Position numbers and translations under genes: made by a program. Below the pieces are notes generated by a model. That model made no database searches. It worked only from the letters and a program-made list of their open reading frames with translations, and was not told the DNA's origin. Positions 1 through 64,000 of a stretch of 64,000 nucleotides of DNA are shown here, piece by piece. How positions within the stretch are numbered: position 1 is the first letter of the stretch; every line of letters starts with the position of its first letter. This DNA is from an uncultured Candidatus Saccharibacteria bacterium (lineage in GTDB: Bacteria > Patescibacteriota > Dojkabacteria > GCA-002793355): the NCBI GenBank assembly GCA_964525295.1, contig CAZGEO010000001.1, forward strand, positions 376,662-440,661, given 5' to 3'.

Positions 1-357
1 ACGAACCAAAGCAGCCATAATATCAAGATTATCACGCTGAAAAGTCATAAACATCTCCCCCAAATAGTATTCATGTGGCAAATAACAATCTGCATCTAAA
101 AAGAGTAAATGTGACTGAGTTGCAGCAGCAGCCCCACGATTACGCCCTTCAGCTACAGCACCTCCTTCGACTAACACACAACCATATTTCTTTGCAATTT
201 CTTTTGTCTTATCTGTAGTTTTTGGGCTATCTGCAACGATAATTTCTGCCGGAATAAATAATTGTGATTGTAAACTCTCCAATAATTTTGGTAAATGTGA
301 TTCTTCGTTATAAGTTGGTATAACAACTGAAATTGGGAGAATAATTTTGTCGTTCAT
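1..357 (-). CDS. Glycosyltransferase family 2 (partial; C-terminus runs off the window start)
   Basis: Own minus-strand translation gives MNDKIILPISVVIPTYNEE...FLDADC. This is a GT2 N-terminal fold with a DxD motif. The ATG is at 355-357. Confidence 0.6.
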   Translation of the reverse strand, partial: MNDKIILPISVVIPTYNEESHLPKLLESLQSQLFIPAEIIVADSPKTTDKTKEIAKKYGCVLVEGGAVAEGRNRGAAAATQSHLLFLDADCYLPHEYYLGEMFMTFQRDNLDIMAALVR

Positions 358-362
358 AACGT

Positions 363-533
363 CTATTCTTTATCTGAAGTGGGCTTCAGTGATTTTAAAT
401 AACTTTTTACAATATTTTTGAGTGCCATACCACTTATGTAAACTCCTAAAAACGCTAATGCAGCTTCACCTGCATAAACTACAACGCTTTTCGCAACATT
501 TTTTGCAGCTTGGGCACTTTCCTGCATTTTCAT
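363..533 (-). CDS. Small hydrophobic protein (56 aa), hypothetical
   Basis: Own translation gives MKMQESAQAAKNVAKSVVVYAGEAALAFLGVYISGMALKNIV..., with one predicted TM segment. It lies between mreB and the GT2 gene on the same strand. It is too short for the supplied ORF track. Confidence 0.25.
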   Translation of the reverse strand: MKMQESAQAAKNVAKSVVVYAGEAALAFLGVYISGMALKNIVKSYLKSLKPTSDKE

Positions 534-555
534 AGACTATTCTAGCACCTTTTCG

Positions 556-1575
556 CTATCCTATTGTAGTTATAGTTTTCTCAAGAACATCTAAATAATC
601 CAGCGACATCCCCGTACCTCTAGCTACACAATGAATGGGATCATCAGCCAAATATGCCGGTACCCCCAATGCTTTAGAGAATAACCTATCTAAATTGCGA
701 AGCATCGAACTACCACCACTCATCACGATCCCCCGATCGATAATGTCAGCCGAGAGTTCTGGAGGTGTTTTTTCAAGTAATTTTTTGAGTGACATTAAAA
801 TATCATTAAGAGGTTGCTTCAATGCCTCGGCAATTTCATTAGAAGTAAAAATATCGGAACGTGGCAGTCCTGTTGCTACATCTCGACCACTCACTTCCAT
901 CTGCGAAGGATTTTCAACTCTTGTTGCTGAACCTATCGCAATTTTAACTTTTTCTGCCATTTGCTCACCAATTATCAGCCCTCTCTCTTTACGTGCATAT
1001 GTCGCAATGGCACTATTAAATTCATCACCTGCGATACGAACTGAAGTAGCAACTACAATACCATTCAAAGAGATCACCGCAATTTCTGTTGTTCCACCAC
1101 CCATATTAACAATCATATTGCCAGCTGAAGAATGTATCGGTAATTTTGCACCGATTGCTGCTGCCAATGGTTCAGGAATTAAATAGACACGACCAGCGCC
1201 AGCATGCATTGCTGCCTTAATTACGGCTCTTTTCTCGACAGATGTGATGCCGACTGGAGCAGAAATCATAATTTCTGGGCGAAAAATTCGTACTCGACCA
1301 ATAGCTTTTGTAATGAAGTATTTTAGTAATTCTTCTGTCACTCGAGCACTTGCAATTACTCCACTTCTGAGAGGACGTTTGATCATAATATTCTCTGGCG
1401 TCTTTCCAAGCATTACCTTTGCATCGTTTCCAATTGCTAAAATTGATAAGTCAGAAGTATCAATCGCCACTACCGTAGGCTCTTCCAATACAACACCTTG
1501 CCCTTGCACAAAAACAACGGAGTTTGCAGTTCCGAGGTCAATTCCAAGGCGTTTTGGTCTAAGAGAAAATCCCAT
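556..1575 (-). CDS. mreB: Rod shape-determining protein MreB (actin-like ATPase)
   Basis: MGFSLRPKRLGIDLGTANSVVFV...IDRGIVMSGGSS... matches MreB/HSP70-actin superfamily motifs. The start was moved to the internal MGFS Met (ATG at 1573-1575) to give 339 aa. Confidence 0.9.
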   Translation of the reverse strand: MGFSLRPKRLGIDLGTANSVVFVQGQGVVLEEPTVVAIDTSDLSILAIGNDAKVMLGKTPENIMIKRPLRSGVIASARVTEELLKYFITKAIGRVRIFRPEIMISAPVGITSVEKRAVIKAAMHAGAGRVYLIPEPLAAAIGAKLPIHSSAGNMIVNMGGGTTEIAVISLNGIVVATSVRIAGDEFNSAIATYARKERGLIIGEQMAEKVKIAIGSATRVENPSQMEVSGRDVATGLPRSDIFTSNEIAEALKQPLNDILMSLKKLLEKTPPELSADIIDRGIVMSGGSSMLRNLDRLFSKALGVPAYLADDPIHCVARGTGMSLDYLDVLEKTITTIG

Positions 1576-1674
1576 TATCCAATTATACCCTATTCTCCAA
1601 TTTGGCGATTGTTGAATAAAGCAGCACACAGCGAAATCACTTTTGTGTAAAAAATTGTGCTACAATAATTAGCT

Positions 1675-3285
1675 ATGAATATTCTACAAAACCCAAAATT
1701 ACGTGCATTATTAAAGAAAGCACTGATAATCATTTTGCCCATATTCTCAACAGCTTTCTTGCTTGGCACAACCCTCATAATAATTATCGTCATGAAGGGC
1801 TACTCTATCGATATTCGAAAGCAAGAAATAATCAAAACCGGGGTGCTTAATGTTGAAACCAACCCTGCAGACGCCGACATAACCGTAGATGGCCAATTTT
1901 CAGGCAAGAGCAACAAGGCAATCCCAAATCTTCGCATAGGTAACTATACCGTCACGCTGAGCAAAACGGGTTACTATTCATATCAAAGAAAATTAGAAAT
2001 TCTTCACGGATTGGCTTCTCCAATTATTGTACCGTTGCTGCGCGAAAGTAATGCAGCGAAATTGCAAGACATCACACCAAAAGACCTTGTTGATTCAAAT
2101 GAAACCGGATATTACCTACTAGAAGAACAAATTGCCGAGGCAACAACCACAACGACTACGCCGACAAACGCTGCTGTTAAAAATACCAGAACCTATCTAC
2201 TTACCCATGTTTCAATAACAAAACCTTTCTTTGATGATCCCAAAGCTGCGCTTGACGAAACCATGACCATTACTACACTTTCATCGACTCCCATTACAGA
2301 TATTTCGGTTTCTCCAACAGGCAAATTAATTCTCGCAAAATTGACTGATGCGTCAGGAGCTTCTTCATTATCATTAATTCCCTTCAAGAAAGGAACCTCT
2401 GTGAATGCAAATCTTGCAGATACAAAGATGCTTACGTTTTATCAAAAAGATACCAACACCCAGATTACCTGGTCAGGCGATGGCGACTATATCTTAGTTG
2501 AAACACCAACTCAAGTAATTTCATATAATACAAAAACTGCTACACGTTTGATTATTTTAGAAAAAAGCGAATTGCAGCTCGACAAAGATACTGTCGTTTG
2601 GAATATGAATAAATCAGGCATTTCGATTGCTAAAAAAGCACAAGGCAGCGATCTCAATACCTTTGAATTGCAAGAAATTTCGTATAATGGCAACCCCTTG
2701 TCAATCACTGTACCAACTGTTCAATTACCCGAAATTCCAAAAAGAATTTGGAGTTTTGGAACGCAACAAAGGCCAATTTTCGTAATTTCAACTAAAGCCG
2801 GCACTTATGTTTTTGGTAAACTTTTTGATCCAAAAGTTGGTGAGTTAGACATTACCTTAGCCTCAACGAAAATTGGCGAAACTGAGATTTCTCATTTTTC
2901 TGAAGATTTTTCATTAATACAGATCTCGTCACTTGCTGCCTCAAATATTCTCTATTCCGCAGACAAGCACTCGTTTATCATTATTACCGAAGATAAAAAG
3001 CAGGCAGAAATTTTTACGATAAATAGGCGTGCAGCAGATCACCTAACCAAACTTGGTAATCAATCACTTCTCAAAAGTGAACAATCACTAGATTTCACCT
3101 ATTTCACAGAAGATGGGTTTTACTTCATTTACACAAAAGAACGCAATCTCTTTGCTACCGACATTACAGGGCAAAATACCTACACATTACAATCTGGCGT
3201 AACTTCACCAGTTCCAGGGCAAGGCGACTCGGCAATGCTCTATCTGGGCGACGACAAGAATCTATACTTCAAGATACTGAGATAA
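1675..3285 (+). CDS. PEGA-domain membrane-anchored protein with a Thr-rich linker
   Basis: It has an N-terminal TM segment. A PEGA-like motif is present (PADADITVDGQFSGKS...GNYTVTLSKTGYYSYQRKLEI). A TTTTTTPTN linker follows. The C-terminal region is beta-rich and uncharacterised. Confidence 0.55.
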   Translation: MNILQNPKLRALLKKALIIILPIFSTAFLLGTTLIIIIVMKGYSIDIRKQEIIKTGVLNVETNPADADITVDGQFSGKSNKAIPNLRIGNYTVTLSKTGYYSYQRKLEILHGLASPIIVPLLRESNAAKLQDITPKDLVDSNETGYYLLEEQIAEATTTTTTPTNAAVKNTRTYLLTHVSITKPFFDDPKAALDETMTITTLSSTPITDISVSPTGKLILAKLTDASGASSLSLIPFKKGTSVNANLADTKMLTFYQKDTNTQITWSGDGDYILVETPTQVISYNTKTATRLIILEKSELQLDKDTVVWNMNKSGISIAKKAQGSDLNTFELQEISYNGNPLSITVPTVQLPEIPKRIWSFGTQQRPIFVISTKAGTYVFGKLFDPKVGELDITLASTKIGETEISHFSEDFSLIQISSLAASNILYSADKHSFIIITEDKKQAEIFTINRRAADHLTKLGNQSLLKSEQSLDFTYFTEDGFYFIYTKERNLFATDITGQNTYTLQSGVTSPVPGQGDSAMLYLGDDKNLYFKILR

Positions 3286-3485
3286 GCAAAAAAATTGTCA
3301 ATTCTCAATTTCTAATTGTAAACCGCACATATCATCAGTATGCCAACTATTATTGCCAGAATTTGCCGAATTTATTAAATGTTAACTATTAAAAATTAAT
3401 AAACCAGCGAACTCTAGTTTCATCGCAATCTCATTTCATCCATGATAGAATCATAATATAGGTACTTAAATTCACTCGCTATACT

Positions 3486-4559
3486 ATGGCAGTTACCTAC
3501 GAATTCTCCCCAATCAACGAAAAAGAATATGCCCAACTCATCAAAAAAGCATCTTATACAACGTTTTACAACTCTCCAGAACGACTCTCATTTATCGGTA
3601 AAAGGAATCGTAAAAGCGGTCTTTTTAAAGTAACCCAAAACGATAGTGCAGTTGCGCTAGTTGCCTATCAAGTAATCCCAGCAAAAAGCGGTAGCTTTGT
3701 GTATTTTCAGCACTCACCACTTTTTATCGACACTCGAGTTGCTGAAGATCCAGCCTTTTGGTCACAATTGAAAAATTTTGCCCACGGCATTGGGAGCAAA
3801 GAACAAGCAGTATATGTTCGTTTTACTCCACGAATCTTGTCAACTAAAACTGTAGTTGCTGATATTATTGAAGCTGGATTCAAAAGAGCTCCAGTACAGG
3901 AACTTGACGCATGCGTCACCAGAGTTATTGCGGTACCACAATTCGATGAAAAAAATCTTCGCGATGATATAGCCGTAACGTTAGAAAGAGCTCGCAAAAA
4001 AAATCTAACAGTCTCCTTCGAAAGTGATCAAACGGCAGTTGAAGACTTTGTCTCTATTTATCGAACACTTGCTGCTAAAAAGCAGATCGATTTTGTACCT
4101 GTAGATTACTTAAAAGATGAATTGAAGATCTACGCAGATGCCGAAAAGTTACTCATCGCAAAAGTTCACGACGATAAAGGTGTTTTATTCGCAAGCGCAG
4201 CAGTAGTTGTTGATGGCGACAACGCTTGGTACTATTGGGCTGCGATCTCAGATCAGGGTAAAGAAGTCGGTGCAGATGTACTCATCTTAGCAGAAACTAT
4301 TCCTTATTTAGCAAAGAAAAAAGTACGATTACTCGACATGTGGGGCGGTTCAGTGTCAAAGGAAATATCCGATAAAGCTCTCCCCCACCCATGGAAAGAA
4401 CTTGATAAATTCCGTCAGCGTTTTGGCGCAAGCCTTGTTGAATACCTACCTGCCGTCGATATCGCAGTTAGGCCACCTCAATATCTTGCAGCAGTATTCT
4501 ATCAACGAGCCTTAATGACGAAGAGAGGATATCCATACGTTCCGCTGAAGGCAGACTAA
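3486..4559 (+). CDS. FemAB-like / GNAT-fold peptidoglycan bridge-formation family protein (putative)
   Basis: The 357-aa size and overall composition resemble FemX/FemAB aminoacyl-tRNA-dependent transferases. The assignment rests on recollection of the family, not on a strong motif. Confidence 0.4.
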   Translation: MAVTYEFSPINEKEYAQLIKKASYTTFYNSPERLSFIGKRNRKSGLFKVTQNDSAVALVAYQVIPAKSGSFVYFQHSPLFIDTRVAEDPAFWSQLKNFAHGIGSKEQAVYVRFTPRILSTKTVVADIIEAGFKRAPVQELDACVTRVIAVPQFDEKNLRDDIAVTLERARKKNLTVSFESDQTAVEDFVSIYRTLAAKKQIDFVPVDYLKDELKIYADAEKLLIAKVHDDKGVLFASAAVVVDGDNAWYYWAAISDQGKEVGADVLILAETIPYLAKKKVRLLDMWGGSVSKEISDKALPHPWKELDKFRQRFGASLVEYLPAVDIAVRPPQYLAAVFYQRALMTKRGYPYVPLKAD

Positions 4560-4651
4560 TTATCAATTCGTAATTTTCAATGATCAATAGGCAAATACAT
4601 TAATTGTTTCTTATACCTTGCAATTGAAAACTGGAAATTGAGAATTAATAA

Positions 4652-5218
4652 TTATTTTTTTGTGTAAACATACACCTTGTTTCTCCACCCTTTACCCCCA
4701 AGATCTATCTCCTGCTCTTTAAAATCGGCCGATTTCATCTTGAAAACATAACTGACTACCTTCGTGCCCTTTCGAAGTTCTTTGTTGAATTTTGGCACCA
4801 AAACACCATCCACAAAAGACGAGAGCATAAAGAGGAAAATCACGTCGTAATCGGTATATTTAAAATTTTGTGCATCTCCACAAATAAGTGAGATATTTTG
4901 CTTTTGAAAAAAGATCTTTTTTCTTAATGTTGCCCAAATATGGAGAAATGAATTCATTTCAATGCCCGTCATCTCTAATTTTGGAAAATCTTTTGCCAAT
5001 GCGAATAAAATAGTGCCTGAACCAGAACCAATATCAATGATTCGCTCGGTTCCCTGAAGTCCTACTGCTCGTGCCATAGCAGTAATGCCTCGCGAATCTG
5101 AGGGAATAAAGGGAACATATTTCTCTTTATTCTTCAAAGAAATAATAAAATTGGCGCAAAGATACCAGACTCCAGCTATCCAAACCAGAATCATAAAAAC
5201 AAGAAATACTATGGTCAT
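4652..5218 (-). CDS. Class I SAM-dependent methyltransferase with N-terminal TM helix
   Basis: Motif I IIDIGSGSGTILFALAKDF sits after a hydrophobic N-terminus. Confidence 0.6.
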   Translation of the reverse strand: MTIVFLVFMILVWIAGVWYLCANFIISLKNKEKYVPFIPSDSRGITAMARAVGLQGTERIIDIGSGSGTILFALAKDFPKLEMTGIEMNSFLHIWATLRKKIFFQKQNISLICGDAQNFKYTDYDVIFLFMLSSFVDGVLVPKFNKELRKGTKVVSYVFKMKSADFKEQEIDLGGKGWRNKVYVYTKK

Positions 5219-5220
5219 CG

Positions 5221-6462
5221 CTAATTGTAACGCATTTTCAATAACTTGGCTGCAAGCGGAACTGTAGTGAAAAGTGCCATGATACCAAGCGTTGTGTACA
5301 TCACAGGCATACCGAATTGTGGAATTATTATCATCGATAAACCTGTTAGCGCAACATACACAAATCCGATTAGGAGACTTAGCACAGAAAGTGCCGTAGC
5401 GCGTACTTTCGAATCAAATGCATTGTTTATCATCGGCGAAAGAATTGTCCACCTCGCAGTTGTTGCTATCATTGCACCTTGAATAAAGGGAAGTCCCCAA
5501 TATCCTTGCAAAAACATACCTGGCAAGTAAGAAATCAAAAGGATCGCTGGGAAGAAAATTATTGTCCTATTGAAATTAAACAATTTATCGTTAGTAAGTA
5601 ATTTAGCAATCAATACAACGTTCAAGAAGCGCATAACCGCGCTAAAAATGCCTCTAAGTTCATCTGAATAACCAAGCGCAACCATCATAAATTCATTGAA
5701 ATATAGTGTTGATGCCCAAGCAATTCCACCAACAAAAACATAATAAAAGGAAAAAACTTTTGTTTTATCTGTTTTGAAAACCTCTTTAATCCCCTGTTTC
5801 ATTTGTTTGAAGTAACCACTCCATGAGAACTTTTCGCTATCGATTACTGGTTCAATATAGAAATAAACTGCGACTGCACCGATTAGCAGAGATAATGCAT
5901 AGCCCCAAAATGGAAATGCTGCGTTGGTTGCATACATAAACCCCGATAGTAACGCACCTGAAATGAGTCCTGCTTGATAAATGAAATTTCCGTTTGAATA
6001 TACTTTTTTGATCTCCTCTTCTTTGCCATCTTGTTTGAAAGAATCATAAATTAATGCTTCTTCTGAGCCAGATCTGAAAGAATCGCTAATTCCAATAAGA
6101 AGCACGATGCCCAACGCTTGCCAATAACTCTGAAAAAATGGATAGATCAAATAAGCAAAAGCACCGAGTACGAACGATATTAGAACTGAAGTGCGACGCC
6201 CCAAAATGTCGGCAAAGGCACCGCTTGGAATCTCTAAAAACATCTGAGCTAAATACATGATGGTAACTAAACTTGAAATTTCAGCAGCATTAAGTCCACG
6301 AGATTGTTGAAAAACAATCCAAATAGAGGCGGTTAGTATAAAGGAATTGAAGAAAAGTGACACGTAATACACATTTGTATTTCTTGGAGAGATTTGCGGT
6401 TTGTTTGTTGGCAACATGAGGTATTTTACGCTGAATTGGGAAAGGGGGCAATGTTTCTTCAC
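5221..6462 (-). CDS. MFS transporter
   Basis: It has about 12 predicted TM helices. It carries the MFS signature-like GRRTSVL. The ORF-track start is a GTG that overlaps the stop of the upstream gene (GTGA). An alternative start is ATG at Met16. Confidence 0.7.
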   Translation of the reverse strand: MKKHCPLSQFSVKYLMLPTNKPQISPRNTNVYYVSLFFNSFILTASIWIVFQQSRGLNAAEISSLVTIMYLAQMFLEIPSGAFADILGRRTSVLISFVLGAFAYLIYPFFQSYWQALGIVLLIGISDSFRSGSEEALIYDSFKQDGKEEEIKKVYSNGNFIYQAGLISGALLSGFMYATNAAFPFWGYALSLLIGAVAVYFYIEPVIDSEKFSWSGYFKQMKQGIKEVFKTDKTKVFSFYYVFVGGIAWASTLYFNEFMMVALGYSDELRGIFSAVMRFLNVVLIAKLLTNDKLFNFNRTIIFFPAILLISYLPGMFLQGYWGLPFIQGAMIATTARWTILSPMINNAFDSKVRATALSVLSLLIGFVYVALTGLSMIIIPQFGMPVMYTTLGIMALFTTVPLAAKLLKMRYN

Positions 6463-7583
6463 ATAAACTTCTTTTTGAAGTTTTCATAACTGCCCAATTT
6501 CCTAAAGTTTATTGAAAATCTATTATCGGATAACTTTCGAATTATTACCGAATCAAGACCAATAATTCTCAATCTGTCATAAGTTAAGAGTTCGCCTTCA
6601 TTGAGGCCCAAAACCTCGCGTAACAACCATTTTCCAAGGGCTTTATTAGGATTTGACATCAAAGCTTTATCACCATCTTGACATATAGCAGCATTCATCT
6701 CCTTACCATTAGGTAACTCTATATCAAAAGGCACTTTTCTCGAAGGAAAAAAATTTGGGAATTTATGATTTATCCAAGCAGGTATTTGAATGTAAACTTC
6801 ATCTGCATTTCGTTTTCTTCCTCTTGCGTTCCATTGATTCAATTGGCTTCTTTCTGGTACAGATTTATCTTTATCAGAGTACAGTGGTAGGTAAATGTAT
6901 TCTAAGCTTTGTTGTTCAGAATATTCTAAATCTGTTGCGAGATTTCCCACCAAGTCTTCAAGTACCTCAAATGGGTCATCAATAATATTTACAGGTATTT
7001 CAATCAATTCTGCTGGAGTAGAGAAACGTTTATATAACGTGCTTTTAGAAAGGTTAAAACTGTATTCATTGAAACCATCATTGAATCTAATAACGTTGTC
7101 TTTTTCATTTACATTCGATATCGACTCGATATCTACTTTATTCATGTCTGTATCGTATACAAGCATTAAACCCTTTTTCCTTGTAATACAATGATAAGCG
7201 AGTGTTTCCAAGCCATGAATTCGCTTAGTCGCTTCTAGTCTCTCATTTCTAAGAAAGGACACTATTTGAACTATTTCATCAACCTTCTTTCCAGAATATA
7301 ATTTCTTATCTCTATTGAATTCGGCTATCTTCTGAATTGTACGACCATTACCTTCTATAAAAGTTTTTATCCCTAGACCAATATTTTGTACACTCGCATC
7401 TGCTGAAACATCTGATCTTGAAAGATTTTTTGCATGAAATGCCTTACAGAACAAATTTTCAGACACTCTGTAGCTTACATATGGAACATTTGTGTCTGCA
7501 AATAAATTGGATAACGATCCAACAATTTGAAGTAACTTTTTATATGTTTCTATCTCCTCGACTTTTCTAGTATTAAGAAACAT
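6459..7583 (-). CDS. Putative type II restriction endonuclease (cognate of adjacent C5-MTase)
   Basis: A 374-aa soluble protein sits immediately downstream of a C5 cytosine methyltransferase on the same strand, with 2 nt between the genes. It has no homology to housekeeping families that I recognise. Confidence 0.5.
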   Translation of the reverse strand: MFLNTRKVEEIETYKKLLQIVGSLSNLFADTNVPYVSYRVSENLFCKAFHAKNLSRSDVSADASVQNIGLGIKTFIEGNGRTIQKIAEFNRDKKLYSGKKVDEIVQIVSFLRNERLEATKRIHGLETLAYHCITRKKGLMLVYDTDMNKVDIESISNVNEKDNVIRFNDGFNEYSFNLSKSTLYKRFSTPAELIEIPVNIIDDPFEVLEDLVGNLATDLEYSEQQSLEYIYLPLYSDKDKSVPERSQLNQWNARGRKRNADEVYIQIPAWINHKFPNFFPSRKVPFDIELPNGKEMNAAICQDGDKALMSNPNKALGKWLLREVLGLNEGELLTYDRLRIIGLDSVIIRKLSDNRFSINFRKLGSYENFKKKFM

Positions 7584-7585
7584 TT

Positions 7586-8563
7586 TTATTCCTGACTTAA
7601 AGCTAAGTATAGGCTTTTTGCTATTCTTTCGATCACAGGAACACTCACAGAATTTCCAAACTGTTTATAGAGCTGAGAATCAGCTATCAAAGGCAATTTA
7701 AAATTACGAGGAAATCCTTGAATTCTTGAACATTCTTTTGGTGTTATTTTTCTAATAATTTTACCCTGCCTGATAATTGGAACATTATGTCCCCCCATCC
7801 CCATGTTCGCTGTTAAAGTGGGAAAAACATTGTTTTTATTCTCTCTTACGTAAACCCTTCTCCATTGGTAAACGGTATCCTCTCTAGTTACAGAATCTTT
7901 CAATTTTGAAAATAAGTTTTTATTGTTGTATACGTACTTTTCATCTACATCAGAATCGAGAATATCTTTGATTCCCTTGTCCCGCTTGAGAGGATTTGGG
8001 AATTCAAATGAATCATAGTGTTTTTTCTGTTTGAATCCTACAATATATACTCTCTCTCTGTTTTGCGGTAAATTGCCATACTCCATCGAATTAAGCACCT
8101 TATACTTAACATAATATCCGAGTTCTTTTAATCGCTCGAATATAATTTTGAAAGTCCTCCCCTTATCATGTTTCTCTAAATTTTTAACATTCTCAAGAAA
8201 GAATGCGATAGGTTTAGTATCTTTAATTATTCTATCGATTTCGAAAAATAAATTTCCTCGCCCCTTTTCATCTTCAAAACCTTTTCTATAACCTGCAATG
8301 GAAAATGCTTGACATGGAAAACCACCTAAAAGAATATCATACTTCGGCAACTCTTCACTTTTTAAATCACGTATATCTTTAGTATCAAGTTTAATCGTTC
8401 CGAAATTCAAATCATATGTTACTTTACAATATTTATCGAAATCATTTGCATAAACAGTCTCAAATCCTTCAGAATTTTCAAACCCCAATCTAACTCCGCC
8501 AATACCGGCGAACAAATCGATTGTTTTAAATACTTTCTTTTTATTCATATCTATATTGTACAC
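7586..8563 (-). CDS. DNA (cytosine-5)-methyltransferase, M.HhaI-like
   Basis: Motif I is FAGIGG. Motif IV is GFPCQAFSIAG. Motif VI is ENV. Motif VIII is QNRERVYIVGF. Motifs IX/X are QFGNSVSVPV. Similarity to my recollection of M.HhaI runs along most of the length, apart from the variable TRD. Confidence 0.9.
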   Translation of the reverse strand: MYNIDMNKKKVFKTIDLFAGIGGVRLGFENSEGFETVYANDFDKYCKVTYDLNFGTIKLDTKDIRDLKSEELPKYDILLGGFPCQAFSIAGYRKGFEDEKGRGNLFFEIDRIIKDTKPIAFFLENVKNLEKHDKGRTFKIIFERLKELGYYVKYKVLNSMEYGNLPQNRERVYIVGFKQKKHYDSFEFPNPLKRDKGIKDILDSDVDEKYVYNNKNLFSKLKDSVTREDTVYQWRRVYVRENKNNVFPTLTANMGMGGHNVPIIRQGKIIRKITPKECSRIQGFPRNFKLPLIADSQLYKQFGNSVSVPVIERIAKSLYLALSQE

Positions 8564-8895
8564 GAGAATTGTTATTCACTTTGCTAATACATATTACAAT
8601 ATTATCATGATTTTTTAAAGAAATAATGATTCGATATATTGCTATGGGAAAACTACATTTCTAAATACTAAATTTACATGCTTATTTTTTAACCAATCGC
8701 TAATTCGGGGGAATCGGCTCCCCACCAAATTCTGGATTCATTCCTCATCACAGAATTTGCACATATAAGTTCTAGCGGGTTTTAGGCGTAGCCTCGCTCT
8801 CGTCAAACGTGAAATCGTTCACGTTCTCCTCAAGTTTCGATTCCCCAAATAATAAAAAAAGGTGTCTGCCCACTTTGCAAGTGAACAAACACCTT

Positions 8896-8968
8896 TGGAC
8901 CGTGGGGGAATCGAACCCTCGACCGAGCGATTAAGAGTCGCCTGCTCTACCGACTGAGCTAACGATCC
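8896..8968 (-). tRNA. tRNA-Lys (anticodon CTT)
   Basis: Manual cloverleaf: acceptor GGATCGT/ACGGTCC, D-arm GCTC-AGTCGGTA-GAGC, anticodon loop CT-CTT-AA, T-loop TTCGATT. Length is 73 nt. CCA is not encoded. Confidence 0.85.
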
Positions 8969-9055
8969 ACTAAGAATGCTGAATTATAACACAGCTAAAA
9001 CCTCCATTTCCAGAGCCAGAGAGCAAATCCTCCAACCAGTGCACATTGACAATCA

Positions 9056-9514
9056 TTAATTGATACGTATTTCTGTCGTACTCTTACCTGTTTTCTCTTT
9101 TACCTCTGGCGTGCGTAAAACGTACGAATCGGGTATGAATTTGTAAAAACGCCCCGAAAGAGCAGCATTTACTAAGTCTTCTGGTTTCAAAAACTCATCT
9201 TTTGCTTGAGGAAATTTCTTAACGTACGCAATACCCATTTTCACAATTTCGACTACATTGCATGCGACTACTCGACCATTGGCTTGGATGCCCCAAACTT
9301 TTCCAAAAGTGCTTTTTGGATCATAAATCGTAATTGCAACCTTACTGCCTTGCTCAATTTGTTTACTATGTAAGGCACTTTTGCTCGACAAGAAGAAGAG
9401 ATTCAGCTTCTCATCATGCACATAGAACACATTCGCTGACCACACTTCGTCATTGACTGAAGTCGCTAATGACAATGTTGTGTTAGAACGCAACAATATT
9501 TCCAATTCTTCCAT
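9056..9514 (-). CDS. Pyridoxamine 5'-phosphate oxidase-like (FMN-binding split barrel) family protein
   Basis: The 152-aa size and pattern resemble PNPOx-like / general stress protein 26 family members. Support is weak. Confidence 0.4.
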   Translation of the reverse strand: MEELEILLRSNTTLSLATSVNDEVWSANVFYVHDEKLNLFFLSSKSALHSKQIEQGSKVAITIYDPKSTFGKVWGIQANGRVVACNVVEIVKMGIAYVKKFPQAKDEFLKPEDLVNAALSGRFYKFIPDSYVLRTPEVKEKTGKSTTEIRIN

Positions 9515-9528
9515 ACGAAATTGTACAC

Positions 9529-12500
9529 TTATTTGACCGGATACACCATCAAGTTCTCAGCAATCAAGCGAACACCACCACTAAAACTTGGTAATTTGTT
9601 AATTACTAAACCTTTCTTACCGGCAAACTTACTCAATATTTTGTATCCCGGATCTAAGATTCGTAAGTAATAATCGCCATTTTTCACAACGAAATTATAC
9701 CCACCTCGCTTATTAGTGAAAGTTTTCGCAACCATCGTGTCGAATTCTTTCTCAAACAGTCCAATTTCTAGACCGCTGACGATTTTGCCATCTACACCAT
9801 TTACCGTTCCGTAAATTTTTGGCTTACTCAAATAGACTGCAAGTTTTAACACTAACAAGATTGCATAAATGCCAATAATTACGTAGTTTACTGTAACAGG
9901 ATACAGGTAACTAACCACAACGCTATATACAAGCCCCGCAACCAGAACAATTGGGCTAATGAGTGAAATTACCTCACTCGTGAAATTAGTTGCATATTTA
10001 GTGAACAATTCTCCTTTACTTCGCTTAACTGGGTCAAGAGGAATCGAAATCGTGAGTAATTCGTTATCTTCCTTAATTTCAATCACTTCTCCTTTATAAA
10101 TATTCGAAAATCCACTATCTGTATCGCTTGAAGCAACAAGTTTCGAGGGATAGGTAAATTCAGGATGAACGACCTTGATCACATACTGCCCTTTTTTCGG
10201 AGTTAGTTTGAAAATTCCCTGCGCGTCAGTGACAACGGTATCTACAAGTCTTCCAGACTTTGCATCCCACAAGCGTACTATCGCCCGCCCCACCATCTTT
10301 TTTGATACAGCGTTATACACTACTCCCCATGGCGTTCGTTTCTTACGTCGGTCTATCAACCCCGCTATCGCCATCCAGATATTTCCGTGCGCGACACCTA
10401 TCTGCATTGCAATAGTCTCAAGTGCAACGACGCCAATAAGCATCCCACCCGCCCCTTCCCAAGGGTACGCTGCGACGACATCAAGGTGTTTCGTTTGCAA
10501 TTTTTCGCAACTACCTTTACGGGCATAAAGCGTAATATCTTTTGAAGATTGCAATGAAATTGTTGCTGAACCAGAAAGTGGAAGATTTTCCGCAAAGGCA
10601 TTAATTGCCACGGTATCGGCTTGTTGTACATTCCACGTAATGGTGAAGTTCTCTCCTTTTTTGACCATCTTCGTACTAATAATGAAATCTTTAATAACTG
10701 GGCAGATTTCTGCGGAAATTGGGCTACCAGTTGGCACTATTGTTGTAACGACTACTTGCTGTACCTGAACGGTGACTGTTGCTTTGATTATCTTTCCTGA
10801 ACCTGTTTTTGCCGAGATTTCATAGGTTGTTGTGACTTTTGGTGAAACTTGTAACGTACCACTAGCACCAACTGCACCAATTGCTGGATTGATTGATAGA
10901 TCTGTAACGTTACTACTTTGCCATTGCAATGTTACCGATTCGCCAACCTTAATTTTTGACGCAGATGCGCTAATACCAAGAGATGGTGTTTTAGCAACGA
11001 CTACTGGAATAACCGTAATTGTTACTGACGCTTGCATCGTACTACCATCACCTTTTTGCCCAGTAATTGTATACGTGGTGGTTGCACCTGGTGTTACCGT
11101 CCGTGTACCATTAGCATCAACGGAACCAATATTCTGCGAAATACTGAGATTTGATAATTGTGTACTTTGCCATTGCAAAACGACGCTATTGCCTGGATTA
11201 ATCTGTGTTGCGGAAGCTGTCAATGTCAAAGTTGCAACAGTAGGAACAGGTAAAACGGTGATTGTTACAGATGCATTAACCGTTTCTCCAGTTTGAATGT
11301 TTTGCCCCGAGATTACGTACGTAGTTGTTGCTGATGGAGATACTTCGCGAGTGCCTGACGCTGAAACAGCGCCTACACCGTTATTAATTGACAAGTTGGT
11401 CAAGTTTTCACTACTCCATTGCAAGGTTGTTGCATTACCCACTATCAGCTCAGTTGCTGATGCTTGCAAACTTACTGTACCTACCAAGTTATTAACGGTT
11501 ACTGTAACCGAAGTGCGGAACGTTTCATTTAACGGACTAGTACCCGAAATTTCATAAGTAGTTGTTGAATCTGGAAAGATTACTAATGATCCTGCGGCGC
11601 CTACGGCGCCGATACCGTTATCAATTGATAAATTCGATAAATATTCACTTGACCACGATAGCGTCACACTATTTCCATTAATAACTGGATTGGGAACAGC
11701 TGTAATTGAAATTGTCGGCTGTACCTCTTCAACAAAAATTGTAACTGACGAAGTTACCGTTTCATCAGCTTCATTTGTTCCAGTTATGACATATGTTGTT
11801 GTTTCAAGAGGTGACACCTCAATACTTCCTGTAGTGCCAACACTTCCGATGCTGTTGTTAATTGAAAGATTCGAAATATAATTACTTTGCCATTGCAACG
11901 TTGTCGTTTGCCCCTGAATAATCTCAGTACTTGTTGCGCCAATAGATAAATATGGAATTCTTGGTGGGTTAACAGTAAATACCAAGGAATCTATCAATGT
12001 CGAGTTCACCGCATCTTCTACAGTTACTGTAAAAGTGCCTGACTCAAAGAATCTAATTGCGTTTGTAAATGTTCGTTGCCCGTTATCACCTGAAGTAAAC
12101 GTATATTCATCAGGTAATTGTGCAGAAAGGCTATCAGATCGAAACCTGACCGTTCCACGATATGTCGTGTCAACAGAACCAACTGAATTTAATGCAGCAA
12201 CGGTTACTGTTGCTGAGTCAGAAAATTCGAGTGTTGTATTCGGGCTTTGCATATCGAGAGCTGCGACTGTCGTAATCGTGAAATCTGCTGCATTCCCAGC
12301 GTTATCACCATAATCTCGCCATTCACTTTCGAGATTGTTATCGATATTTACCGTTCTCACTCGCCATTTGTACGAAGCACCCATTTCTAAATTCGCAACT
12401 TGAACACTCAGCACTACCGGTGGTCCACCGGTGAATATGACTGAATCTGAATCGTGAATTCCTGTCTGACCATCAAATAATTGATCAATTTTTTTCAATT

Positions 12501-15500
12501 CAACCTGAATCTTCAAGCGCTTAGGTGATGCGATTGTAGCGCCAGCATCGTACGCATCTGCCTTAAGTGTCACCGTAGTTCCGTTAATAACGCCACCAAC
12601 TGGAATTGCACTTTCAGTCACGCCAAGAACATCTGCTACTTTAGTAGCTGCCATAGCATAAACGATTTTTTCATCAGAAATTGAAGATTGCGCTGCTGGC
12701 TTAAGTTCGAATTGTTCGCGATATTGTGATGGCCATGGAACTGAGTTTGGCTCATCAGGGTAAGTACCGGTCTGACCTACCTGCGCACCATAGTTAGCCG
12801 GATCACTCGGAGTACCTTCTGCAACTGAAACAATCGCATTTACATAACATGGTCCAGAGTTATACAAAATTGAGACTCTTCCACCACCACCTGAACCACC
12901 GTCTACATCACTATTTCCACCTTCGCCACCACGTGCAGACAAAGTTCCCGAAATATCACAGGTGTTACCATGCAAAAGAATTGAACCACCAGCACCACCA
13001 CCGCCACCAGGACTGCCCGTACGCCCAATTGAACCATCCATGATAATCGAACCACGCACCGTAACATCACCTTTTGTGTAAACACCATCTTGCAACAAAC
13101 CTGAAGCAATAATTGCAAAGGCACCACCACCGTTTCCACCCATCGCACCCTGAGAACTTGCACCACCACCAGCACCTAACGTCTTCGGCACTAATTGCTC
13201 ACCATACTTCACACCACCTTGAGCGGGTTGGTTAACGCCATCACCCTGACCTTGACCGCCGTTACCACCGTTTGCACCACCACCACCACCGGAATAACCA
13301 ACACCACGATTACCACGACCTTGCCCTTCATCTGTTGGGAATCCTTGACCAGTTCCAATTATTGATGCTCCTGAATCAAGCAAGAAATTACCTTTTACGT
13401 TGAGGGTGACACCTTTACCAATCACTTGTGTGAGGTATTCATTGGTAAATTCGGCTAAAGTATAACCATTGTATTCCGCCTTAATTTCATCTGGCGTCAT
13501 TGCTCTGTTTTTGAGCGAAAATTCATCAAGATAACCAGCATAATACGGATCATCATTCCATGGGCTTCGACCAATGAATTTGTTTGCTCGTACCACATTA
13601 GGAATGGCAATTAATTGACTACTTTGTAACAAATTGCCATCGCGATAAATCGATGCATAACCAGTTGCCGAAACGGTAACTGCATAATGATGCCACTCGT
13701 TATTTATTATGCCGTTTGTCACCCGAATCCCACCAGCAGAACTAGACCCGTTGTATATTTCAAACCAAAGATCTGAACCTGTACCATAGCGAGACAAAAG
13801 CACATTGTTTGATGGAGTACCATTATTAAAATCAAAGAATCGTGCGTAATTAGGACTTGATGTCGGACGAGCCCAGAACGAAACACTGAACCCTGTTAAG
13901 AAATCCATTGGGCCATTTGGCAATGATACATAGGATCTGTTACCCGAGAAATAGGCTGATTGCCCATATACACCAGTTTTTGTAACTACTTCTTGCGCAT
14001 ATGGAGCTCCGTTTAATGAGACTTCATCACTAAAGTAATTTACCTTCTCATCATCAAAATGCCACAGAATTAGAGTTTCTGCATCGGCTGACAACTGCGA
14101 TGCAGTATTATTTAAGTTGGTTACCTCGATTGCAGAGATTTCACGGGAAAGAACTCTCACTTCATCAATAATTCCAGCGAAATAATGGCTCGTTGGTGCA
14201 TTCGCCCAACCGTTGAGATTGTCATAGCCGACTCGCACAAATGCAGTGTACGGATAATACGAAGTATTCGCATCAGAGGCAACTAATTGCCCATCTACAT
14301 ACAAACGCATACCGTTTACCGTTGAAAAGGTAGCTATAACATAATGCCACTCATTATCATTATAAGAATTCGCAGAGGTAATGACACGATTACCGTTGTT
14401 ATACATACCGAAGTTAATTCGCCCATCGTTAGAAAGATACAACGTTCTATCATTATAGTTTGTTGCAGTTGTTGACGAATCGCTAAATCCAATAAGCTTA
14501 CCGCCTACCGTTGTATTGGTTTTAAATCGTAATTCTAATGAGTAATCTACTGGTGTTGCCATCGAAACTCCCGAAACTACCTGACTATTGTAACCATTGA
14601 ATTGTAATGCATTACCATAAACTCCCGTCACTGACTTTTCACCGAGCCCGAACGCGCGATTAGATTGCGACAATGACGAATCTGCATATGATAATTCTGT
14701 TTCGTCTAACTGCCACAAGGCCACAGTATTCGTAGTCGCTGTCGGTGCTGTTTCTGAAGTTGCACTTGCAAGAATCTGTTCATTAGTCAAAAGACCTGAC
14801 GTAAGTCTTACTGCATCTAGTTGCCCAAAGTTTTGCCTACAGCCTGCAGTATTACAATAATTTCCTAAGTAACTAATAGCACCAGTCGGTCTACTCGCAA
14901 CACTACCAACTGAGACTCCATCTACAAAGAATTCTGTTGTTGAACCTGTAGATCTTGTCGCAATATGGTGCCAACCAGGTGTTAATGTGTTGACATTGAA
15001 TGATGTGGCGTAAAATGCGTTTGTATATAAACCAAGTCGTCCTGTATTTTCAACAATAATCGGATGTAAACCACCTTCAATTCTACCTACTGCGGTACGC
15101 CATCCATCAATAGTTGTAGGCAATGGGAATTTCGCCCATAATTCGAGTGTATAACTATCTGGTAAGGTAATTGGCTCAATCTTAATAACCTGATTTTGTA
15201 AAATACTCTGGCCACGACCGAATTTTCCAGATACGGCAGTAACACCACCAAATTGCATTGCATTATTAGCATTTATTGAAGAATCTACGAATCCCTGTTC
15301 ATCAAAATGTAACAACGCGACACTCTCATCAATCTTTACTGGAGCATGCGCTGCAGGCATTGTTGAGTTTTCAACAACTGCCTTAGTGTCACTCTTTACC
15401 CAAGCTGAAACATTTTGCCCAATTGTCACATCATTAAATGTGTAGTCACCTGCATCAAAATCGCCTGCCCTCGCTGCAACATTATTGTTGTCGACAATTA

Positions 15501-18500
15501 ATGAACCACCTCGTTCTGCATCAACGCCACGATTTTCAAAATATACTGTTCCAGGACCACCATTTCCGCGACTGCCTGTACCACCACGAGCCTGTAATGA
15601 AGTTGTTGACAGATCGAAACCGTCATTGGTGCGATAGTACAAAGCTATTCTCCCACCAGCACTTCCACCGCCATCCCAGTTTGAACCATTATATGCATTT
15701 GCGAGAATTTTGCCCGAACCAGACAGTTGATTTGTTTCTACCCAAATTGAACCACCGGTGCCACTATTAACCCCACCTGTATAGACTCCCAATGATTCAA
15801 TATTTCCATCAAGTCTCAATGCATTGTTTACAATCAAACGCATTGCACCGCCACCAGGAGAAACCGTATATCCACCACTTCCGAGATCTACTGGTTCATA
15901 TAAATTACCGTATGATGCACGAACTCCATTACCACCAGAGTACCCATATCCACCATATGATGCGCCTCCATGATAACCACCGGCTTCAATAGCTGCGCCT
16001 GGCCCACGATACCCACCGTAACCTTTACCAGAAGCCGTAATTAAACCACCTGTTTCAATAGTTAGGTCATTTGTTTGCAAGGTAACACCATAATCGTCTG
16101 TCCAAACAGAATCACCATCATCATATGAATTCATCGTTACTGTACCTAAAGGTCCAACGGTCAGAGTATCAATTTGATAACCATTGTTTTTGTTGTGATA
16201 CCAAGTATTCGCATTTAACGTTAAACCTGCAGAACTTGTTTGACCTACCGTAATTGCTGTTACTGGTGCACCTTCGATACCTTCGAGTTTACCTGCAATT
16301 TCTACATTGACTCCATCAATTGAGAAAGTTCCTGCACCAGTATATTTCAATGTACCTTGCACAGTTAGCAACGGTTTTGTGGCATCACCCGAGAAACCAC
16401 TAGGGCTTGTTATTTCAAGAATTCCTGCATTGCCCAAAAAGCGTACATTACCGTACCTACTTAATTCTATTCCTTTCAATTTGTATGTGCCTTCAACAAC
16501 GCCCGCATATTGGCCATTAACACCGTTGTTGTCAACAATCAAACGACCTGAATATCGCTCATCTACGCCGAGATTTTCTACATATACAGTTCCCGGACCA
16601 CCATTTCCACGGCCACCCGGACCACCGCGAGCTTGTAATGAATTCTTTGACAAATCAAAACCATCATTATTTCGATAATAAACTGCAATACGACCACCAG
16701 CACTACCACCACCATCCCAGTTTGTTGAAGTTGCACCATTGGCCGTTAATTTTCCTGCACCTGTAAGTTCATCAGTTTCTAACCAGATTGAACCACCTGT
16801 ACCACCATTTGCTTCTACGCCAGTATACACACCAGAAGTTTCAATAGTACCATTAATCGTAGAAGTTCCCGCGACTGAAATTTTAATTGCACCACCACCG
16901 GGAGATACTCGATACCCACCACTTCCTAGCGTGGTTGGTTCATACATACTTCCGTACGGATTGCGCACGCCATTTCCACCTGGATTACCAAGACCACCGT
17001 GAGAAGCACCGCTATGATTACCACCTGCCTCTACGGCTGCTCCTGGCCCACGATACCCGCTATAGCCATTACCTGTTGCAGTCATCATACCACCTGCATC
17101 GACGTTAAAATTCATTGTGGAAAGAGCCAGACCATGATCATTTGACCAATCTGAATCACCATTATCATAAGAGCGTACATAAACTACTCCTGTTGAACCA
17201 ATATCTAGCAAGGCAAATTCATATGGGGTGTCATATGAATAATTCCATGTGCGCGCATTTAGTGTTAAGTAGCCCGCAGAAGTTTTTCCAACTGTTATTG
17301 AATCGATATTTTCAATTTTCCCTTCGATTGCATAATGCCCGTTATTCTTAATATTAAACGGTTGCCCCCCAATATTTCGCAAGATACCTTTAACGGTAAC
17401 TCTTGCAGGATTTGTATCGACATTTACGGTATTTTCATCTACCTCAAGTACCCCAACGGTTTGATTACCATCAACAGTTACGTTACCTTTGCCTCGCAGT
17501 AAAATCGATTTCAGAGTATATGTGTCTGCGGGTAAATAAGCACCTGTTGTCGGGGCAGATGCGTGATTCCCATTATAAACAAGGAGTGTTCCTTGTTGGG
17601 GAGAATCTGTACCCTTTTGTTCGTAATAAATTGTTCCTGCACTTCCACCGTAACCATAATTTGCATTTTGATATCGACCACCGTAGGCGTTCACCGTGTT
17701 TTCATTAAGAGCTAACCCTTCAAGAGTTGAGTAATAAATTGCGATTCTACCACCACTTCCTCGACCTGTTGAAGCTGCATACCCACCACCGTTTGCACGA
17801 ATAACTGGAGTTCCTGTTGTTGAGCTCAATTTATTCGTGTCAATCCAAATACTTCCACCAGAAGGACTCGAATACCAACAACCATAACGCGTTGGATCAG
17901 CACTCGCATCAATAATACCATCGACGCGAAGTTCATTTGCGACGGTCAATTTCATTGCACCACCACCGAGTCCATTACTCGTTTCACCAGTATCTGCACC
18001 ACTACCTAGAAAGAGACTTCCATAAATTGTTCCGTACGGAACACCACCAACACCACCTGGACTACTACCACCATAACCACCGTATGAAGCACCGCCACAA
18101 CTTGCGGCGCCTGTACCACGACCAGCTGCATATCCGCGTGATATTGCATCAATCTTTCCGCCAGTTGCTACTGTTAAATTGTTGACTGAAAGTGAAACAC
18201 CATAATCATTTGTCCAGTTTGTATCACCGTTATCGTATCCTTGCATGTACAAACTACCATTTGCTGCAACGGTTATATCACCAAACTGCCAAGGTAACGT
18301 ATCATTGTGAGCCCATGTATTCGCATATAAAGTTACCCCTGCTGCACTACTTTCACCGATTTTTATTGCAGAAACACCCTGGGCATCGCCAGCTAACGCA
18401 ACGTTAACACCATTTACTCCCAAAGCAACCCCCGATTCGACTGGAGAATACTCGAATACACCGTTTATCGTAATCGAGGCAACATTACCCGTTGAACCAA

Positions 18501-21500
18501 CCAATGAATTACCGTTCGTTACCGTCAATTTCCCTGCCGAACTATTGCCCGCAAAAGTCACATGACCGCCATTAACTGCCTTAATTTCAGACAATACATA
18601 ATCACCCACAGGCACATATGCCCCACTTATTGAGGCTGTTGCATGATTTGCATTCGCAATCAAAAGCTTACCCTGTTGTGGGGTATCTACTCCTTTCTGT
18701 TCATAATAAATTGTACCTGCGCTACCTCCTTTACCATAATTACCATTCTGATAGCGTCCACCGATTGCCAGTACCGTATTTTCGTTAATTGCTAAACCTT
18801 CAAGAGCTGAGTAATAAATTGCGATTCTACCGCCACTTCCTCGACCAGTTGAAGCTGCATACCCACCACCGTTTGCACGAATGACAGGTGTTCCTGTAGT
18901 TGAACTTAGCTTATTGGTGTCGATCCAGATACTTCCTCCTGAACCACTTGAACCCCAGCACCCTGAACGTGTTGGATGAGCACTCGCGTCGATTATGCCA
19001 TCGACCTTAAGCTCGTTTGCAACGGTCAGTTTCATTGCACCACCACCAGGACCACTGCCTGATTCATTATCTGAACCGCTTCCAAGTGCAAGGCTACCAT
19101 AAATTGTGCCATACGGAACTCCACCTGCATTATTTGGGCCATTACCACCATAACCACCATAAGAAGCTCCACCACACCAAGCAGCGCCATAACCTCTCGC
19201 ATAACCGTAACCTCTTGCTACAGCATCAATATACCCACCTGTTGCTACAGTAAGATTATCAACTGATAAGGCGACACCATAATCATTCGACCAATTTGAG
19301 TCACCGTTATCGTAACCTTGCATGACTAACAAACCATTACTTGCAACGGTAATATTGCCAAATTCCCATGGAGTTGTATCATTGTGAGCCCAAGTATTTG
19401 CATAAAGCGTTACGGCAGATGTTTGTGTCGCACCAATAGAAATATCATTTATGCCAACAACGTCACCCTTAAGACCTAATTCAACACCTTCAACTTCTAG
19501 TGTTTCACCAGGATTTTCGGGAATGTACTTAAGTGTACCTTCTACATTAACCTGCGATAACGTAGAATCACCCTGAATTCCTTCTTTCGATGATAACTGT
19601 AAACTACCAGTTGTGGCATCACCTTTGAACAAAACATGCCCTTTTCTCGTTGCAATTATTTTCTTGAAAATATAGTTACCTGCGGGAACATATGCTTCAC
19701 GAGGATTCCCACTCGAGCGACTGTCTATAAGCAATGTTCCTTGTTGAGAAAGATCAACACCTAACTGTTCTACGTATACCGTACCAGCGCCACCACCCTG
19801 CCCATATGAATCGTTTTGATTACCACCATATGATTGCAAGTGCAAAGAATCAATTGCGAAACCATTATTGTTTGCGTAATACAATGCAACACGACCACCA
19901 CTTCCTCGACCAATTTCACTATTTGCACGAATAATACCTGTTCCAGTTGTTGAAGCAATTGTCGTTGCCTCGACCCAAACTGAACCACCAGATGCAGTAG
20001 AATTCCAGCATCCTAATGCGCCAGAATATGCGTTTGCCGAAATTGCTCCTTCTACTGTTAGAGTTCCTGAAAGCGTTAACTTTATAGCACCACCACCACT
20101 TCCTCGCTCTGAAGCACCGCTTCCGAGAAGAACACTTCCATATATCGAACCGTAAGGAGTTTTAGCAGCATTATATGGACCATTACCACCGTAACCACCA
20201 TAGGAAGCACCTGCACAATTTCCCCACCCTGGACCTCTACCTACGGCATAACCGGTTGCATCGGCACTAACTACCGCTCCCGATTCAACTAGCATATCAT
20301 CAGCCAGAATTGTTACACCATAATCATTTGACCAATCTCCATCGCCGTTGTCGTAACCTTGTAACGTCAAAGTTGCACCAGTTCTTACCGTTAACTGCCC
20401 AAGACCACGGCAATCGAAAACTCCACCAGGAACACTTGAGGCATTCCAGGTTGTTGCTTGATCAATAATGATTCCAGGACACGTGCCAAGTTGCGCCACA
20501 AACATAATTGAAGGCGAAACTCCGGTTATACCGTTGCCGTCACTTACTCTAATTTGAATATTTTCTGTGTACGAATAGGTCGCAGTATTGGTAGTTCCGA
20601 CGCCGTTTGTTAGTGTTATTGTTTCAGGAGCTAAGGTTCCCAACCCAGGAGACACCTGATCATATGAAGAAACCGGATATAACGTTACAGAACCATTATG
20701 AGGTACCGTATTACCGTACTTGTCTTTTGCTGTTACGGTTAAACTAAAGTTTGCATCTACCAAAACCAAACTTGAAGATGGTACAACCTGATAGGAAACA
20801 ATTTGATCTGGCACAGTACTCACCGTGAAGGTAACAGAATATCCAGTTGCGTAACGCCATACATTCATGGTGTTATTATTGATTCCTGCAGTACTTCCGA
20901 GTGTCCACGTTGCGGTTAATTCACCCCATTGATCTGTTGTATGCTGTTTATTGGTTACTAAACCACCACCACTAGTTACTGTCCAATTAAAATCTGGAAC
21001 AAAAGGCACGCCATATCCTGCTGCATCGACTGCACGCACGCGTGGTGCTGGATTTAACGGTTGGCCTGCTGCACCAGAAATGCCGTTTCCTTCAACAATA
21101 ATAAGTGAAGCCATCGGACCAGAAACGGTAAAATCACTATCGTTAACGGAATTGCCACCATATTGCACCCATGGGGAATATACGCCACTTGCATTAACAA
21201 TTCGTGCTTGCCATTTGTATTGTTCTGATACTGTCAAACCTGTAACTTCAGCGTACCCACAGTATTGACTGATTTGTACGCCTGATTGATCGGGAATGTC
21301 GTTACAGCTTTTATTACTTGCCAAGGTTACCTGTCCACCGGTTGGGATATTTTGGAATGCATCGGTCTTTTTTCGCACTTCGATCTGCAAACGCTCGTTT
21401 TCGCCTTGAATATTTGAGGCGAAAGTAATCTTTTGGCTTGTTGTCAGATAATCAATATCTAGTCTGCGATTTACAAAAGAAGTTGTATTTGCAGTTTCGT

Positions 21501-22485
21501 AAAATCGTAATACTGTTGGCGCAGCAGGAGCACACCCTGGGCCAATCTTAAAACCATCCTGACCATTTTGTGCACCAAGCCCTTTGTCAATGAATACCGA
21601 ACCTGAATATGACAATGTCGTGTTACAAATCATGACGACTCGTCCACCACCACCACCACCACCGACGTACGTTGCTGTGGCATCGGCACTACCACCACGA
21701 GCTGAAACAGTACCGTTTCCTGCAAGTACATTTGCTTGAATCCAAATAGAACCACCTGCGCCACCACCACCAGAAGTAACGCCATCACCACTTTTTGCAC
21801 CCAGTAAACCGTTTGCTGAAATTTCACCGTTAATAGTTACTGTTCCGGAAGATTCAATTCTTATTGCACCACCACCAGCTCCACCTGCTCCGCCCATACC
21901 GCCATCTGCGCCGGCACCACCTAAAGTAATCGGGGACTCGAGCAAACCATAGCTACCACCGGTTGAACCTAATACAACACCGACACCACCAGACGTATTA
22001 CCAGCACCACCTGCTCCACCATGACCACCACCAGAACCTGCAGCAGTACCTGTTGATGCAGTCGCAGACGCTAACGTTCCTGAAGAAGCATCGGTACTAC
22101 CAACCGTATAACCCTGCCCTGACGCAGTGATTTCACCACCATTTTCAATCGTTAAGTTACCAACTTTAAGCTGGACGCCCTTATCATCTGCTACATCAGC
22201 ATTTGCCGAGATTGAACTTTTCAATATCAACTTACCTGTACTGGTGATTGTAATATCTTGGGCGCTACAATCAACTATATTGTCTTCATTTGTAGGGGTA
22301 ATTTCAATTGTTGAATCGATTGTTGTTGGCAAAGAACAAGTTGCTGCACGCAATTGCGGGCCATTTTGCTGCATTTGACCAGCCAACGTTGAAAACATCA
22401 ATGAAAGAAATAGGAAATAGGCAAGCGTGACTTTATGAATTTGAGCTGCGATTGCGAGTGCGTGAGTCAAGCGGATACTTTTCAT
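9529..22485 (-). CDS. Giant (4318 aa) secreted surface protein, probable adhesin. It contains Gly-rich beta-helix modules, five ~360-aa tandem repeats, three LamG/ConA-like lectin domains, FN3/Big-like domains, six Ig-like repeats and a C-terminal beta-sandwich/2-TM anchor module.
   Basis: The single uninterrupted ORF is 12,957 nt. It has an N-terminal signal peptide. GGxGGxGG...SIWI...GG motifs are typical of right-handed beta-helix. Repeated YDNGDxxWxNDYGV modules occur. Three NEWHH-type LamG_3 motifs occur. Six ~95-aa repeats have the form TLxWxSxxxxNLSIxxxIGxVxxxGxxxVxPxxTTTYxItG. C-terminal hydrophobic helices are flanked by CarboxypepD_reg-like segments. Confidence 0.85.
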   Translation of the reverse strand: MKSIRLTHALAIAAQIHKVTLAYFLFLSLMFSTLAGQMQQNGPQLRAATCSLPTTIDSTIEITPTNEDNIVDCSAQDITITSTGKLILKSSISANADVADDKGVQLKVGNLTIENGGEITASGQGYTVGSTDASSGTLASATASTGTAAGSGGGHGGAGGAGNTSGGVGVVLGSTGGSYGLLESPITLGGAGADGGMGGAGGAGGGAIRIESSGTVTINGEISANGLLGAKSGDGVTSGGGGAGGSIWIQANVLAGNGTVSARGGSADATATYVGGGGGGGRVVMICNTTLSYSGSVFIDKGLGAQNGQDGFKIGPGCAPAAPTVLRFYETANTTSFVNRRLDIDYLTTSQKITFASNIQGENERLQIEVRKKTDAFQNIPTGGQVTLASNKSCNDIPDQSGVQISQYCGYAEVTGLTVSEQYKWQARIVNASGVYSPWVQYGGNSVNDSDFTVSGPMASLIIVEGNGISGAAGQPLNPAPRVRAVDAAGYGVPFVPDFNWTVTSGGGLVTNKQHTTDQWGELTATWTLGSTAGINNNTMNVWRYATGYSVTFTVSTVPDQIVSYQVVPSSSLVLVDANFSLTVTAKDKYGNTVPHNGSVTLYPVSSYDQVSPGLGTLAPETITLTNGVGTTNTATYSYTENIQIRVSDGNGITGVSPSIMFVAQLGTCPGIIIDQATTWNASSVPGGVFDCRGLGQLTVRTGATLTLQGYDNGDGDWSNDYGVTILADDMLVESGAVVSADATGYAVGRGPGWGNCAGASYGGYGGNGPYNAAKTPYGSIYGSVLLGSGASERGSGGGAIKLTLSGTLTVEGAISANAYSGALGCWNSTASGGSVWVEATTIASTTGTGIIRANSEIGRGSGGRVALYYANNNGFAIDSLHLQSYGGNQNDSYGQGGGAGTVYVEQLGVDLSQQGTLLIDSRSSGNPREAYVPAGNYIFKKIIATRKGHVLFKGDATTGSLQLSSKEGIQGDSTLSQVNVEGTLKYIPENPGETLEVEGVELGLKGDVVGINDISIGATQTSAVTLYANTWAHNDTTPWEFGNITVASNGLLVMQGYDNGDSNWSNDYGVALSVDNLTVATGGYIDAVARGYGYARGYGAAWCGGASYGGYGGNGPNNAGGVPYGTIYGSLALGSGSDNESGSGPGGGAMKLTVANELKVDGIIDASAHPTRSGCWGSSGSGGSIWIDTNKLSSTTGTPVIRANGGGYAASTGRGSGGRIAIYYSALEGLAINENTVLAIGGRYQNGNYGKGGSAGTIYYEQKGVDTPQQGKLLIANANHATASISGAYVPVGDYVLSEIKAVNGGHVTFAGNSSAGKLTVTNGNSLVGSTGNVASITINGVFEYSPVESGVALGVNGVNVALAGDAQGVSAIKIGESSAAGVTLYANTWAHNDTLPWQFGDITVAANGSLYMQGYDNGDTNWTNDYGVSLSVNNLTVATGGKIDAISRGYAAGRGTGAASCGGASYGGYGGSSPGGVGGVPYGTIYGSLFLGSGADTGETSNGLGGGAMKLTVANELRVDGIIDASADPTRYGCWYSSPSGGSIWIDTNKLSSTTGTPVIRANGGGYAASTGRGSGGRIAIYYSTLEGLALNENTVNAYGGRYQNANYGYGGSAGTIYYEQKGTDSPQQGTLLVYNGNHASAPTTGAYLPADTYTLKSILLRGKGNVTVDGNQTVGVLEVDENTVNVDTNPARVTVKGILRNIGGQPFNIKNNGHYAIEGKIENIDSITVGKTSAGYLTLNARTWNYSYDTPYEFALLDIGSTGVVYVRSYDNGDSDWSNDHGLALSTMNFNVDAGGMMTATGNGYSGYRGPGAAVEAGGNHSGASHGGLGNPGGNGVRNPYGSMYEPTTLGSGGYRVSPGGGAIKISVAGTSTINGTIETSGVYTGVEANGGTGGSIWLETDELTGAGKLTANGATSTNWDGGGSAGGRIAVYYRNNDGFDLSKNSLQARGGPGGRGNGGPGTVYVENLGVDERYSGRLIVDNNGVNGQYAGVVEGTYKLKGIELSRYGNVRFLGNAGILEITSPSGFSGDATKPLLTVQGTLKYTGAGTFSIDGVNVEIAGKLEGIEGAPVTAITVGQTSSAGLTLNANTWYHNKNNGYQIDTLTVGPLGTVTMNSYDDGDSVWTDDYGVTLQTNDLTIETGGLITASGKGYGGYRGPGAAIEAGGYHGGASYGGYGYSGGNGVRASYGNLYEPVDLGSGGYTVSPGGGAMRLIVNNALRLDGNIESLGVYTGGVNSGTGGSIWVETNQLSGSGKILANAYNGSNWDGGGSAGGRIALYYRTNDGFDLSTTSLQARGGTGSRGNGGPGTVYFENRGVDAERGGSLIVDNNNVAARAGDFDAGDYTFNDVTIGQNVSAWVKSDTKAVVENSTMPAAHAPVKIDESVALLHFDEQGFVDSSINANNAMQFGGVTAVSGKFGRGQSILQNQVIKIEPITLPDSYTLELWAKFPLPTTIDGWRTAVGRIEGGLHPIIVENTGRLGLYTNAFYATSFNVNTLTPGWHHIATRSTGSTTEFFVDGVSVGSVASRPTGAISYLGNYCNTAGCRQNFGQLDAVRLTSGLLTNEQILASATSETAPTATTNTVALWQLDETELSYADSSLSQSNRAFGLGEKSVTGVYGNALQFNGYNSQVVSGVSMATPVDYSLELRFKTNTTVGGKLIGFSDSSTTATNYNDRTLYLSNDGRINFGMYNNGNRVITSANSYNDNEWHYVIATFSTVNGMRLYVDGQLVASDANTSYYPYTAFVRVGYDNLNGWANAPTSHYFAGIIDEVRVLSREISAIEVTNLNNTASQLSADAETLILWHFDDEKVNYFSDEVSLNGAPYAQEVVTKTGVYGQSAYFSGNRSYVSLPNGPMDFLTGFSVSFWARPTSSPNYARFFDFNNGTPSNNVLLSRYGTGSDLWFEIYNGSSSAGGIRVTNGIINNEWHHYAVTVSATGYASIYRDGNLLQSSQLIAIPNVVRANKFIGRSPWNDDPYYAGYLDEFSLKNRAMTPDEIKAEYNGYTLAEFTNEYLTQVIGKGVTLNVKGNFLLDSGASIIGTGQGFPTDEGQGRGNRGVGYSGGGGGANGGNGGQGQGDGVNQPAQGGVKYGEQLVPKTLGAGGGASSQGAMGGNGGGAFAIIASGLLQDGVYTKGDVTVRGSIIMDGSIGRTGSPGGGGGAGGSILLHGNTCDISGTLSARGGEGGNSDVDGGSGGGGRVSILYNSGPCYVNAIVSVAEGTPSDPANYGAQVGQTGTYPDEPNSVPWPSQYREQFELKPAAQSSISDEKIVYAMAATKVADVLGVTESAIPVGGVINGTTVTLKADAYDAGATIASPKRLKIQVELKKIDQLFDGQTGIHDSDSVIFTGGPPVVLSVQVANLEMGASYKWRVRTVNIDNNLESEWRDYGDNAGNAADFTITTVAALDMQSPNTTLEFSDSATVTVAALNSVGSVDTTYRGTVRFRSDSLSAQLPDEYTFTSGDNGQRTFTNAIRFFESGTFTVTVEDAVNSTLIDSLVFTVNPPRIPYLSIGATSTEIIQGQTTTLQWQSNYISNLSINNSIGSVGTTGSIEVSPLETTTYVITGTNEADETVTSSVTIFVEEVQPTISITAVPNPVINGNSVTLSWSSEYLSNLSIDNGIGAVGAAGSLVIFPDSTTTYEISGTSPLNETFRTSVTVTVNNLVGTVSLQASATELIVGNATTLQWSSENLTNLSINNGVGAVSASGTREVSPSATTTYVISGQNIQTGETVNASVTITVLPVPTVATLTLTASATQINPGNSVVLQWQSTQLSNLSISQNIGSVDANGTRTVTPGATTTYTITGQKGDGSTMQASVTITVIPVVVAKTPSLGISASASKIKVGESVTLQWQSSNVTDLSINPAIGAVGASGTLQVSPKVTTTYEISAKTGSGKIIKATVTVQVQQVVVTTIVPTGSPISAEICPVIKDFIISTKMVKKGENFTITWNVQQADTVAINAFAENLPLSGSATISLQSSKDITLYARKGSCEKLQTKHLDVVAAYPWEGAGGMLIGVVALETIAMQIGVAHGNIWMAIAGLIDRRKKRTPWGVVYNAVSKKMVGRAIVRLWDAKSGRLVDTVVTDAQGIFKLTPKKGQYVIKVVHPEFTYPSKLVASSDTDSGFSNIYKGEVIEIKEDNELLTISIPLDPVKRSKGELFTKYATNFTSEVISLISPIVLVAGLVYSVVVSYLYPVTVNYVIIGIYAILLVLKLAVYLSKPKIYGTVNGVDGKIVSGLEIGLFEKEFDTMVAKTFTNKRGGYNFVVKNGDYYLRILDPGYKILSKFAGKKGLVINKLPSFSGGVRLIAENLMVYPVK
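15500..20450 (-). repeat. Intragenic tandem repeats, period ~1080 bp, 5 copies. Copies 2 and 3 are near-identical at the DNA level.
   Basis: Stretches of 60-90 nt are identical at 17701-17830 and 18781-18910. The NTWAHND-encoding segments at ~18305 and ~19385 lie exactly 1080 bp apart. Diverged copies sit at ~16215, ~17250 and ~20380. Confidence 0.8.
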
Positions 22486-23459
22486 TTTTTCGTCTCTTTT
22501 GAATTACCTGAATTTTCTTTCTCTTTTGTTTGCTTTTGCGATAACATCTTTGCCTGCAAAAATGCATAAAATATCAAGATTGGTAAGAGAAGAATCTGAA
22601 GAAGCATGACCACTAGCAATATTGGCATAGTTTTAGTGCAAAGATAGATGATTAATGAAGTAGCAGCCATTACCAAGAAATATGGTATGTACAAACTCCA
22701 ACACATCTTAATGCAACGTTGTGGTTCTTCACATAGACGAGATTGCAACATACTAACCAAGTAACCAATAACTAGTCCAAATAGAAAATGTGCAGCAATT
22801 CCGAGAAGATACGCAAGGATGAATACCAAAATTGCTCCAACAATTACATAAACCGTGATCAATTGAGGTGAAAGGAAGGAATTAAAGTGTGTATACAACC
22901 CTTGCTTGTCGTATGAAACGCCTTCTTTTAGACCGATTTGTTGATATCGAACCTGTTTCACACCTGTATTAAGATGTACTCGAATCCCTTGTTTATCAAA
23001 TTGCAAACCGTAACGTGAGATTTTTTTACCCTCATGGACGATATCGTCCCAAAAATACTTATTTAGTTTGCCAGTTGTGTCAACAACTACAAAATATTGG
23101 GACTTTTCTGTACTTGAAAGCAAGAATGTCCAAATAGCTGGTTTAATATCAATATTTAATTCGTTATTTTTAATTACTACGCGTGAAAAATTCGCATTAA
23201 CCAACGCATTGTCTATTGCTTTTTTAGCATTTTCTACAAGAGGAAGATAGGTAAACAGTACCATACCAAGATAAATCACTACCGCAACTAGTGCCTGAAC
23301 AAACCCAAAACGGGCAATCACTTTTTTATGATAAGACAACGGCAAAGCCACGGATTCTTCTATCTCTGCGGGGTGCAGTGATAGTGGGGCCAGCGGTGCT
23401 TTTTTTCTCTCTCCTTGCATGTAGCAATTCAGTATAGCAACTCTGCAAGTTTGAGACAA
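22482..23459 (-). CDS. Polytopic membrane protein, hypothetical. Translationally coupled to the giant surface protein gene.
   Basis: The stop TGA (22482-22484) overlaps the ATG of the 4318-aa gene (22483-22485), an ATGA overlap. It has one N-terminal TM helix, an extracytoplasmic loop of ~150 aa and then 3-4 C-terminal TM helices. Confidence 0.5.
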   Translation of the reverse strand: MSQTCRVAILNCYMQGERKKAPLAPLSLHPAEIEESVALPLSYHKKVIARFGFVQALVAVVIYLGMVLFTYLPLVENAKKAIDNALVNANFSRVVIKNNELNIDIKPAIWTFLLSSTEKSQYFVVVDTTGKLNKYFWDDIVHEGKKISRYGLQFDKQGIRVHLNTGVKQVRYQQIGLKEGVSYDKQGLYTHFNSFLSPQLITVYVIVGAILVFILAYLLGIAAHFLFGLVIGYLVSMLQSRLCEEPQRCIKMCWSLYIPYFLVMAATSLIIYLCTKTMPILLVVMLLQILLLPILIFYAFLQAKMLSQKQTKEKENSGNSKETKK

Positions 23460-23484
23460 GAGCCTATATTAGCAATATGCCACC

Positions 23485-25041
23485 TTACTGCTTCTGCACG
23501 TGAGAAGGTAGATATTTCGCCCACAAATACGCAAGTAAATCATCGACACCAAACCCTCGATGTAATGTTTTCTGTAACAGTTCATTCATCGTGTACTGAG
23601 AGCCATATTGGTGAACATATTGCCTTAACCATTCTTTAATTTTCTTGATTCCATCGGGAATTACAAGGAGATTTTCAATTGCTCCAAGTTCTTGCTCAAG
23701 TGCTCGTTTATAGATAATTGAAAGCGCTGTACCCATTGAATAGGTTGGAAAGTAGCCAAAAGCGCCCATACTCCAATGAATATCTTGCAGTACGCCGAGA
23801 TCATCAGAAGGCACCTCAATACCAAGATATTCTTTAATTTTCTCGTTCCAGCGGGCAGGAAGATCTGCTACTTTCAAATCTCCGCGTATCATTTCAAGCT
23901 CAAGTTCAAAGCGCAACATGATATGAAAATGATACGTGATTTCATCTGCCTCAACTCTAATAAGTGACGGCCTAACCTTATTTACATAATAATATATCGC
24001 TTGCTGCCCTTTTTCTGCGATATGAGTTGCGATTTCTGGTGACAACTCCTCTACTTTACGTTGATATTTTAACCAAAACGCTTCTGACCTACCGATTATA
24101 TTCTCCCAGAATCTCGATTGTGACTCATGAACCACTAATGAAGATGGTGATTGAATTGGTGAATACTCAAACTCTTCTGAAGATTGCAGTTCATACAGTG
24201 CATGACCAAATTCATGAATAACCGCCAGTGGACTTCTAGCCCAATCTTTTTCGTGATACCACGAGGTTATTCGCACATCCCGCAAAGAAATCATTTGAGT
24301 AAACGGGTGTGCTGAAATATCTAGGCGCAACTTATCGGCATTTACCTCGAAGAAGCCTAATATGGACGCGTTAAGTTGCGCCATTTTTTCTTGCGAGTAC
24401 GGCAGTTCAGACATTTGTTGATTACCAGTGAATTCGCCACGGGCCATAACCTGCGTAAGAATTTCTTTTAGTGGTCCGCGAAGCGAATCAAAATACGTTT
24501 TGACCTGCTCTGTGGTCAACCCCTCTTCATATTGATCAAGCAGGGCATCATAGAGATTGTCTTTGTATCCAAGGTATTCTGCTTGTTTTCTCGAAAGATC
24601 CACAATCTTTTGAAGGGTTGGCGCAAACAATGAAAAATCCTTTGCTTTTTTAGCATTTCTCCAAATAACGACCGCTTCGCTCGTTAATTTCGCGTATTCT
24701 TCAACAAATTCTTTTGGCAATTTTCTATAATGGTCAATTGCACGAGTTAATACTCTAACAATACCTTTTTCGGCATCGGTCAAGCCCGATTCTTGCGCAG
24801 CTTTCGCGACCAATTCTTGAAACAGAGGATCCAGCAAAAGCTGTTGCGACATCAGCGAAAGCTGCGCAACTGCTTCACCTCTTGCGGGAGCTCCTTGCTC
24901 AGGCATATATGTTTCGTTATCCCAACCTGCGAGCGACTGAACATGCGAAAGCGCCCAGATTGGGCGATACTTTTCTAAAATCTGCTTAATGTATACATTT
25001 TTAAAGTAGTCTTGTTCCATCGAATATAGTAGCAGATACAA
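23485..25041 (-). CDS. Carboxypeptidase Taq-like metallopeptidase (family M32)
   Basis: It has HEXXH (HEFGHALY) and the M32 signature DIHWSMGAFGYFPTYSMG. Length is 518 aa. Confidence 0.85.
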   Translation of the reverse strand: MYLLLYSMEQDYFKNVYIKQILEKYRPIWALSHVQSLAGWDNETYMPEQGAPARGEAVAQLSLMSQQLLLDPLFQELVAKAAQESGLTDAEKGIVRVLTRAIDHYRKLPKEFVEEYAKLTSEAVVIWRNAKKAKDFSLFAPTLQKIVDLSRKQAEYLGYKDNLYDALLDQYEEGLTTEQVKTYFDSLRGPLKEILTQVMARGEFTGNQQMSELPYSQEKMAQLNASILGFFEVNADKLRLDISAHPFTQMISLRDVRITSWYHEKDWARSPLAVIHEFGHALYELQSSEEFEYSPIQSPSSLVVHESQSRFWENIIGRSEAFWLKYQRKVEELSPEIATHIAEKGQQAIYYYVNKVRPSLIRVEADEITYHFHIMLRFELELEMIRGDLKVADLPARWNEKIKEYLGIEVPSDDLGVLQDIHWSMGAFGYFPTYSMGTALSIIYKRALEQELGAIENLLVIPDGIKKIKEWLRQYVHQYGSQYTMNELLQKTLHRGFGVDDLLAYLWAKYLPSHVQKQ

Positions 25042-25109
25042 ACAAGTGACGACAAATTAATTGTCAATTATCAATCGTCAATTGAGAATTAAGGATTATC
25101 CATCAATTG

Positions 25110-25739
25110 CTAAAGTTTCGAACGTCCCTTCATCGCTTCTTGCAACGTGTAGCTATCGACGTAATCAATGTCAGTACCTACAGAAATTCCTACCGCAACA
25201 CGAGAAAGTGAGATTCTGTCTCCAAATTCCTTCAATAAATCTTCTTTTATATAGAGAGCCGTCGTTTGACCTTCAGTTGTAGGGCTTAATGCAAAGATAA
25301 CTTCGAGTACTTCTCCTTGTTTTAGTTTTTTAATCAATTGCGACAGACGCTTCTTTAACTTTCCTAATTCGATGTCTTCAATTCCGTGACCTTTTACTGG
25401 CGACAGTAATCCGCCAAGCACGAAATACAAACCTTTATATCCTGCTGTTCTTTCAATCGCATAAACGTCCATATGGTCAGCAACTATACAAACGGTAGAC
25501 TGTTCACGAGCTGGATCGCCACAAATTTCACATGGATTGGTATCCGCAAGCATATTACAAAAAGAGCAGGTTTCTACGGAGTTTTTTAACTCTTGAATGC
25601 TAGTGCTCAAAAAAGATAGACGGTCTTGAGGCAGAGAAAATAGAAAATATGCCAATCTGCGGGCAGATTTCGGACCAACACCGGGCAATCGTTGCAATTC
25701 AAGGGTCAAAGTTTTAAGCGATTTTGGTATTATGCCCAT
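25110..25739 (-). CDS. recR: Recombination protein RecR
   Basis: N-terminal HhH is LPGVGPKSARRLAYFL. C4 zinc finger is CSFCNMLADTNPCEIC. A Toprim region follows. Length is 209 aa. Confidence 0.9.
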   Translation of the reverse strand: MGIIPKSLKTLTLELQRLPGVGPKSARRLAYFLFSLPQDRLSFLSTSIQELKNSVETCSFCNMLADTNPCEICGDPAREQSTVCIVADHMDVYAIERTAGYKGLYFVLGGLLSPVKGHGIEDIELGKLKKRLSQLIKKLKQGEVLEVIFALSPTTEGQTTALYIKEDLLKEFGDRISLSRVAVGISVGTDIDYVDSYTLQEAMKGRSKL

Positions 25740-25842
25740 TATTAATTTCTAATTATCAATTATTAGTTTTCAATAAAAGAATTCACAGGAATATTTCAAC
25801 TCTTCTTGCATTAATAATTGACAATTGTGAATTGAAAATTGA

Positions 25843-26148
25843 TTACATACCGAGCATCTTCTTCATTTGCTCCATATCCATTCCTTTCATGAGCTCTTTC
25901 TGAAGTTTTTGCTGCGCATCTTTATAGGCAGACATTATGTCATTCTTCAAATCTTTCGCCTTTTCTGGTTTTAAAAGCAACTCATCAATAGTGATATTTA
26001 TTAATTCCTGCAAGCCATTCAAATGCACCTTGACCAAGTGATCGCGTGATTCACCGAAAACTTGGATAGCTTTCATTTTATCTTGCTGAATTCGTGCCTG
26101 CTTTAACGCTTCTGGCACTTTTCCTAAATTTTTAAGTCCGTCAAACAT
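25843..26148 (-). CDS. ybaB: Nucleoid-associated protein YbaB/EbfC
   Basis: It is 101 aa. The pattern MFDGLKNLGK...VKVHLNGLQEL is typical of YbaB. The ybaB-recR order is conserved. Confidence 0.85.
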   Translation of the reverse strand: MFDGLKNLGKVPEALKQARIQQDKMKAIQVFGESRDHLVKVHLNGLQELINITIDELLLKPEKAKDLKNDIMSAYKDAQQKLQKELMKGMDMEQMKKMLGM

Positions 26149-26187
26149 GTCAGCATTCTAACATAAAGATGGTAAAATACAATAATT

Positions 26188-26526
26188 ATGGTAGCAGAAA
26201 AACTCGATAAACAGCGAATTGCTCAAGAATTGCTCACGCATGGAGCCAAGATGAAAATTGACCAAACTAGCATAATCACTCTTCCAACTAGCGAAGATAC
26301 TCCACCTATTGTTATTGTCAGTGTCCCCAAAAAAAGTTGCAAAAGTGCAGTTAAGCGAAACAGAATAAGGCGTCAATGTAAAGGTATGATTCAGTATTTA
26401 ACAAAAAATCGTGAAGTAATTAAAGCGAACTGGATGTTTATTTGTAAAACTGATCAATTATCGCCAAACGACCTTGCGAACTTACGCTCTCTTATCCTTT
26501 CACAACATGCTCAAAAAAATCAGTAA
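26188..26526 (+). CDS. rnpA: Ribonuclease P protein component
   Basis: It is 112 aa and basic. It has the RNR motif (AVKRNRIRRQ). It sits immediately upstream of yidD-yidC in the canonical order. Confidence 0.7.
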   Translation: MVAEKLDKQRIAQELLTHGAKMKIDQTSIITLPTSEDTPPIVIVSVPKKSCKSAVKRNRIRRQCKGMIQYLTKNREVIKANWMFICKTDQLSPNDLANLRSLILSQHAQKNQ

Positions 26527-26734
26527 CTTTCTCATTACCTGGTATCAGAAAACACTATCACCTGATCATGGACCGAATCATCGGGCGACCTGTCGATTCA
26601 TTCCAACCTGCTCTGAATACGGCAAAGAAGCTATTGATAAATATGGATGGAAAGGCGTTGCAATGACAACATGGCGAATAATTCGCTGTAATCCATTAAT
26701 GACAAAATCAGGAACAGTCGAAACTGTTCCTTAA
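26507..26734 (+). CDS. yidD: Membrane protein insertion efficiency factor YidD
   Basis: Motifs CRFIPTCSEYGKEAI...RIIRCNP are present. The start is placed at the internal Met (MLKKISNFLI). It overlaps the rnpA 3' end. Confidence 0.8.
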   Translation: MLKKISNFLITWYQKTLSPDHGPNHRATCRFIPTCSEYGKEAIDKYGWKGVAMTTWRIIRCNPLMTKSGTVETVP

Positions 26735-26911
26735 CCGAAACTATGGAAAATTGATTCGGGGGCAGTGCCGAATAAGTCATGTTACACGTTCTCTCGACTT
26801 GCGTCAATCAGTAATTATTAATTTTCAATTCTCAATGAACAAAATCGCCAAACAATGCGAACTCTATGTTGATCTACTCCCCATTACTAGTTAATAATCG
26901 ATAATTGGTAA

Positions 26912-28036
26912 TTGATAATTAACTCCGTATCGACTACAATACCTCTTATGCTTGGAACAATTTGGAATACCCTTATTTACCTCCCACTTCACAACGTTTT
27001 GACTTATGTCTACGTGTTGACTGGAAGCCTCGGAATTAGCGTTTTTATTATTATAGTTTTAGTTAGAATATTGCTTTGGCCAATGGTTGCCAAACAATAC
27101 CGTGATACAAAAAAAATTCGCTCACTACAACCACGACTTGATGAATTAAAAGAAAAGTATAAAAATGACCCACAAGGACTAGCAAAAGCGCAACAAGCAG
27201 TCTACAAAGAAGTCAACTACAATCCACTAGGCTGCGTTACCAATTTTGCGATTCAAATACCTATCGTCGCCGGGTTATATCAATCTGTCATTGCCTTTAC
27301 TAAGCATTCACCTGCTGATATGCCAGGGCTCTACCCCTTCGTGCAAACAAAATTGAATGAATTGAATCTAACGAATTTTGCAACTGATCTTCTTGGCGTT
27401 CAATTATTAACAAGCCCAACTAGCCACTTTGCCAATGGCTTCTTCACTCTCGATTCACTTCCTTACATTTTATTACTTGCAATTCTGATCGGAGCAAACG
27501 TTCTTCCAACCTGGGTATCAATGAAGGTTATGAATACTCAAGTGCCAAAAATCAAAAAGCAAGGCACAAAAACGGACGAAGAAAACATGCAGGAGGCGTT
27601 CACCTCATCAATGACCACGTCAACAATGTATATCATGCCAATTATGATGACACTTACCATGGCACCATTACCAAGCGTTGTTGCAGTTTATATGATTGTG
27701 CAGAATGTAGTAACTACTGTACAACAGATTATTGTTAAATATCTGCACGACATTACACTAAAAAAGAAACTTATTGCAGTAATGGTTGATAAATTCAAAA
27801 CAGACGTTCAGGAAGCCACTAAGAATGCAGAGAAACTTCTCAAACTAAGTAACGCAGTTAACTTCTTAGCTGACGAATTGGGCGAATTTGGCATAGTAAA
27901 AACGACCTCTACAAAAGTACACGACATCACTTTTGAACGCGTTTTAAGCCGTAAAAAAGACGTTGTCAGTGCATTGCTGACCTTTGATCAAATGGCAAGA
28001 AATCCAGAAAAGGCAGAAGAGATACTCAAAAAATAA
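26912..28036 (+). CDS. yidC: Membrane protein insertase YidC (short form)
   Basis: It has a 60-kDa IMP core with 5 TM helices. It follows rnpA-yidD. Length is 374 aa, matching the short Gram-positive-like form. Confidence 0.8.
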   Translation: MIINSVSTTIPLMLGTIWNTLIYLPLHNVLTYVYVLTGSLGISVFIIIVLVRILLWPMVAKQYRDTKKIRSLQPRLDELKEKYKNDPQGLAKAQQAVYKEVNYNPLGCVTNFAIQIPIVAGLYQSVIAFTKHSPADMPGLYPFVQTKLNELNLTNFATDLLGVQLLTSPTSHFANGFFTLDSLPYILLLAILIGANVLPTWVSMKVMNTQVPKIKKQGTKTDEENMQEAFTSSMTTSTMYIMPIMMTLTMAPLPSVVAVYMIVQNVVTTVQQIIVKYLHDITLKKKLIAVMVDKFKTDVQEATKNAEKLLKLSNAVNFLADELGEFGIVKTTSTKVHDITFERVLSRKKDVVSALLTFDQMARNPEKAEEILKK

Positions 28037-28157
28037 TGAAATAAAAATACCGCGTACTTACTTACGCAGGGAATTTCGCTTTGCTTCAGAACAGAACTGG
28101 TAATAATCACTATCTAGAGTTACGATATAATTATCGCCTAATCTGAAACGTTGATTA

Positions 28158-28604
28158 GTGACAAAGACCTACGGAAGGATTGATGAATTTAAATCAAACG
28201 CATTTGAGGCAAGGATACTAACTCCTCCATCGAAAAACGCTGTGTTTTTCTCAAATATAGAAAATTTACGCGCCTGGGTTGATGACACCCTGAACAAAGG
28301 CCCTCTCGCATATGTAACAGGCGGATTTCAAGGTAGTTTTGCACAAATGCAACTTATGTACTTACTTAAAGAATCAAGGTTACCAGTACTTCTTGGTTTA
28401 GAATCTGATGAGTTCATAAGAAGAAAAGGTCGTGAACCAATTTTGATTTTGCAGGAAAGAATAGAATTATGGAAACATATAGCTCCAGATAATTCCGCAA
28501 TTTTTCTTGTCGATGAGCTAATACATGCAAGATTGAATCGATGCTGCGATAAAGACCACTTACTTATTGTAAATTTTGGACTTCACACTTCTGAATATCG
28601 ATAG
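28158..28604 (+). CDS. Cytidylyltransferase-like (nucleotidyltransferase alpha/beta fold) protein with a degenerate HxGH motif
   Basis: SDEFIRRKGREPILILQERIELWKHI aligns with the SDELVRRKGRPP...EERLEL region of TagD/FAD-synthetase-type cytidylyltransferases. At the HxGH position it has GGFQGSFAQMQ instead of GTFDxxHxGH. Confidence 0.4.
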   Translation: MTKTYGRIDEFKSNAFEARILTPPSKNAVFFSNIENLRAWVDDTLNKGPLAYVTGGFQGSFAQMQLMYLLKESRLPVLLGLESDEFIRRKGREPILILQERIELWKHIAPDNSAIFLVDELIHARLNRCCDKDHLLIVNFGLHTSEYR

Positions 28605-28663
28605 ATTTTCATGCAATTTACTGCAGAAAATACTTCGTCTGTAATAAAATGGGCAATAAAAAA

Positions 28664-28779
28664 GCTTGGCAACGACCTATTTTCCCAGGAGAAAAATCCA
28701 AGTATCTTCGGCGCTGGAGTGTTTCACTTCCGAGTTCGGAAAGGGATCGGGTGGGTCCACTCCGCTCTTGTCACCAAGC
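28664..28779 (-). rRNA. rrf: 5S ribosomal RNA (unlinked to the 16S-23S operon)
   Basis: Reverse complement reads GCTTGGTGACAAGAGCGGAGTGGACCCACCCGATCCCTTTCCGAACTCGGAAGTGAAACACTCCAGCGCCGAAGATACTTGG...GTTGCCAAGC. The conserved 5S loop CCGAACTCGGAAGTGAAAC and loop GCGCCGA(A/T)G are present. Helix I closes the 5' and 3' ends. Length is 116 nt. Confidence 0.8.
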
Positions 28780-28920
28780 AATGCATTATAGCACCTGTAT
28801 ATGACCTTTGCAATACCTTTTAGCAAGAATTCTCAAAATTTGCGCCAAAAGTGTTTTTTATCGATAGAATCGACACTATTAAACCTTTTCACCGTCAGCT
28901 TTATCTGAGATAATAGTGAA

Positions 28921-30816
28921 ATGAAGACAAAAACTCTTTTATTTCTCGGTACTGTAGTACTTACTTTATCATGTGCAGCGGTTGCAACACTTTACGTTTT
29001 ACAAAGGAACCATAAACTACCAGAGAATCTAGCGATTTTCCCAATAAATAACTCACCTATGCCAACACCAATACCAACTGAGCCACCATTTACCCTTGGT
29101 AAATTCATAATATTTCCCGAAACTTTTGCCTTTACCGATGCCGATATTAAATTCATAAAAGAACAAGGGTATCATTCGCTTTTGATAGAAACCGAAAATG
29201 ACGAGATTACCGCGAAAGTTAAAGCTCTTTTCCCCGAAACAAAAGTTTACGCCTTAACCAGCAAAGAAACTGCGGGGAACATATCAAAATGTAAAAATCC
29301 CGAACCAGCAGAATCAGGACTGACTGCTAACCAGTCAAGAGAATTCGATTATTACATCTCTAAAGACCAATGCAATAAAAGCAAAAAACTTTCCAATCTT
29401 ATTGAAAACTCTTGCAAGGCTTCTGACAACTCTTGCATCACTTTCATTCAACAAAATCTCCATGAAGACGCATATCTATACTTGCCACAAGCTCCCTTTA
29501 TTACGAGCTTTTCTGCTCCAAGTTTAACTATAGATACTACAACCGGCATTGTCATTCCTCAATGGACAACTCTTTATCCAAACACGAAAATTTCACAAGC
29601 TGCTTATAGTCTTGAGTACAAAGATTTACAGGGAAAACGTATTCACGCGACTGGCAAGATCTCAATGTACAACATGGGAGATTGGTTTATTCCGACCTCA
29701 GATATATCAGCGCAACCCTTAACTGTTCTGCTTCGAATTTGGTACAGTTTTGATGGCGTGACGAGTACTACACCTGAACAGTACACCACAACTTTTGCCT
29801 ATGATAAACCAGCCTGGACACCTTCTGTTACTCCTGTTGTTGGCGTTGAGCAAAGTTCCTGGATTCCTGAATGGGGCATGACCGAAGGGAGAGCCTCTGT
29901 TGTAGCAAATCCTAAGAAATGGAGCACTATTATGCCTGTGTGGTTCGTTCCAAATGCTGATGGCACACTAAACATTAAACCCACGTACAACGATAAAGTA
30001 CTCGTCAAAACACTTCGAGATAACGGCGTTAAATTAGTACCAACGATTTCGCTCTTCGATGCTGACATTTTACGACCAATTCTCCGCGAGCATATGGATA
30101 AACACATCGAAGAAATTGTACGGCAGGTTTCCGCAAACAATTATGATGGCATCGACATTGATTATGAAAGTACCTACCGCGATGATCGCGAACTTCTCAA
30201 TACGTTTCTTCGCAAATTAAAGGCTGAACTTTCACAACGTGGCAAAATCTTGTCATTTACCGTCATGCACAAAATTGATGACCGCAAGATTTATTCATTC
30301 TTACCACAAACACATGAAGCTCAAGATTGGAAAGCAATTGGCGAAATCGTCGATGAATTCAGAATTATGGCTTACGATTTTACCGGCCAAGGCAGCTTAC
30401 AACCCGGTCCAATTTCCCCATATATGTGGAATGAAGCGCTTATTCGTTATGCCGTGCAAAATGTTCCGAAAGAAAAGGTAATACTCGCGTTACCACTCTA
30501 TTCACATGCCTGGCCAAAGCCAAAGAACGGAAATTTGGCTGGAGAAAACAACGATCAAAACCTCTATTCAGGATTATTAAAAAACACCCTTTCCTGGCAA
30601 CATAAAACCATTGCATACGTAAAGAAGAACAGTTCCTACTACAGAGAAACCTACGATAACTGGAATCAAGAGGTGCGTGTCGAGCTAAAGTATAACGGAG
30701 TTGAACGGGTAATGTATTACCTTGATAAACGAGCTATCGACGCACGAATTGAATTAGCAAAAAAATATGGAATTAAGGGAGTTTGCTATTGGAGAATTGG
30801 AGACGAGATATTGTAA
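28921..30816 (+). CDS. Secreted glycoside hydrolase family 18-like protein
   Basis: It has an N-terminal signal/TM. The GH18 catalytic motif is DGIDIDYE (the DxxDxDxE consensus). The C-terminal half is a TIM-barrel-like region. Confidence 0.6.
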   Translation: MKTKTLLFLGTVVLTLSCAAVATLYVLQRNHKLPENLAIFPINNSPMPTPIPTEPPFTLGKFIIFPETFAFTDADIKFIKEQGYHSLLIETENDEITAKVKALFPETKVYALTSKETAGNISKCKNPEPAESGLTANQSREFDYYISKDQCNKSKKLSNLIENSCKASDNSCITFIQQNLHEDAYLYLPQAPFITSFSAPSLTIDTTTGIVIPQWTTLYPNTKISQAAYSLEYKDLQGKRIHATGKISMYNMGDWFIPTSDISAQPLTVLLRIWYSFDGVTSTTPEQYTTTFAYDKPAWTPSVTPVVGVEQSSWIPEWGMTEGRASVVANPKKWSTIMPVWFVPNADGTLNIKPTYNDKVLVKTLRDNGVKLVPTISLFDADILRPILREHMDKHIEEIVRQVSANNYDGIDIDYESTYRDDRELLNTFLRKLKAELSQRGKILSFTVMHKIDDRKIYSFLPQTHEAQDWKAIGEIVDEFRIMAYDFTGQGSLQPGPISPYMWNEALIRYAVQNVPKEKVILALPLYSHAWPKPKNGNLAGENNDQNLYSGLLKNTLSWQHKTIAYVKKNSSYYRETYDNWNQEVRVELKYNGVERVMYYLDKRAIDARIELAKKYGIKGVCYWRIGDEIL

Positions 30817-30932
30817 TTTTAATAATTAATAGTTAATAGGTAATTCTCTCTGTCTGTTAGTTTGTTAATTCGGTAGTTTATTAGCTTGTAGAAACTATAA
30901 TTCACCAATGCGATGGTGCAACTAAGTTGCAA

Positions 30933-31652
30933 TTAGAAGTTGGCTGGGAAGCGCTTTCTTTCGACTACCTTGACTGAACCATCCCAATTATTGATTAAAT
31001 CGATGTCTTCAAGAAATGATTCAAAGCTCTCGAAATGATTTGTTACTTTATTCTTAAATTCTGATTCTTTTATCCACTCGAAATCACCTTCATCGTTTCC
31101 CTGCAAATTCCCCGTTGGATTCATTACTCGGAAGAGAAACATGAATTTATCTTCAATAATATCATTCGTTTCTTGTGAGTAATTCACATAATGGCGAATT
31201 TGTAATAGTTCTGGCTTTCCCGATAAACCAGTTTCTTCGAGTAATTCACGCGTTGCACCATCCTGTAGCATTTCTCCGTACCCGAGTTTGCCAGCGAGAA
31301 AGCCTTGCGCGCCATAAAAGGGGTTCTTTTTCCTAGTGTAAATGAGATACTGCTTAACGCCGTCGACGATACGAACAGGTGCAATCCAAACAGACAATTT
31401 TGCCTGCAACAGTACCTTTTTCGTCTCTGATTCAATACGATTGCAATATTCTTTACCTTGCAGGGACAATTTATACAACTCGTTTATTTTCTCGATCAAG
31501 CCAAGCTGTAGCAATTGCTTCAAATGGAAGTTAAATTGGTTGTTTTCAATGTTTGGCTGCGGACGCAACGCTGCGTGCCTGAGACCGTTTGAAAAGTTCA
31601 ACTTAACGAGAATTTCTCGCTGTAATTCGTGTAATTGTGGGAGTACGTTCAT
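30933..31652 (-). CDS. NUDIX hydrolase with N-terminal wHTH-like domain
   Basis: Nudix box is GKLGYGEMLQDGATRELLEETGL. Confidence 0.75.
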   Translation of the reverse strand: MNVLPQLHELQREILVKLNFSNGLRHAALRPQPNIENNQFNFHLKQLLQLGLIEKINELYKLSLQGKEYCNRIESETKKVLLQAKLSVWIAPVRIVDGVKQYLIYTRKKNPFYGAQGFLAGKLGYGEMLQDGATRELLEETGLSGKPELLQIRHYVNYSQETNDIIEDKFMFLFRVMNPTGNLQGNDEGDFEWIKESEFKNKVTNHFESFESFLEDIDLINNWDGSVKVVERKRFPANF

Positions 31653-31727
31653 ATTTCATTTCGCCAACTTATGTATTGTCGTTATGCATAACTAACCAAT
31701 TGTAGCGTGAATGATGGGAAAAACTAG

Positions 31728-32255
31728 TCAAACGGAGTGGACTAACAGATCCGCCTTATTTTGTGGCGCAAAGCCAGAAATATAACGTGCCTCAGCTTCT
31801 TGCCATTTTCTCGTTGACAATCGAATTACATCAGGCGATATCTCTACTCTTTCTGTGATTTCTCGCTTATTTAAACGGTCTGCAGCCGCGCTTGCAGAAC
31901 ATTCCAACCAGATTGCAAAGTAATTATTGATTTTTCGAAGATTCTTTAAAGCAAAACAACCTTCAAGAACAACAAATTGACCGGGTAATTTTGAGATTTC
32001 ACTTAACAGTACGTCTTCATCAAAACTTCTCTTTTCAAATTGTATTTCGAACTTCTTTTCGACATTGTACGCAGAAAACATGTCGCCCGATTGATTTTGA
32101 TATGCATCTAGACTGAAAAGCCTCCCTTTTAACACTGACGCCAGCTGAAGAGCAAACGTCGTCTTTCCACTACCGCCACGGCCGTCAATTACGACAATCT
32201 GACAATTTGATTGTTTAATTTTGGCTACAACTTCATTTAACGATGGTGTGAACAC
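31728..32255 (-). CDS. P-loop NTPase, putative nucleoside/nucleotide kinase
   Basis: The Walker A motif is VVIDGRGGSGKTTFA. The 175-aa size is typical of a kinase. Confidence 0.55.
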   Translation of the reverse strand: MFTPSLNEVVAKIKQSNCQIVVIDGRGGSGKTTFALQLASVLKGRLFSLDAYQNQSGDMFSAYNVEKKFEIQFEKRSFDEDVLLSEISKLPGQFVVLEGCFALKNLRKINNYFAIWLECSASAAADRLNKREITERVEISPDVIRLSTRKWQEAEARYISGFAPQNKADLLVHSV

Positions 32256-32332
32256 AAAGAATTATAGCAAAACCGCTCATTTATTACTTCTTACTTTTAT
32301 TTACTAACTATTGAATATTAAAACTGCGGTTT

Positions 32333-32361
32333 TTGACATGTAATAGCGTATTGTGTATAAT
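32333..32361 (+). promoter_or_regulatory. Sigma-70-type promoter TTGACA-17-TATAAT. The -10 ends 6 nt before the ATG, so the mRNA is probably leaderless.
   Basis: TTGACA is at 32333-32338. A 17-nt spacer follows. TATAAT is at 32356-32361. ATG is at 32368. Confidence 0.45.
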
Positions 32362-32367
32362 CGCGAC

Positions 32368-33774
32368 ATGTTGTCACTACTCGATACTGCAAAGAAACTA
32401 GGCATTAACAAACGAACGATCCTTAGAGAAGTTCATCGAGGGAACCTTAAAGCATCTAAAGTTGGGAATAAATTCGTTATCGACGAAACTTCTTTAGACG
32501 CATATCTCAATCAAAAGACTGCAAAGTTCCAACCTTCAAAAGCCATAAATGTCGCTCTTACCGAATTTATTAACGCAAAACGGAGCGAAATGTTCTTTCA
32601 ACTGCAACGAATGGTATCAACTTCTTCCGTTACTGAACAAGATAACGAAGAGGTCTTTGCTCAATATATCGGTGAAATCCTAAAGCAGAATAAATTACGC
32701 CACAAAATCGTTGGTAAACACGACAGTGCTTCAGTTCATGCCTCATATGGCACAACTGAAAAAGGTTTGCTCTTCGACTGCCCTCTTGATACTGTTTCAA
32801 TAGGCAATCCTGAGCGCTGGACCTACCCTCCTTTTGATGGAATTGTTCATAACGGTAAAATGTATGGCCGAGGCACTGCGGACTGTAAAGCGGGCATTGT
32901 AGCCATGATCTATGCCCTTATTGCACTAAAGCATTTCATTCCTGAAGAAAAGTTACGTATTGAACTGGTTTTTGACGGTGGTGAACAAACTGGCGAGTAT
33001 CTTGGAATGCGCGAAATTCTGAAGACAGCGCTGAAAGTAGATGCCGGAATTATTGGATACGGTGGAGATCAAACCGAGGTCGGCATCGGTGCACGTGGAT
33101 ATCACCGCTATAAACTGACTGTTCACGGGCAAGCAGTTCATACAGGCAGCAGGACCAGAAACGGGGTCAATGCAATTCAACACATGGCTCAGATACTCAA
33201 TGAATTTCAAAAAAATCCTTTCGGTTCGGCTAAAAATCCCAAATACTTTGATTTCGGTTCAAAAATGACCGTTGCACAAATCAATGGAGGAACGGCAATC
33301 AACTTGGTGCCAGATAAATGCGAAATTTTACTCGATTTCAGAACTACACCAGATCAAACGGTAATTGATACGAAACAGTACCTAGAAACAGCAATTACAC
33401 GAGTTGAAAATGAAAATAATGAGAAATATTCCTATAATATCGAGTATATTACGGGGCGCGAAGGATACGTTGTGAGCGAAGCAGATCAACTTCTAACATC
33501 CTTTGAAACTTCGTATAAGAACTACTACGGTAAAGAAATTACTCGAGTCGTTCACGGTGCATCTCATATTGGGGCACTCTTTAACGAAACGCAAATCCCA
33601 GTTCTCGTCTGGGGACCACAGGGTGAAAACTCTCATGCTTACGATGAATTTGTTGTACTCGACTCTATTCCACAAACCGCGATTACCTACGCGCTTACCG
33701 CATTAAAATTCTTTGGCATTGATGAAAACACAATGGTCGATAAAGGTTCACAAATTGCATATGAACATTCTTGA
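32368..33774 (+). CDS. Excisionase/MerR-type HTH domain fused to M20 family peptidase (ArgE/DapE-like)
   Basis: N-terminal MLSLLDTAKKLGINKRTILREVHRGNLKASKVGNKFVI is an HTH_17-like excisionase fold. The M20 metal-binding signature GRGTADCKAG and the dimerisation-domain pattern are present. The start is moved from the track GTG (32353), which lies inside the -10 box, to ATG 32368. Confidence 0.7.
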   Translation: MLSLLDTAKKLGINKRTILREVHRGNLKASKVGNKFVIDETSLDAYLNQKTAKFQPSKAINVALTEFINAKRSEMFFQLQRMVSTSSVTEQDNEEVFAQYIGEILKQNKLRHKIVGKHDSASVHASYGTTEKGLLFDCPLDTVSIGNPERWTYPPFDGIVHNGKMYGRGTADCKAGIVAMIYALIALKHFIPEEKLRIELVFDGGEQTGEYLGMREILKTALKVDAGIIGYGGDQTEVGIGARGYHRYKLTVHGQAVHTGSRTRNGVNAIQHMAQILNEFQKNPFGSAKNPKYFDFGSKMTVAQINGGTAINLVPDKCEILLDFRTTPDQTVIDTKQYLETAITRVENENNEKYSYNIEYITGREGYVVSEADQLLTSFETSYKNYYGKEITRVVHGASHIGALFNETQIPVLVWGPQGENSHAYDEFVVLDSIPQTAITYALTALKFFGIDENTMVDKGSQIAYEHS

Positions 33775-34131
33775 CATAGGTGGATCTCGTAATATTGCGA
33801 AAAATCAGACTGAAAAAAATACTACAAACGATAAAACCTGTTTACAAGCCAGGTCTAGAACAAACCAACTACCGTCATTAGGTTCTTATATTGCACTTAC
33901 TTTCAATCCGATCAGAGACGTATACCTCTTTTATGCTGCCAAATGGGTTCATTCTTCTATGAAACACAAGGATTTAAAAAAACACTTTCTATCGTAGTTA
34001 CTGTTACTTCCTACTATTTCGTCGCGTTCGGGTGTATACCGAATTTTCCGATTTTCTGCCAATGACATATGATTTTAGTAACGAAATTACCATTGATTTC
34101 GATTATTGCTGATATATATAACGAAAAGTCG

Positions 34132-34153
34132 TAAAAAAACGCGCGAATGCGCA
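34132..34153 (-). terminator. Candidate intrinsic terminator ~180 nt downstream of the 23S 3' end
   Basis: Minus strand reads CTGCGCATTCGCGCGTTTTTTT. This gives a short GC stem, GCGC-ATTC-GCGC, followed by T7. The stem is weak. Confidence 0.3.
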
Positions 34154-34334
34154 GAAAAATAAGCGTAGAACGGTGATTCCTGCTGCGAAGCAAAATTTAA
34201 TAGGTAATAATTATTACCCATTAAGTATTAACAAAACACGACAATAACAGTGTTTTGAAATTTTTATGTTTGGATATTGGAGTATTTAAACATTTAAGTA
34301 CTCTAATAATTGAACAGGTTTTGTGACAAAACAA

Positions 34335-37490
<3,156 letters not shown>

Positions 37491-37995
37491 ATTATCAAAG
37501 TACTTAAAGTGTTTTTGGCTCTCGCCGACTTCATTTCTAAAAGAAAGAAGTACACTTTCAATCCTGTAAAAGAATTGTGAGTTCTCTTTTGAGAAAACTC
37601 AATTATTCCTTCACTTTTACCTACTTTAAACGAGCGTAAGCAGATTGTATCAAAGTTTTTTTTGGGATGCAATAGGTCACCGTCTAATTGGTGATTGATC
37701 CTTATTAATAGTTTAATAGTTAATATGTAATAACCTATTCAGAATTACCTATTAATTATTAAAGTTCTCTCTTACGAGGTGTGTTTGTTTTTATGTAGTT
37801 TCGAGTTTTCATCTTGCGATGCTTTACCTCGAATTTTTGATAATGCCCCTTTTTCCCATTGTCTTAAAAGACACATGGACCTGAGGGGAATAGTCGCACA
37901 TTGAATTTCTCAATGAGCTTCTATTGCTCCCGCAATCGAACCTTCGCTGGATGGTCCGATTCACTTTTCAGCACTTCACTGTTTAAACAGCGAAG

Positions 37996-38068
37996 TGGAC
38001 CTGAGGGGAATCGAACCCCTGACAACTCGCATGCAAAGCGAGTGCTCTGCCAGCTGAGCTACAGGCCC
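37996..38068 (-). tRNA. tRNA-Ala (anticodon TGC) in the 16S-23S spacer
   Basis: Reverse complement reads GGGCCTGTAGCTCAGCTGGCAGAGCACTCGCTTTGCATGCGAG...GGTTCGATTCCCCTCAGGTCCA. The anticodon loop is TT-TGC-AT. Confidence 0.9.
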
Positions 38069-38085
38069 GGGTCCAATAGATACAA

Positions 38086-38157
38086 TGGGCATGCCTGGTT
38101 TCGAACCAGGGACCACTGCATTATCAGTACAGTGCTCTACCACTGAGCTACATGCCC
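38086..38157 (-). tRNA. tRNA-Ile (anticodon GAT) in the 16S-23S spacer
   Basis: Reverse complement reads GGGCATGTAGCTCAGTGGTAGAGCACTGTACTGATAATGCAG...GGTTCGAAACCAGGCATGCCCA. The anticodon loop is CT-GAT-AA. Confidence 0.9.
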
Positions 38158-38200
38158 CTTAACAACCATGGTGTGGCGAGAAGACCGCTCTATCTCCTAA

Positions 38201-39748
<1,548 letters not shown>

Positions 39749-40016
39749 AAGGAGTCATTGACTCAGATCGAAGCTGCGATGCTATTAATTATCGCGTTTT
39801 CGATTTATTGTTTGTAGTTTAGTACTACTATTTTTGAATTGGTGCGGTTTCCCGCCACACCTCGATTGTTAAGGAGCAACCTTTCGGTTAATGTTCGAAA
39901 TTGTAGCACAAACGAATCTAATGTCAATCTCTACTATTATCCTGGGGTTCAAACTCTTCACTTTTGTTATAAGAGCAGTTGAAGTATACACCACCACAAC
40001 TCCCGTGTCAAATCAG

Positions 40017-42665
40017 CTACCCTGCCGTTTTAATTACTCGAAGCAAAAGATCTTTACTAATCGATCTTATGGGCTCATTCCCCTTGTTTGGCGCAATCAA
40101 CAACTCCTCAACTTGAGTATCATCAAAGAGCAACGCATATCTGTCATCCATAATTTTTAGTATAAATTCTCTATTTTCAACAACAAAAGCATATTCACCA
40201 GCATTATTTGTATACGTTGAATACTGTAGTGTCTTAAATTCAGGCTCATAAAGCCCAATTTGCACACCTTTAACCAAATTGCCATTAACTGTTTTAACAA
40301 TCCCTGTTACTTTTCCTTTATTAATGAGTACGTTTTTAACAACGATTACTGCCAAAGGCAACATAAATAGAAGTGTGTTTATAAATGTTGGAGAATAAAT
40401 CAGTACAATCGCTGAATATATAAAAAGCACTACATACACAGTATCTGCAAAGTATTCGACCACAAGACTCCAAAAACTACCGGCAATACTCAAGAACTTT
40501 TGCAAACCACCCACCTCAACTGGATCAATCGGAATCGAACAAACGACTGCACCTTTTACCTGCGCATCAATTTCTTCTCCTTTATATATCTTTTGGTATG
40601 CACCGTCAGTTTCAGTCAGAATTACTTTCGTTGGAAATTCATAACCTGCACGCTGCGCAAGAATTTTTATTTTCTTTTCGGTTTGAGTTAATTGAAAAAC
40701 ACCACGAGAATCAGTTACCAATGTACGCAAGAGCGATCCAGTTTCTGCATCATGAACACGTAATATTGCGCGAGCTACAGGATTTTTCGTTACCGAATCA
40801 TAGACAATCCCTGCAAGTCCTTGCTTACGTTTTTGCGTAGACAATGCAGCCATAAGCAAAGATCCCCAGAAATCGAACCCTGAAACAACAGCGAGGGTAA
40901 CAACCGCGAACCCACCACCCTCAATAAATGAACCGAATGCAGCCCCTTCTGAGCCAGAGTCATTTCCGGAAGAATCAATGTTTGTTGGAATCAACTGCCC
41001 GACAATCGGTAAAACGGATATTACATCAATAAAGTTATCTACAATAGAATCACCACCACCAGGTATAGAAGGGAATGCTGTAAGCGTAGGATTAATAGTT
41101 GCAGTCGCAGTTGGCGTTCCTGTACCCGTAGTTGTTACTGTACCAGTAACAGTAGTTGTTGGTGTTGCCGAAATTGACGGCGTTGCGGTTGCAGTAATAG
41201 TTAGCGTTGGCGTTGCAGTCACAGTAACGCTTGGTGTCGGCGTATCGGTTGGGGTATCGGTTGGCGTTGCAGTCGGTGTAGCAGTTGTAGTGGGAGTCGT
41301 TGTTGGCGTAGCTGTAGGAGTTGGAGTAACACCACCACTATCATCGAGATAGAAAACGCGAGCGTAGCGAGCGGAAGTTTCTCGATCAATAAATGAAATT
41401 ACTATATCGGTATCGACATGTTGAATCAAAACATTCTGCAAAATATTATCTGCAACCAAATCATCACCGACTTGTGACCACAAATTATTATTTGGATTAT
41501 ATTCATATACTGATGCAGTTGTTCCTCTATCAAGAATTGCCAGGTAACCACTAGCTCCATACTTAATTATTTGCGCACCATCTGCAGCAGGCAAGTCTTG
41601 CCCTCTTTGCACCCACCCACCGCCAGTATATTCATGCACATAGGTCTCAGCACTCGTGCTTGAAATTAGCACAATATTATTGTCATTATTAATAACTTGA
41701 GCATAATGATTGGCACTGCCAACTGGATATGAATAAGCAAGCGACATACCACCTGTTGTTGTTGTTGAGAAGATTCCATCGGAACGCAACAGGTAGAGAT
41801 TGCTATCATGATAAAAGAGAGCACTTGGACCAGAAATAATATTTACGCCAATTCCAGGCATACGAGAATAACCTCTTGCTAAAAGCGTACCAGTAGGTGA
41901 AATTGTGTTGAATGTAAAATATTCAGGAGCTTCAAGAGTGAATACGAAAGGATCAGTTGATATGACATTATAATCCTCAGATTGAACACCTTCTACAGTC
42001 AAGTAATTACCGTCAGAGAGACAAATAGACGCATTTGAATAAAAGGGAATATGTATAATGTCCGGATACGAGGGAATTTCCGTAGGATATGCAGGTGTTT
42101 CATAATAAGAATACGTAGATGTCATGACCCCTGATGAGATCCTTGCGGCAGCAAGTCTTGTAATAGGAATATTCGAACGCACAAGAGGAGAAGAACCAAA
42201 TTCATCGAAAATTAAGGAATAATTTCTACCAACCACAAAAACATCATTATTACTGCATGTTATCAAATTCGCTGGGAAATAATTCTCTACAGGCAAAATC
42301 CTATTTGCCAAAAGTTCATGTTGCGTAGACCTTATTTCATTTGCTGCATAACGCCTATCGTTGACCGCAGTGGCATTCGTATACAATAGATCAAACTGTT
42401 TCGTTACCTGATTAAATCTGTAATAGCTATCACTAGAATCTTGATACATGACAACATCATTATTTCCGTCCTTACCAATAAGTGGCACGAAATTGCCCCC
42501 GACACTAATTTCAGTCCATTCAGTAGTCGTTGTGCCTTTAACTTCAGACTTTTCATTCACTTCCTTCGATTGAGGAATATAGGAATTTTGCGATAACAAA
42601 ACGACCGCAGGCAAAAGGAGCAAAATCAAACTGACAAAAAAATATTGTTTTATCTGTGCAATCAT
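40017..42665 (-). CDS. Secreted 882-aa surface protein. It has an N-terminal signal peptide, a beta-rich domain, a Pro/Thr linker and a C-terminal beta-sandwich/2-TM anchor module paralogous to that of the giant protein.
   Basis: The signal peptide is MIAQIKQYFFVSLILLLLPAVVLLS. The PT-rich linker is (TPT)n. The C-terminal segments GIVYDSVTKNPVARAILRVHDAETGSLLRTLVTDSRGVFQL and TGIVKTVNGNLVKGVQIGLYEPEFK...YAFVV align with the C-terminus of the 4318-aa protein. The start overlaps the stop of the upstream 1499-aa gene (ATGA). Confidence 0.8.
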   Translation of the reverse strand: MIAQIKQYFFVSLILLLLPAVVLLSQNSYIPQSKEVNEKSEVKGTTTTEWTEISVGGNFVPLIGKDGNNDVVMYQDSSDSYYRFNQVTKQFDLLYTNATAVNDRRYAANEIRSTQHELLANRILPVENYFPANLITCSNNDVFVVGRNYSLIFDEFGSSPLVRSNIPITRLAAARISSGVMTSTYSYYETPAYPTEIPSYPDIIHIPFYSNASICLSDGNYLTVEGVQSEDYNVISTDPFVFTLEAPEYFTFNTISPTGTLLARGYSRMPGIGVNIISGPSALFYHDSNLYLLRSDGIFSTTTTGGMSLAYSYPVGSANHYAQVINNDNNIVLISSTSAETYVHEYTGGGWVQRGQDLPAADGAQIIKYGASGYLAILDRGTTASVYEYNPNNNLWSQVGDDLVADNILQNVLIQHVDTDIVISFIDRETSARYARVFYLDDSGGVTPTPTATPTTTPTTTATPTATPTDTPTDTPTPSVTVTATPTLTITATATPSISATPTTTVTGTVTTTGTGTPTATATINPTLTAFPSIPGGGDSIVDNFIDVISVLPIVGQLIPTNIDSSGNDSGSEGAAFGSFIEGGGFAVVTLAVVSGFDFWGSLLMAALSTQKRKQGLAGIVYDSVTKNPVARAILRVHDAETGSLLRTLVTDSRGVFQLTQTEKKIKILAQRAGYEFPTKVILTETDGAYQKIYKGEEIDAQVKGAVVCSIPIDPVEVGGLQKFLSIAGSFWSLVVEYFADTVYVVLFIYSAIVLIYSPTFINTLLFMLPLAVIVVKNVLINKGKVTGIVKTVNGNLVKGVQIGLYEPEFKTLQYSTYTNNAGEYAFVVENREFILKIMDDRYALLFDDTQVEELLIAPNKGNEPIRSISKDLLLRVIKTAG
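41080..41345 (-). repeat. Low-complexity Pro/Thr-linker coding repeats (GTNGGNGTNGC-type triplet periodicity)
   Basis: Plus-strand repeats of gttggcgttgcagtc / ggtgtcggcgtatcggttggggtatcggttggcgttgcagtcggtgtagca encode the (T/A)PT linker on the minus strand. Confidence 0.7.
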
Positions 42666-45600
42666 AATTCCTCTCCTGGATTATTCACCATTATCCAATT
42701 TACTGCAACATCATTCGGAACTGGCGCAACGCTCTTAATTGAAAACTCTCCACTTCCTGCGACTACATATAGTTGTGGAACCTGCCCTGTGACCGAAGCT
42801 GGTGTAACAACAATAACACTACTCGTAGTTACCAGCGAGGATTTGACAACAACTTCAACTTCTCCAGCTAAAATAACTGCCCTACCTGCCTGCTTCTTGC
42901 TCAGTTCAAGATTATTAAATGTAGCCCCTTCCGCCGAAATCCTTGCTGATTTAACGCCCGCAACATCAATTATAAAAGATTCACCCAACGATTTTATAGT
43001 AGATAGTGACATGGTAGCTGCAGTAATCTGTCCATCGGTCAAAAGATTTCCCTCATCGTCAATAAATAACCTGTCATTCACTGCGAGCGTGCGTGTTTTT
43101 GCTACATTAAACTCAGCCGTTGTTCCAACAAACCCCGAAGCAATTGCAAAATACGGCGTTTTAATACTTGTATCGGTCAAAGTACTCCAAAGCGTTTCTG
43201 AAACACCAACTGAAGCCGTTATATTTTCAAGAAAAACAGGGATTTTTGTCACCTTCTTACCTGAGGCATTGCTTTCTATCGAATTCCAATCAACAGTCGA
43301 AGCGCTGTTCCCTATCAATATTCCAAGACTATTCGTGGTTGCATTGCCACTATTTTCACTATCGCTAAACAGTGCGACACCAACCTTCAATCGTTCCTCT
43401 GTACCGTATTGTTGAACCAGTACTTCAGCAATTCCCTGTCTTTTTATTAAGTAAGGATTCGTATCCTCATTGTATGGTTTTGCTTCATCTGCAGTTCCGA
43501 TTACAACTCCAAGTTGAGAAAATGACGCAATGTCAATACTCTTTGACACTTTTGCAATGAACTTACCAAATGCACCATCTAGAGATGAAGAGATATCTTG
43601 TATTGCCACGATCTCGCCAGCAGACAACACCTCTGAAGATTTTGCAGCAATAGCATCGGCAGGCAAAGTAAACGCCATCGATTTCTCTGGAATTGATGTA
43701 GGTGTTGCTGAAGCCAACTGTCCAGTTATTGTTTTTAATGATTGCAGGTCAGTTTGTTGAGCTTTAATTGCTTCGACTAAATATGGCGTAAATTTACCAT
43801 AATCTAGAGCCATATACCCTTTGGTATCAACACTTACCAATTCTGGCATAATCGCAAATACTTCTTGTGCTATAAACCCTGTATTGTATGAACCGTCGTT
43901 TATTTGATTATAGTGAACACCACGCAACTGCAGAATTTTCGACAAACCATCACCTATCTGTACAACATTTGTTTTATATCTTGCATCTGAATAGGTAGTC
44001 CATTGATTTGCTCGCCCACGACCAGTAACAGCGGAAGTATTCGGAAGATCAATACGATATTCGGGTGCAGTCAACCCAAGCCCCAAATATCCCTCTGAAG
44101 ATAATCTCATCCCTAATACCTGCGTTGTTCCAGAAATTGTGTAAAAGCTCATCTGAGAAGAACGGTCACTACCAGACCAATTGACAGCAGCTGAATTTAT
44201 GATACCTGTTAACTGCGAATTTATTGCAGATCCATCATAACCATACGAAATATAAGCACCCAAAGTATCTCCAGCAAGAACCGCACTTGGGCTAGAAGTG
44301 GTACCGCGATAACGATTAGTTGCGAATAATGGGCCACTTGCAGTTGTATGATTGTAATATGTAACTTTAACTCCTCTATTTTCTGTTCCATCTCCAGAGC
44401 CAAGCACCTCAACTGCAGCAGTTGGAGCTGTTGTTCCAATACCAATACTCCCAGAATTGAGAATTGTCATTCGGGCGAGATTATTTGTGCCTAAAGTTAG
44501 CGCATGGTTAGTTCTAGTCGAAATAATGCCCCCAGCAATAGAATCGTTCCAACCTGTATTATGAGCCATAATATCTAACGTAATTGCACTGGTACGTGTT
44601 GCAATACGGCTGTTTGTGGTTCCATAATTGTCGATAACACTGCTCCACCCATTTGTATTTTCGAATGAACCTGCTGAACCAAAAAAGGCATTACCTGCTA
44701 CATGCAACTTTGTACCAGGTGCACCTGTACCGATACCAACATTTCCGGAACTCTTAACAATCAATGCTTTGGTTGCATTAGGATCTCCAGGTTGTAATTG
44801 AATATCTCCTGCCACATCACTTGCACCGTAAGAATTAATCAAAAATAGGCCATTACTAACCCCACCATTGTGCGAACCATAAGTGGTGAATTGCCCACGA
44901 GAGGTATCGCTTTGGAAACTTTCAATAGTATAACCGTACCCTGAACGAACAATCGAAGTAAAAGTTGAATTCGAATTGTTATTAATTTCGAAATGCGCAC
45001 TTGGTGAAGTCGTTCCAATACCTACTTTCCCATTATAATCGATCGTCAGGCGAGCATCTGCCAAGGTTGCATTACTGTTATCATTTGTACCATCATTCAA
45101 TATATGAATTTTTCCTCTAGCTGCATTATCGCCAAGCTGTTCTTGAACAATGGCAGATTTAGCAAAAGTTGGACCACTTTCTGAATAGCCTATACCTATC
45201 CCTGAATAAACTCCGTTGCCGATAGAAGTGCCGTTGCCGAAATGAGCAATAGAATTTGTTGCCAATTTAACCTGAAATGGAAAATATGGATTCGTGGTTG
45301 CCACCCCTACGTTTCCGGTTGCACCATCGATATAAAGTCTTCCTGAACCACCAGCATCTAGCGACAAGTCAAAATCCATACCTGAATCTGCCGATCCCAT
45401 GGCTAGTATTGAACCAATTCCACCACCAGAAAAATAGAATAATGATTCCCCAAGAAGTCGAATGGTACCACTTCCGCCACCACCATAAGCGCCAACATTG
45501 AGCGTTGACGTGTTTGCACCAAGATCAAGATTGTAGCCAGGTGACGCGGTTCCAACACCGACATTTCCCTCAATTATTGCTCCATTTGTTGGTGCGTTGC

Positions 45601-47161
45601 TTGTTTGATAATTGGCTCCAACCAGTAAACCTGCATTCGATTCTACCGTAAAAACCTTACTTCCTTGACTAAATAAACTGATACCGTAATACGTTGCATT
45701 ACTGTCAATGCCGATACCTGCATTTTGAGCGCCAATCGTTGCACTAATTATCTGCGCATTATAAGTTGCTGCATTTACCGTCAGCTTTGCTGCCGGTGAA
45801 TCAGTTCCGATGCCTACATTTCCACCTGCAAGAATACGCATTCTTATCGTATCATTTGTAAGAAATGCTAGATCATGGTTACTTACACCTCGAATAAGAT
45901 TGAGAGATTCTCCAGAAGTACGGCGAGATTCGAGCCACAGTTCTGGAAAACCACCAAGATAGCCATTACCAATGCGAGTTCTCATAATCGCAGAGTTATA
46001 CGTACCTGTGGTAGAGGTATTTTCAAAAAGCAATTGCGGAATATCTGCATCGGCAGAAGTAGTTCCAGATCCACTTACATGAAGAAGTGTCGAAGGGGTT
46101 GACGTACCGATACCTACTTTTCCATTTGATTTTATCGTCAATCGCTCGACCCTATCTATTCCCGTTGTCGCAGAAGTGTAAAAAGCAATTCTCTGAGGCG
46201 CAACGTCAGGAGAAACATTTCCATCGACTAAGAAATCAATCATTGCAGTACCTTGAACTGAAGATCCGTCATAAATTGCACCAAGGAAGCTCATCACTTT
46301 ATCGTTCACAATCGGAACTGCAGGCGCTGATAGGGTTCCCCTTGATCGAACCCCCTTAAACACACCTCTATTCGTACTTGTTTCAGTATTATCGGCGACT
46401 ACTATACTAAATCCAGGGGCAGTATTTTGAGCCGATATTACTGAGTAATCGGTTGTAATTAGACTTCCTGAGATACTGTTTCCATCGGAAACATGTAACT
46501 TTCCATACGGATTTGCTGTACCTACGCCCACATTACCAGCCGAAGTTATCGTCATTCGTGCGGTATTAGAAGTCAGAAACTGCAACGCATAAGCATCTTT
46601 GGTACCTAACGTAGCAGTGGCTCCGAAAGTATTACCACTCTGTTTAAAAAATGAATTGTGCGTAAACGCAGTTCCGGTTGTTGGATCAATTAACGCTTTT
46701 GCCCACAATGCAAAAGGAACTGAAGTAATTGCTTTTCTAGTAGAAAATACCTCTTCGTATTGATGCGGAGTTCCGCCACAGTTTGCGTTTGAACTGTCAG
46801 CTGCGACATTATTTGCATCAAAACAGATCTGAAGATATAAATCTTCGTAATTTGCGAGTGTTGCTGGCAAGGCTGCGACCTCGCCAAGAGCAGTAGAAAC
46901 AACTCCAGACGTTACCGTAATTGACCTATCTTCAGACCAAACTGCACTTCCACCAGAAGAAACGTTGTACAGCAGGAAGCGAAAATTATACGTTCCATTT
47001 GCTATATTCGTTCCATCTGCAGCGACCAATTTGCTTTGAAAAGCGATTGTACTTGTTGTAGCAGCGAAAATGACTCGTGAAGTGAACAAAGAAACAAAAA
47101 ATAGGCCGATACAAACAAGAATAAAACGTATAACACGAATGTATCGGCCACCTCTCCTCAT
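42662..47161 (-). CDS. Tail-fibre-like 1499-aa surface protein. It has an N-terminal signal anchor, GNVGIGT-type fibre repeats, an internal Peptidase S74 (endosialidase chaperone / intramolecular chaperone autoprocessing) domain and a ~350-aa C-terminal extension.
   Basis: The N-terminal TM is VIRFILVCIGLFFVSLF. Recurrent NVGIGTxxPxxKLHV motifs occur. The S74 signature is TYSDARYKTNV...GFIAQEVFAIMPELVSVDTKGYMALDYGKFTPYLVEAIKAQQ. The catalytic Ser codon is at 43988-43990, which is Ser1058. Confidence 0.8.
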   Translation of the reverse strand: MRRGGRYIRVIRFILVCIGLFFVSLFTSRVIFAATTSTIAFQSKLVAADGTNIANGTYNFRFLLYNVSSGGSAVWSEDRSITVTSGVVSTALGEVAALPATLANYEDLYLQICFDANNVAADSSNANCGGTPHQYEEVFSTRKAITSVPFALWAKALIDPTTGTAFTHNSFFKQSGNTFGATATLGTKDAYALQFLTSNTARMTITSAGNVGVGTANPYGKLHVSDGNSISGSLITTDYSVISAQNTAPGFSIVVADNTETSTNRGVFKGVRSRGTLSAPAVPIVNDKVMSFLGAIYDGSSVQGTAMIDFLVDGNVSPDVAPQRIAFYTSATTGIDRVERLTIKSNGKVGIGTSTPSTLLHVSGSGTTSADADIPQLLFENTSTTGTYNSAIMRTRIGNGYLGGFPELWLESRRTSGESLNLIRGVSNHDLAFLTNDTIRMRILAGGNVGIGTDSPAAKLTVNAATYNAQIISATIGAQNAGIGIDSNATYYGISLFSQGSKVFTVESNAGLLVGANYQTSNAPTNGAIIEGNVGVGTASPGYNLDLGANTSTLNVGAYGGGGSGTIRLLGESLFYFSGGGIGSILAMGSADSGMDFDLSLDAGGSGRLYIDGATGNVGVATTNPYFPFQVKLATNSIAHFGNGTSIGNGVYSGIGIGYSESGPTFAKSAIVQEQLGDNAARGKIHILNDGTNDNSNATLADARLTIDYNGKVGIGTTSPSAHFEINNNSNSTFTSIVRSGYGYTIESFQSDTSRGQFTTYGSHNGGVSNGLFLINSYGASDVAGDIQLQPGDPNATKALIVKSSGNVGIGTGAPGTKLHVAGNAFFGSAGSFENTNGWSSVIDNYGTTNSRIATRTSAITLDIMAHNTGWNDSIAGGIISTRTNHALTLGTNNLARMTILNSGSIGIGTTAPTAAVEVLGSGDGTENRGVKVTYYNHTTASGPLFATNRYRGTTSSPSAVLAGDTLGAYISYGYDGSAINSQLTGIINSAAVNWSGSDRSSQMSFYTISGTTQVLGMRLSSEGYLGLGLTAPEYRIDLPNTSAVTGRGRANQWTTYSDARYKTNVVQIGDGLSKILQLRGVHYNQINDGSYNTGFIAQEVFAIMPELVSVDTKGYMALDYGKFTPYLVEAIKAQQTDLQSLKTITGQLASATPTSIPEKSMAFTLPADAIAAKSSEVLSAGEIVAIQDISSSLDGAFGKFIAKVSKSIDIASFSQLGVVIGTADEAKPYNEDTNPYLIKRQGIAEVLVQQYGTEERLKVGVALFSDSENSGNATTNSLGILIGNSASTVDWNSIESNASGKKVTKIPVFLENITASVGVSETLWSTLTDTSIKTPYFAIASGFVGTTAEFNVAKTRTLAVNDRLFIDDEGNLLTDGQITAATMSLSTIKSLGESFIIDVAGVKSARISAEGATFNNLELSKKQAGRAVILAGEVEVVVKSSLVTTSSVIVVTPASVTGQVPQLYVVAGSGEFSIKSVAPVPNDVAVNWIMVNNPGEEL

Positions 47162-47301
47162 TGATTAAATATACTTGAAACAGAACAGGAAAACAAGGGT
47201 TTTACATGGAAATTTCGACACTTTTCATGTACCGTGGAACACGCGACAAATCAAGCAATTCAATGTTTCACTATATTTCACAGGCGTTGCCTTTTAGAAA
47301 C

Positions 47302-47374
47302 TGCGCCCGGCGGGAATCGAACCCACAACCGACAGATTAGAAGTCTGCTGCTCTATCCGTTGAGCTACAGGCGC
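47302..47374 (-). tRNA. tRNA-Arg (anticodon TCT)
   Basis: Reverse complement reads GCGCCTGTAGCTCAACGGATAGAGCAGCAGACTTCTAATCTGTCGGTTGTGGGTTCGATTCCCGCCGGGCGCA. The anticodon loop is CT-TCT-AA. Length is 73 nt. Confidence 0.9.
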
Positions 47375-47553
47375 ATACCGAATTATAGCAATTTCAACCC
47401 ATTTCCTCAACTGCCACTCCCCCATGAAGTTACACAAAAACGGAAAGAAGATATCCCCCAAAATCCCCGAAAGTTTGTTAAAAATGTTATACGGGCGTTG
47501 AATCCAGGTCGACCGCATGGTAAAATACGACTGTTAACTTAATATGTAACGCA

Positions 47554-48195
47554 ATGGCAATAATCCCTGAAATTCCCGCAATCATACTCAATCTCCCCAT
47601 CACACTAACCATAATCGCCATCACACGATACGTAATCGGCTTCAAAACCTGGAAAACCTACCCCACACTTGCTTTAACGCTCGCACTATTCGCTATCAAT
47701 CAGGCATCACCAAACATACTCGCCTCACTTTCTGTTTGGACACTTCTCACCGTAATCATAATCGGAACCGCACTTGCAACAAGAAAAGTCTTGCAGAAAT
47801 TCACCATGAATTACTACGCAAGAATTGCAACAATGTATTTAGGAGCGACTGTAATGTCACTTATCGCACTAGTCGTGTTAAACGCACTAAACATTGGATT
47901 CTCAATTTCCAACCAATTTCTTGGCATTGGCATATTTCTCATTGGATCAACCATCGATGAACTCGCGACATTACTCTACAAAAAAGATCGCCAAGAATTT
48001 ATTAGAAGAACAGTTTCAACCCTTGCAATTTCACTAATCTGCGGGCTACTTACGATTTGGCCATGGTGGAATCGCACTATAGCTGGACATCAAGAGATCC
48101 TACTATTCGTTCTTCTTGCAGACGTTGTCGTCGCAGCCTGGAGCGCATTACGACTTACAGAATATCTCAGATTTGCCTCACTTAGCAAAAACTAG
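47554..48195 (+). CDS. Polytopic membrane protein (6-7 TM), first gene of the ATP-grasp cluster. Possibly a 7TM partner analogous to the 7TM domains paired with RimK-related ligases.
   Basis: It is 213 aa and almost entirely hydrophobic helices. Its stop TAG (48193-48195) is 1 nt before the next gene's ATG. Confidence 0.55.
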   Translation: MAIIPEIPAIILNLPITLTIIAITRYVIGFKTWKTYPTLALTLALFAINQASPNILASLSVWTLLTVIIIGTALATRKVLQKFTMNYYARIATMYLGATVMSLIALVVLNALNIGFSISNQFLGIGIFLIGSTIDELATLLYKKDRQEFIRRTVSTLAISLICGLLTIWPWWNRTIAGHQEILLFVLLADVVVAAWSALRLTEYLRFASLSKN

Positions 48196-48196
48196 C

Positions 48197-49687
48197 ATGT
48201 TTGGTATCAAAAACACTTCAGAGTTCGCTCGCGATGTACTAGGAATCAATCAACGCAATCTTTCATTTGTACACCGCTTAAACCCTATTAAATACCGCAA
48301 ATACGCAGACGACAAATTGTTAGCAAAAAAGATATTCACCAAAAAGAAACTCAAAACGCCTGATTTATTCAAGATTATTAGAACAAAAGAACAGATCGAA
48401 TACATTAATTGGGCAGCTCTTCCAAAAAGTTTTGTTATTAAGCCAAATAAAGGCACACACGGCGCAGGAATCATTGTTTTCTACGGTAAAACAAAAAACA
48501 AACTCGAATGGATCACTCCAAGCATGGAGACAATGAATGTCGAACAAATCAAGCAACACATCGCCGACATTATCGATGGAAAATATTCTATCGACGGCAA
48601 ACAAGACGTCGCATTCTTTGAAGAACGAGTTAAAAATCACGCCAGCCTTAAGCCATATTCTTACAGAGGAATTCCAGACATTCGCGTCATCGTATTCAAT
48701 TCTTTCCCTATAATGGCTGAACTGCGATTACCTACAAAAGAATCAAAAGGCACAGCAAATCTTCACGCAGGCGGAATTGGCGTTGGCATCGATATCGGCT
48801 CAGGAATTACCACAACCGCGATACACCGCAAAGGATTCGATCTTATCGGCGATCGCTACAACCTCATCGAAAACACTTTAGATGACCCAAAACTCCCCCT
48901 AAGAGGAATCAAAATTCCTTACTGGGATAAAATTCTTAACTTGTCGGTAAAATGTCAACAAGTATCGAAATTGAAGTTCGTTGGAGTCGACGTCGTTATC
49001 GATAGAGAAAAAGGACCAATGATTCTAGAATTGAATGCTCGACCAGGACTAGCAATCCAAATCGCGAATCAAGAAGGATTACTTGGCAGAATCACGCAAG
49101 TTCAAAAATACAAGAAAAACAAAACAATAGAACAGTACGTTTCGCTTGCAAAGCACCATTTCGGTGGTGAAATTGAAGAACAAGTGGAATCAATGACAGG
49201 GCGCGAAATCATCGGATTAATCGAAAAAGCTACAATTACCCCATCTCAAAGCGTAATTGATCAGAAAAACAACAAAAAAAAGAATGCCAAAGAAACGGTT
49301 AAAGCAAAAGTAGATACAGGTGCCCTTAAATCGGCAATTGATTACAACCTCGCTGTTGGACTTGGTTACTCAGAGTTGATAAAGATCCAAGATATCATCA
49401 TGAAGAGATATGAATCGCTTGATGCAGCTCATGAAGTTCGTGAAGTTTACGATGAAAAGGTTAGAAAACACGAATTCGAAACAATAAAAGATTTCGTTGT
49501 AGTGAAATCAACAAACGGTTTCACCGTTCGAGCAGTCATCGAAGCAACTATTGCCATAGGTTCGGTAACCAAATCGTATCGACTCAACGTAAGCGACCGC
49601 TCCGACCTACTATACCCTATAATTATTGGGCGCAAAGACTTAAAAGAATTTTTGGTTGATGCCACAAAAGCATTCACCATGAGATAA
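48197..49687 (+). CDS. ATP-grasp (alpha-L-glutamate ligase/RimK-related) enzyme fused to a C-terminal retropepsin-like 'putative ATP-dependent zinc protease' domain (PF05618-type, DTGA motif)
   Basis: The N-terminal ATP-grasp region reads ...FVIKPNKGTHGAGIIVFYGK.... The C-terminal region has KAKVDTGALKSAI and ...YRLNVSDRSDLLYPIIIGRKDLKEFLVD, matching the clan-AA-like RimK-associated domain. The start is moved to the internal Met (MFGIKNTS), which abuts the upstream gene's stop. Confidence 0.7.
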   Translation: MFGIKNTSEFARDVLGINQRNLSFVHRLNPIKYRKYADDKLLAKKIFTKKKLKTPDLFKIIRTKEQIEYINWAALPKSFVIKPNKGTHGAGIIVFYGKTKNKLEWITPSMETMNVEQIKQHIADIIDGKYSIDGKQDVAFFEERVKNHASLKPYSYRGIPDIRVIVFNSFPIMAELRLPTKESKGTANLHAGGIGVGIDIGSGITTTAIHRKGFDLIGDRYNLIENTLDDPKLPLRGIKIPYWDKILNLSVKCQQVSKLKFVGVDVVIDREKGPMILELNARPGLAIQIANQEGLLGRITQVQKYKKNKTIEQYVSLAKHHFGGEIEEQVESMTGREIIGLIEKATITPSQSVIDQKNNKKKNAKETVKAKVDTGALKSAIDYNLAVGLGYSELIKIQDIIMKRYESLDAAHEVREVYDEKVRKHEFETIKDFVVVKSTNGFTVRAVIEATIAIGSVTKSYRLNVSDRSDLLYPIIIGRKDLKEFLVDATKAFTMR

Positions 49688-49706
49688 TATTTTACGTACC
49701 TTAGCA

Positions 49707-50612
49707 ATGAAGAAAAAGATTGCCATATTAATCCAAAAAGGATTCAAAAACAAGTTCGAGCCCCAGAATCTCGTTTCTACTTTCAATACTGCCGGATATC
49801 AAGCAGATATCATCACCATCGAGGATGTCTATGCCCTATATAACGAGAACGGCGATCAATTTTTTCACAGTGAATACGGTGACCTAAGAAACTATGACGT
49901 ACTACTTGTACGGGAAGTATTTGCTTACTTCAAATACGCACTAAACATCATTTCTTACATGAATAACCTCGGCAAAGTCGTCATTGACAACAATCTCTCG
50001 AGCGAAAAGATGATGATTAATAAACTGATCGACGGCCAACGAATCGTTCAGGCAAAATTACCTTTTCCACGAACCTATCATGCACACACACTCGCAAATT
50101 ATCTTAAATTGCTTCCTCAAATCGAAAAAGAATGCGGATTCCCATTAGTTATTAAGCATCGTTCAAGTGGAAAAGGCGCAAAAATCTATAAAGTCGAAGA
50201 CAGACTTGACCTAGAAAATCTTCTCAACGATCTTAATGAAGATAACAAACTTGGTAGATTTTATATTCAAGAATACCTTCCACTCAAGGCTGATTACCGC
50301 ATTCTCGTAGTTGCCGATCAGGTAGTTGGAGCTATGCTTCGCATACCTAAAAAAGGCGATTTTAGAGCGAATTTCTCGCTTGGCGGTTCCGTTAAACCTG
50401 CTGAACTAACCGCAGAAATGAAAGACCTTGCAGAAAAGGCAGCCAAAGCAACAAACGCAAACTTCGCTGGCGTTGATATCGTTTACACTCAAGACAACAA
50501 ACCATACCTCCTAGAAGTAAACCGAACACCCGGATTCCAGGGCTTTACACAAGCACACGGCATTGACGTCGCAAAAATCTTTGTTGATTATGTTGAAAAA
50601 CTGCTACAATAA
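49707..50612 (+). CDS. RimK-type ATP-grasp ligase (alpha-L-glutamate ligase family)
   Basis: ...RILVVADQVVGAMLRIPKKGDFRANFSLGGSVKPAELTAEMKDLAEKAAKATNANFAGVDIV...LLEVNRTPGFQGF matches RimK/ribosomal protein S6 glutamyl ligase motifs. Confidence 0.8.
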   Translation: MKKKIAILIQKGFKNKFEPQNLVSTFNTAGYQADIITIEDVYALYNENGDQFFHSEYGDLRNYDVLLVREVFAYFKYALNIISYMNNLGKVVIDNNLSSEKMMINKLIDGQRIVQAKLPFPRTYHAHTLANYLKLLPQIEKECGFPLVIKHRSSGKGAKIYKVEDRLDLENLLNDLNEDNKLGRFYIQEYLPLKADYRILVVADQVVGAMLRIPKKGDFRANFSLGGSVKPAELTAEMKDLAEKAAKATNANFAGVDIVYTQDNKPYLLEVNRTPGFQGFTQAHGIDVAKIFVDYVEKLLQ

Positions 50613-50615
50613 GAG

Positions 50616-51644
50616 ATGAAAATTGCAATCATAGGGATGAATCCCTACTACGAAAGCGACAGAATTCTTTACGAAGCATTAAAAGCTGGTCACGAGGCCG
50701 TATACCTTTCAAAGCGCAACATCATTGAAACAAATTTTTTCAACGATGGAAAATTCGGCGCATACTTTCAAATTCCGAAAAAAGAAGAACAGTACAACGC
50801 AATTGAAAATCTCAAAGAACTTGAACCTTTAATTATCAATCCCGGTACAGAATATCAACCCACAACAGAAAAACGTGGTTTTCTTGGTAACAAAAAAGAA
50901 AAGATAAAAGACCTATATGATATCAACTATTTCGACGCTTTTCTCTTCAGAGAAATCTCAAAAACACTTGAGTGGGCAACAATACTCGCCAACCACCTAC
51001 TATCCCATAAGAAAACAGTAATCGATCAGAAAATTGGTTCAGAAATGTATTATAAGTCAAAGCATGGAACCTTCTACAAGGCGACGAGCAATGATTTTCC
51101 TTACGCAAAAACGTTCGCCATTACCTCAAAGGCGTCACTATTAACCATGCTTGAGCATATTAGCTACCCATTAATAGTGAAGGTATCCGAAAGTTCGAAA
51201 GGACTAGGTGTCTACAAATGTGAATCGAAGAGCGCTGTCTTACACCTTCTCGAAGAAGAAGAACTGAAAGTTGGTGACTTACTATTTCAAGAATGCGTCG
51301 ATTACCGCGGAGACATAAGGGTTTTTGTTATAGGTAATAAAGTTCTCGGAGCAATGCGTCGCGAACCACAAGCAGGCCAATGGAAAGGAAATGTCGCGCA
51401 AGGAGCATCTGCATACCCTGTAGACATTGATGACTCGATAAAAAAACTTGCCCTTGACATCGTAAAGTTACAAAACTCAGAGTTAATCGGTGTTGATATT
51501 ATGCTCCCCAAAAGTGGTCCTGTAATAATTGAGACTAACAGAGCCCCACAATTCAAAGGCTTTGAAACTTCAACCGGCATAAACGTTGCGAAAGAGATCG
51601 TAACCTATCTTGAACAAAAACATGCCCAAATTTCACGAACTTAA
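50616..51644 (+). CDS. Second RimK-type ATP-grasp ligase
   Basis: ...IRVFVIGNKVLGAMRREPQAGQWKGNVAQGASAYPVDIDD...GVDIMLPKSGPVIIETNRAPQFKGF is paralogous to the upstream gene. It sits 3 nt after the upstream gene's stop. Confidence 0.75.
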   Translation: MKIAIIGMNPYYESDRILYEALKAGHEAVYLSKRNIIETNFFNDGKFGAYFQIPKKEEQYNAIENLKELEPLIINPGTEYQPTTEKRGFLGNKKEKIKDLYDINYFDAFLFREISKTLEWATILANHLLSHKKTVIDQKIGSEMYYKSKHGTFYKATSNDFPYAKTFAITSKASLLTMLEHISYPLIVKVSESSKGLGVYKCESKSAVLHLLEEEELKVGDLLFQECVDYRGDIRVFVIGNKVLGAMRREPQAGQWKGNVAQGASAYPVDIDDSIKKLALDIVKLQNSELIGVDIMLPKSGPVIIETNRAPQFKGFETSTGINVAKEIVTYLEQKHAQISRT

Positions 51645-52881
51645 AACTTCCTTACCCAATCTTGTTTTAGTACCCCTTGGAAAACAACATATTTCGTTCA
51701 TAACCTCACTACTTAACAACAAAGAGATTCAAAAAACTCTTTTTCGCATTCCTACTAAAGTCACTAACGAGAGACAACACAATGCAATTGAACGAATGTA
51801 TTCGTATGAGCAACCGAAAGAGATCACCTATGTTCTTACGCTTAAATCTTTCTTGAAATCAGAGAGTATCGGATTCGTAAAAATCAAATTGATAGATTGG
51901 AGCGTAAAAAGTTGCTACCTGTCTACAGCGATTCTTCCAGATCAAAAATACAGAGGCCAAGGCTACGCGAAAGCTGCCTACAATGCATTCTTCTCTTTCC
52001 TATTCGACATCGGAATCAAAAAAATATATGGACGAACCTATGAAAACAATACAGCGACAATTAAATTGAATTTCGCTACTGGCTTCAGATTTATTGGTCG
52101 CCAAAAAAACTTTATCATTTATCCGAACAAAACATCTTTAGATGCAATGTTTTTCGAGAAATTAGCCCCAAATATGCAAACCCAAGGCAACCTACCCTAT
52201 CAACAAACATTAGACGAACTAAGCGACCTCCAGCAAGAGCTTCTGACCAATCCTCAACTCACTTCAGAGAAATTAAACAAACGATTTTCAGAGGGCATTT
52301 CAAATATCGATCTCTCAAACTTACCTGCTGATTTACAAAAATATTTCGCAACCTTGAAAGATGGAAGTCTCACTCCAGAACCTCAGTTCTTCGAACACGC
52401 AAAAAGCCAACAATTTCAGAAAATCAACGGCGAGATGATTGCAAACTTACTAAAAAAATATCTAGATACATTTATCTCAATTTCCACTCACAATAAACGA
52501 AGCATACTTTTCAATCGATATTCAGGTACTTTAAAGTTGCCAGAATCTTTTGACTGTGACACAAAACAAATTCTTTACTCACTTACCCTAATTTTGGTGA
52601 AAACTTGGCGCACTTTCAACCAGAGCCTTGTTGGTATACAGGCGCTTTCATACGCAACTACCAAAGAATCTCAACGAGAAGAAGAGGTATTGGCAAAGCT
52701 ACTTACCGATCAACTAAGCCTTGATGAAATATCAGAATTCAATTTCAATGAGAGCATGCTCTACGCGCCACTCTCTCGTGAAACACGAGAACTCCTACGC
52801 ACCAACCTCCTTGGCAGAGACTATCCTCTTTCACTCAGTCAACTGTTTAGTGTAGTTGCAGCAGTAAAAACTGCTCTCTAA
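51610..52881 (+). CDS. GNAT acetyltransferase (RimL/RimJ-like) fused to an uncharacterised ~240-aa C-terminal domain
   Basis: The N-terminal 180 aa carry a GNAT core (...RGQGYAKAAYNAFFSFLFDIGIKKIYGRTYENNTATIKLNFATGFRF...). The C-terminal half has no family I recognise. It overlaps the preceding gene by ~35 nt. Confidence 0.6.
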   Translation: MNKNMPKFHELKTSLPNLVLVPLGKQHISFITSLLNNKEIQKTLFRIPTKVTNERQHNAIERMYSYEQPKEITYVLTLKSFLKSESIGFVKIKLIDWSVKSCYLSTAILPDQKYRGQGYAKAAYNAFFSFLFDIGIKKIYGRTYENNTATIKLNFATGFRFIGRQKNFIIYPNKTSLDAMFFEKLAPNMQTQGNLPYQQTLDELSDLQQELLTNPQLTSEKLNKRFSEGISNIDLSNLPADLQKYFATLKDGSLTPEPQFFEHAKSQQFQKINGEMIANLLKKYLDTFISISTHNKRSILFNRYSGTLKLPESFDCDTKQILYSLTLILVKTWRTFNQSLVGIQALSYATTKESQREEEVLAKLLTDQLSLDEISEFNFNESMLYAPLSRETRELLRTNLLGRDYPLSLSQLFSVVAAVKTAL

Positions 52882-53043
52882 TCTCCCTCTAGTATATTTG
52901 AGCGTTTTATTTCTTTTTTGCTCATTACTTCTCATCGCCTCGAGACGGTTCGATACTTGTCACGCTTAACACTACAAGGCTTTCTCGCTACAGCCTTTGG
53001 GGTCAATGAAACCACGTCGTGAAACATTGTACTTACACACATG

Positions 53044-54471
53044 TTACCCACCTCCAAGTAAATCATGGAACACCCTGACAATAAAAAGTAGAATTGCAGT
53101 CAATACCCCAGGGCCGACAACGAGAAGATTTCCCAATTCAACGCTTACTAAAGATACAATTACTACAATATACCCAAACAACGAGATCAACTCTACTAAG
53201 CCCGAGGTCAATATTCCCAAAAATAAGCCCATCACAGAAATTTCTCGAAACAACAAATACTGCACTGGCGACACGCATGTCCATACTATCAATGAAATCA
53301 GCAATTCTTTCATGACCACCCTCCTCACTTTCAGCAAATTCACCAACCAAGGACCGATCACCATTGCCCCCAAGCACGCTGCAGCCGTTAAAAGGACACT
53401 GGCGCTAAAGCCGTCTCCTACGTGAAACAGCAATACAATGCAAAACGTTATTACATAGACACCTAGTCCAGACCGTTTCACGCCAGAAATTTCAATCACC
53501 CTCGCCACAATGAACGTGATAATCGCCCTAAAAAGTGACACCGCCTCTCCAACAAAAACATATAAGAATATTAACAATGAAATGTCTACAATGAGTCGCC
53601 AATTCTTACTAAATTTCACTGTAAATGCGCCAGCCAAGAACTGCAAATATGATATATTGATACCCGATATCGCTACAACATGAAGCAAACCAACTGACTT
53701 GACTGCGCTACGAATCTCTTCAGGCATTTGCCTATTACCAAGCAAAATACTCATCAGCAGAATTGACGATTCCTCACCAACGACCTTCTCCCAAGACTTG
53801 CGCATACTTATTTTTGTGTCTTCGCCGAAACGTAATATTTGATAGTAAATCCCAAACAATGAACCGCATTCCCTACTTTCAATAAACACTCCTTTTCCTG
53901 AGGCATTTACCGAGAATCCAACTCCTGTATACAAACGACTAACATGATTACCCGCAACTTCTTGGGATTTATACGTACCCACAATAATCCCGTTATCATT
54001 CTGGTAGACACGTACCTTAGCCGAATATTTTGAGGCTGAGACGATATAACCACAATATATGCCAGTCACAAGGGACTTTTCATTACTTTTCCTGACATAC
54101 TCTATGCTCGCTGACGTTATGAAGCCAATGCATAGCAACAATAAGGCATTATGTAGATTAGATACAAAATTCGGCGAGCATTTATTTTGCAATCCACGAT
54201 GATACGGAAATAATTCAGCAACAGGACCATGTCGCATTCTTACAAGAAAACTCCCCAGAACAATGCTAATTATTGCTAACAACCCAAATAATTGTTCTGT
54301 CACTGGCAACAATTTTGCCAGCACTACCCCGATTAGCAAAAAGATTTCCACAAAATAGTTAAGCACAGCAATTATGATAGAATTATTAATGAGATATCTC
54401 GGTGCACACGTTTCTTCGGCTGGTGGATTAGAAAATGCAATTTCTGCAGCAACAGAACTTGGCATTAACAC
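53044..54471 (-). CDS. comEC: ComEC/Rec2-family DNA internalisation channel (short form, no metallo-beta-lactamase domain)
   Basis: The competence-domain motif LLHVVAISGINISYL is present, with multiple TM helices. An N-terminal OB-like region (DUF4131-like) is present. The protein is 475 aa and ends after the membrane domain. Confidence 0.7.
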   Translation of the reverse strand: MLMPSSVAAEIAFSNPPAEETCAPRYLINNSIIIAVLNYFVEIFLLIGVVLAKLLPVTEQLFGLLAIISIVLGSFLVRMRHGPVAELFPYHRGLQNKCSPNFVSNLHNALLLLCIGFITSASIEYVRKSNEKSLVTGIYCGYIVSASKYSAKVRVYQNDNGIIVGTYKSQEVAGNHVSRLYTGVGFSVNASGKGVFIESRECGSLFGIYYQILRFGEDTKISMRKSWEKVVGEESSILLMSILLGNRQMPEEIRSAVKSVGLLHVVAISGINISYLQFLAGAFTVKFSKNWRLIVDISLLIFLYVFVGEAVSLFRAIITFIVARVIEISGVKRSGLGVYVITFCIVLLFHVGDGFSASVLLTAAACLGAMVIGPWLVNLLKVRRVVMKELLISLIVWTCVSPVQYLLFREISVMGLFLGILTSGLVELISLFGYIVVIVSLVSVELGNLLVVGPGVLTAILLFIVRVFHDLLGGG

Positions 54472-55264
54472 TATTCAAATTCATCCATCTGCGCCACAAA
54501 GATGGATTACCAAAGACATACCCATCGATGGAATTGAAAAAATGGTGAATGCTCAAAAGTCTTCACCTGTCAAAAAAGTATTTGCGCATGCAATTTATCT
54601 CATAAATCTCGCCCAACCTGATAAACAGAAATTTCACCTATCAAAGATGTCTCTCGTTCATTATCTAAACTTCATGACTGATATAAACAAAATTTCAGGC
54701 GCACAAAACAGCGATTTTCAAGCTGAAGGTGTTGTTGTTCATGTAGGTTCTGCCATTCATTATCCGACAAAAGAAGAGGCATTAAACCGCGTTCTTTATG
54801 GCATCAACTGGATACTCGAAAACGCGCCAGCCGGCGAACTTCTTCTAGAATCTAGCGCAGGCGCGGGCAAAGTCATTGGAGAAAAACTTGAAGATTTATA
54901 TTGGCTAAAGGAACATGCTGAACAAAAGGGTCGCGTCAATATCGCGCTTGATACTGAACATATGTTTGCATCAGGATATGACTGGAGAACTCCAGAGACA
55001 GTCATTCAGGAGGTTAAAAATGTTATTCCACTTGCAAGCGTCAAACTTATTCACCTGAATGATTCAAAAGTACCCTTTAACTCAAAGAAAGATCGCCATG
55101 AAAACCTTGGTGACGGTGAAATCGGAAATACCGCACTTCAAGCTATAGTTCAACACAACGATTTAGCCAATATCCCGATGGTGCTAGAAACGCCACATAT
55201 GAAATCTATTGATGAAGCAAAGATCGACGTAAGCAAACTCTTAGGTTGGGCACAATATAGTTAG
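54389..55264 (+). CDS. nfo: Endonuclease IV (AP endonuclease, xylose-isomerase-like TIM barrel)
   Basis: MRYLGAHVSSAGGLENAISAATELGINTIQIH... is a typical Nfo N-terminus. The start is placed at the internal Met. Confidence 0.8.
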   Translation: MRYLGAHVSSAGGLENAISAATELGINTIQIHPSAPQRWITKDIPIDGIEKMVNAQKSSPVKKVFAHAIYLINLAQPDKQKFHLSKMSLVHYLNFMTDINKISGAQNSDFQAEGVVVHVGSAIHYPTKEEALNRVLYGINWILENAPAGELLLESSAGAGKVIGEKLEDLYWLKEHAEQKGRVNIALDTEHMFASGYDWRTPETVIQEVKNVIPLASVKLIHLNDSKVPFNSKKDRHENLGDGEIGNTALQAIVQHNDLANIPMVLETPHMKSIDEAKIDVSKLLGWAQYS

Positions 55265-55270
55265 CAGTTA

Positions 55271-57829
55271 TTACACTACGAAGTTTATTGCCTTTCCTGG
55301 TACATAAATAACTTTTTTCAGTCCAGTTTCAATAAATTTCTTAATTTCTGCATTTTCATTAATTCTGCTTACCACTTCATCTTGTGATTCATTAGGAAGA
55401 ACATCGATTTTCCCTCGTAATTTACCATTTACCATTACAGGGATCTCAGTTTTTTCAATGGAAAATTGAGATAAATCAAATTCTGGCCACAATTGATCAT
55501 GAACTGATCCTTCGAAACCAAATTTTTCCCACATCTCATCTGCAAGATACGGTGTAATTGGCGCTAATACTACAAGCAACGAACGAATTTCAGTTTTAGT
55601 AAGAGAACTCTGCTCATATTTATTCAAAAATTCCATTAACGCAGCAACTGTTGTATTAAATTTCAGATTTTCAATATCAGTAGCGACTTTATTTGCAATT
55701 TTAGCAAGATCAGCTTTAAGCATTGATTCACCATCAAAAGCATTTTTTTGTTGCTTCAAGAGGAAATTATACAATCTTTCAACATATCTTTGTACGCCAA
55801 CAACGGCCTTATCGCTCCATGGTGTAACGGAATCATACGGACCTATGAACATCATATACATTCTCACGACATCCGCACCATATTTACTCACCACTTCATC
55901 TGGATTTACTACATTACCAAGCGACTTACTCATTTTTCTGTTATCTGGTCCAAGAATAATTCCATGATGTACTCGACGTGCATACGGTTCTGCATAGTTG
56001 ATTACGCCTAAGTCATAAAGGAATTTGTGAATAAAGCGTGAATATAAAACGTGCAAGGTGATATGCTCTTGACCACCATAATACATATCTACAGCATTCC
56101 AATATTCTGCGACAGTTGGATTAACCAATTTCTCATTATTTTTTGGATCCATATAGCGCAAATAATACCAGTTTGATCCTGCCCAGTTTGGCATGACATC
56201 TGTTTCCCTTACGGCTTTTCCATGACATTCAGGGCAGGTCGCCTGCTTCCAGTCTTCGGCTCGTTCTAATGGAGAGCTACCGTCTTCCCCCATATGATAG
56301 TCATTCAACTTTGGAAGTTTTACAGGCAATTCTGTAACTGGCAAAGCATTCCAACCACATTGTTCACAATATACCATTGGTGTCGGTTCACCCCAGTAGT
56401 GTTGACGAGAAAACACCCAATCTCTAAATCTATACGATTTAGTTTTCTGTCCATATCCTTTTTCGACTAAATAATTCATAATTCTCTCTCGTGCGTCTTC
56501 GATACTTAAACCATTCAAAAAGTCACTATTCATTATGATTCCGTCATCTTCCTGAACTTGTTCGATTTTTGTAATCTCTGAAGTATCACCACTATCAATA
56601 ACGCGAATGATTTTTACATTCCCCATTGCTTGAGCAAATTCAAAATCTCTCAAATCATGCCCAGGGACACCAACTAATGCCCCGGTACCGTACGAACCAA
56701 TTACAAAATCGCCAATAAAGATTGGCATTTCAAAACCAGTCAACTGATTAATTGCGTACCAGCCGGTGAATACACCTGTCTTAGTTCTTCCTTCAGATTC
56801 ACGCTCAAATGAAGTCTTTTGCAATGCTTCGCTAACGTATTTTTCAACTTCCTCTTTATTTGGAAATTCTTGTAAATACTTTTTTACGAATTCGCCGTCG
56901 GGTGCACAGGTGATAAAGGTAGCACCAAAGTTCGTTTCTGGACGTGTCGTAAAAACTTGAACTTCGTGAGCAGTATCTTTTACTCTGTACGTTATATTTA
57001 CTCCGTAACTTCTTTTTATCCAGTTAATTTGAGCTTTCTTCATACTACTGGTGTAATCGATTTTCTCTAAATCTTCTAGTAAGCGATCACCATACGCCGT
57101 AATTCTGAACATCCACTGCTCGAGATCTCGCTGTTCAACTGGCGTATCACAACGTTCATGGGTATTCTTTGGGGTAACTTCTTCATTTGCTAACCCTGTT
57201 TTACATTTTGGACACCAAGAAACAGGCATTTTCGCCTTATATGCGAGCCTAAACTTGTCTTGGTACTCTTTTACTGCCAATTTCCCCTGAGCTTTTATTT
57301 CGGCAGGAATTGGAAGGTCTGCAATAGGACGAGCTTGCCCGACACCACCATCGCGACGCTTAAAGTTTTCATCATAATAATGTTCAAACAATTGACCAAA
57401 TATCCATTGCGTCCATTTATAGTACTGTGGATCTGATGTATCGACTTCACGTGTCCAATCAAATGAAGTTCCTAGATCTACTACTTGTCGCTTGAATGTT
57501 TGTACATTTTCAGCTTGCACTTCATGCGGATCACGCCCAACTTTAACTGCATAATTATATGTAGGCAAACCGAATGCATCCCAACCTATTGGGTATAAAA
57601 CATTGTAGCCTTTTGCTCTATGATAACGTGCATACACATCCATTACGGAATAGTTCCAACAGTGTCCCATATGTAAACCTGCTGCACTTGGATAAGGAAA
57701 TTCAATTAATACATATTTTTTAGGTTTCTTCGAAAAATCCTGCGCTTTCCAGAAATCAAGGGTAAGCCACTTTTCATTGAATTTCTTTTGGATTGCTGCG
57801 AAATCGTACGCTACTTTTGTGTGGGTCAT
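55271..57829 (-). CDS. leuS: Leucine--tRNA ligase
   Basis: The HIGH-region is AAGLHMGHCWNY. KMSKS is KMSKSLGNVV. The CP1 editing domain is present. Length is 852 aa. Confidence 0.95.
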   Translation of the reverse strand: MTHTKVAYDFAAIQKKFNEKWLTLDFWKAQDFSKKPKKYVLIEFPYPSAAGLHMGHCWNYSVMDVYARYHRAKGYNVLYPIGWDAFGLPTYNYAVKVGRDPHEVQAENVQTFKRQVVDLGTSFDWTREVDTSDPQYYKWTQWIFGQLFEHYYDENFKRRDGGVGQARPIADLPIPAEIKAQGKLAVKEYQDKFRLAYKAKMPVSWCPKCKTGLANEEVTPKNTHERCDTPVEQRDLEQWMFRITAYGDRLLEDLEKIDYTSSMKKAQINWIKRSYGVNITYRVKDTAHEVQVFTTRPETNFGATFITCAPDGEFVKKYLQEFPNKEEVEKYVSEALQKTSFERESEGRTKTGVFTGWYAINQLTGFEMPIFIGDFVIGSYGTGALVGVPGHDLRDFEFAQAMGNVKIIRVIDSGDTSEITKIEQVQEDDGIIMNSDFLNGLSIEDARERIMNYLVEKGYGQKTKSYRFRDWVFSRQHYWGEPTPMVYCEQCGWNALPVTELPVKLPKLNDYHMGEDGSSPLERAEDWKQATCPECHGKAVRETDVMPNWAGSNWYYLRYMDPKNNEKLVNPTVAEYWNAVDMYYGGQEHITLHVLYSRFIHKFLYDLGVINYAEPYARRVHHGIILGPDNRKMSKSLGNVVNPDEVVSKYGADVVRMYMMFIGPYDSVTPWSDKAVVGVQRYVERLYNFLLKQQKNAFDGESMLKADLAKIANKVATDIENLKFNTTVAALMEFLNKYEQSSLTKTEIRSLLVVLAPITPYLADEMWEKFGFEGSVHDQLWPEFDLSQFSIEKTEIPVMVNGKLRGKIDVLPNESQDEVVSRINENAEIKKFIETGLKKVIYVPGKAINFVV

Positions 57830-57920
57830 GCCCTTGTGTATTAGTTTAGTTGCTAATTATAGCTCAAAGTTCCAAGGATTGGAACAAAGAGAAGATAAGG
57901 AGAATTGTTTTTGCAAAAAA

Positions 57921-58790
57921 ATGATTTTCAGTTATACTGCCCTCATGATTAAAGCTATTATTTTAGATGTTGACGGTGTCATTTTAGGTCACCAAGATGG
58001 CGTCAACTTTCCCCTCCCTTCCCACCCTATTCAATCCGCTTTACAAAATTTGTCAAAATCTGACCTACCTATTTCTTTATGCTCTGCTAAGGCAACTTTT
58101 GCCCTTGAACCTATTGCTGTTGCTTGCCATCTGAAATCCCATCATATTGCTGACGCTGGCGCGACACTTATTAACATTATGACTGGTGAGAAAATTTCAT
58201 TTTCTATTCCGCAAGAAACTTGCGCTCGCCTCTCTAAAGATTTGCTCGCGCTAAAAGTTTATACCGAATGGTATTCCTGCAATGATAAATATTTCACTTT
58301 ACCCGATGGAAATAAAGTCATTCGTGAGGCACGCACCGTACTCTTTAATAATCGCGAAGCACTCTTGAGCATTCCTCCAAAAAGTGAAGAGATTATCAAA
58401 ATTATTGTATTACCTGAATCGCCCTATCAACGTGATGAGGTTACAAAAATCATGAACAAGTACCCTGAACTGTCTCTAACCTGGGGTTTTAATCCCTCAA
58501 AAATTCCCGCCGATTCTGGATACATAAGCATTAAATCTGCAACAAAAAGAACCGGTGTTGAACGACTTGCCAAGTTAAACGGCGTCCCGTTAAGTGACAC
58601 ACTTGCAGTCGGAGACAGTACAAGTGATTGGACCTTCATGGAACTCTGCGGTTACTGTTCCACATTATCGAATGGAACAACAGAATTGAAAGAACTGGTA
58701 AATTCTCGTGCTGAACGAGGTTTCACATCTGAAAAAGGTATCGACAATGACGGATTATTGGATATTTTCAAGCACTTCTCAATAGTATAG
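57921..58790 (+). CDS. HAD-superfamily hydrolase (Cof-like, subfamily IIB)
   Basis: Motif I is IKAIILDVDGV. Motif IV is AVGDSTSDWTFME. The start is moved to ATG 57921 to avoid overlap with the leuS 5' end. Confidence 0.65.
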   Translation: MIFSYTALMIKAIILDVDGVILGHQDGVNFPLPSHPIQSALQNLSKSDLPISLCSAKATFALEPIAVACHLKSHHIADAGATLINIMTGEKISFSIPQETCARLSKDLLALKVYTEWYSCNDKYFTLPDGNKVIREARTVLFNNREALLSIPPKSEEIIKIIVLPESPYQRDEVTKIMNKYPELSLTWGFNPSKIPADSGYISIKSATKRTGVERLAKLNGVPLSDTLAVGDSTSDWTFMELCGYCSTLSNGTTELKELVNSRAERGFTSEKGIDNDGLLDIFKHFSIV

Positions 58791-58856
58791 TTGCAAGCCA
58801 GAATTTTGTAACAATTGAATAAAATTTTGTGTTGTTTCACAAATCAGGAATATATC

Positions 58857-60635
58857 CTACTTTTTCTTTGAACCTCTTTGCAAAACACGCTTTTCAAATT
58901 GCTTTTTCACGTCTGCTTTCTCTTCAAGTTGCTTTGCCTTTACAACTACTGATTTCTCAAGTTTCTTACCAACTCCGCTGAACGCTTCAAGAATCTTTGA
59001 ACCAGAAGGTACATAAAGTAAGTACAAACCAAAGAGAACCAGTGCACCACTTAAGGCAAAGATGACGATTGGTTGATCAAGTACGCCAGTAATTGGTGTG
59101 CAGGTTTGCTCAACCTGGAAGCTATAAGAGATGTTGTCAATTGCATCTGTTCCTTCGATATTTACAACAACTCGGTTGGTATTAGCACCTGTAACTGCAT
59201 TGTTACCCGCAAGTGCGGTGAAGTTAATAATCAATTGACCACCAGCAGCAATTGTCCAGGCATTTTGCCCCGCAGGAGGTGCAAAGGTAACTTTCTGCGA
59301 AGAACCAGAGTTAACTGTTGTAACATAGGCATCGGTTACTGCAACACCATTAACACGTGTTGAGCCTGCTCGGTAGGTAAATCCTTGTGGTAAAGCATCT
59401 TCTACGCTGTTAACGGTTGCTGCTGTTGTTCCATTGTTACGAACTGTTATGGTGAATGGTGCAGTATTATTTGGCGCAATTCGCTCTACACAGACAGGCC
59501 CTGTTTTGACTGCATCGATAATTGGCGTTGGCGTAACAGTCACGTTACCAGCTGTACAAGTGAATCTAAACTTTGCGATGTTTCCTCTAAAGGTTACTGG
59601 ATCATCTCCTGCACCAAGAGTAGCATTTGCATATGAATCATCTGCTAATGCTGAGTGCGCATACCCCATTCTCACCCAGTTTGGTGAACCTTGAACCTGC
59701 CCAGCACGATTCGATAATGAGTAGAAAAAGACTTTATCTTGGGTTAAATCACCATAATAAATGTATTTATTTGATGGACAACTAAACGTTCTTGATGTGG
59801 AATTGAAGGAACATCGACCGGCATTATAGGTAGTTCCTGCATTTGTACAACTCGCCGAACCAGTACAGGCTGCATTTGAATTGTTACAACTCCAGTTATA
59901 GATCGGAAAAATTGAAGATGCATCAACTACCGACAAAGAACTCTTATTGATTGTATAGGTAACGCCATTGCGAACTACTTGATTGCCCAACAACTCTCCA
60001 TAGGAAGTATTTAAAATAACATCAACTTCGTTATCATCGAAGATGATGACTCCAGGATCTGAGGCTGGCCACTCAGCAACATATGATGAAGCAACCGTAT
60101 CAGTTTGCTGTGTTGAAGTGAATAATGCACCCGATACTGCGGTGTCACCACAAACAGTAGTCGCGGTTGCACATTGCGCAGCAGTTTGATTATTCAAACA
60201 ACGGGCTTGATCGGAAGTGTTATTTGTTGCCCAACTACAGTCGCCCGGTGTTGCTGAATTACACATAGCAGACAAGTAGTTTACATCGCTTTGATACTGC
60301 CCAACATCACGCTTAACCTGTTTAAAGAAGAATCTTACTTGTAATGGAAAATGTTGACCTGTTGATTGCCCTTGCGCATTAACGACATCACAATACGCAA
60401 CAGCGTGAAGTCTCTGAAAACCATAGTTTGGATCGCTTCCGAGTGAAATTGCCATAGCTGTTGCGCCACTTGCACCACTTGCGCTTGGATTTCTTGTGGC
60501 AATACTTTGCAATTGCTGCAAACGAACAGCGATGCCGATCAAAATTGCTGAAACGACAAACATTACGTAAACGGCAATAAGTACTCTTACTTTTACTGCT
60601 TTTGCTTTTTCATCAATTTCGTATTTATATGGCAT
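58857..60635 (-). CDS. Cys-rich surface protein with DUF11-type beta-sandwich repeat and C-terminal TM anchor plus basic tail
   Basis: It has an N-terminal TM. Many paired Cys residues occur. A DUF11-like segment reads NTAPFTITVRNNGTTAATVNSVEDALPQGFTY. The C-terminus reads ...IVIFALSGALVLFGLYLLYV followed by a K-rich tail. Confidence 0.6.
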   Translation of the reverse strand: MPYKYEIDEKAKAVKVRVLIAVYVMFVVSAILIGIAVRLQQLQSIATRNPSASGASGATAMAISLGSDPNYGFQRLHAVAYCDVVNAQGQSTGQHFPLQVRFFFKQVKRDVGQYQSDVNYLSAMCNSATPGDCSWATNNTSDQARCLNNQTAAQCATATTVCGDTAVSGALFTSTQQTDTVASSYVAEWPASDPGVIIFDDNEVDVILNTSYGELLGNQVVRNGVTYTINKSSLSVVDASSIFPIYNWSCNNSNAACTGSASCTNAGTTYNAGRCSFNSTSRTFSCPSNKYIYYGDLTQDKVFFYSLSNRAGQVQGSPNWVRMGYAHSALADDSYANATLGAGDDPVTFRGNIAKFRFTCTAGNVTVTPTPIIDAVKTGPVCVERIAPNNTAPFTITVRNNGTTAATVNSVEDALPQGFTYRAGSTRVNGVAVTDAYVTTVNSGSSQKVTFAPPAGQNAWTIAAGGQLIINFTALAGNNAVTGANTNRVVVNIEGTDAIDNISYSFQVEQTCTPITGVLDQPIVIFALSGALVLFGLYLLYVPSGSKILEAFSGVGKKLEKSVVVKAKQLEEKADVKKQFEKRVLQRGSKKK

Positions 60636-60636
60636 A

Positions 60637-61197
60637 CTAATCAGCTTTTAACAAATATGGTTCGGTTGGTCCAGAGACGTAATCGGTTATCGCCCCATAC
60701 TGCAACCAGTTCGACTTGTAACTTACAAGTAAATAAAAATATGTTTGACCACTCGTTGATACCATTGATTTTGGAACTTTTGCGACATGGGAAGTAGAAG
60801 TCGATTCATTTGGTGTCACAACTATAAATTTTCCGGCAACTGTAATACCGTTTTGAAAATCAGTAATTACTTTCGACATTACTTCGTTCTTTTTTGGAGT
60901 GACATACATCGTTACCCCAACTTTTTCTGCTGTATCAAACTGTACTGCAGTAAAATCACCCTCAACTCGAATAACCATATTTTGAGGTTCAATTTTCTTT
61001 ACTTCTGTAACAGTAATTACTTTCGGATCAGTTGTAACTGTAGGTGCATTAGCAGTTTCGCCACTTGGATCAGGGAACAATTGTCTACTCGCGAAATAAC
61101 TACCAATACCGAACAAAGCTAACGAAATTGTGGCTACTATTGCGATTATTATTTGCTTGGTCAAGGACATTGCTCTATAATAGCTGGACTTAGTCAT
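60637..61197 (-). CDS. Membrane-anchored hypothetical protein (186 aa)
   Basis: It has an N-terminal TM and a beta-rich ectodomain. It sits 1 nt upstream of the DUF11 protein gene. Confidence 0.4.
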   Translation of the reverse strand: MTKSSYYRAMSLTKQIIIAIVATISLALFGIGSYFASRQLFPDPSGETANAPTVTTDPKVITVTEVKKIEPQNMVIRVEGDFTAVQFDTAEKVGVTMYVTPKKNEVMSKVITDFQNGITVAGKFIVVTPNESTSTSHVAKVPKSMVSTSGQTYFYLLVSYKSNWLQYGAITDYVSGPTEPYLLKAD

Positions 61198-63286
61198 GAT
61201 GTCAACGAATACAACAACATTGCCAAAGGCAGTAACAGCCCTAATTTTCGCCTCAGGTTTTTACTTGTTCTTCGGAACACTCGTGCTTGCACCATTCGTA
61301 AACATTACCCTCTTCGCAACGTTTCACAGTACAACAAAACTTGCGATTTTAATGGTCGGAGCATTATTAGTTCTCATTCAATTATTCTTTCTAGTTCCTG
61401 TTATCAGAAAAAACATTTTCAGTTCTATACCAAAATTTGTAAAAGTGACAGCGGTAATCGCAGTAATAACTTTCGCTTTGTCGATCATATTTTCGGCATC
61501 CTTGAAGACATCAATTTTCGGTATGTTCGGTGCTTGGGAATACAATGTCATGACATTTTTATTGATTGGAATTGTGGGGGTGGGATGGTGGGAATTGTTT
61601 GTTATTGCAAAGCTCTATAAATTTGAACAAACATTATTTAGAGTACTTATTTCAATAACACTTGTTGTCACAATCATTTATGGACTTGGTGATTATTATT
61701 TTTGGCATTTACATACAACTTACGTTTCAAACGGTATTGTTAGACTCACGCTTGGATTTACTAATCCATTATTCGCTGCGTATTTTATTGGCATGCTGTG
61801 GGCATATCAATTTTCGACCGTATTAGACTCAACAACAACTACAACTACAACCGCAAAGAACGCCTCGATAGCTATTGGACAACTCCTACTTTTTGCAGGA
61901 ATCACACATCTTCTCTTGCTCACTTTCACTCGTAGCGCATGGATTTCTGCGGGAATCTCTGCTTTTATTATTCTTGCTTGGGCAATTTGGAAAAACTACA
62001 AAAATAAGCTGCATATTTCGAGAACCATAACTACACTATTCTTACTTGTAGTTATCATTCTCGCTCAGGTATTTGCTTATCTCAGCCAAATTCTCGAACG
62101 AAATACAGACTTGCGAAATGAGTCAACACAAACTCTCACAACCATCGCTAGCTCTCTCGGAAACAGCGAAGATACGACAGCTGCTATGAGCTTCTTTCAA
62201 AATGCGCAAAACTATACAAGTGGGCAAATACGCTTACTTGAATGGCAATGGGGAATCAGAACCTGGAGTGCAAATCCAAAAAACTTTTTGTTTGGTGTTG
62301 GACCAGATGCAGCATTTTTCGAGATGCCAAAAACGAGAGATCCTATCTTCAATGATTTACCAACAGATTCTACCGTGAAACCTTACTATATTCGGAATCT
62401 TTACCTCAATTTTCTCTTACAGCATGGATTCCTAGCCTCAATTTCAGTGACCTTACTCCTACTCTTCCTGGCATATTTACTTATCCGCCATAGTTTCACA
62501 GAACCTCAAACTATTGCAATTTTAGTTGCTTATCTCGCGCAAGGAATATTTTATTACCCTACGATATTAACAACGGTACTACTCGTTTTCTTTTTGGCAT
62601 ATCAAATTGCAAAATTTAGTGACATCGAAAAAAGCTTACTCCGCACGCCGAATACACTCGAACGGGTATTAGTAATTTTGCTTGCTGTCGGTATTGCACT
62701 TTGGGGATTCTTCATTCTCAAGGCAGAATTCACCTTAAAAATTTACAATGCCACCATGTATCCACCTACAGAAAAAGAAATGGCAAAGAATTCATTAATT
62801 CCTATAAGTAACAATGTCTTAAAAAGATATTTTACCTATTATTACTATTCTTCTGAACTTGGACAGAAATATCTCAAAGAGCTTGAAAAAAGCAATGACA
62901 TTGATGATCTGCGAGTGACTGCCGATGCTTATTATCTTTGGGCTCGAAAAGACAATTCAATACCATTAGCACAAAAGTCTATAGCAACTCTTGAACGATT
63001 GTTAACCATTGAAGATACTCTTCCCTCAACCTGGGATGCTCTGGGGTTACGTTATCTTTACATTCACGACTATGATAAAGCAATGGAAAAATTTCAACAG
63101 ACACTCAAATTAAAAAATGATTATTGGTATTCATATCTCCATATAGGAGAAACGTTACGTCAACAATGCAAACCACAAGAGGCGCTTAATTGGTACGAAA
63201 AAGCTAAGCCTTATGTTCCTTCAACCGAGAAAGAGATCATGGAAACTAAGGCTGAGATTGAAGCACCACGCGAAGATTGTAAATGA
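61196..63286 (+). CDS. O-antigen ligase (Wzy_C)-domain membrane protein with C-terminal TPR repeats
   Basis: It has about 12 TM helices. The Wzy_C-like loop reads TFTRSAWISAGISAFIILAWAIW. The C-terminal TPR-like helices read ...KAMEKFQQTLKLKNDYWYSYLHIGE...ALNWYEKAK. Confidence 0.7.
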   Translation: MMSTNTTTLPKAVTALIFASGFYLFFGTLVLAPFVNITLFATFHSTTKLAILMVGALLVLIQLFFLVPVIRKNIFSSIPKFVKVTAVIAVITFALSIIFSASLKTSIFGMFGAWEYNVMTFLLIGIVGVGWWELFVIAKLYKFEQTLFRVLISITLVVTIIYGLGDYYFWHLHTTYVSNGIVRLTLGFTNPLFAAYFIGMLWAYQFSTVLDSTTTTTTTAKNASIAIGQLLLFAGITHLLLLTFTRSAWISAGISAFIILAWAIWKNYKNKLHISRTITTLFLLVVIILAQVFAYLSQILERNTDLRNESTQTLTTIASSLGNSEDTTAAMSFFQNAQNYTSGQIRLLEWQWGIRTWSANPKNFLFGVGPDAAFFEMPKTRDPIFNDLPTDSTVKPYYIRNLYLNFLLQHGFLASISVTLLLLFLAYLLIRHSFTEPQTIAILVAYLAQGIFYYPTILTTVLLVFFLAYQIAKFSDIEKSLLRTPNTLERVLVILLAVGIALWGFFILKAEFTLKIYNATMYPPTEKEMAKNSLIPISNNVLKRYFTYYYYSSELGQKYLKELEKSNDIDDLRVTADAYYLWARKDNSIPLAQKSIATLERLLTIEDTLPSTWDALGLRYLYIHDYDKAMEKFQQTLKLKNDYWYSYLHIGETLRQQCKPQEALNWYEKAKPYVPSTEKEIMETKAEIEAPREDCK

Positions 63287-63362
63287 TTCCTAAACATAAA
63301 GAAAATTGACCGAATATTTGCTATAATATGTTGGTGTCAGAAATGTCAATTAAATTGTCAGC

Positions 63363-63719
63363 TTGTCAAATATGACAGAATCATATACTACTGCCGAAAC
63401 GTATTGTTGCGCTATCGGCGTCATCAAATTCTCGCAAGAGAAAGCTGGTTATCCAGATGTAAAAAAAGTTGCCAATGCTTGGGTAAACGATAAAAATTTC
63501 AAGCAAGTAATTCTCCGAAAAGTTTCGAAAGACGATTACGGTATTCAATTCATCTTCTACGTCGAAGATTTCGAAGAGAAGAATGGATTTGGCTCATGGT
63601 TTAGAGAAAAATATCTTGAACCAAACAGGGAAAACATCTATGCCTGGGATATTTACTTTAGCTCAGATTCCACAAAAGAAGCTGCGCTTAAAGATATCCT
63701 AAAAGACGAAAAGATCTAG
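63363..63719 (+). CDS. Hypothetical protein (118 aa)
   Basis: It is an intact ORF with the codon usage of its neighbours. No family is recognised. Confidence 0.35.
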   Translation: MSNMTESYTTAETYCCAIGVIKFSQEKAGYPDVKKVANAWVNDKNFKQVILRKVSKDDYGIQFIFYVEDFEEKNGFGSWFREKYLEPNRENIYAWDIYFSSDSTKEAALKDILKDEKI

Positions 63720-63823
63720 TGAAATGGGGGATTTCTGACACCTCCCCCAAAATCCCATCACAACTTCCAATTTACCTCTCGCTACTCTTTTGGCTCGAAA
63801 ATCTGTTATAATCAATCACTTTC

Positions 63824-63895
63824 GCGGACGTAGTTCAGAGGTAGAATGTCTGCTTCCCAAGCAGAAGATCGCGGGTTCGAATCCCGTCGTCCGCT
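63824..63895 (+). tRNA. tRNA-Gly (anticodon CCC)
   Basis: GCGGACGTAGTTCAGAGGTAGAATGTCTGCTTCCCAAGCAGAAGATCGCGGGTTCGAATCCCGTCGTCCGCT. The anticodon loop is TT-CCC-AA. Confidence 0.85.
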
Positions 63896-64000
63896 TATAT
63901 ACATCGTAAACGATATATCTCGTAAGAAGTATCTCTGATTTCAAATTAGATTAAACCTCTTAAAATTTCTCCTACATTCTTCATTTCAGGTTCTGTGGAC

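Follow-up and report, generated by a model that had tools for sequence, protein, structure and literature searches.

A widespread C-terminal membrane module of Patescibacteria/CPR surface proteins and its probable role as a three-pass anchor

Two surface proteins of 4318 and 882 residues, encoded in the 64,000-nucleotide window (the whole stretch of Dojkabacteria DNA that was analysed), end in copies of the same module. It is a membrane module that has no name as yet and is widespread at the C-terminus of surface proteins in the Patescibacteria/CPR, where hundreds of families carry it. With a probability that we put at about 0.6, it is a three-pass anchor, in which a duplicated TM-sandwich unit with a folded cytoplasmic foot holds the surface protein in the membrane. 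The CPR/Patescibacteria represent a large share of bacterial diversity. To our knowledge, all cultivated members are attached to host cells, and we know of little work on what retains their surface proteins in a single membrane or controls them there. Because the module identifies the members of several hundred families as surface proteins anchored in the membrane, its profile would be a cheap means of listing, for any CPR genome, the candidate adhesins and the proteins associated with pili. Should the sandwiches prove cytoplasmic, they would form the first conserved intracellular part known for CPR surface proteins. The present annotation reads "carboxypeptidase regulatory-like domain-containing" or "hypothetical", and a new curated domain family would therefore be justified.

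Carrier proteins and architecture of the module

The 4318-residue protein begins with a hydrophobic, signal-like segment, which is followed by blocks of Gly-rich repeats, by three LamG/ConA-like domains (Laminin_G_3, E=2e-46 in Pfam), by Ig-like repeats and finally by the module. Its orthologues are found at two Dojkabacteria loci (L001 and L003) among the 5 loci returned by a scan of genome contigs. A 325-residue membrane ORF is located upstream of its gene; no homologue of this ORF was detected in the fetched loci, a result of little weight since these loci do not extend into the DNA upstream of the orthologues. In the 882-residue protein, a signal peptide precedes a globular region without annotation, and a Pro/Thr-rich stalk (residues ~444-531) then leads to the module. 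The N-terminal parts of the two proteins are unrelated. The C-termini align, as the earlier note had observed, with 35% identity over 252 residues (BLASTP, E=7e-47), and the alignment is collinear across both helices of the hairpin and both sandwiches.

The module has a length of ~300-330 residues and is built, in order, of a TM helix, a basic cluster with PWG, a sandwich (FPS...SIPLDP), a TM helix, a short loop, a further TM helix, a basic linker and a second sandwich, which ends the protein (Table 1). Three predicted TM helices are found instead of the two counted before; the helix that had been missed lies upstream of sandwich 1 and is followed by RRKKR or QKRKQ. The near-invariant residues are W, G, Y, K, R, TD, G, P, D, Y, G and P-D-P, and the extended motifs peculiar to the family are RKKRKPWGVVYDSVTK, FPS, DG.Y.NIY.GE, SIPLDP and a P..LN loop. 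The family profile is matched over its full length by both window proteins (E=1.6e-108 and 3e-75), and the matches stop 1-5 residues before the end of the ORF.

Table 1. Positions of the two carrier genes and of the segments of their modules in the window.
Feature	Position	Strand	Basis
4318-aa surface protein gene	9529..22485	(-)	ORF list, translation, Pfam
4318-aa protein, TM1, AGGMLIGVVALETIAMQIGVAHGNIWMAIAGL	10357..10452	(-)	AlphaFold single helix, residues 20-51 of 326-aa query, pLDDT 43-72
4318-aa protein, basic linker IDRRKKRTPW	10327..10356	(-)	family consensus GLRKKRKPWG
4318-aa protein, beta-sandwich 1, GVVYNAV...SIPLDP, transthyretin-like / CnaB-like fold	10030..10326	(-)	
4318-aa protein, helix 2: polar N-terminal extension KGELFTKYATNFTSE, then TM2 VISLISPIVLVAGLVYSVVVSYL	9904..10017	(-)	AlphaFold helix 165-202
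4318-aa protein, TM3, TVNYVIIGIYAILLVLKLAVYL	9829..9894	(-)	AlphaFold helix 206-227
4318-aa protein, beta-sandwich 2, GTVNGVDGK...LMVYP	9538..9810	(-)	Pfam CarboxypepD_reg, AlphaFold, hhalign
882-aa surface protein gene	40017..42665	(-)	ORF list, translation
882-aa protein, TM1 GGGFAVVTLAVVSGFDFWGSLLMAALS and basic linker TQKRKQGLAG	40809..40919	(-)	translation, apparent dG
882-aa protein, beta-sandwich 1, GIVYDSVTK...CSIPIDPV	40518..40811	(-)	BLASTP alignment to sandwich 1 of 4318-aa protein
882-aa protein, TM2-TM3 hairpin, SFWSLVVEYFADTVYVVLFIYSAIVLIY / INTLLFMLPLAVIVVKNVLI	40323..40478	(-)	translation, BLASTP
882-aa protein, beta-sandwich 2, KVTGIVKTV...LLLRVIKTAG	40020..40313	(-)	translation, BLASTP

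In the AlphaFold model the module folds as a helix, a transthyretin-like sandwich, a helical hairpin and a sandwich (pLDDT 87 with an alignment of 86 sequences; 51 with 4 input sequences). The seven-stranded prealbumin-like beta-sandwich characteristic of the transthyretin-like fold is present, and the model together with the Pfam matches recovers the two such sandwiches around a helical hairpin that had been recognized at first reading. Units 1 and 2 of the module match each other in hhalign with a probability of 99.8% (E=2e-28), and the repeat starts at the helix adjoining each sandwich, not at the hairpin. Judged by this sequence similarity, sandwich 2 is a diverged repeat of sandwich 1, and the module arose by tandem duplication of a unit composed of TM helix, basic linker and sandwich, with an extra helix joining both copies.

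Occurrence and carriers

A word-indexed search with the module of the 4318-residue protein alone gave two fragments. The rarity that this suggested was overturned by an exhaustive HMMER scan with the module profile, which found 717 cluster representatives at E<=1e-30. All organism-named matches belong to the Patescibacteria/CPR and they include Dojka-, Uhr-, Magasanik-, Parcu- and Peregrinibacteria, so the idea of a lineage-specific module has to be given up. The module occupies the extreme C-terminus in 151 of the 151 sequences examined, followed by a median of 2 residues. The profile matches span the hairpin and both sandwiches, which supports the distinct composite C-terminal module proposed in the earlier note. 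The same note had expected it at the end of giant proteins bearing signal peptides: the C-terminal position was found throughout and the N-termini are mostly signal-peptide-like, but the carriers range from 261 to 4586 residues and the restriction to giant proteins does not hold.

Some carriers have type IV pilin-like N-termini, and the N_methyl domain (PF07963) is found in 17 of 86 other family members, e.g. P0227. The corresponding class III signal, G|F-T-L-x-E, is absent from the N-termini of both window proteins; the pilin-like N-terminus is thus one type of carrier and not a feature of the module.

Membrane topology

Both sandwiches are probably cytoplasmic, with the ectodomain outside and three TM helices in the membrane, in a model based on the flank charges, the number of spans and the AlphaFold connectivity. 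The net charges of the flanks are +3.1 (linker after TM1), +1.9 and +2.5, while the loops are uncharged, and the basic linker after TM1 contains 3.5 K/R per 10 columns in the family consensus. The positive-inside argument drawn from these values is a statistical one. Charge distribution and connectivity point to the cytoplasmic side as the probable location of the sandwiches, which had at first been taken for surface-exposed.

TM1 of the 4318-residue protein is a semi-hydrophobic helix, in a hydrophobic region conserved family-wide, and is a probable stop-transfer span. Its hydrophobicity is only marginal, with an apparent dG of about +4 in both window proteins. In the 4318-residue protein TM2 (approximate apparent dG of insertion of +1.0 kcal/mol) and TM3 (-0.4 kcal/mol) are connected by a 3-residue loop, YPV. 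An intramembrane salt bridge between E/D of TM1 and K of TM3 was considered and dropped, since TM3 proper contains 0.00 K/R and the Lys sits at its cytoplasmic boundary.

The low pLDDT and marginal hydrophobicity of TM1 speak against cytoplasmic sandwiches, as does the mostly extracellular location of transthyretin-like and CnaB-like domains in known proteins. The sandwiches could instead lie outside the cell or in the wall zone, around a hairpin loop facing the cytoplasm, if the upstream stretch were a second hairpin (4 TM) or did not span the membrane. The fold relatives, namely SdrD B, CnaB and the transthyretin-like domains of carboxypeptidase D, are typically found outside, and there are several subfamilies whose hydrophobic region upstream extends over ~40 residues, is divided into two sub-stretches and contains an NPT motif that recalls the loop between TM2 and TM3. 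Such a division could mean a second hairpin, hence external sandwiches, and suggests an ancestral repeat made of a hairpin plus a sandwich. The hhalign repeat, however, begins at the sandwich-adjoining helix, and the second-best upstream hydrophobic window is implausible as a span (median apparent dG of +7.5, with values below +3 in only 4% of members). The upstream stretch between the flanking charged residues measures ~30-34 residues in the window proteins and was modeled by AlphaFold as one helix. External sandwiches would also place the basic flanks outside and the uncharged loops inside, contrary to the positive-inside rule, and we regard this arrangement as rather unlikely.

Proposed mechanism and function

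For the three-pass anchor the following steps can be proposed. The N-terminal signal would direct the ectodomain through Sec until the semi-hydrophobic TM1, followed by RRKKR, stops the transfer, leaving sandwich 1 in the cytoplasm. TM2 and TM3 would then insert as a hairpin with an outer loop of 3-10 residues, and sandwich 2 would likewise fold in the cytoplasm. The protein would then end in an anchor of three passes, whose compact folded foot lies against the inner face of the single membrane and keeps adhesins, fibre-associated proteins and pilin-like proteins in place. Under load, such a foot would be harder to extract than one helix, and partners in the cytoplasm could find in it a handle on the surface protein. 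The analysis establishes the homology, the position at the C-terminus, the fold and its duplication, the asymmetry of charge and the variety of carriers, while the topology and this mechanical or coupling role are inferred.

The sandwiches might alternatively serve mainly as a signalling or coupling device, outside-in or inside-out, and not as a passive anchor. The module is kept in pilin-type members that already have an N-terminal membrane helix, and the conservation of the sandwiches is far above the needs of a mere stopper. Three members carry an N-terminal cytoplasmic receiver domain, with the module as their sole other cytoplasmic part; such fusions are nevertheless rare (3 of 255 members), and an enzymatic motif, a partner or, in the neighbourhoods inspected, a conserved neighbour gene was not found. 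A predominantly signalling function is for these reasons unlikely, although it overlaps with anchoring and does not exclude it. By analogy with integrins, the module may be pictured as a clade-wide CPR transmembrane coupling device, a load-bearing rivet combined with a cytoplasmic handle (for receiver domains or the pilus machinery) on host-attachment proteins; we put this forward as a tentative idea.

Sorting signals and gene neighbourhoods

The absence of an LPXTG, PEP-CTERM, GlyGly-CTERM or Por-secretion tag, as reported in the earlier note, is borne out by both of the searches made. Regular expressions gave no LPXTG-type motif adjoining TM1 in either window protein and no motif of PEP-CTERM, PGF-CTERM, GlyGly-CTERM or the T9SS C-terminal domain. 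An LPLSG is present in the 4318-residue protein ~50 residues upstream of TM1, within an Ig-like domain. The NCBIfam sorting-signal models gave no match, and a scan at E<=1 returned NikL and SdrD fragments only; HMMER filters may miss very short models, so the regular expressions are the main test for sorting signals. A recurrent processing-enzyme gene was not found in the six neighbourhoods inspected, nor a partner gene shared between the neighbourhoods of four family members. The scan of metagenome contigs gave 8 loci, too few for neighbourhood statistics.

These results bear on a true sorting signal, recognized or cleaved by a sortase, exosortase, rhombosortase-like enzyme or rhomboid, with the ectodomain released or attached to the wall. 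The strictly C-terminal position on many unrelated ectodomains, like that of LPXTG and PEP-CTERM, would agree with it, as would the upstream helix rich in the small, helix-destabilising A, G, S, T and P, given that rhomboid substrates have helices rich in such residues. A conserved cleavage-type motif beside the helix is nonetheless missing, as are matches to the sorting models and, in the six neighbourhoods, a recurrent enzyme gene, and the ~300 residues with two well-conserved folded domains far exceed the size of all known sorting tags. This function is therefore highly improbable. Of the sorting or anchoring role suggested earlier, anchoring is defensible and sorting has no support, with neither a sorting motif nor, in the neighbourhoods inspected, a recurrent neighbour gene seen.

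Comparison with known families and systems

The 4318-residue protein scores above the Pfam cutoffs for CarboxypepD_reg (PF13620; 44.5 bits, cutoff 32.3), with the best stretch on sandwich 2, and for SdrD B-like (PF17210; 36.1 bits, cutoff 29.7), on sandwich 1; 70 and 77 of the 86 family members match these models, respectively, the latter at E<=1e-3. Every Pfam match of the module copy in the 882-residue protein is below the cutoff, and this copy is assigned to the CarboxypepD_reg/transthyretin-like group because it is homologous to that of the 4318-residue protein. NikL (NF058648) scores 25.9 and 14.7 bits, far under its curated cutoff of 100, over ~45 residues of sandwich 1 only, and membership of that family was rejected. 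The whole module is not covered by any Pfam, NCBIfam or PDB entry, PHROGs gave no match, and no published description was found in the literature searched; a known described sorting domain, which would have spoken against a new module, did not emerge from Pfam, NCBIfam, PDB or the literature. Although the curated families that match are generic beta-sandwich models only, the reading of the similarity as generic CarboxypepD_reg likeness with incidental hydrophobic segments is refuted by the collinear pairwise alignment, by the hundreds of clusters that fit the 290-position profile over its entire length and invariably at the C-terminus, and by the motifs that the family has of its own.

A recent paper on the CPR Pam pilus deals with other proteins, each of which has one C-terminal helix. 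The LPXTG, PEP-CTERM, PGF-CTERM and GlyGly-CTERM signals resemble the module in being portable cassettes that end many unrelated secreted proteins and in having a hydrophobic helix followed by a basic cluster. In the module, unlike in these signals, there is no signature motif before the helix, model match or visible partner enzyme; the basic cluster is not the end of the protein but is followed by ~270 residues that comprise a helical hairpin and two folded domains, and nothing points to cleavage. NikL/HI1622, an ECF transporter subunit, is a small membrane protein that likewise combines TM segments with a transthyretin-like domain, but differs in architecture and context. NOMO (a BOS complex subunit) and Sulfolobus SlaB are strings of beta-sandwiches that end in a C-terminal TM anchor. 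In contrast to the module, their sandwiches are lumenal or outer and there is one TM helix, without a hairpin, a TM-sandwich duplication or basic linkers. The known domains of PF13620, PF13715, PF17210 and PF17802 are soluble extracellular or lumenal spacers, whereas the sandwiches of the module are 4-10 residues away from TM helices, are probably cytoplasmic, and carry their own extensions, FPS...DG.Y.NIY.GE...SIPLDP.

A C-terminal module shared by two proteins of the window

The C-termini of the 4318-aa (giant) and 882-aa proteins align in BLASTP over 252 residues with 35% identity, 61% positives, and five gaps (149 bits, E=7e-47); the top score in 200 shuffles of one partner was 27 bits. 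The homology proposed in the earlier note is thus confirmed, and all the peptide strings on which it was based are found in the translations of both proteins. The N-terminal 575 residues of the 882-aa protein and 3990 residues of the giant show no similarity better than E=1.8, therefore the module is the only segment common to the two. The window (G+C 40.7%) is assigned by its related loci to Candidatus Dojkabacteria, within the CPR/Patescibacteria. An HMM built from the pair found no third copy in the window. In window coordinates the module starts at ~10452 (giant gene) and ~40919 (882-aa gene), in each case within the range assigned to it previously.

The remainder of the 882-aa protein comprises a globular part without annotation and a Pro/Thr stalk, and that of the giant comprises Gly-rich repeat blocks, LamG domains, and Ig-like repeats. 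At least five long blocks (roughly 350–400 aa each, residues ~600–2600), with the recurring motifs GYDNGD.[ND]WSNDYGV...GGSIW...GGRIA.YY, have no Pfam match and look beta-helix-like; after them come three LamG domains and about six Ig-like repeats.

Features of the window and of the AlphaFold2 model (residues are those of the 326-aa query)
Feature	Position	Strand	Evidence or remark
NgoFVII-type C-terminal DNA-binding domain protein	6459-7583	minus	
C-5 cytosine DNA methylase	7586-8563	minus	E=6e-92
Giant gene (4318-aa ORF)	9529-22485	minus	ORF list
AlphaFold2 query	9532-10509	minus	326 aa
TM1 helix	residues 20-51		pLDDT only 43-72; AlphaFold2, 86 sequences
Sandwich 1	residues 62-160		AlphaFold2, 86 sequences
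TM2 helix, polar N-terminal extension	residues 165-202		AlphaFold2, 86 sequences
TM3 helix	residues 206-227		AlphaFold2, 86 sequences
Sandwich 2	residues 234-324		AlphaFold2, 86 sequences
325-aa ORF	22482-23459	minus	several hydrophobic helices
5S rRNA	28664-28778	minus	
23S rRNA	34329-37468	minus	
16S rRNA	38200-39750	minus	
Gene for 882-aa protein	40017-42665	minus	ORF list
1499-aa protein	42662-47161	minus	Peptidase_S74 (Pfam, E=5e-13); PHROG tail-fibre families to E=3e-39

The 325-aa ORF, without a Pfam match, ends in an overlap with the start of the giant gene (22482-22485), an arrangement suggestive of co-translation; no homologue turned up in the fetched loci, which exclude the DNA upstream of the giant-gene orthologues. 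The 1499-aa and 882-aa genes likewise overlap, stop codon on start codon. The 1499-aa protein combines phage tail-fibre-like repeats with a Peptidase_S74 intramolecular chaperone domain and an N-terminal signal/anchor. It lacks a C-terminal anchor, and may pair with the 882-aa protein as fibre and membrane anchor. The rRNA genes are not all together: one block (34329-39750, minus strand) holds 16S, tRNA-Ile, tRNA-Ala, and 23S, while the 5S gene lies about 5.5 kb away, with four ORFs between. The 23S match covers 3140 nt against a 2925-position model and may contain an insertion. The two adjoining genes at 6459-8563 (minus strand) are a probable restriction-modification pair.

Anatomy and internal duplication of the module

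An additional hydrophobic stretch, overlooked in the earlier note, lies directly N-terminal to sandwich 1 (the first transthyretin-like domain) in both proteins: AGGMLIGVVALETIAMQIGVAHGNIWMAIAGL followed by IDRRKKRTPW in the giant, and GGGFAVVTLAVVSGFDFWGSLLMAALS followed by TQKRKQ in the 882-aa protein. The module therefore has three helices and not two, TM1 being upstream of sandwich 1. C-terminal to TM1 the family consensus, from the basic linker through sandwich 1, reads GLRKKRKPWGvVYDSvTKePi.rAIVRL.d...gkLVeT.VTD..GvF.f....G.Y.i.V.k.gY.FPS...G..DG.Y.NiY.GE....SIPlDP, followed by a K/R-rich stretch, TM2, a short P..lN loop, TM3, and the linker with sandwich 2 (K.K.wG.V.D..GkPv.GveIGLfD.eFnkLv.rRvTD..GrYrF.VP.G.Y.L). 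AlphaFold2 gave a pLDDT of 51 with four aligned sequences, and a mean of 87.1 (pTM 0.76) with 86. This model and the Pfam families agree with the suggestion that CarboxypepD_reg/transthyretin-like sandwiches flank the hairpin.

In many members sandwich 2 plainly repeats sandwich 1, for example in the family protein P0042 (EPKKEKPWGVVYDSASLEPVPLAVV...IPVDK, past TM3). A profile-profile comparison of unit 1 (upstream helix, basic linker, sandwich 1) with unit 2 (TM3, linker, sandwich 2) gave a probability of 99.8% (E=2.2e-28, 118 columns), the alignment beginning inside the helix N-terminal to each sandwich. The module thus consists of two [TM - basic - sandwich] units linked by TM2. In both window proteins the FPS...DG.Y.NIY extension has been lost from sandwich 2.

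Distribution and carrier proteins

A word-indexed protein search with a single module returned two fragments only. The exhaustive HMMER search with a four-sequence profile (293 positions) against 1.84 billion cluster representatives gave 4004 matches at E≤1e-3, of which 3071 reach E≤1e-10 and 717 reach E≤1e-30. Among the best 150, the match is mostly a single stretch covering about 240–290 of the 293 positions, and is otherwise divided into two or three. The module, once regarded as possibly lineage-specific, is CPR-wide. An indexed search, this time queried with an alignment of 29 sequences, yielded 168 matches at E≤1e-10, labelled 'hypothetical protein', 'carboxypeptidase regulatory-like domain-containing protein' or, in some cases, prepilin or GspG-type, and naming Uhrbacteria, Magasanikbacteria, Parcubacteria, Peregrinibacteria, and 'Patescibacteria group'. 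Genome loci add Dojkabacteria, one record labelled Saccharibacteria, and Patescibacteria BroJett019. No non-CPR organism is named among the matches listed, which exclude the weakest and of which only about a quarter carry names.

The C-terminal position holds throughout: the distance from the module end to the C-terminus has a median of 2 residues and a 90th percentile of 20 (151 sequences, the best 150 HMMER matches and the family protein P0002), and in 21 loci each gene has one module, always C-terminal, including those for proteins >2500 aa. The expected restriction to giant proteins does not hold, as the carriers range from 261 to 4586 aa. Signal-peptide-like N-termini are present in 143 of the 255 members retrieved; 60 are fragments or start at the module.

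A strict type IV pilin regex is matched by 13 of the 255, and N_methyl (Pfam) occurs in 17 of 86 aligned members. These pilin-like proteins (e.g. P0222, P0227, P0245, and loci L006 and L008; ~550 aa, about a fifth of aligned members) have a type IV pilin/pseudopilin N-terminus (G|FTLxE; MANKFRSGFTLTELLVV in P0227), a small globular domain, an Ala/Ser/Thr/Val-rich linker, and the module. Their genes are set in a conserved housekeeping synteny (enolase, iPGM, Fpg ... CBU_0592-like, PAP2, YceG, DUF2207), and the surrounding genes inspected are not pilus operons. Three of the 255 (P0027, P0075, P0089; 1900–2500 aa) carry an N-terminal receiver domain, followed by membrane segments, a long region (beta-helix, cadherin-like, and Big_9 domains in P0089), and the module; both their ends would be cytoplasmic. 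Two further members are surrounded by unrelated genes, and the contexts inspected have no conserved neighbour gene in common.

Topology

Over 137 members, the mean net charge is −0.5 in the 15 residues before the upstream helix and +3.1 in the 15 after it, +1.9 before TM2, +0.2 in the TM2-TM3 loop, and +2.5 after TM3. By a simple sum over the Hessa biological hydrophobicity scale, the TM2-TM3 region scores as membrane spans (median −0.4 for the better window, +2.0 kcal/mol for the second-best), and the upstream region as one marginal span (median +3.2). With a single upstream crossing, TM1 and TM3 would end, and TM2 would begin, on the side away from the ectodomain; both sandwiches, being tied to these ends, would therefore be cytoplasmic. 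Composition points in the same direction: the ectodomains are acidic and Ser/Thr/Asn/Gly-rich with 0.9% Cys, the module basic (K+R 13.6%) and nearly Cys-free (0.1%).

The upstream region could instead be a second hairpin, as in some subfamilies it has about 40 aa, two sub-stretches, and an NPT motif resembling the TM2-TM3 loop. A second span is almost never predicted there (median +7.5, with 4% of members under +3), and AlphaFold shows one helix in the giant protein. Cytoplasmic sandwiches are also put in doubt by the marginal hydrophobicity of the upstream helix and by the fold itself, whose domains are normally extracellular. We give a probability of roughly two in three to an external ectodomain, one upstream span, and two cytoplasmic sandwiches; the sandwiches are thus probably inside the cell.

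Proposed role and comparison with known systems

On the best-supported reading, the module anchors its protein in the membrane by stop-transfer and has a folded foot in the cytoplasm. The ectodomain would be exported by its N-terminal signal, translocation would be stopped by TM1 and RRKKR, the TM2-TM3 hairpin would enter the membrane, and both sandwiches would remain at its inner face. Unrelated ectodomains carry the module as a portable cassette; it is present in pilin-like and receiver-domain members that already have an N-terminal helix, and its soluble parts are strongly conserved, which together suggest more than passive anchoring. We speculate that it resists extraction under load or contacts cytoplasmic partners. 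For the biology of CPR surfaces, this large family without annotation, whose function and topology we infer, has clear value.

As the earlier note held, the module is a distinct C-terminal anchor: Pfam (2025), NCBIfam (2026), PHROGs, and PDB have no entry for the whole module, and full-text searches of the literature turned up no published description. No LPXTG, PEP, or GlyGly motif, again as noted before, and no PGF motif adjoins a module helix in either window protein, and no NCBIfam sorting-signal model matches. With neither a cleavage-type motif nor, in the contexts inspected, a conserved neighbour gene, processing as a sorting signal is not supported. The module would act like the helix-plus-basic-tail anchors at the C-termini of Gram-positive and archaeal surface proteins, but here about 270 residues lie C-terminal to the basic cluster. 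The soluble parts belong to the CarboxypepD_reg/SdrD_B fold families. NOMO and SlaB likewise combine sandwiches with a C-terminal TM helix, but these sandwiches lie outside or in the lumen, and the helix is single, whereas the module has three.

Follow-up and report, generated by a model that had tools for sequence, protein, structure and literature searches.

The 64,000-nt stretch of DNA analysed here (the window) contains two overlapping genes which, we propose with moderate confidence, form a functional unit in a monoderm-type CPR bacterium related to Ca. Dojkabacteria, encoding a membrane-anchored surface fibre of 4318 aa and a dedicated membrane accessory protein, hereafter the partner. 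The giant protein would be exported via an N-terminal Sec-type signal and held in the cytoplasmic membrane by a C-terminal base whose two beta-sandwich domains would both lie on the cytoplasmic side, while an FN3-like/Ig-like stalk on this base would carry, facing outwards, seven Gly-rich beta-solenoid modules together with three LamG/ConA-like domains. This distal array most likely binds a ligand, probably a glycan, on another cell or surface. The partner, which has four transmembrane (TM) helices and a conserved ectodomain of ~100 aa, would be produced by translational coupling on an mRNA shared with the giant protein, and most likely acts at the stalk and base, perhaps in physical contact with the latter, to insert, stabilise or position the fibre. 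The features of the window referred to below are as follows:

9529..22485, minus strand: giant gene, 4318 aa plus stop codon
22482..22485, minus strand: ATGA stop/start overlap of the partner and giant genes, read from the minus-strand sequence
22482..23420, minus strand: partner gene, 312-aa membrane protein with four TM helices (hydropathy, AF2, gene callers)
23431..23459, minus strand: promoter-like site TTGTCT, 17 nt, TATACT, with upstream TG (consensus match only)
22342..22485, minus strand: aa 1-48, basic N-terminus, hydrophobic segment (aa ~20-36) and conserved AA(T/S)CS motif (sequence, orthologue N-termini)
21511..22341, minus strand: aa 49-325, N-terminal Gly-rich beta-solenoid module, 24.5% Gly (self-comparison, orthologues)
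20551..21510, minus strand: aa 326-645, FN3-like domain, then two Big_1-like Ig domains (Pfam, sub-threshold)
15376..20550, minus strand: aa 646-2370, five tandem repeats of ~347-360 aa each (self-BLAST, AF2)
13480..15303, minus strand: aa ~2395-3002, three LamG/ConA-like domains, boundaries approximate (Pfam Laminin_G_3)
12616..13473, minus strand: aa 3005-3290, seventh Gly-rich beta-solenoid core, 25.6% Gly (self-comparison)
11986..12615, minus strand: aa 3291-3500, FN3-like plus Big-like stalk segment (Pfam, orthologue comparison)
10501..11985, minus strand: aa 3501-3995, six Ig-like repeats of ~80 aa each (motif; Ig_ADGRF3, E 1.5e-7)
9532..10473, minus strand: aa 4005-4318, base, comprising TM1, DRRKKR, CarboxypepD_reg 1, TM2, a 4-aa loop, TM3 and CarboxypepD_reg 2 (hydropathy, Pfam)
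40017..42665, minus strand: paralogous base-module protein, 882 aa (A4 HMM, E 5.4e-64)

The giant ORF starts with ATG in the ORF listing and makes up ~2% of the 0.66-Mb genome. Its junction with the partner gene reads ...gagacgaaaaaATGAaaagt... on the minus strand, with the giant ATG at 22485-22483 and the partner TGA at 22484-22482, as expected from the ATGA overlap of the original prediction. Such an overlap points to translational coupling rather than to stoichiometry, and among relatives the two genes overlap by as much as 56 nt or lie 23 nt (L014) or 38 nt (L015) apart, so that the "stoichiometric co-translation" first read into it went too far. The partner ORF had been listed as 22482..23459 (minus strand, TTG start, 325 aa); that it encodes a membrane protein holds, but its length is probably 13 aa too long, since TTG 23459 is the first base of the promoter-like TTGTCT-17-TATACT match, two gene callers place the start at ATG 23420 (312 aa), and orthologues align from ATG 23420 on. 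The 3' end of the promoter-like site lies ~10 nt before this ATG, which would mean a very short or absent leader; promoter-like sites in the region are no more numerous than the shuffled expectation. A template/variable repeat pair was sought in the 64 kb and none was found, and a diversity-generating retroelement was ruled out as the long direct repeats of the window are confined to the giant gene. A GH18 gene lies near the giant gene in the window, and likewise in relatives.

The division of the giant protein into three parts, as originally proposed, is borne out by its repeats, Laminin_G_3 domains, Ig-like repeats and C-terminal base. Residues 1-48 form a Sec-type signal peptide or signal anchor; a lipoprotein signal was rejected because the AA(T/S)CS motif of the giant protein and its orthologues is unlike a lipobox. 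Seven Gly-rich beta-solenoid cores are present, five of them within ~355-aa repeats. The N-terminal module carries a conserved Cys pair (aa 50 and 73) and shares 46-56% identity with orthologues, and the FN3-like domain that follows (aa ~326-455) is homologous to aa 3362-3405. Self-BLAST in 200-aa chunks delineated the five repeats from aa ~650 to ~2370 (34-80% identity) and a partial copy at aa 77-290. The Gly-rich solenoid repeat matched no Pfam family, and its AF2 model is an all-beta solenoid (pLDDT 88, pTM 0.92). Foldseek searches with this model returned nothing at E <= 0.001 (best E 0.039, TM-scores ~0.2), the non-significant list consisting mostly of right-handed beta-helix adhesins, tailspikes and lyases (tapirin, Ag43, TibA, PfbA). 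The three predicted lectin domains were confirmed by Pfam, with Laminin_G_3 (PF13385; 158.1 bits versus a cut-off of 27.6, E 2.3e-46) matching three stretches, the best at aa 2848-3002. The core at aa 3005-3290 matches aa 102-311 with 38% identity (E 1e-31); a relationship to the gliding protein AgmC (NF047640) was rejected at 28.8 bits versus a cut-off of 275, the similarity being one of low-complexity Gly-rich sequence. Pfam gave no Gly_rich_2 (PF21722) match in the giant protein, and that of orthologue L004 sits in an insert which the giant protein does not have. All six predicted Ig-like repeats were recovered through a T(L/I)(Q/S/T)W motif at aa 3528, 3607, 3686, 3768, 3851 and 3947, the sixth repeat being divergent, membrane-adjacent and equipped with a Cys pair (aa 3928 and 3993). 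The FN3-like domains fared less well: fn3 (PF00041) does match the giant protein, but only below threshold (13.7 bits versus 25), a threshold reached by the homologous base-module proteins of L025 and L032. Big_1 (PF02369) is also sub-threshold, at 21.4 bits versus 34.9, and its match in aa 326-645 (E 2.8e-4) falls under the Pfam cut-off.

Domain content of this kind suggests a role as an adhesin in host attachment. Several protein adhesins are required for epibiotic growth of a cultivated patescibacterium (PMC10633639), and giant attachment proteins that are N-out and C-anchored have been proposed in Omnitrophota (10.1101/2023.11.21.568195). We regard it as unlikely that the giant protein is instead primarily an envelope or S-layer-like component, a surface enzyme or a predatory effector, for instance a polysaccharide lyase or depolymerase, with beta-helices directed at cell-wall polymers of the host or of the cell itself. 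The Foldseek list of the repeat also includes polygalacturonases, lyases of alginate, fucoidan and pectate, and depolymerases from phage tailspikes, the nearby GH18 gene would suit such a function, and giant proteins of Omnitrophota have been proposed to take part in cell-wall degradation (same source). However, Pfam/NCBIfam scans found no catalytic family above threshold across the 4318 aa, the structural matches are all non-significant, and the variation in repeat number and shuffling of LamG domains are more typical of binding proteins, while a single copy tethered by three TM helices would be unusual for a lattice-forming S-layer protein.

At its C-terminus the giant protein does carry the membrane anchor that had been predicted, but "TM anchor" is too modest a label for what is a conserved ~310-aa module with three TM stretches by hydropathy (at about aa 4013-4033, 4168-4199 and 4193-4222) and two CarboxypepD_reg domains (PF13620, matched twice within the last 348 aa; 44.6 bits, E 1.9e-11, cut-off 32.3). 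Across 80 base-module homologues the net charge is +3.6 after TM1 and +2.9 after TM3, and the TM2-TM3 loop consists of four neutral residues, a pattern that fits the positive-inside rule. From this charge bias alone, both CarboxypepD_reg beta-sandwich domains are predicted to be cytoplasmic; CarboxypepD_reg domains are extracytoplasmic as a rule, and TM1, which contains E, Q and H residues, has just a moderate hydrophobicity (KD 1.79). A search of PDB sequences with the base gave nothing meaningful. The module has 212 metagenomic relatives and is C-terminal in all 80 loci kept; as none of these 80 loci contains a partner gene, the base does not in general depend on this partner. Its closest relatives, L016 and L017, were uninformative in this respect, the gene of L016 leaving the contig and that of L017 being split by an IS200-like transposase. 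In the window itself, the C-terminal 280 aa of the 882-aa paralogue are 33% identical to giant aa 4035-4318, and the paralogue gene is likewise ATGA-coupled to its upstream gene. Two other modes of anchoring were rejected: the sole LPXTG-like match, LPLSG at aa 3968, lies within Ig repeat 6 (LPLSG/LPLTG here being internal to an Ig domain), 37 aa ahead of TM1 and ~350 further residues of conserved base module, which speaks against a sortase anchor, and a C-terminus of three alpha-helical TM segments and CarboxypepD_reg domains, with no autotransporter family found, speaks against a type V autotransporter of the Ag43/TibA kind.

Hydropathy and the AF2 model of the partner (pLDDT 89, pTM 0.77) agree on four TM segments, laid out as TM1 (aa 28-75), a beta-rich ectodomain (aa 81-182), TM2-4 (aa 185-308) and a K-rich tail; the N-terminus and this tail are modelled as cytoplasmic. 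Foldseek and a profile search against the PDB found no relative of solved structure. The partner family is tiny, with about 20 representatives among 1.84 billion proteins, and a metagenome scan with an alignment of eight partner sequences found no relative. Weak matches to DUF1189 (PF06691) were obtained for 5 of 18 family members (best E 9.1e-8; homologue P0002 at 25.2 bits versus a cut-off of 28), and the partner shares with DUF1189 a multi-pass architecture of ~300 aa, but the window protein itself has no PF06691 match in Pfam even at E <= 10; we consider it probably distantly DUF1189-like (Yip1 clan, CL0112). We know of no established function for DUF1189, and the accessible parts of its literature contained no dedicated family study and no tie to giant surface proteins. 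With its small size, membrane anchoring, beta-rich ectodomain and gene directly upstream of a large surface protein, the partner also recalls WxLIP/DUF916 (PF06030) of Firmicutes WxL loci, from which it differs in having four TM helices and no homology. In metagenomes, WxLIP-like proteins do precede other base-module proteins in the same position as the partner, with one of four tested reaching the PF06030 threshold, but these bear a signal peptide and only one TM segment, at the C-terminus. The order N-in, TM1, extracytoplasmic domain, TM2-4 is that of MacB/FtsX/LolE-type permeases, which stand at the foot of the partner's Foldseek list (TM-scores about 0.18, E 4.7-9.2, non-significant); their sequences give no match, the window has no ABC ATPase next to the partner gene, and the likeness is one of topology only. 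An export role for the partner is without support, as the giant protein bears its own Sec-type N-terminal signal.

The genomic contexts of partner homologues were assembled from 12 look-ups of encoding contigs and one genome scan. The pairing was found in:

the window (L001 being the same genome)
L002 and L003 (Ca. Dojkabacteria CP129470.1)
L004 (4545 aa) and L005
L006/L007 (2570 and 2227 aa)
L008/L009 (896 aa)
L010, L012, L014 (842 aa) and L015

This revealed that the partner lies directly upstream of a giant-protein homologue in 10 of 11 distinct informative loci, supporting the original prediction of a dedicated partner that precedes giant genes. The link is rather to the C-terminal stalk and base than to giant size: downstream proteins range from 842 to 4545 aa, and the 842-896-aa versions retain only giant aa ~3283-3600 and ~3734/3928-4316, without any beta-helix or LamG module, yet are preceded by the partner. 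The stalk segment at aa 3291-3500 is found in every partner-linked homologue, these short versions included. The conserved core consists of partner, FN3/Ig stalk and base, whereas relatives may have the beta-helix/LamG array fused to it, encode the array by a separate gene or lack it. In L014 the beta-helix protein comes from a separate downstream gene and bears a signal peptide of its own, the L006 protein has exactly one 343-aa repeat more than that of L007, and orthologues gain or lose LamG, Gly_rich_2 and DUF2341 modules. Literature searches on DUF1189, on giant proteins of Dojkabacteria and on CPR beta-helix/Laminin_G_3 proteins turned up no account of this pair.

The pairing is confined to one small related clade, so that shared ancestry would explain part of it. 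That it is nothing but inherited synteny, a ybaB-recR-X-giant block of one lineage in which the partner does an unrelated membrane job such as transport, a role on which there has been speculation for the Yip1 clan, strikes us as distinctly improbable. ybaB/recR neighbours do recur in the window, L002, L003, L004, L012 and L015, the base module is common without the tiny, single-clade partner family, and the Yip1 clan has similarity to transporters (PMC6682643); in L011 the gene of partner homologue P0014 has a terminator-like hairpin behind it and no overlapping gene. Against this, the pair is kept amid wholly different flanking genes in L006 (ABC ATPase, small ORFs), L008 (unrelated ORFs) and L010 (cupredoxin, Cu-ATPase), holds with partner identity down to ~20%, and is still found with downstream proteins as short as 842 aa, down from 4545 aa; of the 10 paired loci, 8 have a partner gene whose 3' end runs into the next gene.

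That the long ORF is an artefact, whether a misassembled repeat array or several genes or a pseudogene taken for one, is scarcely credible, for while the short-read assembly of the same organism (L001) ends within the repeat region, the one-repeat difference between L006 and L007 could be an assembly collapse and one orthologue (L017) has an IS200-like insertion, the 12,957 nt are stop-free, the repeats are only 61-79% identical at the DNA level, making collapse or chimerism unlikely, collinear orthologues of 2227-4545 aa occur in independent assemblies including a complete Dojkabacteria genome, and the N-terminal signal and C-terminal anchor are found only at the two ends. The 4318-aa sequence is also identical in an NCBI-derived collection (659,080-bp contig), an independent gene call that yields the same ORF, and the single intact gene of the original prediction stands.

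Among the closest known parallels are the "dockerin-type" giants of Omnitrophota (West-Roberts et al., 10.1101/2023.11.21.568195). These too are encoded by giant genes of ultra-small bacteria, have a long TM-free N-terminal extracellular region and C-terminal TM and intracellular regions, and are proposed to function in attachment to a host or prey cell. The present protein is ~ten times smaller than the giants described there and belongs to another phylum, has no detected dockerin, SecA-like or peptidase domains, and comes with a small conserved membrane partner of a kind that the parts of that study consulted here do not describe. With monoderm beta-solenoid/Ig-stalk adhesins (serine-rich-repeat protein (SRRP) binding regions, PfbA, Caldicellulosiruptor tapirins) it shares a Sec signal, an Ig/FN3-like stalk, right-handed-beta-helix-like modules, lectin-type domains and variation in repeat number, and tapirin (E 0.039), SRRP and PfbA are the best structural neighbours of its repeat, none significantly so. 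Unlike these adhesins, it has no valid LPXTG/sortase signal, S-layer-homology or choline-binding anchor but the three-TM module with two CarboxypepD_reg domains, and its Gly-rich solenoid repeat has neither a Pfam family nor a significant PDB neighbour. What appears to be new in the locus is the tiny partner family, its conserved pairing, the stalk/base core, the distribution of the base without the partner, and the paralogue at 40017-42665.

The three-TM/CarboxypepD_reg base is a common C-terminal anchor of diverse metagenomic surface proteins and may be a useful annotation handle for surface proteins of uncultivated bacteria. If the cytoplasmic location of its beta-sandwich domains is right, this anchor may do more than tether. 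A bolder and doubtful reading, to which we assign a low probability, is that the base is an undescribed, widespread membrane "pedestal" of Patescibacteria-like organisms with interchangeable cargo and lineage-specific accessories. The base would then couple extracellular cargo, either fused as in the giant protein or encoded by a separate gene (L014; the second pair of the window, 40017-47161), to the cell interior, in a complex completed by small accessory membrane proteins that are DUF1189-like here and WxLIP-like elsewhere. If true, this would be a modular apparatus for docking surface fibres or for signalling rather than just an anchored adhesin.

Attachment to host cells is thought to be part of the life of CPR/Patescibacteria, and to our knowledge the molecules behind it are largely unknown outside the Saccharibacteria. 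Read as a surface fibre with a dedicated membrane accessory, the locus is a concrete two-component candidate for attachment in the Dojkabacteria lineage. Its distal beta-helix/LamG array varies among relatives, as would be expected of a host-range determinant, and the conserved core of stalk, base and partner may offer an experimental target.

The ORF listing of the window placed the giant gene directly downstream of a gene for a small membrane protein, its partner:

9529..22485 (-): giant gene, 4318 aa, ATG start
22482..23459 (-): partner ORF, 325 aa, TTG start, immediately 5' of the giant gene

Reading the minus-strand junction (gagacgaaaaaATGAaaagt) revealed that the giant ATG and the partner TGA overlap at 22485-22482 (-), as the original prediction had claimed from an ATGA. 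The upstream ORF likewise proved real, but the length of 325 aa given for it did not hold: the TTG at 23459 opens a promoter-like TTGTCT-17-TATACT match, and both two gene callers and the alignment of partner orthologues favour ATG 23420, which yields 312 aa. On the 3' side, a 152-aa ORF within 8858-9514 (-), with a weak, sub-threshold match to PNPOx_N (E 0.006), begins 14 nt past the giant stop codon; after it come tRNA-Lys(CTT) and, at 8896-8858, a strong terminator hairpin of 18 bp, so that one transcription unit may span ~23.4 kb to 8.86 kb.

The giant protein was analyzed by self-comparison and Pfam scanning, and the architecture first read from it (signal peptide, Gly-rich beta-helix repeats, three LamG-type domains, FN3-like domains, Ig-like repeats and TM anchor) was correct. 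Its parts, in giant-protein residues, are:

aa 1-48: N-terminus, with a basic start, a hydrophobic stretch (aa ~20-36) and the conserved motif AA(T/S)CS
aa 77-290: partial Gly-rich repeat copy (self-comparison)
aa ~326-455 and ~3291-3410: mutually homologous FN3-like domains (self-comparison)
aa ~650 to ~2370: five tandem Gly-rich repeats, ~347-360 aa each (self-comparison)
aa 3005-3290: further Gly-rich core, 38% identical to aa 102-311 (E 1e-31)
aa 3528-3947: six Ig-like repeats of ~80 aa each, with a recurring TLQW-type motif
last ~310 aa: C-terminal base, with three hydrophobic segments and two CarboxypepD_reg domains (E 1.9e-11)

Laminin_G_3 was matched by three stretches (E 2.3e-46), the FN3-like and Big_1-like domains gave sub-threshold Pfam scores only, and the Gly-rich repeat, present as seven cores in total, was covered by no family in the Pfam scan. 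A repeat-unit model generated from an alignment of the window's repeats with 12 database homologues was confident and all-beta (pLDDT 88, pTM 0.92). Foldseek returned no significant match to it in the PDB (best E 0.039), and the non-significant list consisted mostly of right-handed beta-helix proteins, including tapirin, Ag43, TibA, PfbA, SRRP, tailspikes and polysaccharide lyases. Taken together, the model and this list support a beta-solenoid as the fold class of the repeat. An LPLSG at aa 3968 (window ~10579-10593; LPLTG in the homologous locus L006) resembles a sortase signal and sits 37 aa ahead of TM1 and its DRRKKR tail. Because it falls within the sixth Ig-like domain, with ~350 residues comprising the conserved base still to come, it was rejected as such a signal and is probably structural.

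No Pfam or NCBIfam family matched the partner itself, and an exhaustive HMMER search with a two-sequence profile found only 20 family members among 1.84 billion representatives. DUF1189 (PF06691), a Yip1-clan family of unknown function (PMC6682643), was weakly matched by 5 of 18 aligned members (best E 9.1e-8). The AF2 model of the partner was confident (pLDDT 89), running from a cytoplasmic N-terminus through TM1, a beta-rich ectodomain (aa 81-182) and three TM helices to a K-rich tail. The most conserved positions fall in the ectodomain motifs ANFS, DIKPxIW and NxxFWDDR, and a His in TM2 is kept in most members. Neither Foldseek nor HMMER identified a relative of solved structure; MacB, FtsX and LolE are look-alikes in topology, with non-significant Foldseek matches.

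Searching 185,579 species genomes for the partner gave CP129470.1, a complete 0.89-Mb Candidatus Dojkabacteria (WS6) MAG, as the sole match. CP129470.1 and several metagenomic contigs have in common the gene order GH18 - YidC - rnpA - ybaB - recR - partner - giant, to which the window adds a gene for an M32 carboxypeptidase, placed after recR and before the pair. This sole match and the common local order place the source organism among the CPR/Patescibacteria, as a small-genome relative of Dojkabacteria. The window has a GC content of ~0.39 and an rRNA operon in the order 16S-tRNA(Ile)-tRNA(Ala)-23S, the 23S rRNA of which is ~200 nt longer than the model through insertion or expansion. Neighbouring features include two envelope genes and a probable type II restriction-modification pair at 6459-8563 (-):

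1675-3285 (+): 536-aa protein with a PEGA domain
6459-7583 (-): upstream-overlapping ORF carrying the C-terminal domain of an NgoFVII-type restriction enzyme
7586-8563 (-): C-5 cytosine methyltransferase (E 5.6e-92)
25110-25739: RecR
26912-28036: YidC
28664-28778: 5S rRNA, unlinked to the rRNA operon
28921-30816: GH18
34329-37468 (-): 23S rRNA match, 3140 nt versus a 2925-nt model
61196-63286 (+): 696-aa Wzy_C (O-antigen-ligase-like) protein with TPR repeats

Whether the partner precedes a giant-type gene in relatives had been put forward as a test of the pair, and the outcome was positive, with one exception, in the genomic contexts of 13 partner homologues (16-34% identical to the window's partner). 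In each paired locus (the window, L002, L003, L004, L005, L006/L007, L008/L009, L010, L012, L014 and L015) a giant-protein homologue is the next same-strand gene. The exception, P0014 in L011, is followed by a hairpin and T-run and then an AT-rich spacer, on a contig that stops 136 nt past the gene; L013 is too short to show pairing. Eight junctions overlap by 4-56 nt and two are gapped (L014, 23 nt; L015, 38 nt), suggesting that translational coupling is frequent but not universal. The stoichiometric co-translation read into the ATGA was not sustained, as such an overlap does not fix stoichiometry and L014 and L015 are gapped.

Across these loci the protein downstream of the partner varies from 842 to 4545 aa. 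The versions of 896 aa (L008) and 842 aa (L014) keep only two stretches: a stalk of FN3, Big and first Ig domains equivalent to giant aa ~3283-3600, and the final Ig repeats with the base, equivalent to aa ~3734/3928-4316. In L014 the gene directly downstream encodes the N-terminal beta-helix module as a protein of its own, with a separate signal peptide; L008 lacks that module, and the next gene there encodes a P-type ATPase. Among long versions, L004 carries an additional Gly_rich_2, DUF2341 and LamG insert and L006 is without LamG. As short versions keep only stalk and base and long versions swap modules, partner, stalk and base form a conserved core and the distal array is variable cargo. 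The L006 and L007 giant genes (2570 versus 2227 aa) differ by exactly one 343-aa repeat; their partners are identical (344 aa) and adjacent giant repeats are ~95% identical, and the difference is either true copy-number variation or assembly collapse. At L017:176-640 an IS200/IS605-type transposase-like ORF occupies the place expected for the 5' portion of the orthologous surface-protein gene, and in the sister contig L016 the gene runs on instead, which suggests an IS insertion into the gene or a chimeric contig.

The base also occurs beyond the pair. A metagenome scan with the base alignment (A4) recovered 212 relatives, and in all 80 loci kept the base lies at the C-terminus, of proteins of 284-3351 aa; four that were Pfam-scanned bear N-terminal fn3, purple-acid-phosphatase-N-like, HINT and FGE-sulfatase-like domains. 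A partner homologue was absent from all 80 loci, even with HMMER filters off, so the partner is specific to the sub-clade also sharing the aa 3283-3600 stalk. In eight loci (L032, L037, L040, L041, L043, L045, L046 and L060) a different family of small membrane-anchored proteins recurs immediately upstream of the base-module protein. These homologous proteins (~300-345 aa) have a signal peptide, a beta-rich domain, a C-terminal TM and a basic tail, one matches WxLIP_PGBD (PF06030; E 2.5e-6), and they may represent an alternative accessory class. Net charge over the 80 base members is +3.6 after TM1 and +2.9 after TM3, and the TM2-TM3 loop consists of four neutral residues. From these positive segments, the positive-inside rule predicts that both CarboxypepD_reg domains are cytoplasmic, an unusual location for this fold.

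The window itself holds a second base-bearing pair:

40017-42665 (-): 882-aa ORF with a paralogous base (A4 HMM, E 5.4e-64)
40017-47161 (-): second ATGA-coupled pair, overlapping at 42665-42662

The C-terminal base of the 882-aa protein is 33% identical to giant aa 4035-4318. Its ORF is coupled by the ATGA, with a GGAGAGG Shine-Dalgarno, to that of an upstream 1499-aa secreted protein containing a Peptidase_S74 intramolecular-chaperone domain, typical of trimeric tail fibres. This pair echoes L014, suggesting that base-bearing and fibre-like proteins can be distinct products of neighbouring genes.

We think it probable, and best supported, that the system is a membrane-held surface fibre with a binding array and a four-TM accessory partner. 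The giant protein would be exported by Sec to the surface as a fibre and held in the membrane through its C-terminal base, the beta-solenoid and LamG modules, displayed by the Ig/FN3 stalk, would serve binding, probably of glycans, and the co-expressed partner would join stalk and base, presumably in physical contact with the latter, as an assembly or anchoring accessory. Gene structure, domains, fold class, pairing and modularity are established by the analysis, and the base topology, the physical contact and the adhesive role are predicted. In published work, multiple protein adhesins are required for epibiotic growth of a cultivated patescibacterium (PMC10633639), and a study on Omnitrophota proposes C-anchored giant attachment proteins (10.1101/2023.11.21.568195). 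That the giant protein is instead structural or enzymatic, and not adhesive, seems unlikely. We give somewhat less credence to the pairing being inherited synteny without functional coupling; flanking genes around the pair are unrelated in L006, L008 and L010. An assembly artefact or a run of separate genes is very unlikely, and the giant gene stands as the single intact gene predicted, since its intragenic direct repeats are only 61-79% identical at the DNA level, collinear orthologues (2227-4545 aa) are known from independent assemblies, and the identical 4318-aa sequence is found in an NCBI-derived set of proteins, encoded on a contig of 659,080 bp of which the gene makes up ~1.97%.

Giant surface proteins that combine beta-helix, lectin and Ig modules are already known. 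Within the literature searched, we found no description of the DUF1189-like partner family, of its near-obligate pairing with this surface protein, or of the three-TM/CarboxypepD_reg base as an anchor found widely at C-termini. With the function being what we infer from it, the observation itself is well supported and useful for CPR surface biology.

Follow-up and report, generated by a model that had tools for sequence, protein, structure and literature searches.

The window—i.e., the whole 64,000-nucleotide stretch of DNA analyzed here—carries on its minus strand a two-gene unit, made up of a fiber gene and, downstream of it, a gene for an 882-aa membrane protein (Table 1). Since the start codon of the second gene overlaps the stop codon of the first, the two are probably co-translated, and a tRNA-Arg(TCT) gene marks the upstream boundary of the unit. 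The membrane protein, which has an N-terminal hydrophobic segment, four more transmembrane (TM)-like segments, a PT-rich linker, and weak CarboxypepD_reg-like matches, is a possible partner of the fiber. No gene like it was found downstream of the fiber homologue P0046 (locus L003), in a comparison that did not take in the loci of P0001 (L002) and P0220 (L004), and NCBIfam held no family for either protein of the unit. Scans for promoters and terminators gave nothing above background, a promoter-like site at 47410-47382 being a consensus match only.

The genes around this unit are cellular (rRNA, tRNA, LeuRS, ComEC, YidC, RecR, and similar). In a scan of about 23 of the 35 ORFs of at least 150 aa, no capsid, portal, terminase, tail, or integrase gene was found within the 64 kb, in agreement with the first-pass annotation, which had seen no phage structural genes nearby; all scanned ORFs with matches were housekeeping, surface, or restriction-modification genes. 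The 5S gene in the window is unlinked.

Table 1. Features of the fiber gene and of the genes next to it (positions in the window)
Feature	Position	Strand	Basis
Whole fiber gene, 1499 aa	42662..47161	(-)	Single ATG-to-stop ORF
Signal peptide, aa 1-34 (MRRGGRYIRVIRFILVCIGLFFVSLFTSRVIFA, followed by A)	47060..47161	(-)	Hydropathy, AF2, homologue alignment; predicted cleavage
Conserved N-terminal beta-rich domain, aa ~35-160	46682..47059	(-)	phmmer, alignment A6, AF2
Fiber shaft, aa ~161-1040	44042..46681	(-)	Motif scan, PHROG, PDB sequence matches
Peptidase_S74 intramolecular chaperone/autoprotease domain, aa 1041-1160	43682..44041	(-)	Pfam, profile, alignment A5
Ser1058 codon, predicted nucleophile	43988..43990	(-)	Invariant column S23 of A5
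Lys1063 codon, predicted general base (Ser+5)	43973..43975	(-)	Invariant column K28 of A5
"Mid" beta-rich domain, aa 1173-1312	43226..43645	(-)	
Connector, aa 1313-1398 (…LFIDDEGNLLTDGQITAATM…)	42968..43225	(-)	pLDDT below 40 as monomer
Terminal beta-sandwich module, aa 1399-1497 (…GRAVILAGEVEVVVKSSLVTTSSVIVVT…GEFSIKSVAPVPNDVAVNWIMV)	42671..42967	(-)	Profile A1, AF2, Foldseek, BFVD, Pfam
Downstream 882-aa membrane protein	40017..42665	(-)	ORF list; ATG overlaps fiber stop by 4 nt
tRNA-Arg(TCT)	47301..47375	(-)	ARAGORN, Rfam; directly upstream of fiber, same strand

Reading frame, N terminus, and shaft of the fiber

The first-pass annotation had placed the S74 domain inside the protein, with about 350 residues beyond it, and had raised the worry that a sequencing error might hide a stop codon at this point. 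The domain is indeed internal: 339 residues (aa 1161-1499) come after it in one open frame, and it is likewise followed by further sequence in 58 related proteins. When the Logan assembly of SRR11582163 was compared to positions 41338-47245 of the window, 5908/5908 bases were identical, and the identical fiber protein was also present on a 659,080-bp NCBI contig. Over the extension, the coding frame contains one stop (the terminal one), compared to 23 and 31 in the other two frames, and GC content by codon position is that of the rest of the gene. Moreover, homologues exist for every part of the extension. Among those gathered, the terminal module comes after S74 in 58 other proteins; one of them, P0212 (Parcubacteria bacterium, 1502 aa), shares the overall layout of the fiber. 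Together, these results show that the extension is real coding sequence and effectively dispose of the hidden-stop worry.

A hydropathy scan of the whole fiber detected a sole hydrophobic segment, located at the N terminus (aa 8-26), and no TM segment C-terminal to S74. AF2 modeled the monomer with a helix at aa 4-27, and in 20 homologues the last residue of the hydrophobic segment (aa 8-28 here) is small (A or G), with the conserved N-terminal domain starting right after it. Going by this alignment, a cleavable Sec signal peptide (…VIFA/ATT), with an attachment domain following it, is the more likely reading of the N terminus, previously described as a TM signal anchor. By phmmer, the N-terminal domain (consensus I.FQ..L....G..I..GtY.f.F.lY....GG...W.E...v....Gv....LG ... 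TRKAITSVPFA) matched the N-termini of >35 fibers that end in S74, the mid domain, or the terminal module, and AF2 modeled its beta strands between residues 39 and 115, at pLDDT values of about 85-92. It is presumed to be the cell-proximal attachment domain.

The shaft that follows (~880 aa) contains eight "capping-loop" motifs, G(N/K/S)(V/I)G(V/I)(G/A)T..P...L, which a motif scan located at aa 209, 347, 447, 532, 616, 711, 806, and 904. It matched PHROG tail-fiber families (phrog_9942, 3e-39; phrog_18345, 8e-36), and a phmmer search of PDB sequences matched the Bdellovibrio MAT (mosaic adhesive trimer) fibers 8oml (8.7e-7), 8ond, 8ojn, and 8ol4.

An internal S74 domain with a conserved Ser/Lys dyad and the modules that follow it

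The Peptidase_S74 signature recognized earlier was borne out by Pfam, in which PF13884 matched aa 1058-1109 (E 5.2e-13; 49.5 bits vs. a gathering score of 22). As a single sequence, the S74 segment was too weak a query against the PDB, but a profile made of this segment and 24 homologues (alignment A5) matched solved S74 chaperones over a range of 1.9e-19 to 3.6e-5, including the S16 fiber 6f45 (1.9e-19), MYRF 7dc3 (5e-15), 8jov, T5 8hqz, and GA-1 3gud. The codon of the catalytic serine had been assigned to the correct coordinates, and a proper alignment, which might have exposed a missing Ser/Lys dyad, instead showed the dyad to be present: Ser1058 and Lys1063, in the motif SDARYK, are both invariant in A5. 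In the alignment, Ser1058 falls on the SD..K serine of 6f45 and on the position that is S-to-A in MYRF 7dc3, and its spacing from Lys1063 equals that of Ser1264 and Lys1269 in T5 pb1.

Among proteins in which S74 is followed by the terminal module, Ser and Lys(+5) were retained in all 52 that could be assessed, as SDxxxK in 40 and as SxxxxK in 12. Because the dyad is kept in 52/52 proteins of this layout, we argue that cleavage is under selection here and regard autoproteolytic release of the C-terminal part as plausible. In T5 pb1, S74 self-cleavage depends on trimer formation, occurs at Thr1263/Ser1264, and unmasks the tip (PMC4690869); self-cleavage has also been demonstrated for a cellular fiber, Bd3182 of Bdellovibrio (PMC10769870). 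By analogy with the pb1 site and with S782 of Bd3182, the scissile bond of the present fiber is predicted to be Tyr1057/Ser1058.

When S74 and the extension were used together, the first homologue search returned mainly S74 matches, and a word-based search limited to the extension itself (aa 1151-1499) returned nothing at E<=0.01; homologues of the extension emerged only after alignments A1 and A3 had been built. In the model, the mid domain folds like the capsid decoration/cement proteins of phages and like the C-terminal chaperone of phi29 gp12. Its family, of which it is a divergent representative, is very widespread and has no Pfam model; the motifs conserved there (GDYLISS, GHAMKD, and, farther upstream, SYNAFTGSHY) are absent from the mid domain, which gave no sequence match to Peptidase_G2 or any Pfam family. 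The connector, weakly similar to the pre-terminal segments of P0185 and P0140, is probably a short intertwined stalk.

For the terminal module, AF2 gave pLDDT values of 83-93, Foldseek returned 7eea, 9k4a, 7w1d, and 4urr, and the BFVD matches were proteins named "K1 lyase C-terminal domain." Pfam PF24146 (K1-lyase_C) covered 66/70 positions at 17.6 bits (E 0.0055), which is below its gathering threshold of 27; two of nine relatives scanned alongside reached 27.4 and 30 bits, and 7/47 members matched at E<=1e-3. The predicted structure is that of the C-terminal beta-sandwich of tailspikes, and the module is modeled as K1-lyase_C-like. Beta-sandwiches are typical of tailspike C-termini (PMC8822698), where they serve as trimerization drivers or carbohydrate binders (PMC10653864). 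The AF2 run was made on the monomer and bears on folds, not on cassette trimerization or contact with S74.

The terminal module belongs, by profile similarity, to a large family that has no adequate Pfam model: profile A1 retrieved 3175 clusters at E<=1e-3, and 487 remained when the cutoff was tightened to E<=1e-10. It nearly always lies at the extreme C-terminus, in fibers of 100 to 4651 aa. In 84 members the module is preceded by 300 aa or more; of these, GNVGIGT motifs were found in 62, S74 in 45, and the mid domain in 17, S74 being undetected in the other 39. All named members come from Patescibacteria (Moraniibacteriota, Portnoybacteria, and Parcubacteria), and the gene for P0046 adjoins the ATP synthase operon in a Patescibacteria MAG. 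These matches indicate that S74 followed by the terminal module is a layout found widely in Patescibacteria and not a one-off. No relative of the fiber was found among GTDB representative genomes, and LeuRS gave a single match, labeled Chloroflexota, at 38% identity. Our literature search found no study of the internal-S74 fiber layout.

A proposed assembly route and its alternatives

We consider it somewhat more probable than otherwise that the gene encodes a Sec-exported, homotrimeric surface fiber of the phage-tail-fiber type in a very small genome, probably of Patescibacteria, whose S74 domain cuts and sheds a 442-aa cassette. The assignment to Patescibacteria draws on the 659-kb contig, the unlinked 5S gene, and the taxa of the homologues. 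That a phage-type fiber had become a cell-surface appendage was already suggested in the first-pass annotation, and it is the best reading. From the N terminus, the protein would consist of a signal peptide, the N-terminal beta domain, the ~880-aa shaft, S74, and a cassette of mid beta domain, stalk, and K1-lyase_C-like sandwich, with the N-terminal beta domain holding the fiber at the cell surface. After export, the C-terminal modules would bring three chains together, and S74 would nucleate folding of the triple beta-helix. Once the trimer was correct, Lys1063 would activate Ser1058, and the Tyr1057/Ser1058 bond would be cut, whereupon the C-terminal fragment (chaperone plus cassette) would depart and expose the mature fiber tip. 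The cassette may be a shared assembly or retention handle, and not a specificity determinant; because the terminal module is strongly conserved across very different fibers, such a generic role fits better than that of a secreted product. As a counterpoint, it is odd that a fragment destined for shedding should carry two well-folded, conserved domains.

A wider hypothesis, which we regard as speculative and rather unlikely, is that of a lineage-wide system in Patescibacteria, in which post-S74 and alternative post-"SYNAFTGSHY" beta-domain cassettes would assemble and launch host-binding fibers outside the wall-bounded, ultra-small cell. The terminal sandwich would hold the three last-exported C-termini at the envelope, possibly on the 882-aa membrane protein, until trimerization triggered the S74 cut and unmasked the tip.

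Of the competing explanations, the one that survives best, although we doubt it, holds that S74 is a trimerization node that does not cut, or that the fragment stays bound after cutting, and that the beta domain and sandwich form a distal ligand-binding tip. The extension does fold confidently into two domains found at the business end of phage spikes, and the C-terminal fin of P22 is an uncleaved auto-chaperone; depolymerase C-terminal beta-sandwiches have, in addition, been proposed as carbohydrate-binding modules (PMC10653864). However, there is no obvious reason to keep Ser and Lys in 52/52 proteins if catalysis does not take place, and in T5 pb1 the chaperone–tip interface is weak and the chaperone departs. 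Furthermore, the terminal module, unlike a specificity tip, is conserved over thousands of otherwise different fibers.

Less probable again is the version put forward in the first-pass annotation, in which the fiber is a delivery or assembly scaffold and the released C-terminal trimer is a secreted product, e.g., a soluble lectin or adhesin on the host cell. The fragment would suit such a role in being a self-contained unit of S74, beta domain, and beta-sandwich, with no membrane anchor and with the dyad retained, but Pfam searches detected no catalytic or toxin-like domain in it, and a shaft of ~1000 aa would be a costly scaffold. The terminal module, moreover, follows either S74 or the mid domain, and the 39/84 fibers with no detected S74 have no evident release mechanism.

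It is very improbable that this is a phage or prophage-remnant tail fiber gene and not one for a cellular surface protein, even though the PHROG tail-fiber matches are strong and every domain is of phage type. A tRNA-Arg gene, a classical integration site, does lie directly upstream, but the scanned ORFs of the window contained no phage structural, lysis, or integration block. The protein carries a probable Sec-type signal peptide and the N-terminal domain that cellular fibers share, and matches in GenBank phages were confined to the S74 part. IMG/VR likewise yielded no viral relative of the fiber protein or of the closer terminal-module alignment A7, a weak negative based on few peptide patterns, alignment A1 being too divergent for pattern design. 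Finally, fusion of an ordinary S74-terminated fiber gene to a downstream gene through a missed stop or frameshift, for which nothing speaks except the unusual architecture, is effectively refuted by the identical independent assembly, the stop counts of the three frames, the uniform codon-position GC, and the 58 independent proteins of like order, P0212 among them.

How episymbionts of the Patescibacteria (CPR) recognize and attach to their hosts is largely unknown, and the literature that we found centers on type IV pili. The present gene shows phage-derived, MAT-like fibers in such genomes, and it points to a large uncurated family in which an internal, putatively self-cleaving S74 domain is followed by a conserved tailspike-type end module. 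Both the terminal module (3175 clusters) and the "SYNAFTGSHY + beta domain" cassette, which have no adequate Pfam model, are targets for curation and structural work. If cleavage occurs, the fiber would be a bacterial counterpart of the MYRF logic—i.e., trimerize, then cut. Should the lineage-wide launching system be true, these fibers would in large part determine the hosts to which an episymbiont attaches; should this be simply shed-chaperone biology, the gene would be a well-annotated example and not a surprise.

Comparison with known S74 proteins and tailspikes

The S74 fibers and spikes of phages (K1F endosialidase, T5 pb1, S16 gp37, and GA-1 gp12) share with the present protein the S74 domain with Ser/Lys(+5) and the placing of that domain immediately behind a triple beta-helix, and the PHROG and PDB profile matches to them are strong. 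They differ in that the protein described here has a signal peptide instead of a virion-attachment N terminus, an internal S74, and a cellular context. In tailspikes and depolymerases (PF24146; 7w1d, 9k4a, 7eea, and Sf6 4urr), the C-terminal beta-sandwich directly follows the catalytic beta-helix and not S74. As for the C-terminal auto-chaperone of phi29 gp12 (3gqh), which has a beta-stranded body, and the capsid decoration/cement proteins, the mid domain is comparable to them without a Peptidase_G2 sequence match.

In eukaryotic MYRF, S74 (ICA) also lies mid-protein, and self-cleavage parts an N-terminal trimer from the C-terminal remainder (PMC3742443, PMC8326128). The MYRF remainder, however, holds the membrane anchor, and the part released is a transcription factor, whereas the fiber has no TM segment after S74 and its N-terminal part would be extracellular. 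We considered a MYRF-like C-terminal membrane tether and rejected it, the only hydrophobic segment being N-terminal. Another cellular, fiber-like group consists of Bacteroidota proteins with S74 and a T9SS sorting domain (P0015, P0034, P0051, P0053, and P0054), in which a ~100-aa beta-sandwich follows S74 at the extreme C-terminus, as it does here. As a precedent, these proteins have a post-S74 domain whose task is export or sorting and which is then discarded. A T9SS sorting domain proper was rejected for our fiber: PF18962 was undetected in it but present in the Bacteroidota matches, and T9SS is not expected in this organism.

Cellular S74 fibers are already known from Bdellovibrio bacteriovorus, whose MAT family, Bd3182 included, has 13 S74 members (PMC10769870) and, like the present fiber, is cellular and not part of a phage. 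Two differences stand out: S74 comes last in MAT fibers, whereas ~340 aa follow it here, and the MAT host is a diderm predator, whereas the present organism is presumably a monoderm, ultra-small bacterium. [quoted passage not shown] The likenesses include the V-G-G/N-x-x-x-P-x-x-x-L capping-loop motif along a long shaft, in eight copies here and in a presumably trimeric state, and an S74 domain that carries SDxxxK. Together with the direct sequence similarity to 8oml, 8ond, 8ojn, and 8ol4, these features suggest, as the best reading of the sequence, that the fiber and the Bdellovibrio MAT fibers are objects of one kind.

The S74 domain, the shaft and the N-terminus

Peptidase_S74 (PF13884) was the sole Pfam family detected in the fibre, covering aa 1058-1109 with an E value of 5.2e-13 (49.5 bits; the gathering score is 22). 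When the S74 segment was aligned with 24 homologues, Ser1058 and Lys1063 of the SDARYK motif were invariant columns, and the alignment profile matched solved S74 chaperones, i.e., the S16 fibre (6f45, 1.9e-19) and MYRF (7dc3, 5.4e-15), as well as 8jov, T5 8hqz and GA-1 3gud. The S74 signature and the position of the Ser1058 codon proposed in the first-pass annotation are thus borne out, and the Ser/Lys dyad, which it allowed might be missing on proper alignment, is present. Ahead of and including this domain, aa 180-1150 matched PHROG tail-fibre families (e.g., phrog_9942, 3e-39; phrog_18345, 8e-36), and in most matched families the S74 part fell on the extreme end of the profile.

The shaft carries eight capping-loop motifs, G(N/K/S)(V/I)G(V/I)(G/A)T..P...L, and in a sequence search the full protein matched solved fibres of Bdellovibrio, namely 8oml, 8ond, 8ojn and 8ol4 (E ~1e-6). 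At the N-terminus, aa 8-26 form the only hydrophobic segment, with no membrane segment after it in the fibre; AF2 placed a helix at aa 4-27, the segment ending in …VIFA followed by ATT. In 20 homologues, the equivalent segment closes on a small residue, directly after which comes a conserved domain (I.FQG.L....G..v.dGtY...F.lY....GG..lW.E…PR..L.SvpYA) that is beta-rich in the AF2 model (pLDDT ~85-92) and heads fibres ending in S74, the mid domain or the terminal module. From this arrangement, we interpret the N-terminus, previously taken for a TM signal anchor, as a putative cleavable signal peptide plus attachment domain.

The extension and its modules

The ~350 residues noted earlier beyond S74 are genuine coding sequence. 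An identical protein is encoded on an NCBI contig of 659,080 bp and also in a second, independent assembly (Logan, SRR11582163), whose contig agrees with window 41338-47245 at 5908/5908 bases. Across the extension, the coding frame holds the terminal stop only, while the other two frames hold 23 and 31, and GC at the three codon positions agrees with the remainder of the gene. Among the homologues gathered, a further 58 proteins carry this terminal module downstream of S74, including P0212, a "tail fiber domain-containing protein" of 1502 aa from a Parcubacteria group bacterium, which runs from signal peptide, N-terminal domain and shaft to S74, linker and terminal module, without the mid domain. 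The second assembly, frame stops, codon-position GC and these 58 proteins together rule out an artefact.

Used alone as a word-based query, the extension found no homologue. Four Patescibacteria S74 matches (P0001, P0013, P0037 and P0046) continue for 200-400 aa beyond S74 and share with the fibre a similar end of ~100 aa (…G.a.I.aG…v.v.s..v…SkIfVT…G.F.Ik…P…d..F.WwIV). A profile of the five ends, searched against 1.84 billion representative proteins, retrieved 3175 clusters at E<=1e-3, of which 487 reached E<=1e-10. In the best matches with a scored module, the module lay <=5 residues from the C-terminus in 100/146, and in 31 others nothing came after it but 31-120 aa of low-complexity sequence, for the most part rich in Pro/Thr/Glu. 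Pfam S74 was present in 28 of 47 sampled terminal-module proteins, and PF24146 (K1-lyase_C) overlay the module in 7 of the 47, no Pfam family covering it in more; the fibre's own module, scanned by itself, scored under the PF24146 threshold (E 0.0055; 17.6 bits against 27), and those of two relatives scored 27.4 and 30 bits. C-terminal sandwiches of this kind are typical of tailspikes (PMC8822698), and roles in trimerisation or folding, and possibly in carbohydrate binding, have been attributed to them (PMC10653864).

The mid domain (aa 1173-1312), which separates S74 from the terminal module, has distant similarity to stretches of P0208 and P0197. Searching with its alignment retrieved a very large family without a Pfam model, whose best matches (E 1e-43 to 1e-129) owe their scores largely to two non-window rows of the query alignment; named members come from Zixibacteria, Patescibacteria, Bacteroidota and one thaumarchaeote. 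An AF2 run on aa 1141-1499 with a 42-sequence alignment gave pLDDT >90 for aa 1168-1312 and 83-93 for aa 1421-1495, with the connector (aa 1316-1419) at <40. The extension is a stack of phage-type end modules and no orphan.

Of 84 terminal-module proteins in which 300 aa or more precede the module, S74 occurred in 45, the mid domain in 17 and capping-loop motifs in 62. The S74-to-module gap has a median of 108 aa (range 18-268) and is often coiled coil. Taking the S74 nearest the module, SDxxxK was found in 40 of the 58 proteins and SxxxxK in 12, the other 6 being truncated at the dyad position, so that Ser and Lys are kept in 52/52 assessable proteins. Among the sequences compared, the fibre alone has S74 followed by the mid domain and then the terminal module; in P0233 the mid domain comes first, ahead of a partial S74 and the terminal module, and P0058 has S74 then a mid-like domain. 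Such mosaicism agrees with the "tip-swapping" described for MAT fibres, the mosaic adhesive trimer fibres of Bdellovibrio bacteriovorus (PMC10769870). Four Patescibacteria relatives, P0001 (locus L002), P0076, P0077 and P0079, carry two tandem S74 domains ahead of the module, the first with SDxxxK and the second with ST(R/E)E(E/A)K, potentially giving two successive cleavage sites.

Named homologues all belong to Moraniibacteriota, Portnoybacteria, Parcubacteria or the "Patescibacteria group", and NCBI labels them merely "tail fiber domain-containing protein"; the P0046 gene adjoins an ATP synthase operon in a Patescibacteria MAG. In GenBank phages, the match was confined to the S74 part. IMG/VR held no relative of the fibre or of the terminal-module alignment, a weak negative, and GTDB representative genomes held no relative of the fibre. 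The LeuRS of the window gave a single match, at 38% identity. Together with the taxonomy of the named homologues, the small contig and the unlinked 5S gene make a member of the Patescibacteria the probable source.

Chromosomal surroundings

The window is part of a cellular chromosome. A gene for an 882-aa membrane protein forms a two-gene unit with the fibre gene; rRNA and tRNA genes flank the unit, and LeuRS, ComEC, YidC, RecR, an M32 carboxypeptidase and a GH18 protein are further neighbours. As the first-pass annotation had observed, phage structural genes were not seen: among the window ORFs scanned, about 23 of the 35 with 150 aa or more, none encoded a capsid, portal, terminase, tail or integrase protein. 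Prophage and artefact readings are essentially excluded.

Features of the window and their positions
Feature	Position	Strand	Remark
DNA methylase gene and adjoining gene	6459-8563	-
4318-aa ORF	9529-22485	-
5S gene	28664-28778	-	unlinked, ~5.5 kb beyond 23S, protein genes intervening
23S rRNA gene	34329-37468	-	just downstream of fibre unit
tRNA-Ile + tRNA-Ala	37995-38157	-	between 16S and 23S
16S rRNA gene	38200-39750	-	just downstream of fibre unit
882-aa membrane-protein gene	40017-42665	-	4-nt overlap between its ATG and the fibre stop codon
Fibre gene	42662-47161	-	single 1499-aa ORF
Ser1058 codon	43988-43990	-
tRNA-Arg	47301-47375	-	just upstream of fibre gene
ATP-grasp/7TM cluster	47554-52881	+	opposite strand, directly upstream of fibre unit

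In the 882-aa protein, an N-terminal hydrophobic segment and a large N-terminal region are accompanied by a ~80-aa PT-rich linker and four more TM-like segments; two CarboxypepD_reg-like beta-sandwich matches were weak. The protein may be a membrane partner of the fibre; at L003, the P0046 locus and the sole other fibre locus searched, no counterpart was seen.

Other features nearby were also recorded. Insertions are suggested for the 23S gene, whose match is 3140 nt long where the model has 2925 positions. The 4318-aa ORF, with three Laminin_G_3 (concanavalin-like) stretches, is probably another surface protein. The cluster on the opposite strand looks like a peptide-ligase or modification system: besides two RimK-family ATP-grasp ligases and a GNAT acetyltransferase, it encodes a 7TM_transglut membrane protein and a fusion of ATPgrasp_ST with a Zn_protease/retropepsin-like domain. 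A type II restriction-modification pair is probably formed by a C-5 cytosine DNA methylase and the adjoining protein, which has an NgoFVII-type C-terminal domain.

Proposed maturation and known systems

In S74 proteins, folding begins at the chaperone, the cut N-terminal to Ser requires a correct trimer, and the chaperone then departs, unmasking the tip (T5 pb1, PMC4690869; Bd3182, PMC10769870). We propose that the fibre would be exported through Sec with loss of its signal peptide and attached to the cell by its N-terminal domain; the C-terminal modules would help trimerisation, and a cut between Tyr1057 and Ser1058 would remove a 442-aa fragment. Since thousands of fibres that otherwise differ share this conserved end, and since either S74 or the mid domain may precede it, we interpret the terminal module as a handle of general use in assembly or retention. 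It is unlikely that the cassette after S74 is instead retained as the real fibre tip, and quite improbable that the released trimer is the functional product in its own right. In five Bacteroidota proteins (P0015, P0034, P0051, P0053 and P0054), S74 is followed by a T9SS C-terminal sorting domain (PF18962); a post-S74 domain is therefore able to serve export and then be discarded. P0009 combines S74 with a prepilin N-methylation signal (PF07963).

Bdellovibrio has 21 cellular MAT fibres, 13 of them with a terminal S74 bearing SDxxxK, and Bd3182 self-cleaves at S782, which the S782A substitution abolishes (PMC10769870). With these precedents, a phage-type fibre used by the cell, as first suggested for this gene, is of a known kind into which the fibre fits. 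That a cell can bear a phage-type fibre equipped with an S74 chaperone is thus already established, and the fibre's own function is predicted. What is new, and testable, is the family-level pattern of S74 then terminal module; in our literature search, no paper connected tail-fibre-like or S74 proteins with Patescibacteria. Of the known systems, MAT fibres of the S74 subgroup come closest; the fibre differs from them in its internal S74 and the cassette that follows. Eukaryotic MYRF is the known case in which an internal S74 divides a protein into two functional halves (PMC3742443); there the C-terminal half is anchored in the membrane, whereas the fibre is without such an anchor.

Follow-up and report, generated by a model that had tools for sequence, protein, structure and literature searches.

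The association of an ATP-grasp ligase, a 7TM membrane protein and a PF05618 retropepsin has been described in the rloABC operon of P. aeruginosa (Lormand et al. 2025, mBio, PMC12239564), where the retropepsins cleave polyglutamate and deletions of rloB or rloC suppress the protease-null phenotype. Rlo orthologues are present in Vibrio and Legionella, and in Pseudomonas the system is genetically separate from Rim (PMC12239564). The genetics of Rlo imply that RloBC makes a product requiring degradation outside the cytoplasm; no genome-encoded polyE substrate has been found in Pseudomonas, Rlo mutants of which show cell-shape, beta-lactam and osmotic phenotypes, and a Shewanella RloB mutant is altered in membrane-vesicle production. 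In the Rim system, RimB takes glutamates off RpsF; RimB and RimK together produce free poly-alpha-glutamate, with RimB stimulating RimK, and a RimB-RimK hybrid (RimBK) has been described that did not glutamylate RpsF in vitro (Little et al. 2025, JBC, PMC11957791). In eukaryotes, members of the MATCAP/TMCP family shorten the acidic tails of tubulin and reverse polyglutamylation (PMC10499314).

We analysed a 64,000-nucleotide stretch of DNA (the window) from a Candidatus Dojkabacteria bacterium, an organism with a tiny genome, which carries five tightly packed plus-strand genes (g1 to g5) at 47554-52881. The initial annotation had proposed a peptide-ligation or modification system here, a general idea that fits the evidence, and had called the ATP-grasp/7TM/PF05618 association never characterised, a statement overtaken by the two 2025 papers (PMC12239564, PMC11957791). 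We regard the operon as related to the Rlo and Rim polyglutamate systems described recently, in a form that is both compact and elaborated, and not as something categorically new. Our tentative reading, held with less than even confidence, is that it encodes a Patescibacterial Rlo/Rim-type system of glutamate ligase and polyglutamate peptidase, in which the core has been compacted and an add-on module extends it.

Layout and conservation of the operon

The features discussed below are the following:

47498..47526, plus strand: promoter-like site (weak evidence) 28 nt ahead of g1; TTGAAT-17-TAAAAT, TG-extended
47554-48195, plus strand: g1, 213 aa, 7TM membrane protein
48197-49687, plus strand: g2, from ATG, 496 aa, ligase-retropepsin fusion
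48197..49174, plus strand: N-terminal part of g2 (residues 1-326), RloC-type ATP-grasp ligase
49202..49687, plus strand: C-terminal part of g2 (residues 336-496), RloA/RimB-type retropepsin half-barrel
49313..49321, plus strand: codons of the catalytic D373-T374-G375 in the g2 retropepsin
49707-50612, plus strand: g3, 301 aa, RimK-family ligase
50616-51644, plus strand: g4, 342 aa, RimK-family ligase
51622 (ATG; or TTG 51610) to 52881, plus strand: g5, 419/423 aa
51622..52185, plus strand: N-terminal domain of g5, RimJ/RimL/SpeG-like GNAT with acetyl-CoA motif R-G-Q-G-Y-A
52186..52881, plus strand: C-terminal domain of g5, degenerate MATCAP/QEGLA domain, ~230 aa

All five open reading frames were confirmed, as was their packing with 1-19 nt spacers or short overlaps: g1-g2, g2-g3 and g3-g4 are separated by 1, 19 and 3 nt, and g4 overlaps g5 by 23 nt (35 nt with the TTG start of g5). 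The mechanical reading frame of g2 begins at TTG 48116, and the public proteins P0001 and P0121 correspond to the 496-aa form of g2 and the 419-aa form of g5. Because spacing does not exceed 19 nt and no terminator-like sites lie on the plus strand within the cluster, a single transcript is suggested; promoter-like sites are not commoner in the region than in shuffled sequence. Profile searches returned the five domain assignments originally made, all above Pfam gathering thresholds. Since orthologues in other genomes (57-78% identity) retain the gene order, the five genes are real and conserved and not chance reading frames.

Four other Dojkabacteria genomes have the same five genes in the same order (loci L001, L010, L018 and L019; 64-76% identity for g2), as expected of the unit first proposed. 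The 7TM gene lies directly upstream of the ligase-retropepsin fusion in 17/17 Patescibacteria loci (18 with the window), stop and start codons of the pair often overlap, and g1 appears translationally coupled to g2. However, g1-g2 is found without g3-g5 in L005, L006, L012/L013, L016 and L020, in the last of these at the same chromosomal site, with the same ComEC / endonuclease IV / LeuRS context. The g1-g2 core can therefore stand by itself, g3-g5 (two distinct RimK-family ligases followed by a GNAT) being an addition specific to one clade, and the two blocks could be functionally separate. In most other lineages the core is followed by extra ATP-grasp ligases, either two RimK or two cyanophycin-synthetase-like ligases plus one RimK, and other lineages combine different ligases with an intact MATCAP. 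In the loci that we call type B, cyanophycin-synthetase-like ligases replace one or both RimK genes.

The g1-g2 core and the Rlo system

The ligase part of g2 belongs to PF14397 (ATPgrasp_ST; 223 bits, 5e-66) and matches the RloC-like model TIGR02291 at 261.9 bits (6.7e-78), under that model's cut-off of 314. Its catalytic-type motifs are intact (the VIKPN / GTHGAG loop, DIR and ELNARPG), and the 316-aa Legionella RloC aligns end to end with residues 1-325, up to the invariant F322-G323-G324-E325 in which the ligase part terminates. The retropepsin starts about 12 residues after the ligase, in a seamless fusion, and its alignment with Legionella RloA begins at the mature N-terminus of the latter. 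It matches PF05618 (36.6 bits against a cut-off of 27, 5e-9) and the RloA3 model NF052264 (1.4e-10; 41 against an RloA cut-off of 210), and among solved structures it is closest to 9G58 and 9G59, both RloA orthologues. Neither a signal peptide nor a transmembrane segment precedes it, which places the protease in the cytoplasm.

The catalytic aspartate lies in a DTGA motif (residues 373-376) and has K371, R445, R468 and R479 as partner residues, the counterparts of K46, R114 and R137 of RloA; the 23-residue spacing of R445 and R468 matches that of R114 and R137. In RloA, the R114A and R137A substitutions abolished function, both polyE cleavage and complementation (PMC12239564). Among 120 homologues, 104 have the D of the catalytic triplet, 117 the T and 109 the G, with asparagine replacing the aspartate in 15; the R445 position is R in 93/120 and K in 16/120, and the R468 position is R in half (60/120). 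The asparagine variants and the limited conservation of R468 count against our reading.

The g1 protein matches positions 58-247 of the 248-position PF14402 (7TM_transglut) profile (43.9 bits, 2.7e-11; cut-off 25), and weakly matches the C-terminus of the RloB model NF052267. Its AF2 model (pLDDT 81.8) has seven transmembrane helices and a C-terminal helix with R200-x2-E203-x2-R206-F207; by the positive-inside rule its N-terminus is predicted to be outside and its C-terminus inside, and the conserved basic and aromatic residues sit on predicted cytoplasmic loops. In an alignment with 14 Patescibacteria homologues and the C-terminal half of Legionella RloB, P15, R25, G29, Y87/88, K143/144, T156 and the R-x2-E-x2-R-F motif are common. 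We conclude from sequence that g1 is the 7TM half, or C-terminal domain, of RloB. Likewise, the end-to-end alignment with RloC, the match at the mature start of RloA and the common RloB 7TM motifs identify g1-g2, at the level of sequence, as a true Rlo module.

The operon shares with RloABC the presence of a PF14402 7TM protein, a TIGR02291/PF14397 ATP-grasp ligase and a PF05618 retropepsin, the last retaining its catalytic aspartate and polyE-binding arginines. Unlike RloB, however, g1 is without the periplasmic inactive-transglutaminase domain; the protease is cytoplasmic and C-terminal to the ligase, whereas that of RloABC is periplasmic; the gene order is B-(C~A) and not the A-B-C also seen as canonical rloA-rloB-rloC in Legionella; the operon also has two RimK paralogues and a GNAT fusion; and the host is a patescibacterium, whereas 96% of RloB matches were reported from Proteobacteria. 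With the RimK/RimB pair and RimBK the operon has in common a cytoplasmic ATP-grasp ligase physically coupled to a retropepsin, polyE-specific in RimBK (PMC11957791, PMC7343187), and RimK-family ligases, for which there is precedent of a protease stimulating free poly-alpha-glutamate synthesis. The two fusions are built differently, however: RimBK has its protease on the N-terminal side of a RimK-type ligase, whereas g2 has it on the C-terminal side of an RloC-type one, and the operon encodes its RimK-type ligases in genes of their own. Further differences from Rim are an obligatory 7TM partner, the absence of a gene for RimA (EAL) (Grenga et al. 2020, PMC7343187), and scores for g3 and g4 far under the S6-ligase equivalog.

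The 'sugar-transfer associated' name of PF14397, to which g2 clearly belongs, could point instead to amidation of an envelope glycopolymer or peptidoglycan. The 7TM protein would then hold a lipid-linked sugar or peptide precursor, to a carboxylate of which the RloC-type ligase would add amino acids; lengthening of the chain would fall to the RimK paralogues and its editing to the peptidases. The Pseudomonas Rlo phenotypes suggest an envelope target, the Shewanella vesicle phenotype is consistent with one, and type-B clusters have glycosyltransferase, MreB and PEGA-domain genes among their neighbours. However, no glycosyltransferase or lipid-carrier gene lies in or beside the operon of the window, the protease here is cytoplasmic, no feature points to a sugar substrate, and the Pfam name is a context-based prediction only; we consider this the least probable of the alternatives.

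The g3-g5 add-on

The products of g3 and g4 are paralogues (30% identical), as had been noted, and match PF08443 (RimK) with 118 and 111 bits. Both pass the TIGR00768 cut-off of 143.4 (161.7 and 144.5 bits), and both fall under every equivalog cut-off (RimK PRK10446, LysX, MptN and CofF). Their nearest solved structures are RimK, g3 matching the E. coli and Pseudomonas enzymes at 8e-23; its catalytic motifs are present. In g4 the N-terminal domain carries an insertion of ~60 aa, and the N-terminal 155 aa gave no Pfam match. Family membership leaves other ligase roles, since LysX, MptN and CofF act on small molecules or carrier proteins. Matches to cyanophycin synthetase or Ngg-type models are weak (39.8 and 25.3 bits, where the cut-off is 850); these systems resemble the operon in ATP-grasp non-ribosomal peptide synthesis and, for Ngg, in combining ATP-grasp with a GNAT, but g3 and g4 have no Mur-ligase-like domain. 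Housekeeping origins as Ddl or carbamoyl-phosphate synthase fragments were considered and rejected for all three ligases, which by profile are RloC-type (g2) and RimK-family (g3 and g4).

The GNAT of g5 matches PF13302 (Acetyltransf_3) with 42.6 bits against a cut-off of 25.4 and lies under every equivalog cut-off (RimI, 16.7 against 86.4). By sequence it is equally close to SpeG and RimL (15-23% identity to RimJ/RimL and SpeG); there is thus no support for ribosomal proteins as the target once suggested for it, and given its closeness to the SpeG polyamine acetyltransferases its substrate may not be a peptide. In contrast to these enzymes, it is fused to a peptidase-derived domain.

That domain, previously set down as an unknown 240-aa region, has no Pfam match and no relative among 1.84 billion representatives, and g5 belongs to a tiny family, with 24 clusters among 5.8 billion proteins. 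In related loci, however, a MATCAP is either fused to an orthologous GNAT, with HExxH and QEGLA, or encoded by a standalone gene with HExxxH and EEGLA. The long GNAT fusions pass PF08014 (35.5 and 46.6 bits against 27) and match TIGR02421, and their C-terminal domains match the standalone MATCAPs with a probability of 98.4%. Profile-profile comparison of the g5 domain with these long-form domains gave a probability of 95% (E 3.7e-8, score 62.7; maximum over 30 column shuffles, 16.4), and its AF2 model (pLDDT 83.6) has the zincin-like arrangement of a sheet and then a long helix. The helix bearing HExxH in intact relatives reads LTLILVK here, and ~80 residues are deleted. The domain is thus a shortened relic of a MATCAP/QEGLA zinc carboxypeptidase that has lost its metal ligands, and is now probably a mere binding domain.

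The long fusions and standalone neighbours are members of the family of MATCAP/TMCP (KIAA0895L/KIAA0895) and the bacterial QEGLA proteins (PF08014, TIGR02421), with HExxH or HExxxH and an EEG/QEGLA third ligand, and the eukaryotic enzymes are functionally paired with ATP-grasp ligases (TTL/TTLL), as in the operon. The g5 copy differs as a bacterial, GNAT-fused pseudo-enzyme domain, with no tubulin involved.

The occurrence of g1-g2 alone at several loci and the rarity of the g5 family would also fit two adjacent, independent modules, a Rlo-like unit and a g3-g5 block making a small N-acetylated acidic metabolite, perhaps an osmolyte. Analogues would be N-acetyl-aspartyl-glutamate (NAAG), made by the RimK-like RIMKLA/B, and N-acetylglutaminylglutamine amide (NAGGN), made by the GNAT/ATP-grasp Ngg; a GNAT with a RimK-like ligase is reportedly the recipe for both. 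The type-B cyanophycin-synthetase-like ligases match the Ngg model TIGR03103 at 3.5e-35, although g5 has no match to it. Against independence, at least 10 of 17 Patescibacteria loci (Dojkabacteria, Moraniibacteriota and others) have extra ATP-grasp ligases of various kinds directly after the core pair, and an association that recurs independently in this way speaks for a functional link; the spacing and the lack of plus-strand terminators suggest one transcript, and the MATCAP partner indicates longer acidic tails and not dipeptides. Independent modules are in our view improbable.

Candidate product and mechanism

Because three families linked to polyglutamate by experiment (RimK, the RloA/RimB retropepsins and MATCAP/TMCP) converge in one conserved neighbourhood, we infer that the proteins of the operon may work together at the membrane, building an acidic, Glu-rich peptide, trimming it and N-acetylating it. 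Working on the cytoplasmic side of the membrane, the ligases would use ATP to add Glu, or another acidic residue, to a carboxylate, giving an alpha-linked acidic chain, and the three different ligases could share the work, for instance between priming and elongation. The fused retropepsin of g2 would cut long acidic runs internally, thereby setting their length and freeing or recycling chains, as RimB does with RimK. The GNAT of g5 would cap a free amino group, guided by a dead peptidase domain that may still recognise an acidic C-terminal tail, while g1 would anchor the ligase and may hand the product to the cell surface.

A different target would be a protein tail. The ligases would then add polyglutamate to the C-terminus of S6 or another cytoplasmic protein, the retropepsin and the ancestral MATCAP would erase it, the GNAT would acetylate the N-terminus of the same protein or of a partner, and the 7TM protein would only localise or regulate, in a bacterial write/erase cycle like RimK/RimB or tubulin TTLL/MATCAP. 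MATCAP and RimJ/RimL members act on proteins, the former on C-terminal tails, which favours this possibility; so do the RimK-family nature of g3 and g4, whose nearest solved structures are S6-glutamate ligases, the removal of RpsF glutamates by RimB, the cytoplasmic location of the g2 protease, and the position of type-B clusters directly downstream of rplJ-rplL in three loci. However, L12 of the type-B loci ends in K or Q and not in E, the RimK equivalog model, with its cut-off of 331 bits, scores g3 and g4 at only 92 and 83, and S6 tailing needs neither an obligate 7TM partner nor three or four different ligases. A query with an E. coli S6 sequence found no rpsF in the window or in loci L001-L014 that could be inspected for a Glu-Glu end, and the earlier suggestion of S6 as ligase target thus gained no support. 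The RimBK hybrid left RpsF unmodified in vitro (PMC11957791), and Rlo is genetically separate from Rim in Pseudomonas (PMC12239564). We regard a protein tail as unlikely, though less so than the other alternatives.

Between an S6 tail and an N-acetylated peptide of oligo- or polyglutamate type, free or exported, we consider the peptide the better candidate for the product. No open reading frame in the window encodes an acidic run of five or more residues. RimB and RimK make free poly-alpha-glutamate and RimBK did not glutamylate RpsF; Rlo genetics imply extracytoplasmic degradation, with no encoded polyE substrate in Pseudomonas; and a GNAT fused to a carboxypeptidase would address both ends of one molecule.

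A compact Rlo pair at the head of the operon

The initial annotation had described a five-gene cluster in the window, and this proved real, with domain calls that all pass curated thresholds (Pfam and NCBIfam scores). The operon and the gene upstream of it are as follows.

47301-47375, minus strand: tRNA-Arg, upstream of the operon
47554-48195, plus strand: g1, 213 aa, 7TM membrane protein
48197-49687, plus strand: g2, 496 aa, ATP-grasp ligase fused to a retropepsin (start likely set by the database protein P0001, 496 aa)
49707-50612, plus strand: g3, 301 aa, RimK-family ligase
50616-51644, plus strand: g4, 342 aa, RimK-family ligase
51622-52881, plus strand: g5, 419 aa, GNAT with a C-terminal domain (423 aa from the TTG at 51610; likely start set by the database homologue P0121, 419 aa)

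The gaps between g1, g2, g3 and g4 are of 1, 19 and 3 nt, g4 and g5 overlap by 23 nt, and genes for ComEC, endonuclease IV and LeuRS lie 3' of the operon. A promoter-like site is found 28 nt 5' of g1, such sites being no more frequent than in shuffled sequence, and no terminator-like site was found on the plus strand within the cluster, a signal that is likewise not distinguishable from shuffled sequence. Base composition is even throughout the window and thus gives no sign of a recently acquired island. The source names of homologous proteins and loci place the window in Candidatus Dojkabacteria, within Patescibacteria. As listed mechanically, the ComEC ORF (53044-54471, minus strand) and the endonuclease IV ORF (54374-55264, plus strand) are divergent, with 98 nt of overlap between their 5' ends; their real start codons probably lie further in.

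The first two genes can be set against the rloABC operon of Pseudomonas aeruginosa, which encodes a secreted retropepsin (RloA), an inactive transglutaminase followed by seven TM helices (RloB) and an ATP-grasp enzyme (RloC) (PMC12239564). The Legionella septentrionalis locus has the same canonical order, with rloA (174 aa), rloB (508 aa) and rloC (316 aa). In g2, residues 11-306 match PF14397 (223.2 bits against a gathering threshold of 31.4) and TIGR02291 (E 6.7e-78; 261.9 bits, under the strict cut-off of 314.2), and residues 363-495 match PF05618 (36.6 bits against 27) and the RloA3 retropepsin model. Legionella RloC aligns over its full length with residues 1-325 of g2 and terminates in FARGE precisely at the motif F322-G-G-E325, which does not vary among 120 fusion proteins. 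About 12 residues further on, g2 reads IIGLIEK, which corresponds to VIYGFIEK, the N-terminus of mature Legionella RloA after its signal peptide. Similarly, g1 (213 aa against the 508 aa of Legionella RloB) aligns to the C-terminal half of RloB. Because g2 aligns first to RloC and then to mature RloA, and g1 to the membrane half of RloB, the pair is a compact Rlo and encodes an RloB without its periplasmic domain and an RloC fused to RloA.

The match of g1 to PF14402 (7TM_transglut) covers profile positions 58-247, the TM part only. The transglutaminase domain is absent from g1, which scores 15.8 bits with the RloB model NF052267 (cut-off 900), and its AF2 model has seven TM helices and a C-terminal helix. 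In common with Legionella RloB, g1 has P15, R25, G29, Y87/88, K143/144, T156 and a terminal R-x2-E-x2-R-F. The conserved residues of g1 are basic or aromatic; by the positive-inside rule, they would lie on cytoplasmic loops and on the C-terminal helix, where they would suit ligase docking or the handling of an anionic chain. A word-index search for g1 returned only 11 homologues, so the wider family was taken from the ORFs of the compared loci.

The retropepsin half of g2 retains the features of the parent enzyme. RloA cuts runs of at least eight glutamates, and K46, D48, R114 and R137 are critical for it (PMC12239564). By residue alignment these correspond to K371, D373 (in the DTG motif), R445 and R468 of g2, and the spacing of 23 residues between the two arginines is the same in both proteins. 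Across 120 homologues, position 373 is D in 104 and N in 15, position 445 is R or K in 109, and position 468 is R in 60. The glycine of the DTG motif is replaced in 11 of the 120 fusion homologues (P0001-P0120), and among the compared loci the fusion of L014 (8001-9458) has DTN and that of L015 (8001-9488) has NTG. Replacement of the catalytic Asp by Asn, or of the DTG glycine, indicates that protease-dead fusions exist, some of them beside an intact peptidase of the MATCAP family.

Legionella RloA has MMRLLWLLFFSWLLLVGQAMA; the g2 retropepsin carries neither a signal peptide nor a TM segment. As ATP-grasp enzymes require cytoplasmic ATP, the protease of such a fusion must act in the cytoplasm. 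This challenges the view that the protease of an Rlo system must act outside the cytoplasm, and ties Rlo mechanistically to RimK and RimB, where the protease promotes the synthesis of free polyglutamate. RimB is a binding partner of RimK, the ATPase activity of which it increases fourfold, and free polyglutamate does not form without it (Little et al., PMC11957791); a covalent union of ligase and protease fits this logic of stimulation. A RimB-RimK hybrid (RimBK), which does not modify RpsF, has been described with RimB N-terminal to RimK (PMC11957791), whereas g2 has the opposite order, with the retropepsin C-terminal and a ligase of the RloC type. A cytoplasmic ATP-grasp of the RloC type and the single operon are shared with RloABC, but two of its defining features, the transglutaminase domain of RloB and a secreted RloA with a signal peptide, are missing in the window, and the g2 protease is cytoplasmic, unlike RloA and like RimB. 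The working of the operon is likened here to Rlo and Rim, without the architecture of RimBK.

In the L. septentrionalis locus (L009), the last residue of rloC (9965-10915) is Glu, aligned to 49160-49174 of the window. In this one Legionella sequence, the C-terminal Glu of RloC could be a self-priming acceptor.

RimK paralogues and a GNAT fused to a probable MATCAP relic

Both g3 and g4 belong to the RimK family (TIGR00768, cut-off 143.4), with 161.7 and 144.5 bits, and their closest PDB entries are E. coli RimK (4iwx and 5zct, E 8e-23). They are 30% identical and both keep the Lys loop and the D-x-R and E-x-N motifs. Neither reaches the S6-ligase equivalog PRK10446 (92.4 and 82.7 bits against a cut-off of 331), and both fall far under the equivalog cut-offs for LysX, MptN and CofF. 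Identities as Ddl, CPS, GshB or cyanophycin synthetase were rejected for the ligases on model scores. The Ngg model TIGR03103, for N-acetyl-peptide synthesis, gave no match for g5, and was absent from the families reported for g4 (20 listed) and for g3 (25 shown). The domain of g4 that precedes the ATP-grasp fold contains an insertion of about 60 aa (window 50700-50900, residues about 30-95), which has no Pfam match and which neither g3 nor the RimK-like genes in two other loci (L003 and L008) possess; g4 orthologues at loci with the five-gene order of the window are of similar length (340-344 aa), which suggests that they carry it too.

The N-terminal part of g5 has a GNAT fold of the PF13302 type, with the acetyl-CoA-binding motif R/Q-x-x-G-x-G/A. 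Its best PDB sequence match is SpeG (E 1.5e-6), and the only equivalog for ribosomal-protein acetyltransferases that appears for it is RimI, whose score of 16.7 bits is below the cut-off of 86.4. The g5 family is very small: it makes up only 24 clusters in a set of 5.8 billion proteins. The second domain of g5 had been called unknown in the initial annotation. Pfam and NCBIfam give no match to it, phmmer against 1.84 billion representatives retrieves only the domain itself, and PDB profile searches with alignments A1 and A2 found only GNATs and did not reach MATCAP structures. Profile-profile comparison gave it a probable identity, by way of longer relatives. Five intact long forms of about 580 aa (P0136, P0137, P0138, P0142 and P0143) have an H-E-x-x-H motif and a (Q/N)EG(L/I)A motif after the GNAT; P0137 and P0143 pass the threshold of 27 for Pfam MATCAP (PF08014), with 35.5 and 46.6 bits, and both match TIGR02421 (QEGLA). 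Profiled together, the five match standalone homologues of MATCAP with a probability of 98.4%. The zinc motifs are intact in these five and in five standalone neighbours, and the standalone Patescibacterial homologues read exactly HE(I/V)(G/D/A)(T/S)H and EEG(L/M/F)A. In P0140, P0141, P0144 and the 547-aa protein of locus L019 the length is retained and the motifs are gone, and a third group, to which g5 belongs, is short (333-419 aa).

A first hhalign comparison of short and long C-terminal domains was weak (36%, E 4e-4). The clear result, which came from the merged long-form profile only, was 95% probability, E 3.7e-8 and a score of 62.7 for the short-form profile, against a top score of 16.4 in 30 column-shuffled controls. 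The alignment places 'LTLILVKTWRTFNQS' of g5 on 'VHESTHLITHLNAY', with an internal deletion of about 80 residues, and LTLILVK stands in g5 where the long forms carry VHESTHL; no HExxH or HExxxH, and hence no such zinc site, is found anywhere in g5. The AF2 model of the domain (pLDDT 83.6) shows a sheet of 4-5 strands and then a long helix at the LTLILVK position, as in zincins. The profile match, the lost motif, the deletion and the predicted fold together lead us to conclude that the C-terminal domain of g5 is most probably a relic of MATCAP, dead and shortened. Active peptidase, full-length dead domain and shortened relic form a series on one orthologous GNAT, a clean case of pseudo-enzyme evolution.

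Eukaryotic MATCAP (TMCP) enzymes, which carry HExxxH and EEG motifs, trim the acidic tails of tubulin and reverse polyglutamylation (PMC10499314). Family precedents of this kind, together with the RimJ/RimL-like fold of the GNAT, would accommodate a cycle in which glutamate tails are written on and erased from S6 or another protein. We consider such a cycle rather unlikely, as the equivalog scores are low, the membrane partner is obligate and there are several ligases. A tblastn search for rpsF in the window and in 14 of the compared loci (L001-L014), with an approximate E. coli S6 sequence as query, gave no significant match (one at E 2.7), and no encoded acidic runs were found in the ORFs of the window; an encoded polyE protein was likewise not found in Pseudomonas (PMC12239564).

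An ancient pair with changing neighbours

The proteins of the window were compared with the ORFs of 17 loci, 16 of them Patescibacterial, and of three further loci, with the use of called-gene tables as well; L010 and L011 are duplicates of each other, as are L012 and L013. The 7TM gene lies directly 5' of the fusion gene in all 17 Patescibacterial loci with upstream sequence (18 with the window), often with overlap of the 7TM stop codon and the fusion start codon. What follows the pair is far more varied. The five-gene order of the window (type A) recurs in L001 (complete genome CP129477), L010, L018 and L019, with 64-76% identity in g2 and a shared ComEC/LeuRS context, to which L010 and L018 add endonuclease IV. 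The same context surrounds L020, which has the pair only (g2 identity 52%), and there is no extra ligase near the pair in L005, L006, L012/L013 or L016. The pair is followed by two RimK-like genes in L003 (Moraniibacteriota), L007 and L008, with an intact MATCAP about 4.5 kb off in L007; by two RimK genes with a cyanophycin-synthetase-like ligase between them in L004; and by a cyanophycin-synthetase-like ligase in L002, with an intact MATCAP a few kb away. A further arrangement (type B), found in three Dojkabacteria loci, has one RimK-like ligase besides two of the cyanophycin-synthetase-like kind, and an intact MATCAP gene in convergent orientation.

L014, 4461-14181: type-B cluster
L015, 6124-14405: type-B cluster
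L017, 6073-14493: type-B cluster

The type-B clusters come directly after rplJ-rplL and adjoin mreB. L12 was considered as a Glu acceptor at these loci and rejected, since its C-termini end in K or Q.

The adjacency of the pair everywhere, with varied genes downstream, shows that the g1-g2 core is ancient and obligate, and that ligases and MATCAP were attached to it repeatedly and in differing forms. The g3-g5 genes of the window are one clade-specific version of this add-on, in which the peptidase has decayed and the GNAT is invariant. A complementary decay of retropepsin and MATCAP is not clean, as L017, L007 and L010 keep both. The modularity of core and add-on could also mean that they are two independent modules, the product of g3-g5 being a small, acidic, N-acetylated metabolite akin to NAAG or NAGGN; the repeated and independent recruitment of ligases beside the core pair speaks against this, and we find it improbable.

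The system is best filed as an Rlo core with a cytoplasmic protease and a TM-only RloB, wide in Patescibacteria, joined in the window by two RimK paralogues and a GNAT/pseudo-MATCAP protein. RloB had been reported as 96% proteobacterial (Lormand et al., PMC12239564). In the searchable literature, queries for Patescibacteria with RimK returned unrelated matches only, and there was no joint mention of MATCAP, DUF1704 or QEGLA alongside ATP-grasp. PADLOC defence-system models matched none of the five proteins, and a role in anti-phage defence was rejected on that basis.

A possible glutamate-chain system at the membrane

Three unrelated families in these neighbourhoods include members with experimentally shown glutamate-chain substrates: RimK attaches glutamate through alpha linkages and produces free poly-alpha-Glu, polyE is cut by RimB and RloA, and C-terminal acidic residues and polyglutamylation are removed by TMCP/MATCAP. 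This convergence is our main argument that the operon builds and edits an acidic, Glu-rich chain. In P. aeruginosa, loss of the proteases causes hypo-osmotic sensitivity, and the triple protease mutant is relieved of its defects when rloB or rloC is deleted (PMC12239564). These genetics imply that the RloBC product is harmful unless it is removed by polyE-specific proteases outside the cytoplasm, and suggest a part for the 7TM protein in its presentation or export. The mechanism goes further than domain identity, conserved residues and gene linkage and is what we infer; we put forward tentatively, at somewhat less than even confidence, a membrane-associated system for a free or exported peptide of the oligo- or polyglutamate type. 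The peptide would be synthesised at the membrane, with priming and elongation shared among the three ligases; the retropepsin would control chain length and turnover, and the GNAT would cap the amino end, steered by the dead MATCAP domain. A GNAT joined to a peptidase of C-terminal tails deals with the two ends of a single molecule, and a free peptide lends itself to this more readily than a folded protein does.

Another reading, in which an envelope glycopolymer or a precursor of peptidoglycan is amidated, would agree with the Pfam label 'sugar-transfer associated' and with the envelope phenotypes of Rlo mutants; we judge it very unlikely, since the operon contains no gene for a glycosyltransferase or a lipid carrier. 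A bolder form of the glutamate-chain reading, also quite improbable, would make the operon a membrane-docked, multi-ligase machine for an acidic-tail code, a prokaryotic counterpart and possibly the source of the enzymes that write and erase tubulin tails. ATP-grasp ligases of the RloC, RimK or cyanophycin-synthetase type would be its writers, and the polyE endopeptidase and a MATCAP-family carboxypeptidase its erasers; the N-acetylated Glu-rich chain would sit on a specific protein or be exported as a surface polymer for an episymbiotic lifestyle, and in the lineage of the window the MATCAP eraser would have become a reader domain that targets the acetyltransferase.

An association of ATP-grasp, 7TM and protease domains was reportedly predicted by Iyer et al. 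in 2009. The peptide-ligation or protein-tagging function proposed in the initial annotation was broadly right, and its novelty was overstated: the parent systems, there said never to have been characterised, were both described in 2025, Rlo in PMC12239564 and RimBK in PMC11957791. The system seems nonetheless worth pursuing, as a minimal Rlo model and for its link between ATP-grasp and MATCAP. Rlo matters in Pseudomonas for osmotic tolerance, biofilm formation and beta-lactam resistance, and its Patescibacterial version, stripped to a 213-aa membrane protein and one ligase-protease polypeptide, is a minimal and tractable form for reconstitution. The repeated linkage of ATP-grasp and MATCAP in operons is a bacterial parallel to the tyrosination and glutamylation cycles of tubulin. 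Patescibacteria, with their reduced genomes, rarely keep five-gene accessory operons, and the product is therefore probably important for the envelope or for physiology.

Other features of the window deserve a brief record. The rRNA operon, on the minus strand, comprises 16S (38200-39750), tRNA-Ile, tRNA-Ala and 23S (34329-37468), the 23S match being 3140 nt long against a model of 2925 nt, with about 200 nt of additional sequence. The 5S gene (28664-28778, minus strand) is unlinked and lies some 5.5 kb away from the 23S gene; ORFs of at least 150 aa stand in between. A giant ORF of 4318 aa (9529-22485, minus strand) has ORFs of 325 and 518 aa directly upstream on the same strand. A 1499-aa protein (42662-47161, minus strand) carries a hydrophobic, signal-like N-terminus and, at residues 1058-1109, a Peptidase_S74 domain (endosialidase intramolecular chaperone), which suggests a self-cleaving, tail-spike-like surface fibre. 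L020 encodes a 916-aa protein with Peptidase_S74 and H_lectin domains (486-3236), on the opposite strand from the core pair and some 1.3 kb upstream of it.
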